Below are positions 1 to 18,256 of a stretch of 18,256 bases of DNA, one piece after another (within the stretch, counting starts at the first letter, position 1; each line of letters begins with the position of its first letter). Source of the stretch: a virus. Lineage: Duplodnaviria > Heunggongvirae > Uroviricota > Caudoviricetes. The notes below the pieces were generated by a model. That model worked only from the letters and a program-made list of their open reading frames with translations, ran no database searches and was not told where the DNA came from. The stretch lies in the IMG/VR virus record IMGVR_UViG_2778261299_000001, positions 1 to 18,256 of that record, one strand, 5' to 3'. A program made the position numbers and the translations under genes.

Positions 1-13
1 CATTCCTATCAAT

Positions 14-790
14 TTGGAGGAATTACGCTCTTATAATAAAGAAGCTATGGAGTTAAAAGAAAAGATTAATAAATCAATGTTTAATCTTAGTGTCTTAGAA
101 GAAAAAGGACGTGATATTTTAGATAAAATGACACAACAAAATGTCGAAGCAGCAAAATATCTAGAAATGTGTGAGCAGGCTATTAGAGCATCGACATCTA
201 AAGGTTTAGCCGGTGCTTTTGAAATCAAGGCTAATAAATTAAATAATAGTATCCAACTATGGGTTTTGGGATTGGCAAGTGCACTGGCGACGGGGGGGTA
301 CGTGGGTTTTGAAAGGCTCAAGGTTTTATCTGATGTGCTAAACAATGCAAATCCAAATGCAGTAGTTATTGTTACTCAGTTACTTCTTTCAGTGTTCAGT
401 ATAGGAGCTCCGTTATGGTTTGCATGGCTCTCTACAAAACAAATAAATCAAAGATTTAAATTGGCAGAGGATTATGCTTTTAAGGCTTCAGTAGCGAAGG
501 CTTACGAAGGCTATCGAAATGAAGCAAGTAAGGTATCTAATGGAGAATTTGAAAGGCGTTTATTTGATTCGGCATTGAGTCGTCTCGAAGAAGCACCTTT
601 GCGCTTTGTGAAGGATGATGACCATGCAACCCCTTGGAATGAGTTGTTAAATTCAAAAGCATTCAATAAGTTCCTTGACGCTTCTGTTGAAAATGTGAAT
701 TTTGTTAAAGGGATTATTAGCAAGAAAACAGGTGGGGCGAGAATGGCTAGTAATGATTCAGCTATTATTCCAGAAAAAAAAGTTGAATGA
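14..790 (+). CDS. hypothetical two-transmembrane-helix protein; candidate accessory, defence or superinfection-exclusion effector; true start uncertain and possibly upstream of window
   Basis: ORF of 258 codons ending at TAA 788-790. The frame is open from position 2, so the listed TTG at 14 is only the first possible start; the first ATG is at 47. Translation shows a charged, helix-prone N-terminal part, two hydrophobic segments (LWVLGLASALATGGYVGF and AVVIVTQLLLSVFSIGAPLWFAWL) separated by a short polar loop, then a charged C-terminal tail. AT-rich codon usage unlike the phage backbone. No motif I can assign to a known family. Confidence 0.6.
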   Translation: MEELRSYNKEAMELKEKINKSMFNLSVLEEKGRDILDKMTQQNVEAAKYLEMCEQAIRASTSKGLAGAFEIKANKLNNSIQLWVLGLASALATGGYVGFERLKVLSDVLNNANPNAVVIVTQLLLSVFSIGAPLWFAWLSTKQINQRFKLAEDYAFKASVAKAYEGYRNEASKVSNGEFERRLFDSALSRLEEAPLRFVKDDDHATPWNELLNSKAFNKFLDASVENVNFVKGIISKKTGGARMASNDSAIIPEKKVE

Positions 791-873
791 CAGAAGGATA
801 ATAATTAAGGGATGTCAGTCAACATGGTAATTTCTTGGTGTTGATTGTTTTATTTATCAAAAACATTTTAAGT

Positions 874-907
874 TAGTCTGATCTTCGCGTTCGGTAGGAT
901 CAGACTA
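874..907. terminator. perfect 10-bp inverted repeat (tagtctgatc ... gatcagacta) with 14-nt loop between the convergent cargo gene and Q; possible bidirectional terminator
   Basis: Read directly: 874-883 is the exact reverse complement of 898-907. On the minus strand a U-rich run (UGUUUUUG) follows a few nt after the stem. There is no clean U-tract on the plus side, so the terminator call is tentative. Confidence 0.3.
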
Positions 908-947
908 CTAAATTAACGATATGATTTCATTGATTACGAATGGTTAA

Positions 948-2018
948 TTAAGTTGTAGGGATAGTAATCGAAAGATTACTATCTTCAATACCTAGTTTAT
1001 AAGGCTCAAACATAATTACTTTTTCTCCAAGCCACTCGTTAAGCTCTGTCATTCGTTTTTGTAGCGGGGTCAACTCATTGCGCACAAAGACTTTACTAGC
1101 TTTACCTGCATCTCCAAAACCGCCGATGTTCTGGGGAATTATCCCCATCATTTGCGGCGGTACGCGGTGTGCCGCCATCATGTCATCCCGACTCACGTTT
1201 TTGATGTTCAAAAACTCATCCTTCGCCGCCACCTCTGACAACGGGATGATCTGAAGCCCGTCCTTTTTGCCGTTAGGCGAGTACATAAACAGGTTGCGGA
1301 AGTTGCCAGGGCCTTTGGCGCTTTTCATCGCATTGCGGAGGTTGTTCACATCCTCCTGGTTCTGCGCGGCATCGGTCATGTACATGATGAAGCCTGCATG
1401 ACTGCCGTTAATGTAATACTTCCGGCGGAACAGCGTGGCGGACTCGTTGAGCAGGGCTGACGGAATGGCAGAAAGATAACCGGGCAGGCCGTAGATCTCC
1501 TGGTTGATGTCCGGTTCCATCAGATGAAAGATGCTGCCTTTCGTGAACTGATATGGCTGCGTGGTCATACCGTATTGCACAAACCAGTAGGTATCCAGGT
1601 CTAACCCGCGTCGGGTGTATTTTGCCAGGGCAGGTTCAAGGGCGATAACTTCACCGAAGCGGTTCGTGCGTTTCTCCAGGTAGGCGTTACCAAATACCAG
1701 ATAGTCCTGCACAAAACGTGAAAAAGCCTGCTGGCTGAGCAGCGGGTGAGGGATGTAGGTACTGGTCAGAATGTTGCATTTTACTGCAATCGGGGAGCTG
1801 TGATGCACGGCAGCGCGGAAGGTGCGTGCCAGTCCGTCAAAACTGACGGGTGGCTCATACCAGCGATCCGTCTGTACGCATTCCACATAGTCCAGCAGTT
1901 CGCGGCGGTCCAGTACAGGAATGGGATCACCAAAGCTGAAAGCTTCGGCTGAAGTTTGATTTTTATGCTGGCTCTGTTTCGTCGCCGCAGCGCGGTTTTT
2001 CTTACTCTTTCCCATCAA
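948..2018 (-). CDS. Q: phage portal (capsid portal vertex) protein, P2 gpQ-like
   Basis: 356-codon ORF on the minus strand, immediately downstream of and overlapping the large terminase gene (P stop and Q start overlap at 2015-2018), as in P2. Size close to P2 gpQ. The 3' ~100 nt are AT-rich. Confidence 0.85.
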   Translation of the reverse strand: MMGKSKKNRAAATKQSQHKNQTSAEAFSFGDPIPVLDRRELLDYVECVQTDRWYEPPVSFDGLARTFRAAVHHSSPIAVKCNILTSTYIPHPLLSQQAFSRFVQDYLVFGNAYLEKRTNRFGEVIALEPALAKYTRRGLDLDTYWFVQYGMTTQPYQFTKGSIFHLMEPDINQEIYGLPGYLSAIPSALLNESATLFRRKYYINGSHAGFIMYMTDAAQNQEDVNNLRNAMKSAKGPGNFRNLFMYSPNGKKDGLQIIPLSEVAAKDEFLNIKNVSRDDMMAAHRVPPQMMGIIPQNIGGFGDAGKASKVFVRNELTPLQKRMTELNEWLGEKVIMFEPYKLGIEDSNLSITIPTT

Positions 2019-3781
2019 AAAATCTCCACAATATTGCTGGTATTGGCGGACTCGCCCTGCAGCGGTTCGTTAAACAGTGCGTGCATTGTTGCCCAGGCCA
2101 GATCGGCGTGGCTGGCTTCTTCGCTGCGGCTGGCTTCATAGGTCGGGCGGTTGCCGCTGGCGGTGGTGGCGCGACGGATAGCCATGAATGACTGCGCAAT
2201 GTCGGTGTGCCCGGCGTCAAACTCCAGACGGCGGTGGCTGATAATGTCGTAGGCCTTGAGTACCAGGGCGTTTTTAACGTTGGGGTTGTAGACAAACTCC
2301 CGGACGGCAGGAAAAAACGCTTTCACGTTCTCGTAAACCCCGTGACCAACGCCGGTTGAGTCGATACCGATATAGGTCACGTTGTACTGTTCGGTCAGTT
2401 TTTTGATGGCGTCAGCCTGGGCGCGGAAGTCCATCCCGCGCCACTGGTGACGCTCAAGAATGCGGAACTTACCACCCGGCACGGCTGGCGGTGCCACCAC
2501 CACGCATCCGGCGCTGTCGCCGTTTTGCGTGCCTTTTGCCGGGTCATAACCGATCCACACTTCGCGCCAGCCAAACGGGCGCAGCGCCAGTGCATGAAAG
2601 TCGGTCCAGACTTCCCAACTGTCCACCATGCACGCCTGCAGCTCGCTGAGCGGAAACACGGACGCGAGATCGTCCACAAACTCGCACATCAGCAGGTTCT
2701 GGTATTCGTCCGGGCTGTACTCCATGCGTAGCTGGTCGAGGTCGAACAGGTTACAGCCGCCGCGCACCGCATCTTCCACGGTGACTATCTGGCGGTATTG
2801 CCCGTCTGCGCACAGCAGGCCGGGGGCCAGATTGCTGTGGGACAGGTCGATGTCCACCTTATCGGCTTTGTTGCGCCCACGGTTGAACAGCGCACCGGAC
2901 CAGAACGGATAAGCACTGTGTGTCAGACTGGATGGCGTGGAAAAATAGGTTTGTCGCCATTTTTTGTGAATAGCCATACCGGAAGCCACTTTGCGCAGCT
3001 CCTGGAATTTTGGTATCCAGAAATATTCATCCAGATACAGGTTGCCGTGATAACTCTGGGCCGTGCGGGCATTGGTGCCGAGGAAATACAGTGTGGCCCC
3101 GTTGGGAAGCACCATCGGATCGCCTTTCAGCTCCACCTCTACTTCTTTGGCAAAGTCGATGATGTACTGTTTGAATACGTGGGCCTGTGCCTTACTGGCA
3201 GAAAGGAAAATCTGGTTACGTCCGGTCAGCAGGGCGTCAATCAGGGCTTCACGGGCAAAATAGAAGGTCGCGCCGATCTGGCGTGACTTCAGCAGGTTGC
3301 GGATGCGGTTGGTTTTTCCGGCTTCCCACCAGTGGCGCTGGTAGTTGAACATGGAGGAATGGAAGATTTCTTCCAGCTTCTCAATCTGTTCATCGGTGAA
3401 AACATTCTTTTCCGGCTGACGGCGTGGGCCTTTGTTGCGGTTGGCGACGTTAGGGTTTAAGTCGGCTTCGTTGCCACCATTGTTAAACTTGCCGATCCGC
3501 GCGTGGCGTTCCGACTGGCGCGCCAGCAGGTCAATCTCTTTGAAATCTTTCCCTTCTTTGTGCTCCTTCATAATGAGCTGGCAATAGCGTGCGGCGGTGG
3601 TGAGCTGCATCTGATCCAGCGGCCCATAATCACCCCACTTGTCGCGTTTTTTCCAGCTGTGAACAGTTGCAACTTTCTCGCCCAGCATTTCAGCAATGCG
3701 GGCTACGCGGTATCCCTGAAAGTACAGCAGCATGGCCTGCCGACGGGGATCGAGATCTGCGGGTGTCAGTGTGGTGTTCAT
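2015..3781 (-). CDS. P: terminase large (ATPase) subunit, P2 gpP-like
   Basis: 588-codon ORF, divergent from O across a 142-bp promoter region. Size and position match P2 gpP. Confidence 0.9.
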   Translation of the reverse strand: MNTTLTPADLDPRRQAMLLYFQGYRVARIAEMLGEKVATVHSWKKRDKWGDYGPLDQMQLTTAARYCQLIMKEHKEGKDFKEIDLLARQSERHARIGKFNNGGNEADLNPNVANRNKGPRRQPEKNVFTDEQIEKLEEIFHSSMFNYQRHWWEAGKTNRIRNLLKSRQIGATFYFAREALIDALLTGRNQIFLSASKAQAHVFKQYIIDFAKEVEVELKGDPMVLPNGATLYFLGTNARTAQSYHGNLYLDEYFWIPKFQELRKVASGMAIHKKWRQTYFSTPSSLTHSAYPFWSGALFNRGRNKADKVDIDLSHSNLAPGLLCADGQYRQIVTVEDAVRGGCNLFDLDQLRMEYSPDEYQNLLMCEFVDDLASVFPLSELQACMVDSWEVWTDFHALALRPFGWREVWIGYDPAKGTQNGDSAGCVVVAPPAVPGGKFRILERHQWRGMDFRAQADAIKKLTEQYNVTYIGIDSTGVGHGVYENVKAFFPAVREFVYNPNVKNALVLKAYDIISHRRLEFDAGHTDIAQSFMAIRRATTASGNRPTYEASRSEEASHADLAWATMHALFNEPLQGESANTSNIVEIF

Positions 3782-3827
3782 GGCACAAACCTACAGCCTT
3801 GAATGAAGGCTTTCCCCGCCTGCGGTT

Positions 3828-3845
3828 TGTGTGGTTGTCGGTACA
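3828..3845. promoter_or_regulatory. TGT-N12-ACA dyad (Ogr/Delta-type activator box) of the late promoter upstream of O, in the divergent P/O control region
   Basis: Read directly: TGT at 3828-3830, 12 nt, ACA at 3843-3845. A -10-like CATAAG lies about 40 nt downstream (3884-3889) and the O start codon is at 3924. P2 late promoters carry this dyad centred near -55. Confidence 0.6.
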
Positions 3846-3923
3846 AATACCGCGCATTGTTTCACTGCCCCCATCACCGCAACCATAAGGCTCCAGTAAG
3901 TTTTTTCTAACGGAGCACGGCTC

Positions 3924-4757
3924 ATGACAGTGAAAGCAAAGCGTTTTCGCATCGGGGTGGAAGGTGCCACTACCGACGGACGCGAAATCCAGCGTGAATG
4001 GTTGGAACAGATGGCAGCCAGCTACAACCCGGCGGTGTATACCGCGCTGATTAACCTTGAGCACATCAAGTCTTATCTGCCGGACAGCACCTTTAACCGC
4101 TACGGCAAGGTGACGGCGCTGTTTGCTGAAGAAATCACGGAAGGTCCGCTGGCAGGCAAGATGGCGCTGTATGCCGACGTTGAGCCAACGGAGTCCCTGG
4201 TGGAACTGGTGAAAAAAGGCCAGAAATTATTCACCTCTATGGAAGTCAGCCCGAAGTTCGCTGATACGGGCAAAGCCTACCTGGTTGGCCTGGCTGCCAC
4301 TGATGATCCTGCCAGTCTGGGTACGGAAATGCTGACATTCAGCGCCAGTGCAGCCCATAACCCGCTGGCAAACCGCAAGCAGAATCCCGCCAATCTTTTT
4401 ACCGCTGCAGAGGAAACGGTGATCGAACTGGAAGAAGTCCAGGATGACAAACCGTCCCTGTTTGCCCGCGTCACGGCGTTGTTTACCAAAAAAGAGCAGT
4501 CCGATGACGCCCGGTTCGCTGATGTGCATAAGGCCGTGGAGCTGGTCGCCACTGAGCAGCAGAACCTGAGCGCACGCACCGAAAAATCCCTGTCTGAGCA
4601 GGAAGAACGCCTGTCTGAACTGGAGACTGCTCTGCAGGAGCAGCAAACCGCCTTTAACGAACTGGTGAATAAGTTGAGTCATGAAGACAGCCGCCAGGAC
4701 TACCGCCAGCGTGCAACAGGCGGTAACGCCCCCGCTGACACTCTGACCAATTGCTGA
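3924..4757 (+). CDS. O: capsid scaffolding protein, P2 gpO-like
   Basis: 277-codon ORF, first gene of the rightward head operon. GGAG 10 nt upstream of the ATG. N-terminal RFRIGVEGATTDGREI resembles the P2 gpO N-terminus as I recall it. Acidic, helix-rich C-terminal half typical of scaffolds. Confidence 0.8.
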   Translation: MTVKAKRFRIGVEGATTDGREIQREWLEQMAASYNPAVYTALINLEHIKSYLPDSTFNRYGKVTALFAEEITEGPLAGKMALYADVEPTESLVELVKKGQKLFTSMEVSPKFADTGKAYLVGLAATDDPASLGTEMLTFSASAAHNPLANRKQNPANLFTAAEETVIELEEVQDDKPSLFARVTALFTKKEQSDDARFADVHKAVELVATEQQNLSARTEKSLSEQEERLSELETALQEQQTAFNELVNKLSHEDSRQDYRQRATGGNAPADTLTNC

Positions 4758-4773
4758 TGGAGCACAAAACCTG

Positions 4774-5832
4774 ATGAAGAAGAATACCCGCTTTGCTTTT
4801 AACGCTTACCTGCAGCAGCTGGCGCGTCTGAACGGTGTGGCAGTTGAAGAACTGTCCAGCAAGTTCACCGTGGAGCCGTCTGTACAGCAGACGCTGGAAG
4901 ACCAGATCCAGCAGTCTGCCGCTTTCCTGACGCTGATTAACGTCACGCCAGTGACTGAGCAGTCCGGTCAGCTGCTGGGGTTGGGTGTTGGTAGCACCAT
5001 TGCCGGAACCACTGACACCACCGCGAAAGAGCGTGAACCTGTCGATCCTACGCTGATGGTCGATGTGGAATACAAATGCGAGCAGACCAACTTTGACACG
5101 GTACTGACCTACGCGAAGCTGGACCTGTGGGCGAAGTTTCAGGATTTCCAGGTGCGTATCCGTGACGCCATCGTGAAACGTCAGGCACTGGACCGCATCA
5201 TGATCGGCTTTAACGGCGTGAAGCGTGCGAAAACCTCCAACCGTAGCGAAAACCCGCTGCTGCAGGATGTGAACAAAGGCTGGCTGCAGAAAATCCGTGA
5301 GGATGCACCGGATCATGTCATGGGCAGCACCACCACGGGCGGTGAAACCACACCGGGCGCGGTGAAAGTCGGGAAAGGTGGCGAATATGCCAACCTGGAC
5401 GCCGTGGTGATGGATGCCGTCAATGAGCTTATCGACGTGGTCTACCAGGACGATGACGATCTGGTGGTGATTTGCGGCCGTGAACTGCTGTCTGACAAGT
5501 ATTTCCCGCTGGTCAACAAAGAGCAGGAAAACAGTGAAAAACTGGCTGCCGATATGATCATCAGTCAGAAGCGCATGGGGGGCCTGCAGGCCGTGCGTGC
5601 GCCGTTTTTCCCGCCGAATGCGCTGCTGATCACCCGTCTGGACAACCTGTCCATCTACTGGCAGGAAGACACCCGCCGCCGTTCAGTTATCGACAACCCG
5701 AAACGTGACCGGATTGAAAACTTTGAATCCGTTAACGAAGCCTATGTGGTTGAGGACTACCGCTGCGCAGCACTGGTGGAAAACATCCAGATTGGCGACT
5801 TCAGCGCCGTCGCAGTAGAAACCGGAGCGTAA
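4774..5832 (+). CDS. N: major capsid protein, P2 gpN-like
   Basis: 352-codon ORF directly after O; size and position match P2 gpN. Confidence 0.85.
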   Translation: MKKNTRFAFNAYLQQLARLNGVAVEELSSKFTVEPSVQQTLEDQIQQSAAFLTLINVTPVTEQSGQLLGLGVGSTIAGTTDTTAKEREPVDPTLMVDVEYKCEQTNFDTVLTYAKLDLWAKFQDFQVRIRDAIVKRQALDRIMIGFNGVKRAKTSNRSENPLLQDVNKGWLQKIREDAPDHVMGSTTTGGETTPGAVKVGKGGEYANLDAVVMDAVNELIDVVYQDDDDLVVICGRELLSDKYFPLVNKEQENSEKLAADMIISQKRMGGLQAVRAPFFPPNALLITRLDNLSIYWQEDTRRRSVIDNPKRDRIENFESVNEAYVVEDYRCAALVENIQIGDFSAVAVETGA

Positions 5833-5835
5833 TCC

Positions 5836-6486
5836 ATGAGCCTGAGTCCCGCACGGCAGCATCGCCTGCGCGTTCAGGCTGAACAGGCCGCCCGCGAGGG
5901 CGGCAGCGTTCGCCACGCGTCGGGCTATGACCTGATGCTGCTGCAACTGGCGGAAGACCGCCGCCGTCTCAAGGGCGTTCAGTCCACGGTCAAAAAAGCG
6001 GAAATCAAGGTGGAGCTGCTGCCGAAGTACGCCGCCTGGGCTGAGGGTGTACTGGCTGCCGGAGGCGCTCAACAGGATGACGTGCTGATGTACGTGATGC
6101 TGTGGCGCATTGATGCCGGAGATTATGCCGGGGCGCTGGAGATCGGGCGTCATGCCCTGCGTCATGGCTGGGTGATGCCGCTGGGTAACCGCAACGTGCA
6201 GACCGTGCTGGCAGAGGAAATGGCAGACGCTGCGCAGAGCGCAATGCTTGCCACTACCGGCTTTGATGCCGATCTGTTGCTGCAGACGCTGGAGCTGACA
6301 GACGGTCTGGATATGCCGGACCAGTCACGGGCGCGTCTGCATAAAGCGATTGGCACTGTCCTGAGTGAAAGTAATCCGGCTTCCGCCCTTAATCATCTCA
6401 ACCATGCGTTACAGCTCGATCCCCGCTGTGGCGTGAAAAAAGACAAACAGCAGCTGGAGCGCAGATTGCGCAATGACAGTCGCTGA
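5836..6486 (+). CDS. M: terminase small (endonuclease) subunit, P2 gpM-like
   Basis: 216-codon ORF starting 4 nt after the N stop. Arginine-rich N-terminus. Position matches P2 M. Confidence 0.75.
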   Translation: MSLSPARQHRLRVQAEQAAREGGSVRHASGYDLMLLQLAEDRRRLKGVQSTVKKAEIKVELLPKYAAWAEGVLAAGGAQQDDVLMYVMLWRIDAGDYAGALEIGRHALRHGWVMPLGNRNVQTVLAEEMADAAQSAMLATTGFDADLLLQTLELTDGLDMPDQSRARLHKAIGTVLSESNPASALNHLNHALQLDPRCGVKKDKQQLERRLRNDSR

Positions 6487-6581
6487 CAGAACGTGCCCCC
6501 GCGCACGGGCGGCACGGGGTGGCGAAAGGCACCGCCACATCAAAACCTCGTCCACCGCCCTCTATTTCAGGAGAAAGCAGC

Positions 6582-7046
6582 ATGAAGTTTGTTGCGCCAG
6601 AACAGGCACCGGAACAGGCGGAAATCATCAGAAATACGCCGTTCTGGCCTGATGTGGACCTGTCGGAGTTTCGCAGCGTGATGCGCACTGACGGCACGGT
6701 GACGCAGCCGCGTTTAAAGCAGGTTGCCCTGTCGGCAATTTCGGAGGTCAACGCAGAGCTGTATGAGTTTCGCAGACGCCAGCAGATGCTGGGGTATGCC
6801 TCGCTGGCAGAAGTTCCGGCGGAACAGCTGGACGGCAAAAGTGAGCGCATTCAGCACTATTTCAACGCGGTTTACTGCTGGGCACGCGCCATGCTCAATG
6901 AGCGTTATCAGGACTATGACGCCACAGCGTCTGGTGTGAAGCGAGGCGAGGAACTGGCGGAAGCAAGCGGTGATTTGTGGCGTGACGCCCGCTGGGCCAT
7001 CAGCCGGGTGCAGGATGCGCCGCACTGCACAGTGGAGCTTATCTGA
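6582..7046 (+). CDS. L: head completion/stabilisation protein, P2 gpL-like
   Basis: ORF in the L position. I prefer the ATG at 6582 (MKFVAPEQ...) because AGGAGA lies 8 nt upstream; an upstream GTG at 6519 is possible but sits inside GC-rich hairpins. Confidence 0.7.
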   Translation: MKFVAPEQAPEQAEIIRNTPFWPDVDLSEFRSVMRTDGTVTQPRLKQVALSAISEVNAELYEFRRRQQMLGYASLAEVPAEQLDGKSERIQHYFNAVYCWARAMLNERYQDYDATASGVKRGEELAEASGDLWRDARWAISRVQDAPHCTVELI

Positions 7047-7249
7047 TGAAAGTGCGTGCGTATCAGTATGACACGGTGGACGCGCTTTGCTGGCGTCATT
7101 ACGGGCGCACGCAGGGTGTCACGGAGCAGGTACTGAAGGCAAATCCGGGGCTTGCCGAATACGGCCCCTTTTTACCTCACGGGCTGCAGGTGGAGCTGCC
7201 GGACATACCGACAACCACCACCGTGCAGACCGTCCAGCTATGGGACTGA
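7046..7249 (+). CDS. X: tail protein X (small LysM-like virion protein), P2 gpX-like
   Basis: 67-codon ORF whose start overlaps the L stop (ATGA at 7043-7048). Size and position match P2 gpX. Confidence 0.7.
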   Translation: MKVRAYQYDTVDALCWRHYGRTQGVTEQVLKANPGLAEYGPFLPHGLQVELPDIPTTTTVQTVQLWD

Positions 7250-7252
7250 ATT

Positions 7253-7468
7253 ATGACGCTTGAGCGAATCAGCGCCTTTATCACGTACTGCATCGCCGTT
7301 GTCCTGGCCTGGCTGGGCGATTTGTCCATCAAGGATGCCTCAACGCTGGGCGGCCTGATGATTGGTGTGCTGATGCTGGCTATCAACTGGTACTACAAAC
7401 ACAAAGCCTACCAGCTTCTGCGCGACGGGCAGATCTCGCGGGAGGACTATGAATCCATCAATCGTTAA
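7253..7468 (+). CDS. small class II holin (pinholin-like)
   Basis: 71-codon ORF with two hydrophobic segments (ISAFITYCIAVVLAWLG and LGGLMIGVLMLAINWYY) and a charged C-terminal tail, immediately upstream of the endolysin gene. Shorter than the P2 Y holin as I recall it. Confidence 0.6.
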   Translation: MTLERISAFITYCIAVVLAWLGDLSIKDASTLGGLMIGVLMLAINWYYKHKAYQLLRDGQISREDYESINR

Positions 7469-7961
7469 ACGCTGCCTTGTCGGGACCGTGCTGGCTATTG
7501 CTGCCACGCTGCCGGGTTTTCAGCAGCTTCACACCTCCGTGGAGGGGCTGAAACTGATTGCCGATTACGAAGGCTGTCGTCTGCAGCCGTATCAGTGCAG
7601 CGCGGGTGTATGGACTGACGGCATTGGTAATACATCTGGCGTCATTCCCGGCAAAACCATTACGGAACGACAGGCAGCAGAAGGGCTTATCTCCAACGTG
7701 CTGCGTGTGGAGCGGTCACTGGAAAGGTGTGTGAAGCAACAGCCACCGCAGAAAGTGTATGACGCGGTGGTGTCATTTGCCTTCAACGTGGGGACAGGTA
7801 ATGCCTGCAGCTCCACGCTGGTGAAATTACTCAATCAGCGGCGCTGGGCGGATGCGTGCCGACAGTTGCCGCGCTGGGTTTATGTGAAAGGTGTGTTTAA
7901 TCAGGGGCTGGATAACCGCCGTGCGCGGGAGATGGCCTGGTGCTTACAGGGAGCAAACTGA
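7449..7961 (+). CDS. K: endolysin, lysozyme-like muramidase with N-terminal signal-anchor-release (SAR) segment
   Basis: 170-codon ORF. The N-terminus has a weakly hydrophobic Gly/Ala-rich stretch (LVGTVLAIAATLPG) followed by a lysozyme-like motif (DYEG..L.PY....GVWTDGIGNT) resembling T4/P1/P21 lysozymes. Confidence 0.8.
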   Translation: MNPSIVKRCLVGTVLAIAATLPGFQQLHTSVEGLKLIADYEGCRLQPYQCSAGVWTDGIGNTSGVIPGKTITERQAAEGLISNVLRVERSLERCVKQQPPQKVYDAVVSFAFNVGTGNACSSTLVKLLNQRRWADACRQLPRWVYVKGVFNQGLDNRRAREMAWCLQGAN

Positions 7962-7962
7962 A

Positions 7963-8340
7963 ATGAAAAAGAAATTAATCAGCGGGCTGTTTCTGATGTT
8001 ATGGATGGCGCTGTTAATCGAAGCAATGGTGTATCCGCAGGGGATTTTTCCGGTACTGGCAGCGTCCGGCGTTTGGGTAGCCTGTTTGCTGACATGGGCG
8101 GTAATTCCGGTAGCACTGGCTGCGTTAATTAAGAATGGCCCGCTCTGGCAGGAGTTGAGGGCATCTTTGCTGAAGACAATTACCCGAAAAGAAAACGTAT
8201 TTATCAGCTGGATGATGCGATTGCTGATTGTCGTCAGTCTCGCCTGGACGGGGTGGGCTATTACCCTGGTCTTTTATCTACTGACCGTTATTGCCTTCTG
8301 GATCACCCGTAATCAGATGGCTCAACAGGTAGCAGCATGA
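7963..8340 (+). CDS. lysA: LysA-like membrane protein (lysis timing accessory)
   Basis: ATG at 7963 with AGGGAG 9 nt upstream. Polytopic hydrophobic protein in the lysA position. Confidence 0.55.
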   Translation: MKKKLISGLFLMLWMALLIEAMVYPQGIFPVLAASGVWVACLLTWAVIPVALAALIKNGPLWQELRASLLKTITRKENVFISWMMRLLIVVSLAWTGWAITLVFYLLTVIAFWITRNQMAQQVAA

Positions 8341-8765
8341 ACCGGTTGCTGCTGGTTGTGCTGGCGTTATTACTGGCGGCGCTGGGCTGGCAGACGTGGC
8401 GGCTGGCTGATGCCAGCCAGACCATCAGCACGCAGGCAGACGAGCTGCAGAGCAAAAGCCAGGCACTGGCAAAGAGCAACAGCCAGCTTATCAGCCTGTC
8501 CATTCTGACTGAAACCAATAACCGGGAGCAGGCGCGGCTCTATGCCGAAGCAGAACAGACCAGCGCGCTGCTGAGACAACGACAACACCGGATCGAGGAA
8601 CTGAAACGTGAGAACGAGGATTTACGTCGCTGGGCTGATACTCCTTTGCCTGCTGACATTATCCGGCTGCGGGAACGTCCGGCACTCACCGGAGGTACGG
8701 CTTACCGTCAGTGGTTGTCCGCGAGTGACGCCGTGTCGGCTGGATCAGGCAACGCCGCGCACTAA
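8337..8765 (+). CDS. lysB: LysB, Rz-like inner-membrane spanin
   Basis: 142-codon ORF whose start overlaps the lysA stop. N-terminal TM segment (LLLVVLALLLAALGW), then coiled-coil-like charged region. Confidence 0.6.
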   Translation: MNRLLLVVLALLLAALGWQTWRLADASQTISTQADELQSKSQALAKSNSQLISLSILTETNNREQARLYAEAEQTSALLRQRQHRIEELKRENEDLRRWADTPLPADIIRLRERPALTGGTAYRQWLSASDAVSAGSGNAAH

Positions 8766-8898
8766 TGGTGATCTGAACGCGTTGCTGGATGAAACGGAGG
8801 CTGCCTGGGCGGTCTGTGCAGACAAAGTGGACATGATTATTGCGTGTCAGGAGCGAAACAGTGAACAAACCACAATCCCTGCGCCACGCCCTCAATAA
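8608..8898 (+). CDS. lysC: LysC, Rz1-like outer-membrane lipoprotein spanin, embedded in and extending past lysB in another frame
   Basis: ORF in a different frame from lysB with a lipoprotein-type signal and lipobox (LLCLLTLSG-C). GTG start at 8608 is a guess; the real start may be further downstream. Confidence 0.45.
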   Translation: MRTRIYVAGLILLCLLTLSGCGNVRHSPEVRLTVSGCPRVTPCRLDQATPRTNGDLNALLDETEAAWAVCADKVDMIIACQERNSEQTTIPAPRPQ

Positions 8899-9292
8899 AG
8901 CGGTGCCTTATGTCCGCAATAACCCGGACAAACTGCATCTGTTTGTGGATAACGGTTCGCTGGTTGCCACGGGGGCCAGCTCCATGTCGTGGGAGTACCG
9001 TTACACCCTGAACGCGGTGATTGAGGATTTCAGCGGCGACCAGAATCTGCTGATGGCCCCGGTTTTGCTGTGGCTGAGGGATAACCAGCCCGATGCCATC
9101 AATAACCCGGCGTTACGGGAAAAACTATTCACCTTTGAGGTGGATATTCTGCGCAACGATGTCTGTGATATCAGCCTGAACCTGCAACTGACGGAGCGTG
9201 TGCTGGTCAGCACTGACGGCAGTGTGTCGAGCGTTGAAGCTGTAGCGGAACCTGATGAACCTGAAGAAATGTGGACGGTGAAACGTGGCTGA
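8861..9292 (+). CDS. R: tail completion protein, P2 gpR-like
   Basis: ORF in the R position. I prefer GTG 8861 (VNKPQSLRHAL...) because AGGAG lies 7 nt upstream; the ORF track start at 8840 is a TTG. Confidence 0.7.
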   Translation: MNKPQSLRHALNKAVPYVRNNPDKLHLFVDNGSLVATGASSMSWEYRYTLNAVIEDFSGDQNLLMAPVLLWLRDNQPDAINNPALREKLFTFEVDILRNDVCDISLNLQLTERVLVSTDGSVSSVEAVAEPDEPEEMWTVKRG

Positions 9293-9731
9293 ACTGCAGA
9301 AAGTGGACGACTGGCTGAGTGCCTTGCTGGCGAATCTGGAACCAGCCGCAAGAAGCCGCATGATGCGCCAGCTGGCGCAGGAACTGCGCCGGACACAGCA
9401 GCAGAATATCAGAATGCAGCGCAATCCAGATGGCAGCAGTTATGAACCTCGACGGGTAACAGCACGCAGTAAAAAGGGGCGCATCAAACGTCAGATGTTT
9501 GCAAAGCTGCGCACCACAAAATACCTGAAAACTGCCGCCAGCGCCGACTCTGCCAGCGTACAGTTTGAAGGCAAAGTGCAGCGTATTGCCCGTGTTCACC
9601 ATTACGGCCTGCGTGATCGCGTCAGTCGCAAAGGACCGGAGGTCCGTTACGCAGAGCGCCGCCTGCTGGGTGTAAATGATGATGTTGAGGCAATGACCCG
9701 CGACATGATTCTGCAATGGCTGGCGGGGTGA
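9285..9731 (+). CDS. S: tail completion / virion morphogenesis protein, P2 gpS-like
   Basis: 148-codon ORF with GTG start overlapping the R stop. Size and position match P2 gpS. Confidence 0.7.
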   Translation: MAELQKVDDWLSALLANLEPAARSRMMRQLAQELRRTQQQNIRMQRNPDGSSYEPRRVTARSKKGRIKRQMFAKLRTTKYLKTAASADSASVQFEGKVQRIARVHHYGLRDRVSRKGPEVRYAERRLLGVNDDVEAMTRDMILQWLAG

Positions 9732-9735
9732 TCTT

Positions 9736-9753
9736 TGTATCAGCACTGATACA
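9736..9753. promoter_or_regulatory. TGT-N12-ACA dyad (Ogr-type box) of the late promoter upstream of V
   Basis: Read directly: TGT 9736-9738, 12 nt, ACA 9751-9753, in the 68-bp S-V intergenic gap. Spacing to the V start codon (9800) is short, so the exact transcription start is uncertain. Confidence 0.5.
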
Positions 9754-9799
9754 AGTTGCAGCACTGCCGCCTTTCTTCCCCTGATGGCAACCTTTCCCT

Positions 9800-10378
9800 A
9801 TGAACGCACAATTAACCGAAATCATGCGCCTTATCACCAACCTGATTCGCACAGGGGTAGTCACCGAAGTGGACAGGGAAAACTGGCTTTGCCGGGTGAA
9901 AACGGGCGAGCTTGAAACCAACTGGATTAGCTGGCTGACGCTGCGTGCCGGGAATGCCCGCACATGGTGGCGACCATCGGAAGGTGAGCAGGTGGTGCTG
10001 CTGAGTCTGGGCGGCAATCTGGAAACCGCCTTTGCGCTGCCCGCTGTCTATTCGAATCAGTTCGCACCACCGTCGACGTCGGCGGACGCCTGCGTGACAG
10101 AACATCCTGACGGTGGCTGGTTTGAATACGAACCCGCCACCGGGCGCTGGTATGTCAGGGGCATCAAATCAATGGTCATTGAGGCCGCTGACAACATCAC
10201 CATGAAAACCAGTGAGTTTGTACTGGAGGCTGACCGCACGCGCATTAACAGCGAAGTGGTGATCAATGGTGGCGTTACCCAGGGCGGCGGAGCGATGAGT
10301 TCTAACGGGATCGTGGTTGATGCGCATCAGCATACTGGCGTCCTGAAAGGCGGCGATACAACCGGAGGCCCGGTATGA
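9800..10378 (+). CDS. V: baseplate spike/assembly protein, P2 gpV-like
   Basis: 192-codon ORF, first gene after the S-V promoter gap. Gly-rich C-terminus typical of gpV-like spikes. Confidence 0.8.
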   Translation: MNAQLTEIMRLITNLIRTGVVTEVDRENWLCRVKTGELETNWISWLTLRAGNARTWWRPSEGEQVVLLSLGGNLETAFALPAVYSNQFAPPSTSADACVTEHPDGGWFEYEPATGRWYVRGIKSMVIEAADNITMKTSEFVLEADRTRINSEVVINGGVTQGGGAMSSNGIVVDAHQHTGVLKGGDTTGGPV

Positions 10379-10734
10379 CGCTTTATAGCGGGATGAACAA
10401 TACCAGCGGTAAAGCCATTACTGATATTGACCATCTGCGTCAGTCGGTGCGGGACATTCTACTGACACCGCAGGGTAGCCGCATTGCCCGTCGTGAATAT
10501 GGTTCCCTGCTGTCGACACTGATAGACCAGCCACAAAATCCGGCATTACGCCTGCAGGTCATGTCGGCAGTGTATGTGGCGCTGAGTCGCTGGGAGCCAC
10601 GGCTGACGCTGGATTCCATCACCATTAAAAGCAATTTTGACGGTTCAATGGTGGTGGGGCTGACCGGGCGGCGTAATAACGGTGTGCCTGTTTCCCTTTC
10701 CGTATCAACAGGAGCAGAGAATGGCAGTGATTGA
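10375..10734 (+). CDS. W: baseplate wedge protein, P2 gpW-like
   Basis: 119-codon ORF overlapping the V stop (ATGA). Size and position match P2 gpW. Confidence 0.8.
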   Translation: MTLYSGMNNTSGKAITDIDHLRQSVRDILLTPQGSRIARREYGSLLSTLIDQPQNPALRLQVMSAVYVALSRWEPRLTLDSITIKSNFDGSMVVGLTGRRNNGVPVSLSVSTGAENGSD

Positions 10735-11629
10735 CCTTTCGCAGTTGCCTGCGCCGCAGATTGTGGATGTGCCGGACTTTGAGACGCTGCTTGCCGAACG
10801 CAAGGCAGAATTTGTGGCGCTTCATCCGAAAGATGAGCAGGAAGCAGTAATGCGTACGCTGGAGCTTGAATCTGAACCCGTCACCAAATTGCTGCAGGAG
10901 AACGCTTACCGTGAGTTGCTTCTGCGCCAGCGCATTAACGAAGCCGCGCAGGCTGTGATGGTGGCTTACGCGATGGGCGGCGATCTTGACCAGCTCGCTG
11001 CCAACTACAACGTGACACGCCTGACGGTGACGCCTGCTGATAATGATGCTGTGCCGCCCGTTGCAGCTGTGATGGAAAGCGATGAAGCGTTACGCCTGCG
11101 TGTGCCTGCAGCCTTTGAAGGGCTTTCTGTTGCGGGGCCAACTGCAGCTTATGAATTTCATGCCCGAAGCGCCGACGGTCGGGTGGCGGATGCCAGTGCA
11201 ACCAGCCCGGCACCTGCAGAGGTGGTACTGACTGTCCTGAGTCGTGAAGGCGACGGAACAGCAGAAAAAGACTTGCTGGATGTGGTGGAGAAAGCCCTGA
11301 ACAGTGAGAACGTCCGCCCGGTGGCTGACCGTCTGACGGTTCGCAGCGCAGAAATCATCCCGTACCGTGTGGAAGCTACCATTTTTCTTTATCCGGGACC
11401 GGAAGCAGAGCCGGTAATGGCAGCGGCAAAAGTCAGCCTGCAGAGGTACATCGCCAGTCAGACGCGGCTGGGTCGGGATATTCGCCGTAGCGCCATTTTT
11501 GCCGCCCTGCATGTTGAGGGTGTGCAGCGTGTGGAACTGGCTTCTCCGCTGGCGGATGTGGTCCTGAACAAAACACAGGCGGCATCATGTACGCAGTGGA
11601 GCGTAACCAACGGAGGAACGGATGAATAG
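10721..11629 (+). CDS. J: baseplate assembly protein, P2 gpJ-like
   Basis: ATG at 10721 with AGGAG 6 nt upstream gives 302 codons, matching P2 gpJ length as I recall it. The ORF track start at 10682 is a GTG. Confidence 0.85.
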   Translation: MAVIDLSQLPAPQIVDVPDFETLLAERKAEFVALHPKDEQEAVMRTLELESEPVTKLLQENAYRELLLRQRINEAAQAVMVAYAMGGDLDQLAANYNVTRLTVTPADNDAVPPVAAVMESDEALRLRVPAAFEGLSVAGPTAAYEFHARSADGRVADASATSPAPAEVVLTVLSREGDGTAEKDLLDVVEKALNSENVRPVADRLTVRSAEIIPYRVEATIFLYPGPEAEPVMAAAKVSLQRYIASQTRLGRDIRRSAIFAALHVEGVQRVELASPLADVVLNKTQAASCTQWSVTNGGTDE

Positions 11630-12227
11630 TCTGCTGCCACCGGGTTCAACGCCACTGGAGCGCCGACTGGCACAAACCTGCAGCGGGATTTCTGATTTGC
11701 AGGTGCCGCTACGTGACTTGTGGAATCCGGCGACCTGTCCGGTCAGTTTCCTGCCTTATCTCGCCTGGGCGTTCTCTGTGGATCGCTGGGACGAGGGCTG
11801 GACAGAAAGCGTCAAGCGCCAGGTGGTGAAGGATGCTTTTTATATTCATCAGCATAAAGGAACCACCAGTGCCGTGCGGCGGGTGGTGGAGCCGTTCGGC
11901 TTCCTGATCCGCATTATTGAGTGGTGGCAGACCGGAGAAACACCGGGCACGTTTCGCCTGGATATCGGCGTGCAGGACCAGGGCATCACTGAAGATACCT
12001 ATCTGGAACTTGAGCGACTGATAAGCGATGCCAAACCATGTAGCCGTCACATGATCGGCATGTCTATCAATCTGCAGACCAGCGGCCCGCATTGGGTGGG
12101 AGCCGCCAGCTATCTTGGCGAAGAAATCACGATCTATCCGTATATCAACGAAACAATTATTTCCGGCGGCACCGCGCATGAAGGCGGGGCGGTCCATGTT
12201 ATTGACACAATGAGAGTGAATCCATGA
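11622..12227 (+). CDS. I: baseplate/tail protein, P2 gpI-like
   Basis: 201-codon ORF overlapping the J stop, followed directly by H. Confidence 0.75.
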   Translation: MNSLLPPGSTPLERRLAQTCSGISDLQVPLRDLWNPATCPVSFLPYLAWAFSVDRWDEGWTESVKRQVVKDAFYIHQHKGTTSAVRRVVEPFGFLIRIIEWWQTGETPGTFRLDIGVQDQGITEDTYLELERLISDAKPCSRHMIGMSINLQTSGPHWVGAASYLGEEITIYPYINETIISGGTAHEGGAVHVIDTMRVNP

Positions 12228-13810
12228 GCACAAAATTTTATACCCTGCTGACGGATATTGGCGCGGCGAAACTTGCCAGCGCCGCCGCGCTCGGTGTGCC
12301 TTTAAAAATTACCCATATGGCAGTCGGCGATGGCGGCGGAATATTGCCAACGCCGGACGCAAAGCAGACAGCACTGGTAAATGAGAAACGCCGGGCTGCG
12401 CTGAATATGCTCTATATCGACCCGCAGAACAGCAGCCAGATTATTGCCGAACAGGTGATCCCTGAAAATGAGGGCGGTTGGTGGATCCGTGAAGTGGGCC
12501 TGTTTGATGAGTCCGGGGCATTGATTGCCGTGGGTAACTGCCCGGAAAGCTATAAGCCGCAACTGGCTGAAGGCAGCGGGCGTACCCAGACCGTGCGCAT
12601 GGTGCTGATTACCAGCAGCACGGACAATATCACCCTGAAAATCGACCCTGCCGTCGTGCTGGCAACCCGCAAGTATGTGGATGACAAGGTACTGGAGCTG
12701 AAGGTGTACGTGGATGACCTGATGGCAAAACATCTTATCGCACAGGACCCACATTCACAGTACGCGCCAAAAGCCAGCCCGACATTTAGCGGAACCCCCA
12801 AAGCGCCAACGCCAGCGGCGGGGAATAATACCACGCAGGTTGCGACCACTGCGTTTGTACAGGCGGCACTGACGGCCCTTATTAATGGTGCGCCAGCCAC
12901 GCTGGACACGTTGAAAGAAATAGCCGCAGCCATTAACAATGATCCGAATTTCAGTACCACCATTAACAATGCGCTGGCACTGAAAGCACCGTTGTCGAGT
13001 CCGGCACTCACCGGAACGCCAACAGCCCCCACGGCGGCGCAGTCGGTCAACAATACACAGATTGCCACTACGGCTTTTGTGAAATCGGCGATTGCAGGAA
13101 TGGTGGGTTCTGCACCTGCTGCACTGGATACACTGAACGAACTGGCGGCGGCACTGGGAAATGATCCGAACTTTGCCACGACAATGCTTAATGCGCTGGC
13201 AGGTAAACAACCGCTGGACAATACGCTTACCAATTTGAGTGGAAAGGATGTGGCTGGTCTTCTCGCATACCTTGGTTTGGGAGAAGGCTCAGCATTACCT
13301 GTTGGGGTGCCTGTTCCGTGGCCTTCAGCCACTCCGCCAACAGGCTGGCTGAAATGCAATGGTGCGGCTTTTTCTGCTGAAGAATACCCGGAACTGGCAA
13401 AGGCTTACCCGACAAATAAATTGCCTGATTTACGCGGTGAATTTATTCGTGGATGGGATGATGGGCGCGGGGTGGATGCGGGGCGAGCCTTGTTAAGTCT
13501 TCAGGATGACTCTTTTGAAGCTCACAGACATGAGTCCTTTTTTTACGCGGGTATTTCACGCAATGAAACACCATTAAAAAATCTTCCAAGTTCAGACGAG
13601 ATGCTGACTTTAAGTTCCACAACTAATGCCTTGTCCCCGGACAGTATTGATGCCACCAATTCGTTAATTGGTAATGATGATTACAACTGTCTGATTGAAG
13701 GAAATAAAAATAACAAACGAACGGCAACGGGGTTGAGTACCAGTATTGTCGGTGCAGCAGAGACACGCCCACGTAATATTTCATTTAATTACATTGTGAG
13801 GGCTGCATGA
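12224..13810 (+). CDS. H: tail fibre protein, P2 gpH-like, with conserved N-terminal part, internal repeats and a C-terminal collar-like receptor-binding tip in the current orientation
   Basis: 528-codon ORF. Two diverged copies of an ~55-aa motif in the middle. C-terminal segment (WLKCNGAAFSAEEYPELAKAYP..LPDLRGEFIRGWDDGRGVDAGR...H.H) resembles phage tail-collar domains. An invertase crossover site lies inside the gene at 13260-13285. Confidence 0.85.
   Translation: MSTKFYTLLTDIGAAKLASAAALGVPLKITHMAVGDGGGILPTPDAKQTALVNEKRRAALNMLYIDPQNSSQIIAEQVIPENEGGWWIREVGLFDESGALIAVGNCPESYKPQLAEGSGRTQTVRMVLITSSTDNITLKIDPAVVLATRKYVDDKVLELKVYVDDLMAKHLIAQDPHSQYAPKASPTFSGTPKAPTPAAGNNTTQVATTAFVQAALTALINGAPATLDTLKEIAAAINNDPNFSTTINNALALKAPLSSPALTGTPTAPTAAQSVNNTQIATTAFVKSAIAGMVGSAPAALDTLNELAAALGNDPNFATTMLNALAGKQPLDNTLTNLSGKDVAGLLAYLGLGEGSALPVGVPVPWPSATPPTGWLKCNGAAFSAEEYPELAKAYPTNKLPDLRGEFIRGWDDGRGVDAGRALLSLQDDSFEAHRHESFFYAGISRNETPLKNLPSSDEMLTLSSTTNALSPDSIDATNSLIGNDDYNCLIEGNKNNKRTATGLSTSIVGAAETRPRNISFNYIVRAA
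13260..13285. repeat. left 26-bp invertase crossover site (gix/hix-like), inside H at the constant/variable boundary
   Basis: TTCTCGCATACC-TT-GGTTTGGGAGAA is an imperfect palindrome of two 12-bp half-sites of the type TTCTC..AAACC around a central TT. Its right half is the exact reverse complement of the left half of the site at 14898-14923. Confidence 0.75.
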
Positions 13811-14415
13811 TGTATAACGCTATCTTAAATAATAAATTTATTGCCACAAAGGCAGGAGAGATTACCGTTTATAACTATGACAGTGAGACACGGGAGTATA
13901 TTTCTGCATCAATTGAATATCTTGCTGTGGGTGTCGGTATCCCCGCATATTCCTGTTTAGATGCTCCTGGCACACATAAGGCTGGTTATGCAATCTGCCG
14001 TTCTGCAGATTTTAACTCATGGGAATATGTGCCAGACCATCGCGGTGAAATCGTCTTTAGCACCGAAACAGGAGAATCAAAAGAAATCACAGCTCCGGGT
14101 GATTACCCTGATAATACAACCACTATCGCCCCGTTAACACCATACGATAAATGGGATGGTGAGAAATGGGTGACGGATACCGAGGCACAGCATAGCGCCG
14201 CAGTAGATGCAGCAGAAGCACAACGCCAGTCGCTGATTGATACTGCAATGGCTTCCATCAGTCTGATTCAACTGAAATTACAGGCCGGACGGAATCTGAC
14301 GCAGGCAGAAACCAGCCGACTTAACACGGTGCTGGATTACATTGACGCGGTGACGGCAACAGATACCAGCACCGCGCCTGATATTATTTGGCCTGTATTC
14401 CCTGAGACTGATTAA
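13807..14415 (+). CDS. G: tail fibre assembly chaperone (Tfa; P2 gpG / Mu U-like)
   Basis: 202-codon ORF overlapping the H stop (ATGA). C-terminus TDTSTAPDIIWPVFPETD closely resembles the conserved C-terminus of lambda Tfa as I recall it. Confidence 0.85.
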   Translation: MMYNAILNNKFIATKAGEITVYNYDSETREYISASIEYLAVGVGIPAYSCLDAPGTHKAGYAICRSADFNSWEYVPDHRGEIVFSTETGESKEITAPGDYPDNTTTIAPLTPYDKWDGEKWVTDTEAQHSAAVDAAEAQRQSLIDTAMASISLIQLKLQAGRNLTQAETSRLNTVLDYIDAVTATDTSTAPDIIWPVFPETD

Positions 14416-14644
14416 CCTCAATTAGTATTGGTTCGCCTTTCTCATTAATTGTTAGCTCCATGCCCTGAGGAATTTCTGTCATAGTAAAAAACCAATTGTC
14501 CTCCGGTAATTCAATAGCCCCGGTCACGTCATGAAGACCGGGGATTACTTCAGTCAAAGTAACTGGATTAAACAGGCGCACAATAAACCCTCCAGGAAAA
14601 AGCATTTGATGATGGTCTGCCGTCGTACATCTGGCAGCGGGCAT
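14384..14644 (-). CDS. possible alternative tail-fibre assembly chaperone (G'-like) or decayed remnant
   Basis: Only minus-strand ORF between the G stop and the alternative fibre-tip cassette. At 86 codons or fewer it is short, none of its candidate ATGs has a convincing ribosome-binding site, and it lacks the Tfa C-terminal motif seen in G. Confidence 0.3.
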   Translation of the reverse strand: MPAARCTTADHHQMLFPGGFIVRLFNPVTLTEVIPGLHDVTGAIELPEDNWFFTMTEIPQGMELTINEKGEPILIEVNQSQGIQAK

Positions 14645-14897
14645 AAAAGCCGGTATTTGTTACCTGATCATCCACGATCATTGAAACGTGAACATTATTA
14701 GGTGTGCTCTCGTAATCCGTTCTTATTCTTTCCGCGATACTGATAAAACGTGAAAGTTTAGGCAGTGCAATTGGGTAAACAACTTTAGCCAGTCCATTAT
14801 CATTAGATCCACCGGTTCCAAATACTTCTATTGCACCATCTGACCAGCGTATCCATGCACCATTGGCATTAGCTCCTCGCTGAATGACATATCTGGC
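14568..14897 (-). CDS. promoterless alternative tail-fibre C-terminal cassette (H'v); expressed only after inversion, as an in-frame fusion to the constant part of H
   Basis: The minus-strand frame runs through the right crossover site encoding GLGE, the same residues and frame as LGLGE at the left site in H. After inversion H would continue as ...GLGEARYVIQRGANANGAWIRW... for about 108 codons to the stop at 14568-14570. Confidence 0.65.
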   Translation of the reverse strand, partial: ARYVIQRGANANGAWIRWSDGAIEVFGTGGSNDNGLAKVVYPIALPKLSRFISIAERIRTDYESTPNNVHVSMIVDDQVTNTGFYARCQMYDGRPSSNAFSWRVYCAPV

Positions 14898-14923
14898 TTC
14901 TCCCAAACCAACGTTTATGAAAA
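14898..14923. repeat. right 26-bp invertase crossover site (gix/hix-like), just upstream of the invertase gene
   Basis: TTCTCCCAAACC-AA-CGTTTATGAAAA. The left half-site is an exact 12/12 reverse-complement match to 13274-13285, and the central dinucleotide is inverted relative to the left site. Confidence 0.75.
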
Positions 14924-14978
14924 TGCAGAGATAATGGCTAACTGGCATCATCCACGGTTTTTATTCAGGGGATTGATC

Positions 14979-15545
14979 ATGCTTATTGGCTATGTACGCG
15001 TGTCAACAAATGACCAGAACACCGATTTGCAACGTAATGCACTGAACTGCGCGGGATGTGAGCGGATTTTTGAGGATAAAATCAGTGGCACTAAGTCCGA
15101 CAGACCGGGGCTTAAAAAACTGTTCAGGACACTATCGGCAGGAGACACTCTGGTTGTCTGGAAGCTGGACAGGTTGGGGCGCAGTATGCGGCATCTTGTT
15201 ACGCTGATAGAAGAGTTGCGTCAGCGTGGCGTGAATTTCCGAAGCCTGACTGACAGTATTGATACCAGCACCCCAATGGGCCGTTTCTTTTTTCATGTCA
15301 TGGGGGCCCTGGCTGAAATGGAACGCGAACTGATAGTTGAACGTACCATGGCAGGGCTGGCTGCAGCTCGTGCCAAAGGCAGAGTAGGTGGACGCCGTCC
15401 TAAGTTGACCACCGAACAGTGGGCACAGATTGGGCGTTTACTCGAGGCCGGAGAATCAAGACAGCGTATTGCACTGATTTTTGATGTAGGCGTTTCTACC
15501 ATTTATAGAAAATTTCCGGCAAATAAGAGCAATGAATCCCCCTGA
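14979..15545 (+). CDS. serine-recombinase DNA invertase of the Gin/Hin/Pin/Cin family
   Basis: ATG at 14979 with AGGGGA 7 nt upstream. N-terminus MLIGYVRVSTNDQNTDLQ carries the catalytic serine motif of this family. Near-colinear with e14 Pin, Mu Gin and Hin as I recall them, including the C-terminal helix-turn-helix (GVSTIYRKF). Confidence 0.9.
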   Translation: MLIGYVRVSTNDQNTDLQRNALNCAGCERIFEDKISGTKSDRPGLKKLFRTLSAGDTLVVWKLDRLGRSMRHLVTLIEELRQRGVNFRSLTDSIDTSTPMGRFFFHVMGALAEMERELIVERTMAGLAAARAKGRVGGRRPKLTTEQWAQIGRLLEAGESRQRIALIFDVGVSTIYRKFPANKSNESP

Positions 15546-15593
15546 ATCAGCATTATTTTGATTATCCCTGCAAGTAGACAAATACCGTCATTT

Positions 15594-15611
15594 TGTGTGA
15601 ATAACGACACA
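15594..15611. promoter_or_regulatory. TGT-N12-ACA dyad (Ogr-type box) of the late promoter upstream of FI
   Basis: Read directly: TGT 15594-15596, 12 nt, ACA 15609-15611. A -10-like CATAGG lies about 40 nt downstream; AGGAGG is 9 nt before the FI start at 15688. Confidence 0.6.
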
Positions 15612-15687
15612 ACTGCGCTTAGCTGTTTGTCAGGCACAATCACTTCAACATAGGGCGAAGCCTAATCCAATCAGGAGGTTCGCCACT

Positions 15688-16860
15688 ATGGCTCAGGATT
15701 ACCACCACGGGGTGCGCGTTGTTGAAGTCAACGAAGGCACCCGATCTATTACCACGGTGAGCACCGCCATCGTGGGTATGGTCTGCACGGGCGATGATGC
15801 CGATGCAAAAATGTTTCCTCTTAATAAACCCGTGCTGATCACTGATGTGCTGACTGCCAGCGGTAAAGCGGGTGAGTCAGGTACTCTGGCCCGTTCGCTG
15901 GATGCCATCGCTGACCAGGCAAAACCCGTGACCATTGTTGTGCGTGTGCCGCAGGGTGAAACGGAAGACGAAACCACGACCAATATCATCGGCGCAGTGA
16001 CTGCTGAAGGTAAAAAAACAGGTATGAAAGCCCTGTTATCTGCCCAGTCACAGCTCGGCGTTAAACCGCGCATTCTCGGCGTGCCAGGCCACGACACCAA
16101 GGCGGTAGCTACTGAGTTGCTGAGCGTGGCGCAAAGCCTGCGTGGATTTGCTTACCTGTCAGCGTATGGCTGCAAGACAGTGCAGGAGGCGATCACTTAC
16201 CGCGAAAACTTCAGCCAGCGCGAAGGGATGCTGATCTGGCCTGACTTTACTGGCTGGGACACGGTGCTGAATGCCGAAGCAACGGCATATGCCACCGCCC
16301 GTGCGCTTGGTCTGCGCGCCAAAATTGACGAGCAGACCGGATGGCACAAAAGCCTGTCCAACGTGGGCGTGAACGGTGTCACCGGAATTTCTGCAGATGT
16401 GTTCTGGGATCTGCAGGACCCGGCAACCGATGCAGGTCTGCTGAACCAGAACGACGTCACCACGCTTGTGCGTAAAGACGGTTTCCGCTTCTGGGGTTCC
16501 CGCTGCCTGAGTGATGACCCGCTCTTTGCCTTCGAAAACTACACCCGCACGGCGCAGGTGCTGATGGACACGATGGCAGAAGCACACATGTGGGCGGTGG
16601 ATAAACCGCTTAACCCGTCGCTGGCCCGCGACATTATCGAAGGTATCCGCGCCAAAATGCGCAGCCTGGTCAGTCAGGGCTATCTCATTGGTGGTGATTG
16701 CTGGCTGGATGAGTCGGTGAACGACAAAGACACGCTGAAAGCCGGAAAACTCACCATCGACTACGACTACACGCCAGTGCCGCCACTTGAAAACCTGATG
16801 CTGCGTCAGCGCATCACCGATCAGTACCTGGTGAATTTCGCCAGCCAGGTCAGCGCGTAA
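15688..16860 (+). CDS. FI: contractile tail sheath protein, P2 gpFI-like
   Basis: 390-codon ORF with strong ribosome-binding site, first gene after the late promoter box. Size and position match P2 FI. Confidence 0.9.
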
Positions 16861-16869
16861 GGGGACAAC

Positions 16870-17385
16870 ATGGCTTTACCACGCAAATTAAAACACCTGA
16901 ACCTGTTTAACGACGGGAACAACTGGCAGGGGATCGTTGAGTCGCTGACGCTGCCGAAATTTACCCGCAAATATGAGAAGTATCGCGGCGGCGGAATGCC
17001 GGGTGCGGTGGATGTGGATCTGGGGCTTGATGACAGTGCGCTGGACACAGAATTTTCCATTGGTGGTACTGAATTGCTGCTGTTTAAACAGATGGGTAAA
17101 GCCACGGTGGATGGCATCCAGCTGCGCTTTACCGGCTCTATTCAGCGTGACGATACCGGGGAAGTGCAGGCCGTGGAGCTTGTCGTGCGTGGACGTCACA
17201 AAGAAGTGGATTCCGGCGAGTGGAAGACGGGCGAAAGCAACACCACCAAAGTGACCAGTACCAACAGCTACGCGAAGCTGACCATCAATGGTGAGGTGCT
17301 CTATGAAGTGGACCTTATCAACATGGTGGAAATTGTGGACGGTGTGGACCTGATGGAAGCGCACCGCAACGCCCTCGGCCTCTGA
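16870..17385 (+). CDS. FII: tail tube protein, P2 gpFII-like
   Basis: 171-codon ORF directly after the sheath gene; size matches P2 FII. Confidence 0.85.
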   Translation: MALPRKLKHLNLFNDGNNWQGIVESLTLPKFTRKYEKYRGGGMPGAVDVDLGLDDSALDTEFSIGGTELLLFKQMGKATVDGIQLRFTGSIQRDDTGEVQAVELVVRGRHKEVDSGEWKTGESNTTKVTSTNSYAKLTINGEVLYEVDLINMVEIVDGVDLMEAHRNALGL

Positions 17386-17396
17386 TATATCTGAAC

Positions 17397-17414
17397 GGCG
17401 CGGGATACCGCGCC
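17397..17414 (+). terminator. GC-rich hairpin (GGCGCGG-gata-CCGCGCC) between tube gene and E; possible attenuator rather than full terminator
   Basis: Perfect 7-bp GC stem with 4-nt loop, 12 nt after the FII stop. No U-tract follows, so an intrinsic-terminator call is weak. Confidence 0.25.
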
Positions 17415-17439
17415 AGAACCCAATTGACAGGACAGCAAA

Positions 17440-17742
17440 ATGAGCGATAAGCAGACTGAAAAGACCATTCAACTGGATACCCCCATCAAGCGCGGTAAAA
17501 CAGAAATCACCGAAATTGTGCTGCGTAAACCGCAGTCCGGTGCGCTGCGCGGTACACGCCTGCAGGCCATTATGGATATGGATGTGAACGCGATGATGAC
17601 CGTGATCCCCCGCATCTCCAGTCCGGCACTGACTGCACAGGAAATTGCAGAGATGGACCCGGCAGATCTCACTGCCATGTCGGTTGAGGTTGTCACTTTT
17701 TTGTTGAAGAAGTCGGTGCTTGCCGGTTTACCGACAGCCTGA
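17440..17742 (+). CDS. E: tail assembly chaperone, P2 gpE-like (zero-frame product)
   Basis: 100-codon ORF after the tube gene that contains the T6G slippery site near its 3' end. Confidence 0.75.
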   Translation: MSDKQTEKTIQLDTPIKRGKTEITEIVLRKPQSGALRGTRLQAIMDMDVNAMMTVIPRISSPALTAQEIAEMDPADLTAMSVEVVTFLLKKSVLAGLPTA

Positions 17743-17876
17743 CGGTTGACGATCTGGTGGCAGATATCGCCACCATTTTTCACTGGCCGCCATCCGTTAC
17801 TGACGTTATGCCGCTGACCGAAGTGCTGGAATGGCGGTATAAAGCGATTCAGAGAAGCGGGGCCAACGATGAGTGA
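17440..17876 (+). CDS. E+E' frameshift fusion product (tail assembly chaperone extended form)
   Basis: Zero frame to the slippery site, then -1 frame (GTT GAA GAA GTC ...) for 57 codons to TGA 17874-17876, overlapping the T start at 17869. Analogous to P2 E/E' and lambda G/GT. Confidence 0.6.
17697..17703 (+). promoter_or_regulatory. programmed -1 ribosomal frameshift slippery heptamer T TTT TTG (E/E')
   Basis: TTTTTTG read directly at 17697-17703, in the E frame as ACT TTT TTG. The -1 frame is open from here to TGA at 17874-17876. Confidence 0.65.
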
Positions 17877-18204
17877 TAACAACCTGCGTCTGCGGGTCAT
17901 TCTTAATGCGGTTGACAAGCTCACCCGCCCATTTCGATCTGCGCAGGCCAGTTCAAGAGAACTGGCTGCTGCTGTCAAAAAATCCCGCGATGCAATAAAG
18001 CAGCTTGATCAGGCCGGGAGCAGTCTGGACAGCTTCCGAAAGCTGCAGGCAGAAAATCAGAAATTAGGCGACAGGCTGAACTATGCCCGCCAGCGTGCAA
18101 ATTTGCTCAGTCAGGAACTGGGAGCGATGGGGCCGCCTTCGCAACGTCAGGTTGTTGCTCTGGGCCGTCAACGGCTGGCTGTGTGTGTCACGAAGGAGAA
18201 CTGA
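17869..18204 (+). CDS. T: tail tape measure protein N-terminal portion (P2 gpT-like); reading frame ends prematurely at 111 codons
   Basis: Starts at ATG overlapping the E' stop, with a coiled-coil-like N-terminus in the T position. Tape measures in this family are several hundred residues, but here TGA at 18202 is followed by TAG and all three frames are closed shortly afterwards. Confidence 0.6.
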   Translation: MSDNNLRLRVILNAVDKLTRPFRSAQASSRELAAAVKKSRDAIKQLDQAGSSLDSFRKLQAENQKLGDRLNYARQRANLLSQELGAMGPPSQRQVVALGRQRLAVCVTKEN

Positions 18205-18256
18205 TAGCGGCAATATGAAAATTGCAGCATAAGTTATCCATGCTCTGAGGTGGGTG

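Follow-up and report, generated by a model that had tools for sequence, protein, structure and literature searches.

Several single-gene cargo loci of temperate phages have been described at defined sites in P2. The genes old and tin lie at the A–Q site beside cos, and Z/fun lies between G and FI; Old, Tin and Fun all have a demonstrated phenotype. The A–Q hotspot was defined by Rousset et al. (2022), and 169 systems were catalogued there. In that study, old-tin and three of the eight further P2-hotspot systems tested gave protection against phages, and about one quarter of the P2 hotspots held cargo unrelated to defence, for example plasmid-partition systems or cytolethal distending toxin. 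The G–FI site was reported as a second P2 defence hotspot (Vassallo et al., 2022). In addition, six of eight randomly chosen unknown P4-hotspot loci were protective in a 2026 NAR study, which raises the prior for unknown cargo, but those were P4 loci and not the gene described here.

The window analysed here is a stretch of 18,256 nucleotides of phage DNA. Its first 790 nucleotides hold the 3′ part of a cargo gene for a 431-residue protein, and the portal gene Q follows. The preliminary description had placed this gene at a documented P2 hotspot, in agreement with Rousset et al. (2022), where the same protein, with a one-residue difference, is entry #102 of Table S5B: one protein, no Pfam family and "2 TM", occurring 32 times among 18,150 P2 loci. 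It was unnamed there and stood outside the set of systems that was cloned. A 454-aa allele (WP_089647510) is given as "hypothetical" in Table S5A of the same study. Since the gene was already in Table S5B in 2022, calling it a new determinant was an overstatement. The peptide motifs and accessions of the protein were absent from the searched text and supplements of Vassallo 2022, DefensePredictor 2026 and Mordret 2025, and the literature search found no paper mentioning phrog_34659. The family is still unnamed, and its kind, prophage-hotspot cargo, is already known.

Compared with old, tin and fun, the cargo gene is likewise AT-rich, swapped, dispensable, single and expressed independently of the phage operons, and members of its family occupy both the A–Q/cos and the G–FI sites. 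It was different from Old (an ATPase/TOPRIM nuclease), Tin and Fun in having no sequence relationship to them. Furthermore, its place is between cos and Q, and it is known here from sequence alone, whereas the other three are known by phenotype. The P4 protein Gop (2-TM, from gop-beta-cII) and the single-gene membrane Abi proteins are also comparable, as transmembrane proteins at a cos-adjacent P2/P4 hotspot, and infection-triggered killing or arrest is proposed for these and for the 431-aa protein. Gop, however, has 133 aa, shows no sequence relationship to the cargo protein and acts together with beta and cII, whereas the cargo protein has 431 aa and stands alone. Moreover, presumed membrane disruption is shared with the transmembrane effectors of SLATT, CBASS, Pycsar, retron and TIR systems, for example the 2TM-1TM-TIR system of the P2-like phage AC1; unlike the CBASS, Pycsar, retron and TIR effectors, the cargo protein matched no PADLOC TM-effector model at E ≤ 1.

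The cargo gene is a plausible candidate anti-phage gene, and protection of the lysogen against other phages would be its most likely role. As a tentative first choice, the stand-alone 431-residue protein may be a single-gene membrane abortive-infection or exclusion determinant carried as cos–Q prophage cargo.

Extent of the gene and its junction with Q

The coordinates of the features are given in Table 1. The plus-strand frame was open from nt 2 and ended with a stop codon at 788–790; it was open at the window edge and convergent with Q, as had been described. PHROG 34659 aligned to the gene fragment over profile positions 170–423 of 433 (E 6e-133). The E. coli protein P0001 (431 aa) was reported as 100% identical to the fragment, with one difference (D173N) seen by eye. 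These profile positions and the P0001 match indicate that the TTG at 14 is internal and therefore not a start. Thus, the ORF previously drawn at 14–790 on the plus strand exists and is real, but its start as a 258-codon ORF is not, and the gene begins upstream. In the E. coli contig L002, to which the window was 96.8% identical over 10.8 kb, the copy of the cargo gene spans 10001–11296 and the alignment of the window begins at 10507. Judged from these alignments, the window carries codons 170–431 of a 431-codon gene, with the start placed about 507 nt upstream of the window.

Table 1. Features of the cargo gene and its surroundings in the window
Feature	Position	Strand	Basis
Cargo gene, 3′ 61% (codons 170–431 and stop)	1–790	+	Translation, PHROG 34659, P0001, L002 alignment
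Conserved core module, residues 226–395	170–679	+	50-member alignment
TM1, residues 252–272 (Kyte–Doolittle mean 1.27)	248–310	+	Hydropathy and alignment columns
TM2, residues 289–312 (Kyte–Doolittle mean 1.9–2.1)	359–430	+	Hydropathy and alignment columns
AT-rich spacer between convergent cargo gene and Q, G+C 0.25–0.37	791–947		Composition, terminator and Rfam scans
Perfect 10-bp inverted repeat (TAGTCTGATC / GATCAGACTA), 14-nt loop	874–907		Lies between the convergent genes
Portal gene Q	948–2018	−	PF04860
Terminase gene P	2015–3781	−	Lies beyond portal Q in the window

The abrupt drop in G+C noted before was real, with values of 0.25–0.40 from 1 to about 1040 against 0.51–0.62 downstream. 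In 300-nt windows, the G+C was 0.35–0.40 over positions 1–900. In 60-nt windows, it was 0.25–0.38 from 760 to about 1040 and climbed to 0.51–0.62 from about 1050 onward. The low-GC tract overran the end assigned to it earlier (947) by about 80–100 nt and entered the 3′ end of the portal gene. These AT-rich last 80–100 nt of Q (948 to about 1040) encode a 14-aa C-terminal extension, and a portal comparison showed that the portal of the L003 prophage was without it. The AT-rich tail of Q and the missing extension together place the junction of the cassette swap inside the 3′ end of Q. Related phage DNA aligned to the window only from nt 998–1072 onward. The cargo gene had a G+C of 0.35, compared with 0.51–0.54 in the flanking phage genes. 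A value so far from that of the phage (about 0.52) points to horizontal acquisition of the gene.

The spacer between the two genes is 157 nt long. Its inverted repeat may serve as a putative bidirectional transcription stop, and failed the terminator consensus. Scans of positions 1–1100 for promoters and terminators gave no signal beyond the shuffled expectation. Furthermore, no Rfam match, cos site or canonical terminator was found in the spacer. The remaining window holds a P2/186-type virion module (terminase, scaffold, capsid and so on). Elsewhere in the family, one copy sits in a prophage with a portal gene broken by IS1.

A predicted two-helix membrane protein and its conserved core

The gene product of 431 aa is a predicted two-TM coiled-coil inner-membrane protein, and the window encodes its C-terminal 262 residues. 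The two closely spaced hydrophobic helices proposed earlier were borne out by hydropathy, by a helical hairpin at TM1/TM2 in the AlphaFold2 model, and by the "2 TM" entry of Rousset et al. (2022). The model was all-helical, with a mean pLDDT of 73.7 and a pTM of 0.34. Residues 1–125 formed a compact helical bundle (pLDDT about 90), and residues 130–235 formed helical hairpins that make up a coiled-coil stalk. A very long helix (174–282) continued into TM1, and a second long helix (289–347) led out of TM2. We infer an N-in/C-in topology with a periplasmic loop of 16 residues, and the flanking charges fit. The hydrophobicity of TM1 was moderate to marginal, which counts against a membrane effector.

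The conservation of the protein was studied in an alignment of 50 members from several phyla. The median identity to P0001 was 24% for residues 1–128, 26% for residues 129–225, 59% (minimum 57%) for residues 226–395 and 9% for the tail. By this measure, the membrane-proximal core is conserved across phyla and the cytoplasmic N-terminal domain diverges fast. The core consists of the pre-TM motif TSKGLAGAF, the TM hairpin, the juxtamembrane helix KQI.QRF.LAEDY.FKASVAKAYEGYR.EA and the motif LF..AL.RLEE.PLR. In TM1, the small-residue face G259-x3-A263-x3-G267-x3-G271 has a glycine-zipper pattern, and its residues were retained in 49/50, 44/50, 48/50 and 50/50 members, respectively; W256, L260 and L264 were invariant. 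The cytoplasmic half of TM2, LS..S.GAPLWFAW, was nearly invariant (L298, S299, S302 and G304-A305-P306-L307-W308-F309-A310-W311) and was followed by the invariant TKQ (T314-K315-Q316). Moreover, EDY..K...KAYEGY..EA, just past TM2, and LF..AL.R.EE.PLR, further toward the C-terminus, were invariant or nearly so.

Glycine zippers have been linked to homo-oligomeric channels. If the cargo protein is an abortive-infection effector, the N-terminal bundle and coiled coil might sense, or be released by, an infection cue in the lysogen. The glycine-zipper TM1 and the GAPLWFAW-containing TM2 could then oligomerise into a channel or membrane lesion. Such a channel or lesion would collapse the membrane potential and depolarise the cell, and the infection by the superinfecting phage would be aborted, comparable to the single-gene tin, old and fun of P2.

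The same architecture bears on superinfection exclusion at the inner membrane, in which genome entry would be blocked without cell death, as by P22 SieA, T4 Imm and HK97 gp15. This explanation seems unlikely. It is in agreement with a prophage-encoded predicted inner-membrane protein at a lysogenic-conversion site, and with the conserved TM hairpin and juxtamembrane region. By contrast, about 85% of the protein is predicted to be cytoplasmic, and the modelled periplasmic loop is short, at only 16 residues. Furthermore, the core kept an identity of 57–59% across Enterobacteria, Bacteroidota and Verrucomicrobiota, whose phages are unrelated, and this is better explained by a host-directed effector than by a phage-specific block on entry. 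Small size and a restricted taxonomic range are usual for known Sie proteins, which also counts against exclusion.

The fragment and the full-length protein were compared with known families. Nothing was above threshold in Pfam and NCBIfam, and PADLOC-DB 2.0.0 gave 0 hits for both. A profile search against PDB sequences returned coiled-coil proteins only (E ≥ 0.018). Foldseek gave a best E of ≥ 0.46 against the PDB, and E ≥ 0.009 with TM-scores below 0.3 against BFVD. The earlier reading that no family motif could be recognised was thus supported by the Pfam, NCBIfam, PADLOC, PDB and fold searches, all of which were without a significant match. DUF6824 (E 0.005–0.016) and assorted coiled-coil families were set aside as noise because none recurred across the 50 members. 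The Pfam scan of these members (E ≤ 0.1) gave scattered coiled-coil families only, among 25 of the 91 matched families.

A SLATT-like fold had been offered as a loose guess, and it was not upheld. No SLATT family matched the query at E ≤ 1, and none was present in the 25 of 91 families covered for the 50 members. Two giant-virus SLATT proteins appeared in the Foldseek search of BFVD at an E of only 0.19 and 0.42. The protein does resemble SLATT proteins in its two close TM helices, its conserved cytoplasmic helical region and its mobile-element context, but the helices and their cytoplasmic extension are generic and insufficient for membership. It was different from them in the position of the TM hairpin, which follows a cytoplasmic region of 250 residues and falls in the C-terminal half. 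In addition, SMODS, SLOG, TIR and cyclase partners were absent from the 25 families found most often, out of 132 Pfam families in all, among the neighbouring genes, and the 78 loci compared had no conserved neighbour. Among the alpha-helical pore-forming toxins (ClyA, Hbl, AhlB and YaxB), AhlB was a weak match (Foldseek PDB E 1.5). The modelled resemblances to pore formers and to four-helix bundles (the Rx CC domain of plant CC-NLR proteins, and MLKL) are taken as leads only.

Position beside cos and neighbouring genes

The upstream context was obtained from relatives. In L002, the order was integrase, 314-aa ORF, 186-type CI, CP76, Fil, Dam methylase and gpA, followed by a 62-aa ORF, a DinI-like gene, a pair of 71-aa and 280-aa genes, the 431-aa gene and portal Q. 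The pair was separated from the downstream 431-aa gene, on the same strand, by a gap of 340 bp. This gap contained a terminator-like GC-rich hairpin and then TTTTG directly after the 280-aa gene, and a cos-like site, AAAGCGGGCAGGCGTGGCGGGGATACGAG, at about 9778. The site, which has the variant core GGCGTGGCGGGGATACGAG, was found by eye and pattern; L002 had no match to the P2 cos consensus when up to 3 mismatches were allowed. The same site recurred in five other prophages (L003–L007), where it precedes the 454-aa allele by about 100 bp, so the order of cos, gene and portal was common to all six. The cargo gene is therefore flanked by cos on one side and by the 3′ end of Q on the other, which makes it the leftmost part of the linear genome. 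In L002–L007, the other hotspot cargo was all on the A side of cos.

The order A, DinI-like gene, cargo where present, cos-like site, gene and Q was found in L002, L003–L007 and L094–L097, and the locus was thus correctly described before as a P2-type, cos-proximal, variable A–Q hotspot. The gene lies between gpA and gpQ, beside cos, in a P2/186-like prophage, with variable occupancy among similar prophages and an atypical composition. When positions 1–1100 of the window were compared by megablast with 5,426 complete E. coli genomes, no match was obtained, and the 454-aa allele was present in 1 of these genomes.

The preliminary description had suggested that the protein might be the membrane effector of a multi-gene system with partners upstream of the window. 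Sensors are paired with TM effectors in many known systems, and the 71-aa and 280-aa pair of L002 shares the strand of the cargo gene and precedes it by 340 bp. However, the hairpin with its T-run, and then cos, stand between this pair and the gene. Furthermore, alleles occurred without other cargo, with differing neighbours, or at other sites. The P0003 allele (83% identical) was the only cargo between A and Q in L094–L097. The position upstream of the 454-aa allele P0110, whose C-terminal part was 52% identical, was either empty or held a 225-aa gene or an antisense DUF8087 gene (L003–L007). The 433-aa allele P0008 (76% identical) stood alone between the tail-fibre assembly gene G and the sheath gene FI in L008–L011, which is the position of Z/fun in P2.

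The same result was obtained over a wider range. In 78 loci, each from a different species, the median upstream gap was 291 bp, and a distance within 50 bp was found for only 7 of 74 upstream and 7 of 73 downstream neighbours on the same strand. All-against-all clustering of the 677 neighbours from these 78 loci gave no family that recurred in more than 5 loci. Since no neighbour was conserved across the 78 species, the gene is better regarded as stand-alone than as the effector of an upstream operon; #102 was also curated as a one-protein system (Rousset et al., 2022). Upstream partners, which the relatives did not conserve, are therefore a very improbable explanation. In the arrangement of L002, the cargo gene forms its own unit, split from the other cargo by the terminator-like hairpin and cos.

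Lone copies were present in other elements as well. A Yersinia allele belonged to a P4-like element that also has a D5-type primase, and it adjoined RelE/MqsA and an ATPase/TOPRIM nuclease of the OLD family. A 466-aa homologue was located exactly between the Q antiterminator and a separate downstream holin in the temperate Providencia phage PSTCR8lys. The Dyadobacter copy was located in an island with an integrase and IS21, with a SIR2_2 gene flanking. Taken together, solitary members of the family recur at four different kinds of cargo site, in temperate phages and in satellites.

The neighbourhoods also bear on a non-defence moron, which might act in envelope stress tolerance, in virulence or colonisation, or in modulating the phage's own lysis or DNA ejection. 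The two genes on each side of the homologues were scanned with Pfam for 148 of 287 ORFs, from about 40 of the 78 loci. These first 148 ORFs included some genes for integrases and for type I RM and type IV REase-like proteins, but also housekeeping genes (such as ribonucleotide reductase, UvrB and aconitase), a mixture that does not establish enrichment of defence genes. Outside the enterobacterial phages, the neighbourhood was mixed, which speaks against the defence reading, and the many non-enterobacterial homologues beside housekeeping genes would suit a moron. So would the site of the Providencia copy between Q and the holin, which also holds toxins and other morons, the par systems and cytolethal distending toxin in the P2 hotspots, and the lack of a PADLOC hit. 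Against this, both the lysis cassette (holin, lysozyme, LysA and LysC) and the virion set of the L002 prophage are already complete. The allele is missing from most related prophages, as its low count in P2 loci indicates, and it is therefore dispensable. In addition, other elements carry the gene close to an OLD nuclease, RelE/MqsA or SIR2_2, and the fast-evolving N-terminal domain might suggest conflict-driven evolution. A moron is accordingly rather unlikely, though it deserves some weight. A holin or other lysis protein was also considered and rejected: there was no holin Pfam match, the prophage has its own holin elsewhere, and the Providencia homologue lies upstream of a separate holin.

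Distribution and meaning of the family

The family was found in 222 of 185,579 species genomes. The hosts were Gamma-, Beta- and Alphaproteobacteria, Bacteroidota, Verrucomicrobiota, Leptospira, Acidobacteriota and Nitrospirota, together with a few Bacillota and Patescibacteria MAGs. A search with the core module among 1.84 billion proteins gave 1,085 cluster representatives, including 366 with E ≤ 1e-30. With very few exceptions, the representatives had 410–470 aa with the module at about 226–395, so the architecture of about 430 aa was uniform. A search with the N-terminal domain only recovered just two fragments of the same protein. Such a rare, patchy and phylum-spanning distribution is typical of mobile accessory genes.

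If the cargo gene is anti-phage, the family would be a compact, one-gene, membrane-acting form of immunity without a recognisable domain, extending from Enterobacteria to Bacteroidota, Verrucomicrobiota and Leptospira. It would also mean that both P2 hotspots, P4-like satellites and the lambdoid Q–S moron site exchange the same cargo. Moreover, a conserved effector core beside a variable N-terminal region would be suited to sensor-swap and escape-mutant work. If the gene is not anti-phage, it would illustrate that a place in a hotspot is not in itself proof of defence. A broader proposal, possible but doubtful, is that the protein is the founding member of an unnamed, phylum-spanning group of self-contained single-protein membrane immune effectors, in which a fast-evolving cytoplasmic sensor, made of the helical bundle and the coiled coil, would gate a near-invariant glycine-zipper 2TM channel and which temperate phages and satellites would shuttle among at least four hotspots.

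Degraded copies were also encountered. The 433-aa allele was often split or pseudogenised into fragments of 216 aa and 174 or 222 aa, in more than 300 contigs, including Shigella sonnei. The abundance of these split copies, and the copy in the prophage with the IS1-disrupted portal, might be taken to indicate that the gene is selfish, as a toxin or an addiction-type element, or that it is decaying and has no current function. This is hardly probable: no conserved antitoxin-like partner was present among the neighbours, and full-length conserved copies with near-invariant motifs span many phyla, which argues for purifying selection on a working protein.

Cassette junction and a second cargo unit at the A-Q/cos hotspot

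The AT-rich cassette was examined at its boundary with portal gene Q. High AT content extended into the 3' end of the gene (window 948-1040), and the DNA matches of other P2-like phages to the window started only at 998-1072. Furthermore, the portal protein of the window possessed a C-terminal extension of 14 residues, GIEDSNLSITIPTT, which was missing from the 341-aa portal of L003, one of the five prophages with the 454-aa allele (L003-L007). Therefore, the recombination junction of the cassette lies inside Q.

The features found in the window and in the related loci are listed below. In L002, the E. coli contig closely related to the window, the 71-aa and 280-aa genes overlapped by 1 nt and had a G+C of 0.41, and the pair was closed, just ahead of cos, by a hairpin and a subsequent T-run. 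Searches of the pair against Pfam and PADLOC assigned no family and gave a single weak match, below the cutoff, to a membrane-protein domain. This pair constitutes a second cargo unit, likewise uncharacterised, at the A-Q/cos hotspot. The cos-like core was GGCGTGGCGGGGATACGAG in L002 and L003-L007, compared with GGCGAGGCGGGGAAAGCAC in P2; more than three positions were changed, mainly in the 3' half, whereas the surrounding context, CATGAAAAC...AAAGCGGGC, was conserved.

Coordinates of the features in the window and related loci
Feature	Sequence	Position	Strand	Location
314-aa ORF	L002	697-1641	-	between integrase and CI
71-aa + 280-aa gene pair	L002	8603-9660		upstream of cos, not in the window
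cos-like core	L002	9768-9796		
cos-like core	L003-L007	about 7898		
Second P2 hotspot	window	13200-15687		between tail-fibre assembly G and sheath FI
ORF	window	13807-14415	+	second P2 hotspot
ORF	window	14568-14951	-	second P2 hotspot
ORF	window	14934-15545	+	second P2 hotspot
Region with IS1B insertion	L101 (NZ_OZ510750.1)	4410-6211		IS1B interrupting the portal gene next to the 454-aa allele

Other variable positions

The G-FI hotspot of the window encoded a serine invertase with matches to PF00239 Resolvase (E 4.5e-52) and HTH_7. The adjoining antisense 126-aa ORF, to which no family was assigned, was located in a lower-GC stretch (0.41-0.49). This site appears to hold a Gin/Cin-type switch for tail-fibre inversion, not a defence gene. 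The integrase-CI interval was a third variable position, occupied in other prophages by an AAA_15 (OLD-like) or SNIPE/T5orf172 gene. The 314-aa ORF of L002 at this position belonged to no family, its sole matches being PADLOC LeoC (weak, E 0.011) and weak membrane DUFs.

Integrity of the alleles

At the Z/fun site, the 433-aa allele (P0008 cluster) was often broken into two pieces, one of 216 aa and the other of 174 or 222 aa, and split copies were present in more than 300 contigs, Shigella sonnei included. This frequent splitting suggests pseudogenisation, either recurrent or clonally spread. Among complete RefSeq E. coli genomes, the 454-aa allele was found only in E. coli NCTC 13148, where the prophage (L101) was defective but the 454-aa cargo gene was intact.

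Follow-up and report, generated by a model that had tools for sequence, protein, structure and literature searches.

In phage P2 the cohesive-end site, cos, occupies positions 1-19, the terminator tQ lies at 160-181 and the stop of the portal gene Q at 187, and the interval has a GC content of 62%. Phage 186 is arranged like P2: in both phages cos is found 168-177 bp from the stop of the portal gene (Q or W), in GC-rich DNA with tQ or tW in between. A sequence-only reading of the DNA analysed here, an 18,256-nt stretch of viral DNA (IMGVR_UViG_2778261299_000001, hereafter the window), had described the P2 cos as GC-rich and close to Q, which agrees with these coordinates. The Q tails of P2 and 186 have a normal GC content, unlike the Q tail of the window, and the old/tin genes of P2 lie across cos from Q, unlike the window's cargo gene.

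The region between A and Q is known as a cos-adjacent variable hotspot, the old/tin or 'TO' region (Rousset et al. 2022, PMC9122126; NAR 2026, PMC13586616), which is also treated in the iLund4u preprint (10.1101/2024.10.15.618418) and is a reservoir of anti-phage systems (PMC9122126). The window carries the same hotspot: it lies between A and Q, next to cos, is AT-rich and hypervariable amid conserved synteny, and, like the window's slot, it is rich in unannotated single-gene cargos. The hotspot papers treat A-Q as one unit bounded by whole genes, whereas here we find two slots, the Q-side limit being inside the Q coding sequence; neither the two-slot split nor a cassette limit within Q is stated in the hotspot literature searched (including PMC9122126 and PMC13586616). 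The locus is thus an ordinary member of a known hotspot, and its sharp cassette limits and strict tail-cargo linkage are a modest refinement, the linkage likewise not being described in the papers searched.

The interval between cosL and Q/W has been described as a hotspot of foreign-gene insertion since the 1990s (Dodd & Egan 1996 and Nakayama 1999, as cited in PMC5694545; PMC9122126). The examples named in PMC5694545 are retrons Ec67/Ec86 in 186-related prophages (Dodd & Egan 1996), phiCTX (Nakayama 1999) and ORF1-4 of the Ralstonia phage phiRSY1, and a 55-bp cos core is cited in PMC5694545 and PMC9122126. As in the window, these insertions place foreign genes between the left cohesive end and the portal with phage function kept, and cos is upstream of the cargo. 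Going by the title of the 1996 paper by Dodd and Egan, the retron reportedly replaces the DNA between cos and a transcription terminator; the portal gene would then be untouched, because the replaced DNA runs from cos to the terminator, whereas the tract replaced in the window takes in the last ~40-65 codons of the portal gene.

Fels-2, SopEPhi and RE-2010 (Felsduovirus) and Cartapus (Elveevirus) have the cos island described below in common with the window's relatives (90-97% identity over ~150 bp), as well as the order DinI - slot - cos - slot - Q. Their cos-Q intervals are AT-rich and 0.8-1.9 kb long, and their Q tails are AT-enriched. Each has its own cargo and Q tail, unlike those of the window; a DUF4145 gene lies between cos and portal in Cartapus and the gene of an AIPR protein in RE-2010, and the cargo of the window, a protein of 431 aa, was absent from all phages of the phage collection. 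Encapsidated, DNase-protected Cartapus genomes were measured by virome sequencing and qPCR, although the virion titre was low, no plaques were seen and there was no plating host (PMC9928086).

Composition of the locus and position of cos

The window covers the late-gene arm of a P2-like prophage from E. coli that belongs to the Fels-2/Cartapus type. The features of its left end are collected in Table 1.

Table 1. Features at the left end of the window, in positions counted from its first nucleotide
Feature	Position	Strand	Remark
3' part of the cargo gene (263 codons of a 431-aa gene)	1..790	+	ORF open at the window edge
Cargo stop codon (TGA)	788-790	+	
Convergent intergenic spacer between cargo and Q, 157 bp, 31% GC, cos-free, part of the cargo cassette	791..947	.	
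Hairpin with a 9-bp perfect stem (875-883 / 898-906), candidate bidirectional terminator	872..909	.	
Portal gene Q, whole CDS	948-2015	-	
Q stop codon (TAA)	948-950	-	
Q stop and 14-codon C-terminal extension GIEDSNLSITIPTT (951-992)	948..992	-	missing in most relatives
Cassette-linked 3' segment of Q, ~64 codons, divergent and AT-enriched	948..1140	-	change point, 1:1 clusters
Conserved Q body (PF04860), 53% GC, 90-97% identity among relatives	1141..2015	-	
Terminase large subunit gene P, 588 aa, intact	2015..3781	-	PF06056, PF03237, PF17289

The GC fraction of the spacer (0.312) is lower than that of every 157-nt window of 1051-18256 (minimum 0.338). In the final 30 codons of Q (948-1040) the GC fraction is 0.323, a value that ranks with the lowest 0.1% of all other 93-nt windows, as compared to 0.527 in the rest of the gene; GC3 is 0.13-0.18 in the last 26 codons versus ~0.64 in the Q body. 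The AT-rich spacer and AT-rich Q end pointed out in the sequence-only reading were thus confirmed both in their coordinates and in their composition. The drop along Q is gradual, with intermediate GC3 values (0.33-0.47) in codons 301-330.

A search of the whole window for the 19-mers of P2 and of the Fels-2 type, with up to 3 mismatches allowed, found neither, which bears out the earlier remark that no cos lies between the cargo and Q. A Q protein identical over all 355 aa is present in 277 E. coli-annotated blocks of the assembly collection, and 10 contigs (L002-L011) were compared, one of which (L002) differs from window positions 1-12015 by 1 mismatch (99.99% identity). All 10 carry the same 431-aa cargo, convergent with Q, and in all of them the cos 19-mer GGCGTGGCGGGGATACGAG is located at the same place, ~205 bp upstream of the cargo ATG; a search upstream of the window, as had been suggested, is thereby answered in near-identical contigs. 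The 19-mer begins 1,657 bp from the Q stop, which corresponds to window positions of about -728..-710, i.e. to the left of the window, and its context is ...AAAGCGGGCA-GGCGTGGCGGGGATACGAG-CGCGCGC... It fits the P2-family GGCG(A/T)GGCGGGGA... type with flanks AAGCGGGCA and CGCGCGC, and is identical to the annotated cos of phage Cartapus. The cos cores of P2 and 186 are homologous to it (14/19 and 15/19 identical positions, respectively), with the flanks AAGCGGGC and GCGCGCT in common. Judging from the near-identical contigs, the prophage of the window appears to have retained its cos ~0.7 kb to the left of the window, and cleavage by the terminase at this 19-mer would give the virion ends.

The layout was compared among the 80 closest Q relatives in IMG/VR, whose Q is 90-100% identical over the aligned part. 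A cos core was detectable downstream of Q in 71 of the 80 loci, separated from the Q stop by 166-3,504 bp of intervening DNA with 32-42% GC. In 69 of the 71 loci cos is 0.5-3.5 kb from Q across AT-rich DNA, and only two are P2-like, with an interval of ~167 bp and 55% GC. The gene order in the group is A - DinI - (variable slot) - cos - (variable slot) - Q. The earlier suggestion that cos had been displaced upstream of the cargo is therefore right as to the position, which was seen in the 10 contigs, but not as to the displacement, since a cargo between cos and Q is standard in this group. The lack of a cos next to Q does not mark a prophage as defective, and in the annotation of Fels-2-type phages cos should be sought beyond the cargo.

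Linkage of the portal tail to the cargo

The body of Q has a GC fraction of 0.51-0.54 in all loci, and the tail (from VRNEL to the stop) one of 0.25-0.50, with a mean of 0.35. The GC content of the tail is correlated with that of the adjacent interval (Spearman 0.53), and the two P2-like loci have the GC-richest Q tails in the set. Along Q, the nucleotide identity averaged over pairs stays at 0.88-0.97 for the first ~900 nt and then drops to 0.74, 0.70, 0.62 and 0.53. Clustering of the 71 loci gave 46 cargo clusters and 46 tail clusters in a strict 1:1 pairing; as the loci are not phylogenetically independent, both this linkage and the GC correlation are descriptive and are not formal tests.

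The 1:1 pairing is not mere clonality, because the identities of body and tail are incongruent in same-cargo as well as in different-cargo pairs. Pairs with the same cargo (n=28) have tails that are 96-100% identical, and in 17 of the 28 the Q bodies are only 92-96% identical, i.e. as divergent as those of random pairs. Pairs with different cargos (n=2,250) have tails that are 48-86% identical, also in those cases in which the bodies are 97-99% identical, and body and tail identity are uncorrelated (rho 0.02). Two-segment change points across cassette pairs cluster at Q nt 906-923. In the window's Q the change point is at nt ~877 (window position ~1140) against 59 of 70 relatives, and identity falls there from ~0.94 to ~0.6. 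The change points and the body/tail incongruence support the earlier proposal of a recombination junction within the Q 3' end, yet it is deeper than was thought, ~64 codons from the stop and not ~30.

A more distant prophage (L101) carries in the same slot a cargo of 83% protein identity, beside a homologous extended tail (...MFEPYKLDIKDNNLAITAPVT). A related cargo next to a homologous tail means that tail and cargo have co-diverged. By these comparisons the AT-rich end of Q is inherited with the cargo and not with the Q body.

The portal itself shows signs of constraint. The window's Q has 355 aa versus 341-349 aa in most relatives, and the protein is 60% identical to P2 gpQ, 61% to 186 W and 94% to the Cartapus portal; it could be aligned nearly to the C-termini of gpQ and 186 W, and the gene carries a PF04860 record. 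P2, 186 and the window have the tail motif VRNELxPLQxRxxExNxWLxxxVIxFxxYxL in common, with all conserved positions kept, and dN/dS of the tail is ~0.06 (window versus L101). The portal should thus be functional and packaging normal, because the tail keeps a conserved motif under purifying selection. The 14-aa extension GIEDSNLSITIPTT, with a dN/dS of ~0.8 over very few sites, seems to be near-neutral and close to unconstrained; related C-terminal extensions are found in L101 and in a partial portal, P0032, whose tail is 75% identical to that of the window and lies beside an unrelated cargo. Diversifying selection on the Q tail was also considered and is ruled out by the dN/dS values. An AlphaFold model of Q from a shallow alignment has a pLDDT of 40, its sole confident part being a long helix (residues 303-329); no solved structure is related to Q by sequence, and a protein search with the 63-aa Q tail returned short fragments only.

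The AT-rich 3' end of Q might also be regarded as an unconstrained, fast-evolving tail that drifts in place, with no recombination junction at all. The almost neutral terminal extension of 14 aa (dN/dS ~0.8) would fit this picture, as would the fact that a single helix of the C-terminal region is all that could be modelled with any confidence. Drift in place, however, would not make the identity of tails independent of that of bodies, nor the tails of same-cargo pairs more alike than their bodies, and it leaves near-identical bodies with tails only 57-71% identical, as well as the abrupt drop of identity at clustered positions, without explanation. Moreover, purifying selection on the core of the tail is strong (dN/dS ~0.06), and the motif of P2 and 186 has been kept. 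We consider this reading to be very improbable.

A second possibility is that the portal tail and the cargo are functionally matched, i.e. held together by selection and not by linkage alone. The cargo could for instance act in defence by sensing portal tails that are foreign, or the tail could make the prophage's own portal immune to the cargo. The strict 1:1 pairing in 71 loci, the co-divergence of tail and cargo in L101 and the role of the slot as a known reservoir of anti-phage systems (PMC9122126) are all in line with such a relation. On the other hand, physical adjacency suffices for linkage, and cargo homologues also occur away from Q, namely in L103/L104, where the Z/fun slot is ~15 kb away from Q, and in L015, where the neighbour is a Toprim primase and no portal is near. 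In addition, the 75%-identical tail of P0032 stands beside an unrelated cargo, and selection on the tail is purifying, not diversifying. Functional matching is therefore very improbable in our view. In the similarly improbable event that the pairing is functional, the tail could be, for example, a self-marker or a target of the neighbouring defence gene, and not a hitch-hiking passenger.

The cos island and a proposed exchange of the cassette

The conserved DNA around cos was delimited by stacking one representative of each of the 46 cargo types on the cos core. Counted from the 19-mer's first base, it is near-invariant between -125 and +26 in these 46 representatives, i.e. over ~150 bp, which corresponds to L002 12719-12869 and to window positions of about -853..-703. 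On the Q side conservation drops to background 7 nt past the 19-mer, and the start of the cargo cassette is therefore very close to the cleavage site. The part of the island that faces away from Q holds TGCATGA/TCATGCA heptamers, at least five in number, together with a GC-rich hairpin, GCCCGCCAG/CTGGCGGGC; these are candidate binding sites of the small terminase subunit. A scan of the island returned no canonical signal.

Both sides of the island are variable. Between cos and Q there are 46 different contents in the 71 loci, with Q bodies that are 90-99% identical. The slot between DinI and cos (~12870-14190 in L002-L011) differs among prophages that share cargo and Q tail, and contains a pair of genes for 280-aa and 71-aa proteins, a DUF8087 gene or the gene of a 225-aa protein; the genes of this slot had no Pfam or PADLOC match at the thresholds used. 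As the genes on this side differ at constant cargo and Q tail, the island separates two independently assorting slots. The A-Q hotspot is, in other words, really two slots parted by a 150-bp invariant cos island. The sharp limits of the Q-side slot give precise homology arms for the mining and engineering of cassettes, and gene-level catalogues of hotspots will misjudge portal diversity.

These observations suggest the following account. The first letter of the window falls within the second slot's cargo gene, and the spacer beside Q is therefore cassette DNA. The cassette spans from 7 bp past the 19-nt cohesive end into the last ~40-65 codons of Q (~110-190 nt), reaching to about position 1140 in the window. 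We infer that cassettes are swapped by homologous recombination, probably between co-resident P2-like genomes, with one crossover in the cos island (~150 bp) or beyond and the other in the conserved Q body. Since the tails of different cassettes are only ~63% identical, no crossover would be able to part a tail from its cargo. The tail would then stay linked to the cargo without recombining, and may share its AT-rich composition for this reason. The clustered boundary would be set by the last well-conserved nucleotide block, the region coding for PPQMMG...GGFGD. The tail still encodes a conserved C-terminal helix-strand motif under purifying selection.

The tails of this clade differ among themselves as much as the window's Q differs from that of P2 or 186, and so they look like old alleles and not like the product of recent drift. 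With fixed limits, every cassette would therefore carry its own ancient allele of the portal C-terminus. The AT-richness of the tail could stem from AT-rich donors or from AT-biased drift, in place, of a segment that does not recombine. Taken as a whole, the account with cos on the far side of the cargo, a Q tail that forms part of the cassette, an exchange of cassettes through homologous recombination and normal packaging seems to us very likely to be correct.

A loss of cos, or its destruction when the cargo arrived, would make DNA packaging impossible, and the prophage had in fact been suspected of being packaging-defective; this is extremely improbable, since an 18-kb window without a cos-like 19-mer, a cos-to-Q interval unlike the model of P2 and 186, and a related contig that is a deletion remnant (L007) are outweighed by a cos island present in 10 of 10 contigs with the exact Q (one of which differs from the window at a single position in 12 kb) and invariant across 46 cargo types, by known phages with the same layout, and by intact reading frames of Q, P and the downstream late genes. 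The suspicion of a defect has to be given up: in the contigs a conserved, intact cos is found a short distance upstream of the cargo, and the C-terminus of Q, which is conserved among functional P2-like phages, has kept the P2/186 motif. The late and head genes Q, P, O, N, M and L have intact reading frames both in the window and in all contigs but one (9 of 10).

Individual copies of the prophage can nevertheless be defective, because L007 (GCA_023860985.1, 5739-8092) is a deleted remnant of the same prophage. It adjoins the host gene ybjL, has a truncated scaffold gene and lacks most genes from there to ogr; Q, cargo and cos are kept.

The cargo protein, the spacer hairpin and further variable sites

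The full coding sequence of the cargo extends from about -505 to 790 in window coordinates (L002 11226-12521, minus strand there) and has 37% GC. The protein has at least 1,494 homologues across Proteobacteria, and matched no Pfam, PADLOC or NCBIfam family. A megablast search of window positions 1-1100 against complete E. coli genomes gave no match, the cargo being absent from that set, and a contig scan with the cargo returned only two distant loci. The predicted model (pLDDT 72, pTM 0.33) is all-helical, with an N-terminal domain followed by a long helix (151-282), a region with only weak matches to families of coiled-coil type; a fold search of the PDB gave generic coiled coils and no meaningful match. 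Two hydrophobic segments, probably membrane-spanning, can be read from the sequence, and most invariant columns of the alignment fall in the C-terminal region.

Homologues of the cargo are found in several types of neighbourhood: in the cos-Q slot (L101), in the Z/fun slot, which is flanked by the tail-fibre-assembly gene and the sheath gene (L103/L104), beside a Toprim primase (L015), and next to Ogr, a degraded P2-like portal and a GNAT toxin-antitoxin pair (L016). By this recurrence in cargo slots it is plausible that the protein is a single-gene defence or abortive-infection protein. The family is widespread, uncharacterised and present in several slots of mobile elements, which makes it a reasonable defence candidate for future studies.

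The hairpin in the spacer is stable in folding (z = -2.7 for the plus strand) and is placed like tQ of P2 and tW of 186. A scan of the spacer with a terminator consensus found no canonical terminator, the hairpin being without a canonical U-run, and there was no Rfam match and no promoter enrichment in the spacer. By analogy with tQ and tW the hairpin may end the converging cargo and Q-P transcripts. The spacer is unconserved even beside the cargo of 83% protein identity in L101.

Variable sites were also seen elsewhere in the prophage. Downstream of the CI-type repressor (~20200-21068 in L002-L011) the same backbone carries different genes, namely SNIPE/T5orf172, a KAP NTPase, an OLD-like TOPRIM ATPase or DUF4747, or is followed by the integrase directly; this site looks like the third known P2 hotspot. 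In the window a serine invertase of the Gin/Cin type (14934-15545; PF00239 and HTH_7) follows the tail-fibre assembly gene and is adjoined by an oppositely oriented 127-aa ORF, and the segment 14568-15545 is probably an invertible tail-fibre segment. Finally, the GC content falls to ~40% at 13400-13900, where the tail-fibre gene (12224-13810) ends and the assembly gene begins. Like Q, the tail-fibre gene is a conserved gene with an AT-rich, probably exchanged 3' module.

Follow-up and report, generated by a model that had tools for sequence, protein, structure and literature searches.

How does the tail fibre gene of a P2-like prophage come to lie beside a second, silent fibre tip encoded on the opposite strand, and can that tip be brought into use? 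The DNA analysed here (18,256 nucleotides, hereafter the window) in all likelihood corresponds to the late region of a P2-like (Peduoviridae) E. coli prophage that seems to be intact, in which the P2 late gene set is complete and uninterrupted. A preliminary description of this DNA had proposed an invertase-driven tail-fibre switch, and every element of that reading held up, namely the enzyme, the sites, the collar tip, and the inversion in relatives. We are highly confident that a 1.64-kb segment is flipped by an enzyme of the Gin/Cin/Pin type, by which the tail fibre receives either of two tips. This is an ordinary phage host-range switch of a kind that is already known. PADLOC and Pfam searches with the partial open reading frame at positions 2-790 yielded nothing useful.

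Crossover sites and the invertible segment

The left crossover site is located inside the fibre gene H at 13260-13285 (TTCTCGCATACC TT GGTTTGGGAGAA, core 13272-13273), and the right site is located at 14898-14923 (TTCTCCCAAACC AA CGTTTATGAAAA, core 14910-14911), in agreement to the base with the sequences and positions first reported. Measured from core to core, the invertible segment (13272-14911), which was seen inverted in relatives, comprises 1640 bp. An inverted-repeat search between positions 12000 and 16000 returned the site pair as the longest repeat, with 27 nt and 81% complementarity. The half-sites had been described as identical and the cores as inverted; the inner half of the left site (13274-13285) is the exact reverse complement of its counterpart in the right site (14898-14909), and the cores, TT on the left and AA on the right, match after inversion.

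Taken by itself, an exact inverted repeat of 12-mers carries no significance, since about 10 such pairs were expected in 18 kb and 27 were observed. The sites are significant because they fit the family consensus and because of their context, in frame inside a fibre gene and adjoining an invertase gene. With at most 3 mismatches, the consensus TTCTCNNAAACCNNGGTTTNNGAGAA was found at just these two places in the window (0.00 expected, 200 shuffles), the two sites having 1 and 2 mismatches. When the scan was loosened to 6 mismatches, these were still the only two sites in the window, and the same loosened scan in Mu and P1 picked out exactly the annotated gix and cix sites. Both sites align with the annotated gix and cix, with e14 pix, and with the corresponding sites flanking the Fels-2 segment. 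A poor fit to the gix/hix/pix consensus had been named as an argument against the switch, and both 26-mers were found to fit the Hin/Gin/Cin/Pin consensus. A chance repeat was ruled out by this fit, and a multi-site shufflon, as in one EPEC prophage, was ruled out by the presence of two sites only, even at 6 mismatches. The scan for sigma-70 promoters and terminators around the switch gave nothing useful (3 found versus 3.5 expected), and no promoter of the invertase gene was identified in it.

The fibre gene and its present tip

In its present state, H (12224-13810, plus strand) encodes 528 aa, with Pfam matches to Phage_tail_fib at residues 1-150 (E 1e-64) and to Collar at residues 361-408 (E 5e-15). 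Codons 1-355 (12224-13288, through GLGE) are common to both forms of the gene, while codons 356-528 constitute the collar-type tip. The frame of H at the left site reads ...LAYLGLGE-GSALP, and the minus strand at the right site reads ...FINVGLGE-ARYVIQ. Exchange of DNA starts at the core (13272/13273), and the GLGE codons (13277-13288) stay the same, as the incoming inner half-site brings identical ones. Inversion of the segment in silico gave an uninterrupted H' of 463 aa, in which codons 1-355 of H continue in frame into the 109 alternative codons. This bears out the claim that GLGE is encoded in the same frame at both sites. The exchange had been estimated at some 175 codons for about 108, and the actual figures are 173 codons replaced by 109.

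The tip that is currently fused carries the Pfam Collar domain, as expected from the statement that a collar-like tip is now expressed, and it matched the collar regions of T4 gp37 and gp12 in the PDB. Its first 237 nt are 90% identical to e14 stfE. The adjoining gene G (13807-14415, plus strand) encodes a tail-fibre assembly protein of 202 aa serving the collar tip (Pfam Caudo_TAP, E 5.5e-32). It is a TfaE-like allele, with DNA that is 88.6% identical to e14 tfaE.

The silent tip and the 65-aa gene

The silent alternative tip, H'v, occupies 14568-14909 on the minus strand, where the frame was read as GLGE followed by 109 codons and a stop at 14568-14570. By sequence, the tip had no match in the PDB and a weak match to the Pfam family Gp53-like_C. 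Its AlphaFold model (pLDDT 83) matched the fibre foot of R1/R2 pyocins and AP22 gp53 with E values of 1.5e-5 to 5e-5 and a probability of 1.00, at TM scores of 0.61-0.71 (normalised to the query) and a sequence identity of 14-17%. The silent tip is thus predicted to be a lectin "foot" like those of R-pyocins and AP22 gp53, and the two tips are predicted to have unrelated folds, a T4-type collar and a pyocin-type foot. Elsewhere the foot is expressed as the end of 463-aa fibres, which are annotated in NCTC8623, strain 64, and 30EVA2.

Downstream of the alternative tip lies a conserved gene of 65 aa (14384-14581, minus strand; phrog_5400; PGAP WP_001440573.1). The preliminary description made no mention of it. 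Its start codon is GTG, GGAGG lies 7 nt upstream of it, and the gene shares 14 nt with the end of the tip gene, stop codon included. Its product matched phrog_5400 with an E value of 8e-25, but over positions 1-66 only of the 145-position profile. The 77 homologues, from E. coli, Salmonella, and Enterobacter, have lengths of about 46-90 aa (most 57-73) and identities down to 62%. No match was found in Pfam or NCBIfam, the protein has neither a Tfa signature nor the conserved C-terminal Tfa domain, and its structural model found no fold match in Foldseek (best E 0.75). Longer open reading frames (86 aa from ATG 14644 and 127 aa from ATG 14951) were dropped, as PGAP and the family alignments use other starts.

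A partner role is suggested by the location of the gene and by the stretch it shares with the tip gene, and the 65-aa protein is presumed to be a partner or chaperone of the alternative tip. Since this partner is not a recognisable Tfa, a functional fibre in the flipped state is only putative. An origin of the gene as a one-off truncation of a 145-147-aa Tfa is not supported, because its homologues are consistently short, mostly 57-73 aa, and because no similarity was seen to 500465-1 gp33, e14 TfaP, or Fels-2 G'. In a megablast search of phage genomes, the sole match to the alternative module was phage S164, with 70% identity and the same arrangement as in the window.

The invertase and its putative enhancer

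A serine DNA invertase of the Gin/Cin/Pin/Fin type is encoded next to the right site (14979-15545, plus strand, 188 aa), with Pfam Resolvase at residues 3-135 (E 3e-52) and HTH_7 at residues 138-181. Residues 1-184 align with Mu Gin 3uj3 (E 3.6e-93), and the identity is 85% to Fels-2 Fin and 78% to P1 Cin. The catalytic serine is present in the motif VRVST, where the crystallised 3uj3 has VAT and 4m6f has VST. While an inactivated invertase had been named as a sign against the switch, the enzyme proved intact and full length with its catalytic serine. The architecture that had been likened to the Mu G, P1 C, and e14 P segments is indeed present, with a full-length Gin-like invertase adjoining the right site and with sites that align with gix, cix, and pix. 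A start at ATG 14934 was dropped in favour of the start used by PGAP and the family alignments.

A putative recombinational enhancer was located within the invertase gene at 14997-15068 (gene nt 19-90) by homology to the P1 cin enhancer, 56 of the 72 bases being identical to the region annotated in P1 as 'enhancer of Cin-mediated C-segment inversion'. The consensus used for Fis sites is KNNYRNNWNNYRNNM. Two 15-mers fit it, at positions 15001-15015 and 15049-15063, and their centres are separated by 48 bp. Each of the six genes in the comparison, gin, cin, pin, and fin among them, has such 15-mers with centres at gene nt 30 and 78, although this degenerate consensus is matched about once per 128 positions. 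The conservation of the enhancer does not constitute independent evidence, because the region is conserved coding sequence. The 5' end of the invertase gene may act as a Fis-bound enhancer, and inversion would then depend on Fis and, as in other systems of this family, on negative supercoiling.

Both orientations in related genomes

The observation of a single orientation only had been put forward as evidence against the switch. In public genomes, both orientations were found in near-identical prophages, with breakpoints inside the 26-mers, the evidence coming from relatives that share 92-99% identity with the window. The window flipped in silico matched NCTC8623, WAT, and O111:H21 15A over 100% of its length with 97.4-97.5% identity, and the unflipped window matched M8, Z1323HEC0423, and others. 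The breakpoints in relatives map to window positions 13272-13286 on the left and 14897-14914 on the right. In the sister isolates 61 and 64, the flanks are 100% identical over 6187 and 6204 bp, and the 1.69 kb between the sites is inverted. Their left site is the same as in the window and their right site differs by one base. Among the DG34x/DG35x isolates, clonal records of identical length differ in orientation. In the NCTC8623 record, the first 22.66 kb duplicate the last 22.65 kb and differ from them by small indels, one mismatch, and this inversion, so that the untrimmed terminal overlap carries both orientations. The junction of the constant part of H with the foot was found in 36 complete E. 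coli genomes.

The switch could nevertheless be a fossil in this particular strain, with a copy that no longer inverts and a minus-strand module that is a decaying remnant. The enzyme has been lost in some relatives, as in 30EVA2 with its frameshifted recombinase, and the coverage of only positions 1-66 of the phrog_5400 profile by the 65-aa gene could be read as truncation. However, the invertase of the window runs to full length and retains its catalytic serine, the two crossover sites conform to the consensus, and the sister isolates, whose sites are so nearly those of the window, show both orientations. Moreover, the 65-aa gene and the alternative tip each keep an invariant core and a stable length in homologues with as little as 53-62% identity, which is not a pattern of decay. 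We consider a fossil improbable, and the copy in the source strain is probably active, to judge from relatives with 92-99% identity.

Cassette sharing and significance

The cassette is 99% identical in an e14-like defective element of AL.H8 and in a different P2-like prophage, 30EVA2, and in both cases the 26-bp sites mark precisely where this high identity ends, with 72-80% or none at all beyond them. Roughly 60 complete genomes carry the cassette. It is conceivable, though we hold it to be rather doubtful, that the 1.64-kb cassette is a mobile module swapped between prophages by the invertase at the crossover sites, and that its silent half pairs a pyocin-like lectin foot with a hitherto uncharacterised 65-aa family, a minimal tip-specific assembly factor replacing the two-domain Tfa.

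Kirigo et al. 2025 (PMC12529663) report that StfE2, the product of an inverted P segment in e14 (PinQ/e14), keeps T2 from adsorbing. With this precedent, the e14 affinity of the first 237 nt of the collar tip, a right site identical to an e14 site, and the same cassette inside the AL.H8 element, inversion might mainly serve the host through a flipped fibre-derived protein that alters the cell surface or blocks the adsorption of other phages, but this is very unlikely indeed, as the cassette here lies in a prophage with complete, uninterrupted P2 late genes and nothing in the sequence points to expression in the lysogen. H is a gene of the PV operon, a late operon for which a TGT-N12-ACA motif lies at 9736, and its expression is therefore expected in lytic growth rather than in the lysogen.

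A phage host-range switch is thus the preferred reading, and knowledge of DNA inversion systems is left unchanged by it. Three genes that are called 'hypothetical' in the public annotation obtain a correct functional annotation. The prophage is predicted to release two virion types with different receptors, which is useful for host-range prediction. The finding also helps in reading structural variation in E. coli assemblies, since one RefSeq record contains a 22.6-kb untrimmed duplication that arose through this inversion. Experiments might be worthwhile on two points only, the 65-aa partner protein of the pyocin-like tip and the sharing of the cassette, with the crossover sites as its limits, between unrelated prophages.

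Proposed mechanism

The segment carries the 3' part of H, G, and the opposite-strand module consisting of the alternative tip and the 65-aa gene. The adjacent serine invertase is envisaged to act as Gin, Cin, and Hin do, first binding both 26-bp sites and then assembling with Fis on the enhancer within its own gene. Cutting at the central TT/AA dinucleotides and strand exchange would leave the segment inverted. In the present orientation, the PV-operon transcript would encode H with the collar tip resembling T4 gp37/gp12, followed by G. After inversion, it would encode H(1-355) fused in frame to the 109-residue foot of the R-pyocin/AP22-gp53 type, followed by the 65-aa protein. With two states of H produced by inversion, a lysogen population would release virions of two receptor specificities, a form of bet-hedging on host range.

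Comparison with known systems

Fels-2 of Salmonella Typhimurium LT2 shares the gene order I - H - G - (G' - H'v, on the other strand) - invertase - FI with the window. Its Fin is 85% identical to the invertase described here, and the outer half-sites of the two systems are nearly the same (TTCTCACATACC and TTTTCATAAACC), whereas the core is TC in Fels-2 and TT in the window. The alternative modules differ, with a 359-aa tip (annotated as a probable pseudogene) and a 135-aa Tfa-type G' in Fels-2, and a 109-residue foot and a 65-aa non-Tfa gene in the window.

In e14 of K-12, the site next to pinE is identical to the right site of the window, the left inner half-site and TT core are also identical, and the invertase DNA is about 80% identical. 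However, e14 is defective and the constant part of its StfP is short, while the window belongs to a P2-like prophage, and the K-12 e14 alternative module (StfP tip and 137-aa TfaP) is unrelated to the module with the foot and the 65-aa gene.

The G segment of Mu with Gin and the C segment of P1 with Cin follow the same logic, in which a constant fibre N-terminus is joined to one of two C-termini, each with an accessory gene, by recombination at 26-bp sites. As in the window, the invertase gene lies outside the segment, and its 5' end holds the enhancer, where the putative one is located here. The Mu and P1 segments are larger (3 kb and 4.2 kb) than the 1640 bp found here, and both of their accessory genes encode full-length Tfa proteins (U and U', 175-177 aa), whereas in the window just G is a recognisable Tfa. 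The virion types also differ from the P2-like one, and the tips show no sequence relationship.

In its predicted fold, the silent tip matches the C-terminal lectin-like domain in the R-type pyocin fibre foot (PA0620) and in gp53 of Acinetobacter phage AP22, fibres that are not known to sit on invertible segments. The P2-like prophages of EPEC E2348/69 have inversions that were demonstrated by sequencing and that yield alternative carboxyl termini of one protein (Goldberg et al. 2014, PMC4272514). One EPEC E2348/69 locus has three inverted repeats and four variants (PMC4272514), while the window has two sites only.

Crossover sites and in-frame fusion of H

The window very probably carries a two-site serine-invertase switch of the Fis-enhancer type, of the same kind as Mu G, P1 C, e14 P, and Fels-2, which alternates the C-terminus of the tail fiber. 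Read directly, the left crossover site, TTCTCGCATACC-TT-GGTTTGGGAGAA, occupies 13260-13285 inside H, and the right site, TTCTCCCAAACC-AA-CGTTTATGAAAA, occupies 14898-14923, exactly where the preliminary description had placed them. Also as described, each inner half-site is the exact reverse complement of the other, with TT and AA as the cores. An exact 12-mer inverted repeat is by itself without significance, as 27 such pairs were seen in the window against approximately 10 expected. In a repeat search of 12000-16000, the site pair was the longest inverted repeat (27 nt, 81% complementary). With up to three mismatches allowed, the consensus TTCTCNNAAACCNNGGTTTNNGAGAA matched the window only at the two sites, with 0.00 matches expected from 200 shuffles, which supports the proposed fit to the gix/hix/pix type.

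Across the left site, the H protein (12224-13810) reads ...AGLLAYLGLGE-GSALPVG..., and the minus-strand frame across the right site reads ...FINVGLGE-ARYVIQ...CAPV*, with GLGE in frame at both sites as previously noted. When 13272-14911 was inverted in silico, an unbroken ORF resulted, encoding a 463-aa product (H′). Inversion thus trades 173 codons of H for 109 without a frameshift, close to the earlier estimate of about 175 for about 108.

Both orientations among related prophages

The region 13100-15100 was searched as it stands and after flipping in silico. Over its full length, the unflipped query matched M8 and Z1323HEC0423 at 99.3% identity and four further genomes at approximately 97.4%; in several other genomes the match was limited to query positions ~173-1815, which is exactly the core-to-core segment. 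The flipped query matched NCTC8623, WAT, and O111:H21 15A end to end (97.4-97.5% identity), and the NCTC8623 genome was matched by both queries. In the E. coli NCTC8623 record (NZ_LR134234.1), the first 22,657 bp (L005 1-22657) duplicate the last 22,653 bp (L007 9348-32000), and the copies differ only in small indels, a single mismatch, and the inverted 1.64-kb segment, with breakpoints at 13272-13286 and 14897-14914 on window coordinates. The duplication coincides with the record ends, and one copy is full of indel frameshifts; this RefSeq "complete" chromosome contains a 22.6-kb untrimmed circular overlap duplicating most of the prophage. Therefore, both orientations were present among the reads of one culture, and the overlap apparently remained unmerged because its ends hold the fiber segment in opposite orientations.

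Strains 61 and 64 carry a prophage 92% related to that of the window, with the same left site and one base different in the right site. Their flanks are 100% identical over 6187 and 6204 bp, and the intervening 1.69 kb is inverted between them. Opposite orientations were also found in DG343-1, DG342-2, and DG351-2 versus DG341-1 (all records 5,067,659 bp), in 82.0311 versus 82.0312, and in E. coli W versus records labelled "DH5alpha", which are presumably of the same lineage as W. The preliminary description had counted a single orientation across many reads and strains, together with an inactivated invertase, against the switch; relatives show both orientations, in the NCTC8623 overlap, in strains 61 and 64, and in the clonal sets. 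Among complete E. coli genomes, 36 had the junction of the constant part of H with the alternative (foot) tip and 525 the junction with the collar tip, numbers that form no ratio because other alternative modules, too, occur together with the collar tip. Goldberg et al. (2014; PMC4272514) demonstrated inversion in E. coli P2-like prophages by sequencing.

Genes of the switch and its surroundings

The window represents the late region of a P2-like prophage. Genes recognized in it are those for the portal, the large terminase, and a P2-family capsid, together with V, J, I, H, G, FI (sheath), FII (tube), and E. The nearest matches to the window come from Peduoviridae phages and from E. coli chromosomes. 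Behind H lie the gene of the assembly protein G (13807-14415; Caudo_TAP) and, on the minus strand, a 65-aa gene (14384-14581) and the alternative tip (14568-14909). A 188-aa serine recombinase with Resolvase and HTH_7 domains is encoded directly beyond the right site (14979-15545). Its residues 1-184 align with Mu Gin (E = 3.6e-93); its identity is 85% with Fels-2 Fin and 78% with P1 Cin. Family sites, a Gin-like recombinase, and both orientations in relatives bear out the assignment to the Mu G / P1 C / e14 P type. The switch would exchange the C-terminal receptor-binding domain of a P2-type fiber together with the accessory gene behind it. The window shows the collar state, and the inversions were seen in relatives. 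The main residual alternative, that the window's own copy is inactive, is improbable; the recombinase retains the active-site serine.

TGT-N12-ACA motifs, presumably the Ogr/Delta-dependent late-promoter element of P2, were found at 3828 (upstream of O), 9736 (upstream of V), and 15594 (upstream of FI), positions in keeping with the P2 late operon structure. From these motifs we infer that H, G, and the invertible segment end the V operon, and that FI is probably served by its own promoter. A role of the inversion in serving the host, as reported for PinQ/StfE2 (PMC12529663), is very unlikely because H belongs to the late operon of an apparently intact prophage.

The P1 annotation "enhancer of Cin-mediated C-segment inversion" covers nt 19-90 of cin, and the homologous stretch of the window (14997-15068) has the same base at 56 of 72 positions. 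The Fis consensus KNNYRNNWNNYRNNM, reportedly that of Hübner and Arber, was matched at nt 23-37 and 71-85 of the invertase gene, with centers 48 bp apart, the spacing established for Hin, Gin, and Cin. Matches lie at equal gene positions in gin, cin, pin, fin, and the phage 500465-1 gene. Given a degenerate consensus and a location within conserved coding sequence, this putative enhancer is consistent with Fis-enhancer function but no proof of it.

At the window's start, the plus-strand ORF at 2-790 comprises the last 262 codons (the 3′ part) of a cargo gene that precedes the portal gene Q, at the variable P2 hotspot. Its product is coiled-coil-like with two hydrophobic helices, and Pfam, PADLOC, and NCBIfam searches with the partial ORF gave no match. 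The same position holds PIN-domain and HEPN-domain genes in M8, the closest relative, and the retron Ec67 reverse transcriptase in NCTC8623; the ORF may be an uncharacterized defense gene.

The two tips and the 65-aa protein

The tip fused to the end of H has a Pfam Collar domain and an HRH motif, and in the PDB it matches the collar regions of T4 gp37 and gp12, in agreement with the collar-like tip proposed for the current state. Phage 500465-1 shares 97% identity with the window as far as 13464 and 88% from 13766 (G) onward, while DNA similarity is undetectable over 13465-13765, the distal ~100 codons of the collar tip. The collar domain is therefore exchanged separately from the receptor-binding end.

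The silent tip had no PDB match by sequence. Its family extends to Serratia, Enterobacter, Salmonella, and Xenorhabdus, with conservation down to 53% identity. The predicted model (pLDDT 83, pTM 0.74) matches the C-terminal foot of the R1 and R2 pyocin fibers and AP22 gp53 (E 1.5e-5 to 5e-5, probability 1.00, TM up to 0.71), with which a weak Pfam Gp53-like_C match agrees. An ATG at 14951, beyond the segment, would lengthen the ORF (14924-14951, minus; MMPVSHYLCIFINVGLGE...), and PGAP annotates the longer form as a hypothetical protein of 126 aa. Relatives conserve this extension, which need not mean translation because the crossover site and the invertase leader overlap it.

The 65-aa gene (WP_001440573.1 by PGAP) starts at a GTG preceded by GGAGG at a distance of 7 nt, and it overlaps the silent tip's stop by 14 nt. 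Its product matches only positions 1-66 of phrog_5400, shows no similarity to Tfa of e14, Fels-2, Mu, or 500465-1, and lacks the conserved C-terminal ...DTSxPDxxWP domain of Tfa proteins. No Pfam or NCBIfam match was found, nor any fold match with the model (pLDDT 76). All 77 homologues detected (E. coli, Salmonella, and Enterobacter; identity down to 62%) are short, 57-73 aa in most cases, and share an invariant core of ~50 residues, which indicates a real small-protein family rather than a one-off truncation. We infer that the protein is an assembly partner of the foot tip, and it may be a minimal fiber-tip chaperone.

Comparison with known invertase systems

Mu, P1, Fels-2, and K-12 e14 were scanned with the same loose consensus as the window. 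In Mu and P1, the scan gave exactly the annotated G-segment and C-segment boundaries, and in each other locus exactly two sites flanking fiber modules. Written in one orientation as outer half, core, and inner half, the window sites are TTCTCGCATACC-TT-GGTTTGGGAGAA (left) and TTTTCATAAACG-TT-GGTTTGGGAGAA (right); those of e14 are CTCTCGAAAACC-TT-GGTTTGGGAGAA and TTTTCATAAACG-TT-GGTTTGGGAGAA, those of Fels-2 TTCTCACATACC-TC-GGTTTAGGCGAA and TTTTCATAAACC-TC-GGTTTAGGCGAA, P1 cixL and cixR CAATCCTAAACC-TT-GGTTTAAGAGAA and TTATCCAATACC-TT-GGTTTAAGAGAA, and both Mu gix sites TTATCCAAAACC-TC-GGTTTACAGGAA. The e14 sites are equal or nearly equal to those of the window, the one adjoining pinE being identical to the right site, and tfaE is 88.6% identical in DNA to G.

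The cassette (13269-14916) is 99% identical to segments of AL.H8 (L002 2998-4645) and 30EVA2 (L004 3001-4643). The AL.H8 carrier is an e14-like defective element in which the cassette adjoins pinE, and the 30EVA2 carrier is a different P2-like prophage with a frameshifted invertase. Identity ends exactly at the 26-bp sites, with flanks 72-80% identical or unrelated, a pattern suggesting that prophages may exchange the cassette as a unit at the crossover sites. Such exchange is said to be an old idea of Sandmeier, Iida, and Arber, which the site-delimited identity fits.

With the gene order of Fels-2, e14-like sites, and inversion documented in P2-like prophages, the switch is a system of an already known type, in which the site-bounded sharing of the cassette and the pairing of the foot tip with a non-Tfa 65-aa protein are less ordinary.

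Follow-up and report, generated by a model that had tools for sequence, protein, structure and literature searches.

The window (the whole stretch of DNA analysed, 18,256 nt) carries a Gin/Cin-type invertible segment, the host element of which is a P2-like E. coli prophage. Its parts are as follows, with positions counted from the first letter of the window.

12224-13271, plus strand: constant part of the tail-fibre gene H (PF12571 N-terminal fibre domain, E 1.2e-64)
13260-13286: left crossover site, inside H at the constant/variable boundary (...LLAYLGLGE...)
13272-13810, plus strand: variable tip of H currently expressed, of the collar-domain type (PF07484 Collar, E 4.6e-15, residues 361-408)
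13807-14415, plus strand: G, a full-length Tfa of 202 aa, partner of the current tip (PF02413 Caudo_TAP, E 5.5e-32; phrog_105, E 2.3e-97)
14384-14581, minus strand: mini-Tfa, 65 codons plus stop, with a GTG start (WP_001440573.1; phrog_5400)
14588-14593, minus strand: Shine-Dalgarno sequence GGAGGG of mini-Tfa, read from the sequence and lying within the Trp-Arg codons of the tip
14568-14911, minus strand: silent alternative tip cassette with its TAA stop at 14568 (phrog_2557, E 7.9e-22; a weak PF21882 match)
14897-14923: right crossover site, 55 nt upstream of the invertase start and the inverted partner of 13260-13286
14979-15545, plus strand: serine DNA invertase of the Gin/Cin/Pin/Hin type, 188 aa, ATG at 14979 (PF00239 Resolvase, E 4.5e-52; PF02796 HTH_7, E 1.8e-15; phrog_125, E 7e-100)

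The best inverted repeat in the region pairs the two crossover sites over 27 nt (81% complementary), and the invertase start at 14979 agrees with PGAP. In its present orientation the H gene spans 12224-13810 on the plus strand, and its constant part ends at the crossover core, TT at 13272-13273, where the alternative cassette joins H to give a post-inversion protein of the form ...GLGEARYVIQRGANANGAWIRWSDGAIE...SWRVYCAPV*. This fusion of the constant part and the alternative tip is a 463-aa protein both in the annotation of E. coli WAT and in the in-silico flipped sequence. The segment resembles the G segment of Mu (Gin), the C segment of P1 (Cin) and the P segment of e14 (Pin) in that a serine invertase adjoins it, the inverted crossover sites are of ~26 bp with one of them within the fibre gene, and two convergent cassettes, each of a tip and its partner, are seen in both orientations. 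Mu and P1 have a full-length Tfa in each cassette. The window differs from them in that one cassette has as its partner the N-domain-only form of Tfa, and the two partner genes, mini-Tfa and G, overlap tail to tail by 32 nt.

An earlier, sequence-only reading of this DNA had noted that the current H tip is paired with a full-length Tfa, and the 202-aa Caudo_TAP protein at 13807-14415, whose C-domain matches Tfa profile positions 50-127, bears this out. It had also noted that the opposite-strand cassette is followed only by a short ORF, as is the case, with the minus-strand tip stop at 14568 and the end of the ORF at 14384. These observations on the short ORF are confirmed in part, as two further ones were mistaken. 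The figure of 86 codons is an in-frame upstream extension through the tip gene, and the product is 65 aa. The ORF was said to have no good ribosome-binding site because only ATG starts had been considered, and yet the minus strand at 14596-14568 reads TCCTGGAGGGTTTATTGTGCGCCTGTTTAA, with GGAGGG at 14593-14588, a 6-nt spacer and GTG at 14581-14579, so that the start of mini-Tfa overlaps the last codons and the TAA stop of the tip by 14 nt. Codons 1-56 (14581-14414) form a conserved core, and the tail that follows, codons 57-65, is variable and lies opposite the 3' end of G on the other strand. In other E. coli genomes PGAP annotates this 65-aa product as WP_001440573.1, and both the silent tip cassette and mini-Tfa are labelled 'hypothetical' in every E. 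coli record inspected. In E. coli W, the 5' end of the mini-Tfa ORF is disrupted by an IS3 element.

Both orientations of the segment are found in nature. Among the 105 complete E. coli genomes with the cassette, 70 are oriented as the window and 35 are flipped, the predicted flipped junction aligns in one piece over its full length in those 35 genomes (at most 99.0% identity), and two assemblies both labelled DH5alpha are opposite in orientation. Fused, expressed forms of the tip are present in Enterobacter soli and Xenorhabdus, and at least 10 P2-like loci, in which neither an invertase nor a second Tfa lies between the fibre and sheath genes, have the tip and mini-Tfa as their sole fibre end. 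Our verdict is that the alternative half of the switch is to be read as an intact, working cassette.

Mini-Tfa belongs to a family of proteins of 57-69 aa, and the 123 short homologues counted span 46-91 aa and at least 10 genera, with members in E. coli, Enterobacter, Salmonella, Citrobacter, Hafnia, Pantoea, Erwinia, Xenorhabdus and other genera. The 65-aa query also matched giant repeat proteins (P0121 over 15 stretches and P0129 over 5), which were set aside as sums of weak repeat matches that are not functional evidence. The 56-aa core has 16 invariant columns, and the tail is free to vary in sequence and length. A homologue of the tip lies directly upstream of mini-Tfa at every scored locus (~55; tip HMM E 1e-19 to 1e-72), the 14-nt overlap of tip and mini-Tfa is kept in about 50 of the 55 scored loci, and a GGAG-type motif occupies the corresponding position in 54 of the 55 that were scorable, the exception being locus L060. 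The core is under purifying selection, with dN/dS of 0.03-0.21 where computable, a median pN/pS of 0.30, and saturated pS of 0.64-0.96 against pN of 0.02-0.34. Four of the five other frames give pN/pS of 0.96-1.46. The remaining one is antisense (revcomp frame 2), has its third-codon positions in common with the true frame and gives 0.40, near the value of the true frame. The alternative tip itself has a pN/pS of 0.40 across genera, and the pairwise divergences of tip and mini-Tfa show no clear co-variation (Pearson 0.37, Spearman -0.02). A mini-Tfa homologue is present in only two records among 50,697 GenBank phage genomes, so that the case for infectious particles bearing this tip is an indirect one.

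What kind of protein the core represents is indicated by a few longer relatives. Residues 1-56 of mini-Tfa match the N-terminus of JK004_1 (128 aa; tblastn E 4e-5), which sits after a homologous tip and is itself a Caudo_TAP protein (E 1.4e-20). In a library of 1.8 billion proteins, P0137 (131 aa), which is likewise Caudo_TAP (E 3.2e-20), has 45% identity to mini-Tfa over residues 1-54 (E 7.8e-6). These long relatives, which are rarer than the short forms, combine a mini-Tfa-like N-terminal domain with a Caudo_TAP C-terminal domain, and we therefore take the small protein to be, as judged by homology, an N-domain-only Tfa, its whole core being homologous to the N-terminal, tip-specific domain. 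Aligned by hhalign against Tfas including the long forms, the mini-Tfa family matches with 99.2% probability (1-57 against 1-61); against four canonical Tfas alone the match is in the expected register and modest (E 3e-4, 39% probability), the bridging long forms being left out. Mini-Tfa also matches phrog_5400, a family of unknown function, at E 7.9e-25 over profile positions 1-66 of 145 only. The C-domain of Tfa aligns to residues 104-175 of Mu U in 5YVQ_B, which places mini-Tfa at the position of the TfaMu N-domain.

The second Tfa domain is missing throughout. Even with a cut-off of E <= 10, PF02413 matches neither the mini-Tfa of the window nor the 28 family members examined, mini-Tfa has no Pfam or NCBIfam match, and searches of PDB sequences with mini-Tfa and its family profile gave chance matches only. 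The family alignment stops about 0-13 residues past the N-domain, with the C-terminal motif ...VD....WP..P wholly absent. A six-frame HMM search with the Tfa profile matched the minus strand only at profile positions 7-53, inside the small ORF and with no C-domain, and found the C-domain in G on the plus strand only; the lack of a Tfa C-terminal motif in the short ORF had been rightly noted in the earlier reading. One speculation on the origin of the short form is that a near-palindrome, made by two convergent Tfa C-domain coding regions, might have lost one of its arms.

These results bear directly on the idea of a decaying alternative half, in which the small ORF is the stump of a full-length Tfa and only the present orientation is infectious. 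Several observations would fit such a stump, namely that the C-terminal domain found in G, in Mu U/U' and in P1 U/U' is absent from mini-Tfa, that its last nine codons are antisense read-through of G, that it carries the IS3 insertion in E. coli W, and that few sequenced phage isolates have it. However, the core has been selected across at least 10 genera while its synonymous sites became saturated, its Shine-Dalgarno sequence and 14-nt overlap are kept, one third of the E. coli assemblies are flipped, and at least 10 loci have the tip and mini-Tfa as their only fibre end. The six-frame HMM search also found no frameshifted remnant of a Tfa C-domain in any frame. Decay, which the earlier reading had left as one possibility, is contradicted by this combination of selection on a short ORF conserved across many genera, flipped genomes (35/105), sole-end loci and the missing Tfa remnant, and we regard it as largely refuted and barely credible.

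The tip that mini-Tfa follows is a candidate lectin-fold 'foot' of the kind found in R-pyocin and AP22 gp53 fibres. Its AF2 model (pLDDT 78.6, pTM 0.70) has as its best Foldseek matches the fibre foot of the R2 and R1 pyocins and gp53 of AP22 (6ct8, 4mtm, 6cl6, 6cxb and 6cl5; E 8e-6 to 6e-5, probability 1.00, TM 0.61-0.67) at a sequence identity of 16-17%, and the PF21882 gp53-like_C match on the tip is below threshold (18.4 bits against a gathering cut-off of 24.9). The window tip thus shares with the R-type pyocin fibres (PA0620, with chaperone PA0621) and with gp53 of Acinetobacter phage AP22 a predicted lectin-type beta-sandwich foot and a P2-like contractile-tail context, and differs from them in its low sequence identity. 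Fragments of the R1 and R2 pyocin fibres needed co-expressed chaperones for soluble expression and co-purified with them (PMC6363177). A single-sequence AF2 model of mini-Tfa gave no confident structure (pLDDT 50.8).

We propose the following course of events. The invertase would flip 13272-14911, so that the late H transcript encodes the 463-aa fibre, the last ~113 residues of which would form the lectin-fold foot, and the 65-aa mini-Tfa would be translated directly after the tip by translational coupling. Mini-Tfa may then bind the nascent alternative tip, with one copy per chain, and assist or stabilise its folding, and it probably remains as a distal cap once the fibre is complete. What the literature holds of full-length proteins gives this some precedent: in Mu and Pam3 it is the variable N-domain of Tfa that attaches to the fibre's distal end, trimerisation falls to the conserved C-domain (PMC9608196), and TfaMu stays on the fibre tip (PMC8174754). 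Overall we think it probable that the alternative half is intact and consists of the foot tip and a translationally coupled N-domain-only Tfa that binds and assists or caps that tip. The narrower proposal, that a Tfa N-domain of 56 residues is by itself enough for the folding, stabilising or capping of a trimeric tip of the lectin-foot type, is one that we advance tentatively; what we infer here from the gene and its relatives is that mini-Tfa binds the tip, that it acts as a chaperone or cap, and that the C-domain can be dispensed with. The earlier suggestion of a novel small chaperone is partly supported, since the comparative evidence favours a reading of this kind, but the protein is not unrelated to Tfa, being by homology its N-terminal domain.

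The alternative tip could also be folded in trans by a full-length Tfa, either G or that of another prophage, with the small protein serving as an adaptor only. E. coli genomes often contain several Tfa genes and the C-domains of Tfas are similar across families, which speaks for this reading. Against it, G is antisense to the late transcript after inversion, a promoter scan found no site above chance facing G in the flipped state, fixed loci exist without any G, and the N-domains of G and mini-Tfa, which set tip specificity, are unrelated. We consider such help in trans very improbable.

A different possibility is that the tip folds alone and the 65-aa protein is a virion accessory on it that takes part in receptor binding or masks it, in the manner of a distal adhesin or a transient cap. 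TfaMu on the mature fibre is reported to help in LPS binding (PMC8174754; PMC10579305), chaperones that act as a 'transient cap' and are dispensable for folding have been proposed (PMC10579305), and Cronobacter phage JK004 has three other small lectin-type tip cassettes without a following Tfa. Moreover, mini-Tfa lacks the C-domain credited with driving trimerisation, and as this is the trimerising part in the prevailing model, its absence would count against the chaperone reading and in favour of an accessory. The closest solved folds, however, are the R1 and R2 pyocin fragments that required chaperones for soluble expression, and co-translational assistance accounts at least equally well for the strict coupling of mini-Tfa translation to that of the tip. 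A purely accessory role appears unlikely to us, although the protein could be accessory and chaperone at once, and sequence data cannot tell the two roles apart.

The window encodes a minimal N-domain-only Tfa, an undescribed form, the probable role of which is to bind the foot tip and assist or cap it. As with the Caudo_TAP Tfas (lambda Tfa, P2 G, Mu U/U'; TfaMu is solved together with its fibre in PDB 5YVQ), its gene follows the fibre gene immediately and shares its transcript, and its product is homologous to the N-domain, the part that is bound to the fibre in Mu and Pam3. Unlike those proteins, which are of about 125-200 aa, mini-Tfa has 65 aa and no C-terminal helical domain (...W..Y..L..VD....WP..P). 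The gp25 protein of cyanophage Pam3 has two modules, a variable N-domain rich in beta structure that holds the fibre tip and a conserved helical C-domain for trimerisation, and the window protein keeps only the first of these. If the N-domain is enough by itself, the C-terminal trimerisation domain of Tfa would be dispensable in a widespread class of enterobacterial P2-like fibres, and mini-Tfas would be a part of the virion that annotation has passed over and that has a share in setting host range. The model in which Tfa divides its labour between two domains rests on Mu and Pam3, and a natural, widespread and selected N-domain-only Tfa offers a ready test of it. There is also a practical side, as the retargeting of P2-like phages and R-type tailocins requires the cognate chaperone to be transferred together with the tip. 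For the alternative tip family that cognate partner would be a 65-aa ORF that is either missed in automatic annotation or entered as 'hypothetical', and tip swaps made without mini-Tfa, or with G in its place, may fail.

Salmonella phage MET_P1_103_31 was considered as a carrier of a longer orthologue of the small ORF and was rejected, as the alignment shows an unrelated tip with its own 146-aa Tfa. This phage retains two full-length convergent Tfas, the genes of which overlap by 29 nt.

The window corresponds to the late region of a P2-like (Peduovirus) prophage, and E. coli chromosomes are 99.8% identical to it over the coordinates considered here. The sequence-only reading had assumed an invertible tail-fibre segment of the Gin/Cin/Pin type, and this is borne out by an inverted repeat together with a serine invertase gene. 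The features are as follows.

11622-12227, gene I
12224-13810, gene H, the tail-fibre gene
13260-13286, left crossover site, inside H at ...LLAYLGLGE..., an arm of the region's best inverted repeat
13807-14415, plus strand, gene G
14384-14415, tail-to-tail overlap (32 nt) of G and the small ORF
14911 (crossover core) to the TAA at 14570-14568, minus strand, alternative tip cassette, in frame
14581, minus strand, GTG start of the small ORF, overlapping the end of the tip by 14 nt
14593-14588, minus strand, Shine-Dalgarno-type GGAGGG, 6 nt upstream of the GTG
14897-14923, right crossover site, partner of 13260-13286, 55 nt upstream of the invertase start
14979-15545, serine invertase
from 15688, sheath gene, after the invertase

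The sole minus-strand ORF after the alternative tip cassette ends at 14384. When the six frames of 13200-15000 were searched with the Tfa (tail-fibre assembly protein) profile, the conserved C-terminal domain was found only in G, the Tfa of the currently expressed tip, as expected from the earlier description of a short ORF with no Tfa C-terminal motif. On the minus strand only profile positions 7-53 match, inside the small ORF, and a frameshifted full-length Tfa is absent from all six frames. The further claim that the ORF has no good ribosome-binding site does not hold, as the minus strand in the tip frame reads TCC TGG AGG GTT TAT TGT GCG CCT GTT TAA, with GGAGGG ahead of the GTG. The 65-aa product is identical to WP_001440573.1 (PGAP, E. 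coli M8 and WAT). The ORF listed at 14568-14951 (minus strand, 127 aa), which spans the tip cassette, has its start ATGs in the spacer that separates the invertible segment from the invertase gene; unflipped genomes carry it in PGAP annotation as a 126-aa hypothetical protein, but its first 13 codons (14912-14951) are foreign to the fibre tip.

The small ORF is a real, selected gene. When 5.8 billion proteins were searched, 123 relatives came up, all of 46-91 aa, in Escherichia, Enterobacter, Salmonella, Citrobacter, Hafnia, Pseudescherichia, Xenorhabdus, and Erwinia, and the identical sequence is present on 997 contigs. In the family alignment 56 residues form a core (MRLFNPxTxTEVIPGxHDxxGAIELPxDNWFFxxxEIPxGKxLxVNxxGEPxLxD) in which 16 columns are invariant; the tail beyond it varies freely in both sequence and length. 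A comparison of ten loci drawn from different genera shows saturation at synonymous sites (pS 0.64-0.96) against a pN of 0.02-0.34, with dN/dS, where computable, at 0.03-0.21. The median pN/pS is 0.30 in the true frame versus 0.96-1.46 in four of the five other frames, although this control is not fully clean because reverse-complement frame 2, which is antisense and has third-codon positions in common with the true frame, gives 0.40. Such conservation across genera under purifying selection is the very observation that the sequence-only reading had named as refuting its idea of a decaying alternative half.

The ORF is also closely linked to its tip. The loci gathered number 9 from species-representative genomes and 58 from IMG/VR viral contigs. 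Wherever a locus could be scored, its small ORF of 57-69 aa comes directly after a tip homologous to the alternative one (tip HMM E 1e-19 to 1e-72). The 14-nt overlap is identical in about 50 of 55 loci, a GGAG-type motif lies upstream in all of the 55 except L060, and the tip is itself under constraint (median pN/pS 0.40). Among the genome-derived loci, several consist of a stand-alone contig, 1.2-1.7 kb long, with both ends at the ...NLGL/LGLGE crossover sequence, which is the assembler outcome for a segment present in both orientations. In five of nine loci the convergent partner Tfa, whatever its type, has its stop codon within 1 nt of small-ORF codon 56, and thus the variable tail arises by reading through the 3' end of the partner in antisense; the G overlap has equivalents in L004, L006, L008, and L009. 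Packing has brought the constrained codons of the two genes into contact. The Xenorhabdus bakwenae chromosome (L011, L013) carries two copies of one module of tip, mini-Tfa (as we term the small protein) and partner Tfa on different fibre genes (473 and 558 aa); an invertase adjoins one copy, and the other, beside a gene resembling topoisomerase III, lacks an invertase in the 8 kb of sequence examined.

The small protein is annotated as hypothetical throughout, it has no family model in Pfam or NCBIfam and no functional PHROG label, and no published mention was found in a literature search. It falls in phrog_5400, of unknown function (E 7.9e-25), but matches only positions 1-66 of 145 because longer relatives exist. 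One of these, JK004_1 (128 aa), comes after a homologous tip cassette in Cronobacter phage JK004; its similarity to the small protein covers residues 1-56 (tblastn E 4e-5), and the whole protein is a Caudo_TAP (E 1.4e-20, with residues 36-127 aligned to profile positions 36-130). Scanning 1.84 billion representatives exhaustively with phmmer gave further long forms, namely P0137 (131 aa, 45% identity over residues 1-54, Caudo_TAP E 3.2e-20), P0144 (147 aa), and P0136 (108 aa, with a different C-terminus), together with several additional short-only representatives of 57-60 aa. In profile-profile comparison the small family (1-57) aligns to Tfa columns 1-61 at 99.2% probability; without the bridging long forms, four canonical short Tfas still match in the correct register (21-57 to 31-66, up to the ...DIPPPT linker), though less strongly (E 3e-4). 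Mu U residues 104-175 in PDB 5YVQ align with the Tfa C-domain (E 3.6e-15), which places the small protein at the TfaMu N-domain position. Judged by this homology, the small ORF is a Tfa reduced to its N-domain, and hence a stripped-down variant of a known protein, not a novel type of system. The phmmer scan also matched two giant surface-protein-like sequences with many repeats of ~82 aa (...DLNLSNDLTAEQVLEALKKATGINDLTLDDFEF...), P0121 (2709 aa; 15 stretches, summed E 2e-32) and P0129 (1373 aa; 5 stretches, 1e-11), at ~26-30% identity; these matches probably add up from weak or compositional similarity, and the repeats and the small protein may have a small fold in common.

Both orientations are in use. 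The flipped junction, built in silico from the H constant part and the alternative tip, gives a single end-to-end alignment in 35 complete E. coli genomes and the unflipped junction, with the tip beside the invertase, aligns in 70, the two sets together accounting for 106 cassette-carrying genomes; two assemblies labelled DH5alpha have opposite orientations. In the E. coli WAT annotation the identical 65-aa ORF comes after the fused fibre (463 aa), and the fused form is also found in Enterobacter soli and Xenorhabdus khoisanae. We count as most telling at least 10 P2-like loci (L007, L043, L049-L052, L054, L056, L066, L067) that have no invertase, no other Tfa and no second cassette, in which the fibre gene ends in an alternative-type tip followed by the small ORF and, 140-390 nt on, the sheath gene, with the LGLGE crossover-site sequence still inside H. 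Here tip and mini-Tfa are the sole fibre end, and L049, a close relative of the window prophage (same I, H constant part, and sheath genes), has exactly this arrangement. That G might instead be supplied in trans to the alternative tip is unlikely, since G is antisense after inversion, a scan gave no promoter-like site above chance facing it, and the fixed loci lack it. In E. coli W (L015, NC_017664.1), where the segment is flipped, an IS3-family element at 4063-5488 lies between the fused gene and the small ORF, removing the first codons of the latter and its coupling to the tip.

The alternative tip is predicted by AlphaFold2, from a 15-sequence alignment, to be an eight-stranded beta structure (pLDDT 78.6, pTM 0.70), and the top Foldseek matches in the PDB are the foot domains of R2/R1 pyocin fibres (6ct8, 6cl6, 6cxb, 6cl5) and AP22 gp53 (4mtm), with E 8e-6 to 6e-5, probability 1.00 and TM 0.61-0.67. 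The R1/R2 pyocin fragments, whose fold the tip is predicted to share, are soluble only with a co-expressed cognate chaperone, which co-purified (PMC6363177), and tips of this fold are thus of a kind that normally has a bound partner. In Tfa proteins the N-domain is variable and binds the fibre while the conserved, helical C-domain is responsible for trimerisation (PMC9608196), and TfaMu remains on the finished fibre (PMC8174754, PMC10579305). We conclude that inversion yields H' (463 aa) and, through translational coupling, roughly equimolar mini-Tfa, which would bind the foot domain, assist or stabilise it, and probably remain as a distal cap. The main rival is that the tip may trimerise by itself, in which case mini-Tfa would serve as a cap or adhesin more than as a foldase.

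At 1987-5116 of Cronobacter phage JK004 (L005), a 94-kb phage or plasmid-prophage, lies an apparent multi-cassette locus for fibre diversification. A 417-aa fibre gene is followed on the same strand by four tip-sized cassettes of 110-119 aa (3248-3601, 3640-3999, 4412-4750, and 4784-5116), two of which open with the GEAAKREVGT junction, as does the fibre's own tip, and a Tfa (JK004_1) is found only after the cassette homologous to the alternative tip of the window.

Follow-up and report, generated by a model that had tools for sequence, protein, structure and literature searches.

What brings the tail tape-measure gene T of a P2-like prophage to a stop after 111 codons, at the very edge of the contig that carries it? 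We addressed this question for a stretch of 18,256 nt (hereafter, the window), which is the complete draft contig NOMS01000068.1 (assembly GCA_002518695.1; 18,256 bp). An earlier note on this DNA had proposed that T is interrupted by an inserted element or lies at the edge of a deletion that truncates the prophage. The former option was borne out by comparison with related genomes: the element found is a group II intron, in the sense orientation, at a mimic of its home site.

Prophage setting and the truncated gene T

The window contains the late-gene half of a P2-like prophage, with genes for portal, terminase, capsid, lysis, baseplate, tail fiber (with an invertible segment), sheath, tube, and gpE/E′, followed by the start of T. 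The order of genes leading to the truncated open reading frame (ORF), namely, sheath, tube, E (Phage_TAC_7), and GpE, places this ORF in the position of T in P2-like phages. A TTTTTTG slippery heptamer is present at 17697-17703, near the end of gpE (17440-17742) and upstream of a GpE-family ORF (17757-17876), the usual arrangement for the -1 frameshift that generates the E and E+E′ products in P2.

Two other regions of the window deserve mention. The invertible tail-fiber region (13807-15545) comprises a forward tail-fiber assembly gene (13807-14415), a serine invertase (Resolvase and HTH_7 domains; 14934-15545), and, on the minus strand at 14387-14951, an alternative tail-fiber C-terminus and assembly fragments in reverse orientation. 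Logan contig SRR3977091_477, which overlaps the window, starts at position 14993, just inside the invertase gene, a start that might reflect a branching of the graph at the crossover site of the inversion. At the left end, positions 1-947 are AT-rich (GC content of 0.36 vs 0.545 elsewhere in the window), adjoin the portal gene Q, and carry the C-terminal 258 codons of a ~433-aa protein of no assigned function that is cut by the contig end. This protein matches phrog_34659 (profile positions 175-423 of 433), with no Pfam family above the cut-off and no PADLOC match, and megablast of window positions 1-1000 yielded no match among 5,426 complete Escherichia coli genomes. P2-like phages carry variable cargo beside portal gene Q.

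The features at the right end of the window are as follows:

17869-18204, plus strand: apparent ORF of 111 aa with an ATG start, consisting of T residues 1-105, six intron-encoded residues (CVTKEN), and a stop
17869-18182, plus strand: T exon 1, 314 nt, codons 1-104 plus two bases of codon 105
18175-18182, plus strand: target-site mimic CTGGCTGT, the last six bases of which (GGCTGT, 18177-18182) are the intron-binding site IBS1
18183-18256, plus strand: 5′ part of the intron (group II, E.c.I3-type, 1824 nt in full), of which nt 1-74 are present, beginning with GTGTG
18202-18207, plus strand: TGA-TAG in the T frame (intron nt 20-25), terminating the apparent 111-codon ORF

Translation of the three forward frames from 18151 confirmed the description in the earlier note: the T frame, which opens at 17869, meets TGA (18202-18204) and TAG (18205-18207), and the other two frames are closed before 18256. 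Exon 1 is 100% identical over its 314 nt to the start of T in E. coli EC931, where the gene is intact and encodes 1025 aa; it shows 99.7% identity to T of phage 500465-1 and matches phrog_28, the tail length tape measure protein family. Against an intact homolog of 1025 aa, 111 codons indeed represent a truncated tape measure. The exact 111-aa product was called on just three contigs in an index of 153 billion genes.

Location of the breakpoint

Megablast of the segment 17440-18256 against 50,697 phage records and the 5,426 complete E. coli genomes produced many matches, with identity up to 100%, all of which end at query position 743, that is, window position 18182. Alignment to intact T, one of the tests suggested at the outset, located the breakpoint at 18182/18183, 19 nt upstream of the stop codon. 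With a slash denoting the breakpoint here and below, intact T reads ...GGCTGGCTGT/TCAGCGCCTGGAAG, and the window reads ...GGCTGGCTGT/GTGTGTCACGAAGG. Because the break precedes the stop codon by 19 nt, the last six residues of the apparent ORF (CVTKEN) are foreign to T. The change of sequence perceived at the right edge in the earlier note is real, but its true point is ~20 nt upstream of where the note put it. The drop in GC content reported there is numerically true (0.551 for 17869-18182, 0.459 for 18183-18256, and 0.436 for the last 55 nt) but is not significant alone, with 15% of all 74-nt segments of the contig being equally or more GC-poor. The break is located by homology, not by composition. 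A sequencing frameshift, already regarded as the less likely cause, is excluded because homology changes completely at 18183.

Identity of the inserted element

The final 82 nt of the window (18175-18256) match the E. coli EC2 chromosome and plasmid pSCU-106 with 100% identity. In EC2, the annotation of this region consists of a broken IS66-family tnpC gene followed by ltrA, “group II intron reverse transcriptase/maturase.” The tnpC exons of EC2 rejoin as GRKNWLF/FGSDHGG, and because the reading frame is restored in this manner, the insert can be delimited as 1824 nt, from GTGTG to ...CGAC. Window positions 18183-18256 correspond base for base to nt 1-74 of this intron, both in the EC2 copy (L001) and in a metagenome contig that carries a complete copy (L003).

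Several hallmarks of a group II intron were detected in this element. The GUGYG and AY boundaries are represented by GTGTG at 18183-18187 and by the ...CTCGAC ends of the L001 and L003 copies. In the same two copies, the ribozyme core was recognized by RF01999 (group-II-D1D4-2; 93.4 bits, gathering score 36) and domains V and VI by RF00029 (Intron_gpII; 57.1 bits, gathering score 40). The Rfam search of the window itself gave no match because the first modeled element begins approximately at the last intron base present. The intron-encoded protein (IEP) is a 410-aa ORF that contains RVT_1 (E-value = 2e-41) and GIIM (E-value = 1.5e-14) domains and a YADD motif; in the domain search of this ORF, no endonuclease (HNH/En) domain was detected.

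The annotation of this ORF differs among copies. In L003, it is intact, with 410 aa starting from an ATG at intron nt 512. RefSeq denotes it a pseudogene “missing N-terminus” in the copies from E. coli EC2, E02, VG48B2, and 536 (L001, L007, L008, and L009, respectively) and, in those copies, also calls a frameshifted “hypothetical protein” on the opposite strand. Both kinds of call look like annotation artefacts.

The 82-nt match to features annotated as “tnpC: IS66 family transposase” could be taken to indicate that an IS66-family insertion sequence landed in T. We assign this reading a negligible probability. The annotation reflects the truncated tnpC exons that flank the intron in the reference copies; the matching bases begin at the GTGTG of the intron 5′ end, inside tnpC and ~1.4 kb away from the end of the IS; and the IS66 sequence upstream of position -8 is absent from the window. 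Neither a terminal inverted repeat at the junction nor a transposase gene belonging to the insert was found, the junction being the 5′ end of the intron, which is internal to IS66. Comparison with both classes of elements, as proposed in the earlier note, thus yields a group II intron and not an IS.

The intron shares 98.0% identity over 1824 nt with the single copy in E. coli 536. It is present in 167 of the 5,426 complete E. coli genomes, mostly on plasmids, with a full-length copy in 56 of these, and intron fragments are found on the E24377A plasmid and on Shigella virulence plasmids. A survey of Enterobacteriales described the same distribution for E.c.I3, with a unique copy in 536 and fragments on the E24377A plasmid and Shigella virulence plasmids, and stated that E.c.I3 targets IS679, an IS66-family element (Leclercq and Cordaux 2012; PMC3522654). 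Given the 98.0% identity to the 536 copy, the match to the published distribution, and the naming rule of the intron database, under which copies more than 95% identical share a name (PMC3552965), we identify the element inserted in T, on sequence grounds, as the E.c.I3 group II intron (Zimmerly database name).

Target site and EBS1-IBS1 pairing

The intron in T does not occupy the usual home of E.c.I3, the tnpC gene of IS679/IS66, but resides in a phage gene. The T copy is therefore an ectopic copy of E.c.I3, which leaves the identity of the element unaffected. The insertion sites compared here are the following:

IS66 home site (EC2): aaCTGGCTGT/TCttcgg
Second IS66 type: aaCTGGaTGT/TCgcggg
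Intergenic site, plasmid p2 of strain E02: atTGGCTtT/TTgacg
T site: ggCTGGCTGT/TCagcgc
tssK antisense site: gaCTGGCTGT/TCgtcgc

The 8 nt directly 5′ of the intron in T are also found directly 5′ of it in the IS66 tnpC home site (L001) and in the tssK site. Over positions -8 to +2, the T site matches the home site at 10 of 10 positions (CTGGCTGT/TC, with +1 and +2 being TC in intact T), and upstream of -8, the two sites differ. A match of this kind has a probability of about 1e-6 at any one position, and only about ten such 10-mers are to be expected in a genome.

Nucleotides 268-273 of the intron (ACAGCC) pair perfectly with the exon sequence GGCTGT, and this region is largely unpaired in the minimum free energy fold of domain I. 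Furthermore, the two elements covary: exons that end in ...GGCTGC, in 536 and HB37, are accompanied by GCAGCC in the intron, and exons that end in ...GGCTGT by ACAGCC, such that in the 536 and HB37 copies the change of T to C at position -1 occurs together with a change of A to G at intron nt 268. Being complementary to GGCTGT, with the support of this compensatory change, ACAGCC can be assigned as the exon-binding site EBS1. For the EBS2-IBS2 pairing, no convincing complement to the -14 to -9 region of the targets was found within intron nt 1-340, and none of several candidate loops was consistent with the -22 to -9 regions of the five target sites.

Copies with intact boundaries are present at several sites, including IS66 variants, the intergenic site on the E02 plasmid, T, and tssK, and their sequences imply that the intron has probably been mobile in the past. 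The E02 copy (1501-3324 of L007, plasmid p2) is 100% identical and lies between a RelE/ParE toxin-antitoxin pair and the replication initiator gene; this third non-IS66 site contains one IBS1 mismatch.

The contig end

The window holds 74 bases of the intron. The Logan contig SRR3977091_477, which is identical to window positions 14993-18209, holds 27. With the addition of three shared upstream nucleotides, these numbers become 77 and 30, which, by our own arithmetic, fit breaks in de Bruijn graphs at k = 77 and at k-1 = 30 (k = 31). The value k = 77 is a usual one for SPAdes, and both contig ends are accounted for with no free parameter. A second intron copy in the source genome is accordingly expected to be preceded by xTGT, where x is not C, as in the IS66 site CTGGATGT/ of strain VG48B2 (L008). 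An assembly break caused by a repeat accounts for the right edge of the window: at least one further copy of the intron is present in the genome and blocked the short-read assembler, so that the contig ends after 74 nt of intron sequence. Hence, T seems to stop after 111 codons because the contig ends inside the intron, and most probably, the gene continues on another contig.

The junction lies at the very end of a draft contig, and no complete genome carries it, so the possibility has to be considered that it is an artefact of assembly or sequencing, that is, a chimeric contig end that joins T to an unrelated repeat. This appears highly improbable. T meets the intron at precisely the first intron base, directly behind a perfect IBS1 and a 10-nt mimic of the home site; a graph error requires a shared k-mer, and only 8 nt are shared. 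Moreover, the same junction is present in contigs from NCBI, Logan, and an ENA metagenome, the last with a different T allele.

Specifically, the 5′ junction was recovered from three data sets: NCBI (NOMS01000068.1), Logan (SRR3977091_477), and the ENA metagenome contig L003, which differs from the window by one single-nucleotide polymorphism (SNP) in T. Exact-pattern scans detected this junction once in metagenomes and not in GTDB species-representative genomes or IMG/VR, and it is absent from the complete E. coli genomes. The 3′ junction (intron end followed by T exon 2) was likewise absent from GTDB species representatives and IMG/VR in exact-pattern scans. A search with the predicted 3′-junction peptide, RESVTYGSVSSRGVKFSPADSTQ/RLEERQ..., returned no protein with an intron-derived extension, although long T fragments may hide inside 90% clusters.

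A 351-bp contig from another E. coli assembly (AASIIZ020000116.1; P0122/L014), which starts 2 nt into exon 2, was considered as a second intron-broken T. It was rejected because its first difference from the other T allele, at nt 56, is what a branch at k = 55 between two alleles of T would produce.

The tssK junction

L003 (ERZ773208; metagenome; 3,811 bp; 3.4x coverage) is the only contig found that crosses the whole intron from T. It contains T exon 1 followed by the complete intron, and past the last base of the intron, it continues not into T exon 2 but into antisense tssK of a B2-type type VI secretion cluster. The tssK features are as follows:

L003 1-1652, minus strand: tssK part of the junction
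L004 2990-3010: intact tssK site, gaCTGGCTGT/TCgtcgcc

The same 10-nt core is present at the site in tssK, which encodes a type VI secretion baseplate component, making this site a second ectopic target. The tssK-intron junction is absent from the complete E. coli genomes; its sequence in L003 shows that a tssK insertion exists somewhere in the sample from which this contig was assembled. L003 itself reflects either a walk of the assembler from one intron copy to another, a likely event given a 1.8-kb repeat and 3.4x coverage, or recombination between two copies.

The latter option suggests a different outcome for the prophage, in which the intron entered T but subsequent recombination with another copy, for example, that in tssK, unlinked exon 1 from exon 2, so that the prophage is truncated or split. 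L003 joins T exon 1 and the complete intron to antisense tssK exactly at the intron 3′ end, ectopic recombination is known to occur between copies of group II introns (PMC3522654), and no T 3′ junction was found in GTDB representatives, IMG/VR, or the junction-peptide search. We nevertheless consider this scenario unlikely. Short reads cannot bridge a 1.8-kb repeat, and for a metagenome contig with 3.4x coverage, mis-joining of flanks is the expected assembly error. In genomes of the B2 group, tssK (at 0.255 Mb in UTI89) and the prophage with the T region (at 0.94 Mb in CFT073) are ~680 kb apart; if the source is arranged likewise, both copies are on the same strand, and the L003 junction could have arisen only through a large tandem duplication or through loss of essential DNA, which would be lethal. 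The 77/30 arithmetic implies that the 8-nt CTGGCTGT flank is shared by no further copy in the source genome, which also speaks against the presence there of a tssK copy or of a reciprocal junction.

Proposed history of the insertion

We favor, with a probability of about 0.9, the scenario in which an E.c.I3-type intron retrotransposed from tnpC of an IS679/IS66 element into the sense strand of the prophage T gene at 18182/18183, with the contig break as a consequence. Under this scenario, a mobile intron would have moved out of tnpC, where it normally resides in IS679/IS66 elements, and inserted between 18182 and 18183 by reverse splicing and reverse transcription (retrotransposition). The choice of the site would have been dictated by the perfect IBS1 (GGCTGT) for EBS1 (ACAGCC) together with the 10-nt home core CTGGCTGT/TC, in which the conserved T at +1 is probably also part of the DNA site used in reverse splicing. 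Comparison at the nucleotide level shows what the element is, where exactly it joins T, that the target mimics the home site, that EBS1 pairs and covaries with IBS1, and that the contig ends inside the intron.

The subsequent steps concern expression. T exon 2 (TCAGCGCCTGGAAG) would follow the intron on another contig. Because the intron is on the same strand as T, it would be co-transcribed with the late operon and could, in principle, splice out. Splicing from the late transcript would restore T, with ligated exons that would read ...GGCTGGCTGT/TCAGCGCC..., and unspliced mRNA would yield only the 111-aa stub.

Comparison with known introns

The T copy shares with E.c.I3 the 98.0% identity to the 536 copy, the distribution, and the IS679/IS66 tnpC home of the other copies. 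It differs from the usual copies in its location, the tape-measure gene of a P2-like prophage instead of IS679/IS66, and belongs to a subvariant with ACAGCC as EBS1, compared to GCAGCC in the 536 copy. According to the work cited in PMC3522654 (its references 35-37), ectopic insertion guided by IBS motifs is known behavior of bacterial group II introns. Ectopic retrotransposition of Ll.LtrB and RmInt1 has in common with the T case insertion away from home at sites that keep the IBS motifs, mainly IBS1 and the first base of exon 2, and the IEP of RmInt1, like that of the intron in T, lacks an endonuclease domain. The Ll.LtrB and RmInt1 events were demonstrated experimentally, whereas the event in T is deduced from sequence.

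Introns in prophage tape-measure genes have been described in the Bacillus cereus group (Tourasse and Kolsto 2008; PMC2504315). They belong to group I and spread with the help of homing endonucleases, whereas the intron in T belongs to group II. No group II introns were encountered in B. cereus-group prophages in that survey, whose authors commented that phages were not known to harbor them (PMC2504315). In our searches, the whole intron had no match among the 50,697 INPHARED phage records, and its 5′ end had none in 2.9 million IMG/VR contigs. Thus, the element (E.c.I3) and the process (ectopic retrotransposition guided by IBS1) are known, and the location in T is new.

Biological significance

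For annotation, these findings mean that the 111-codon T should be read as the first exon of a gene split by an intron, cut off where a repeat ended the contig, and not as the product of a decayed prophage or a frameshift. The locus is a natural case, mapped precisely, in which an IS-homing group II intron has inserted ectopically into a structural gene of a phage, and it adds to the rare cases of such introns in phage genes. It also defines the minimal target accepted by this intron, namely, IBS1 plus CTGGCTGT/TC, with the compensatory change offered as proof of EBS1.

The consequences for the phage depend on splicing. If the intron does not splice, the insertion would amount to a one-step inactivation of the prophage tail. 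Alternatively, the intron might be spliced efficiently from the P2 late transcript, so that a full-length tape measure and infectious particles would still be made by a viable temperate phage that harbors an active group II intron in a structural gene; we put this forward only tentatively, as a rather doubtful prospect. If it is true, the one-SNP difference between the T alleles of the window and L003 would reflect either phage spread or repeated hits on the same site, and an enterobacterial phage would be a vehicle that spreads E.c.I3 between hosts.
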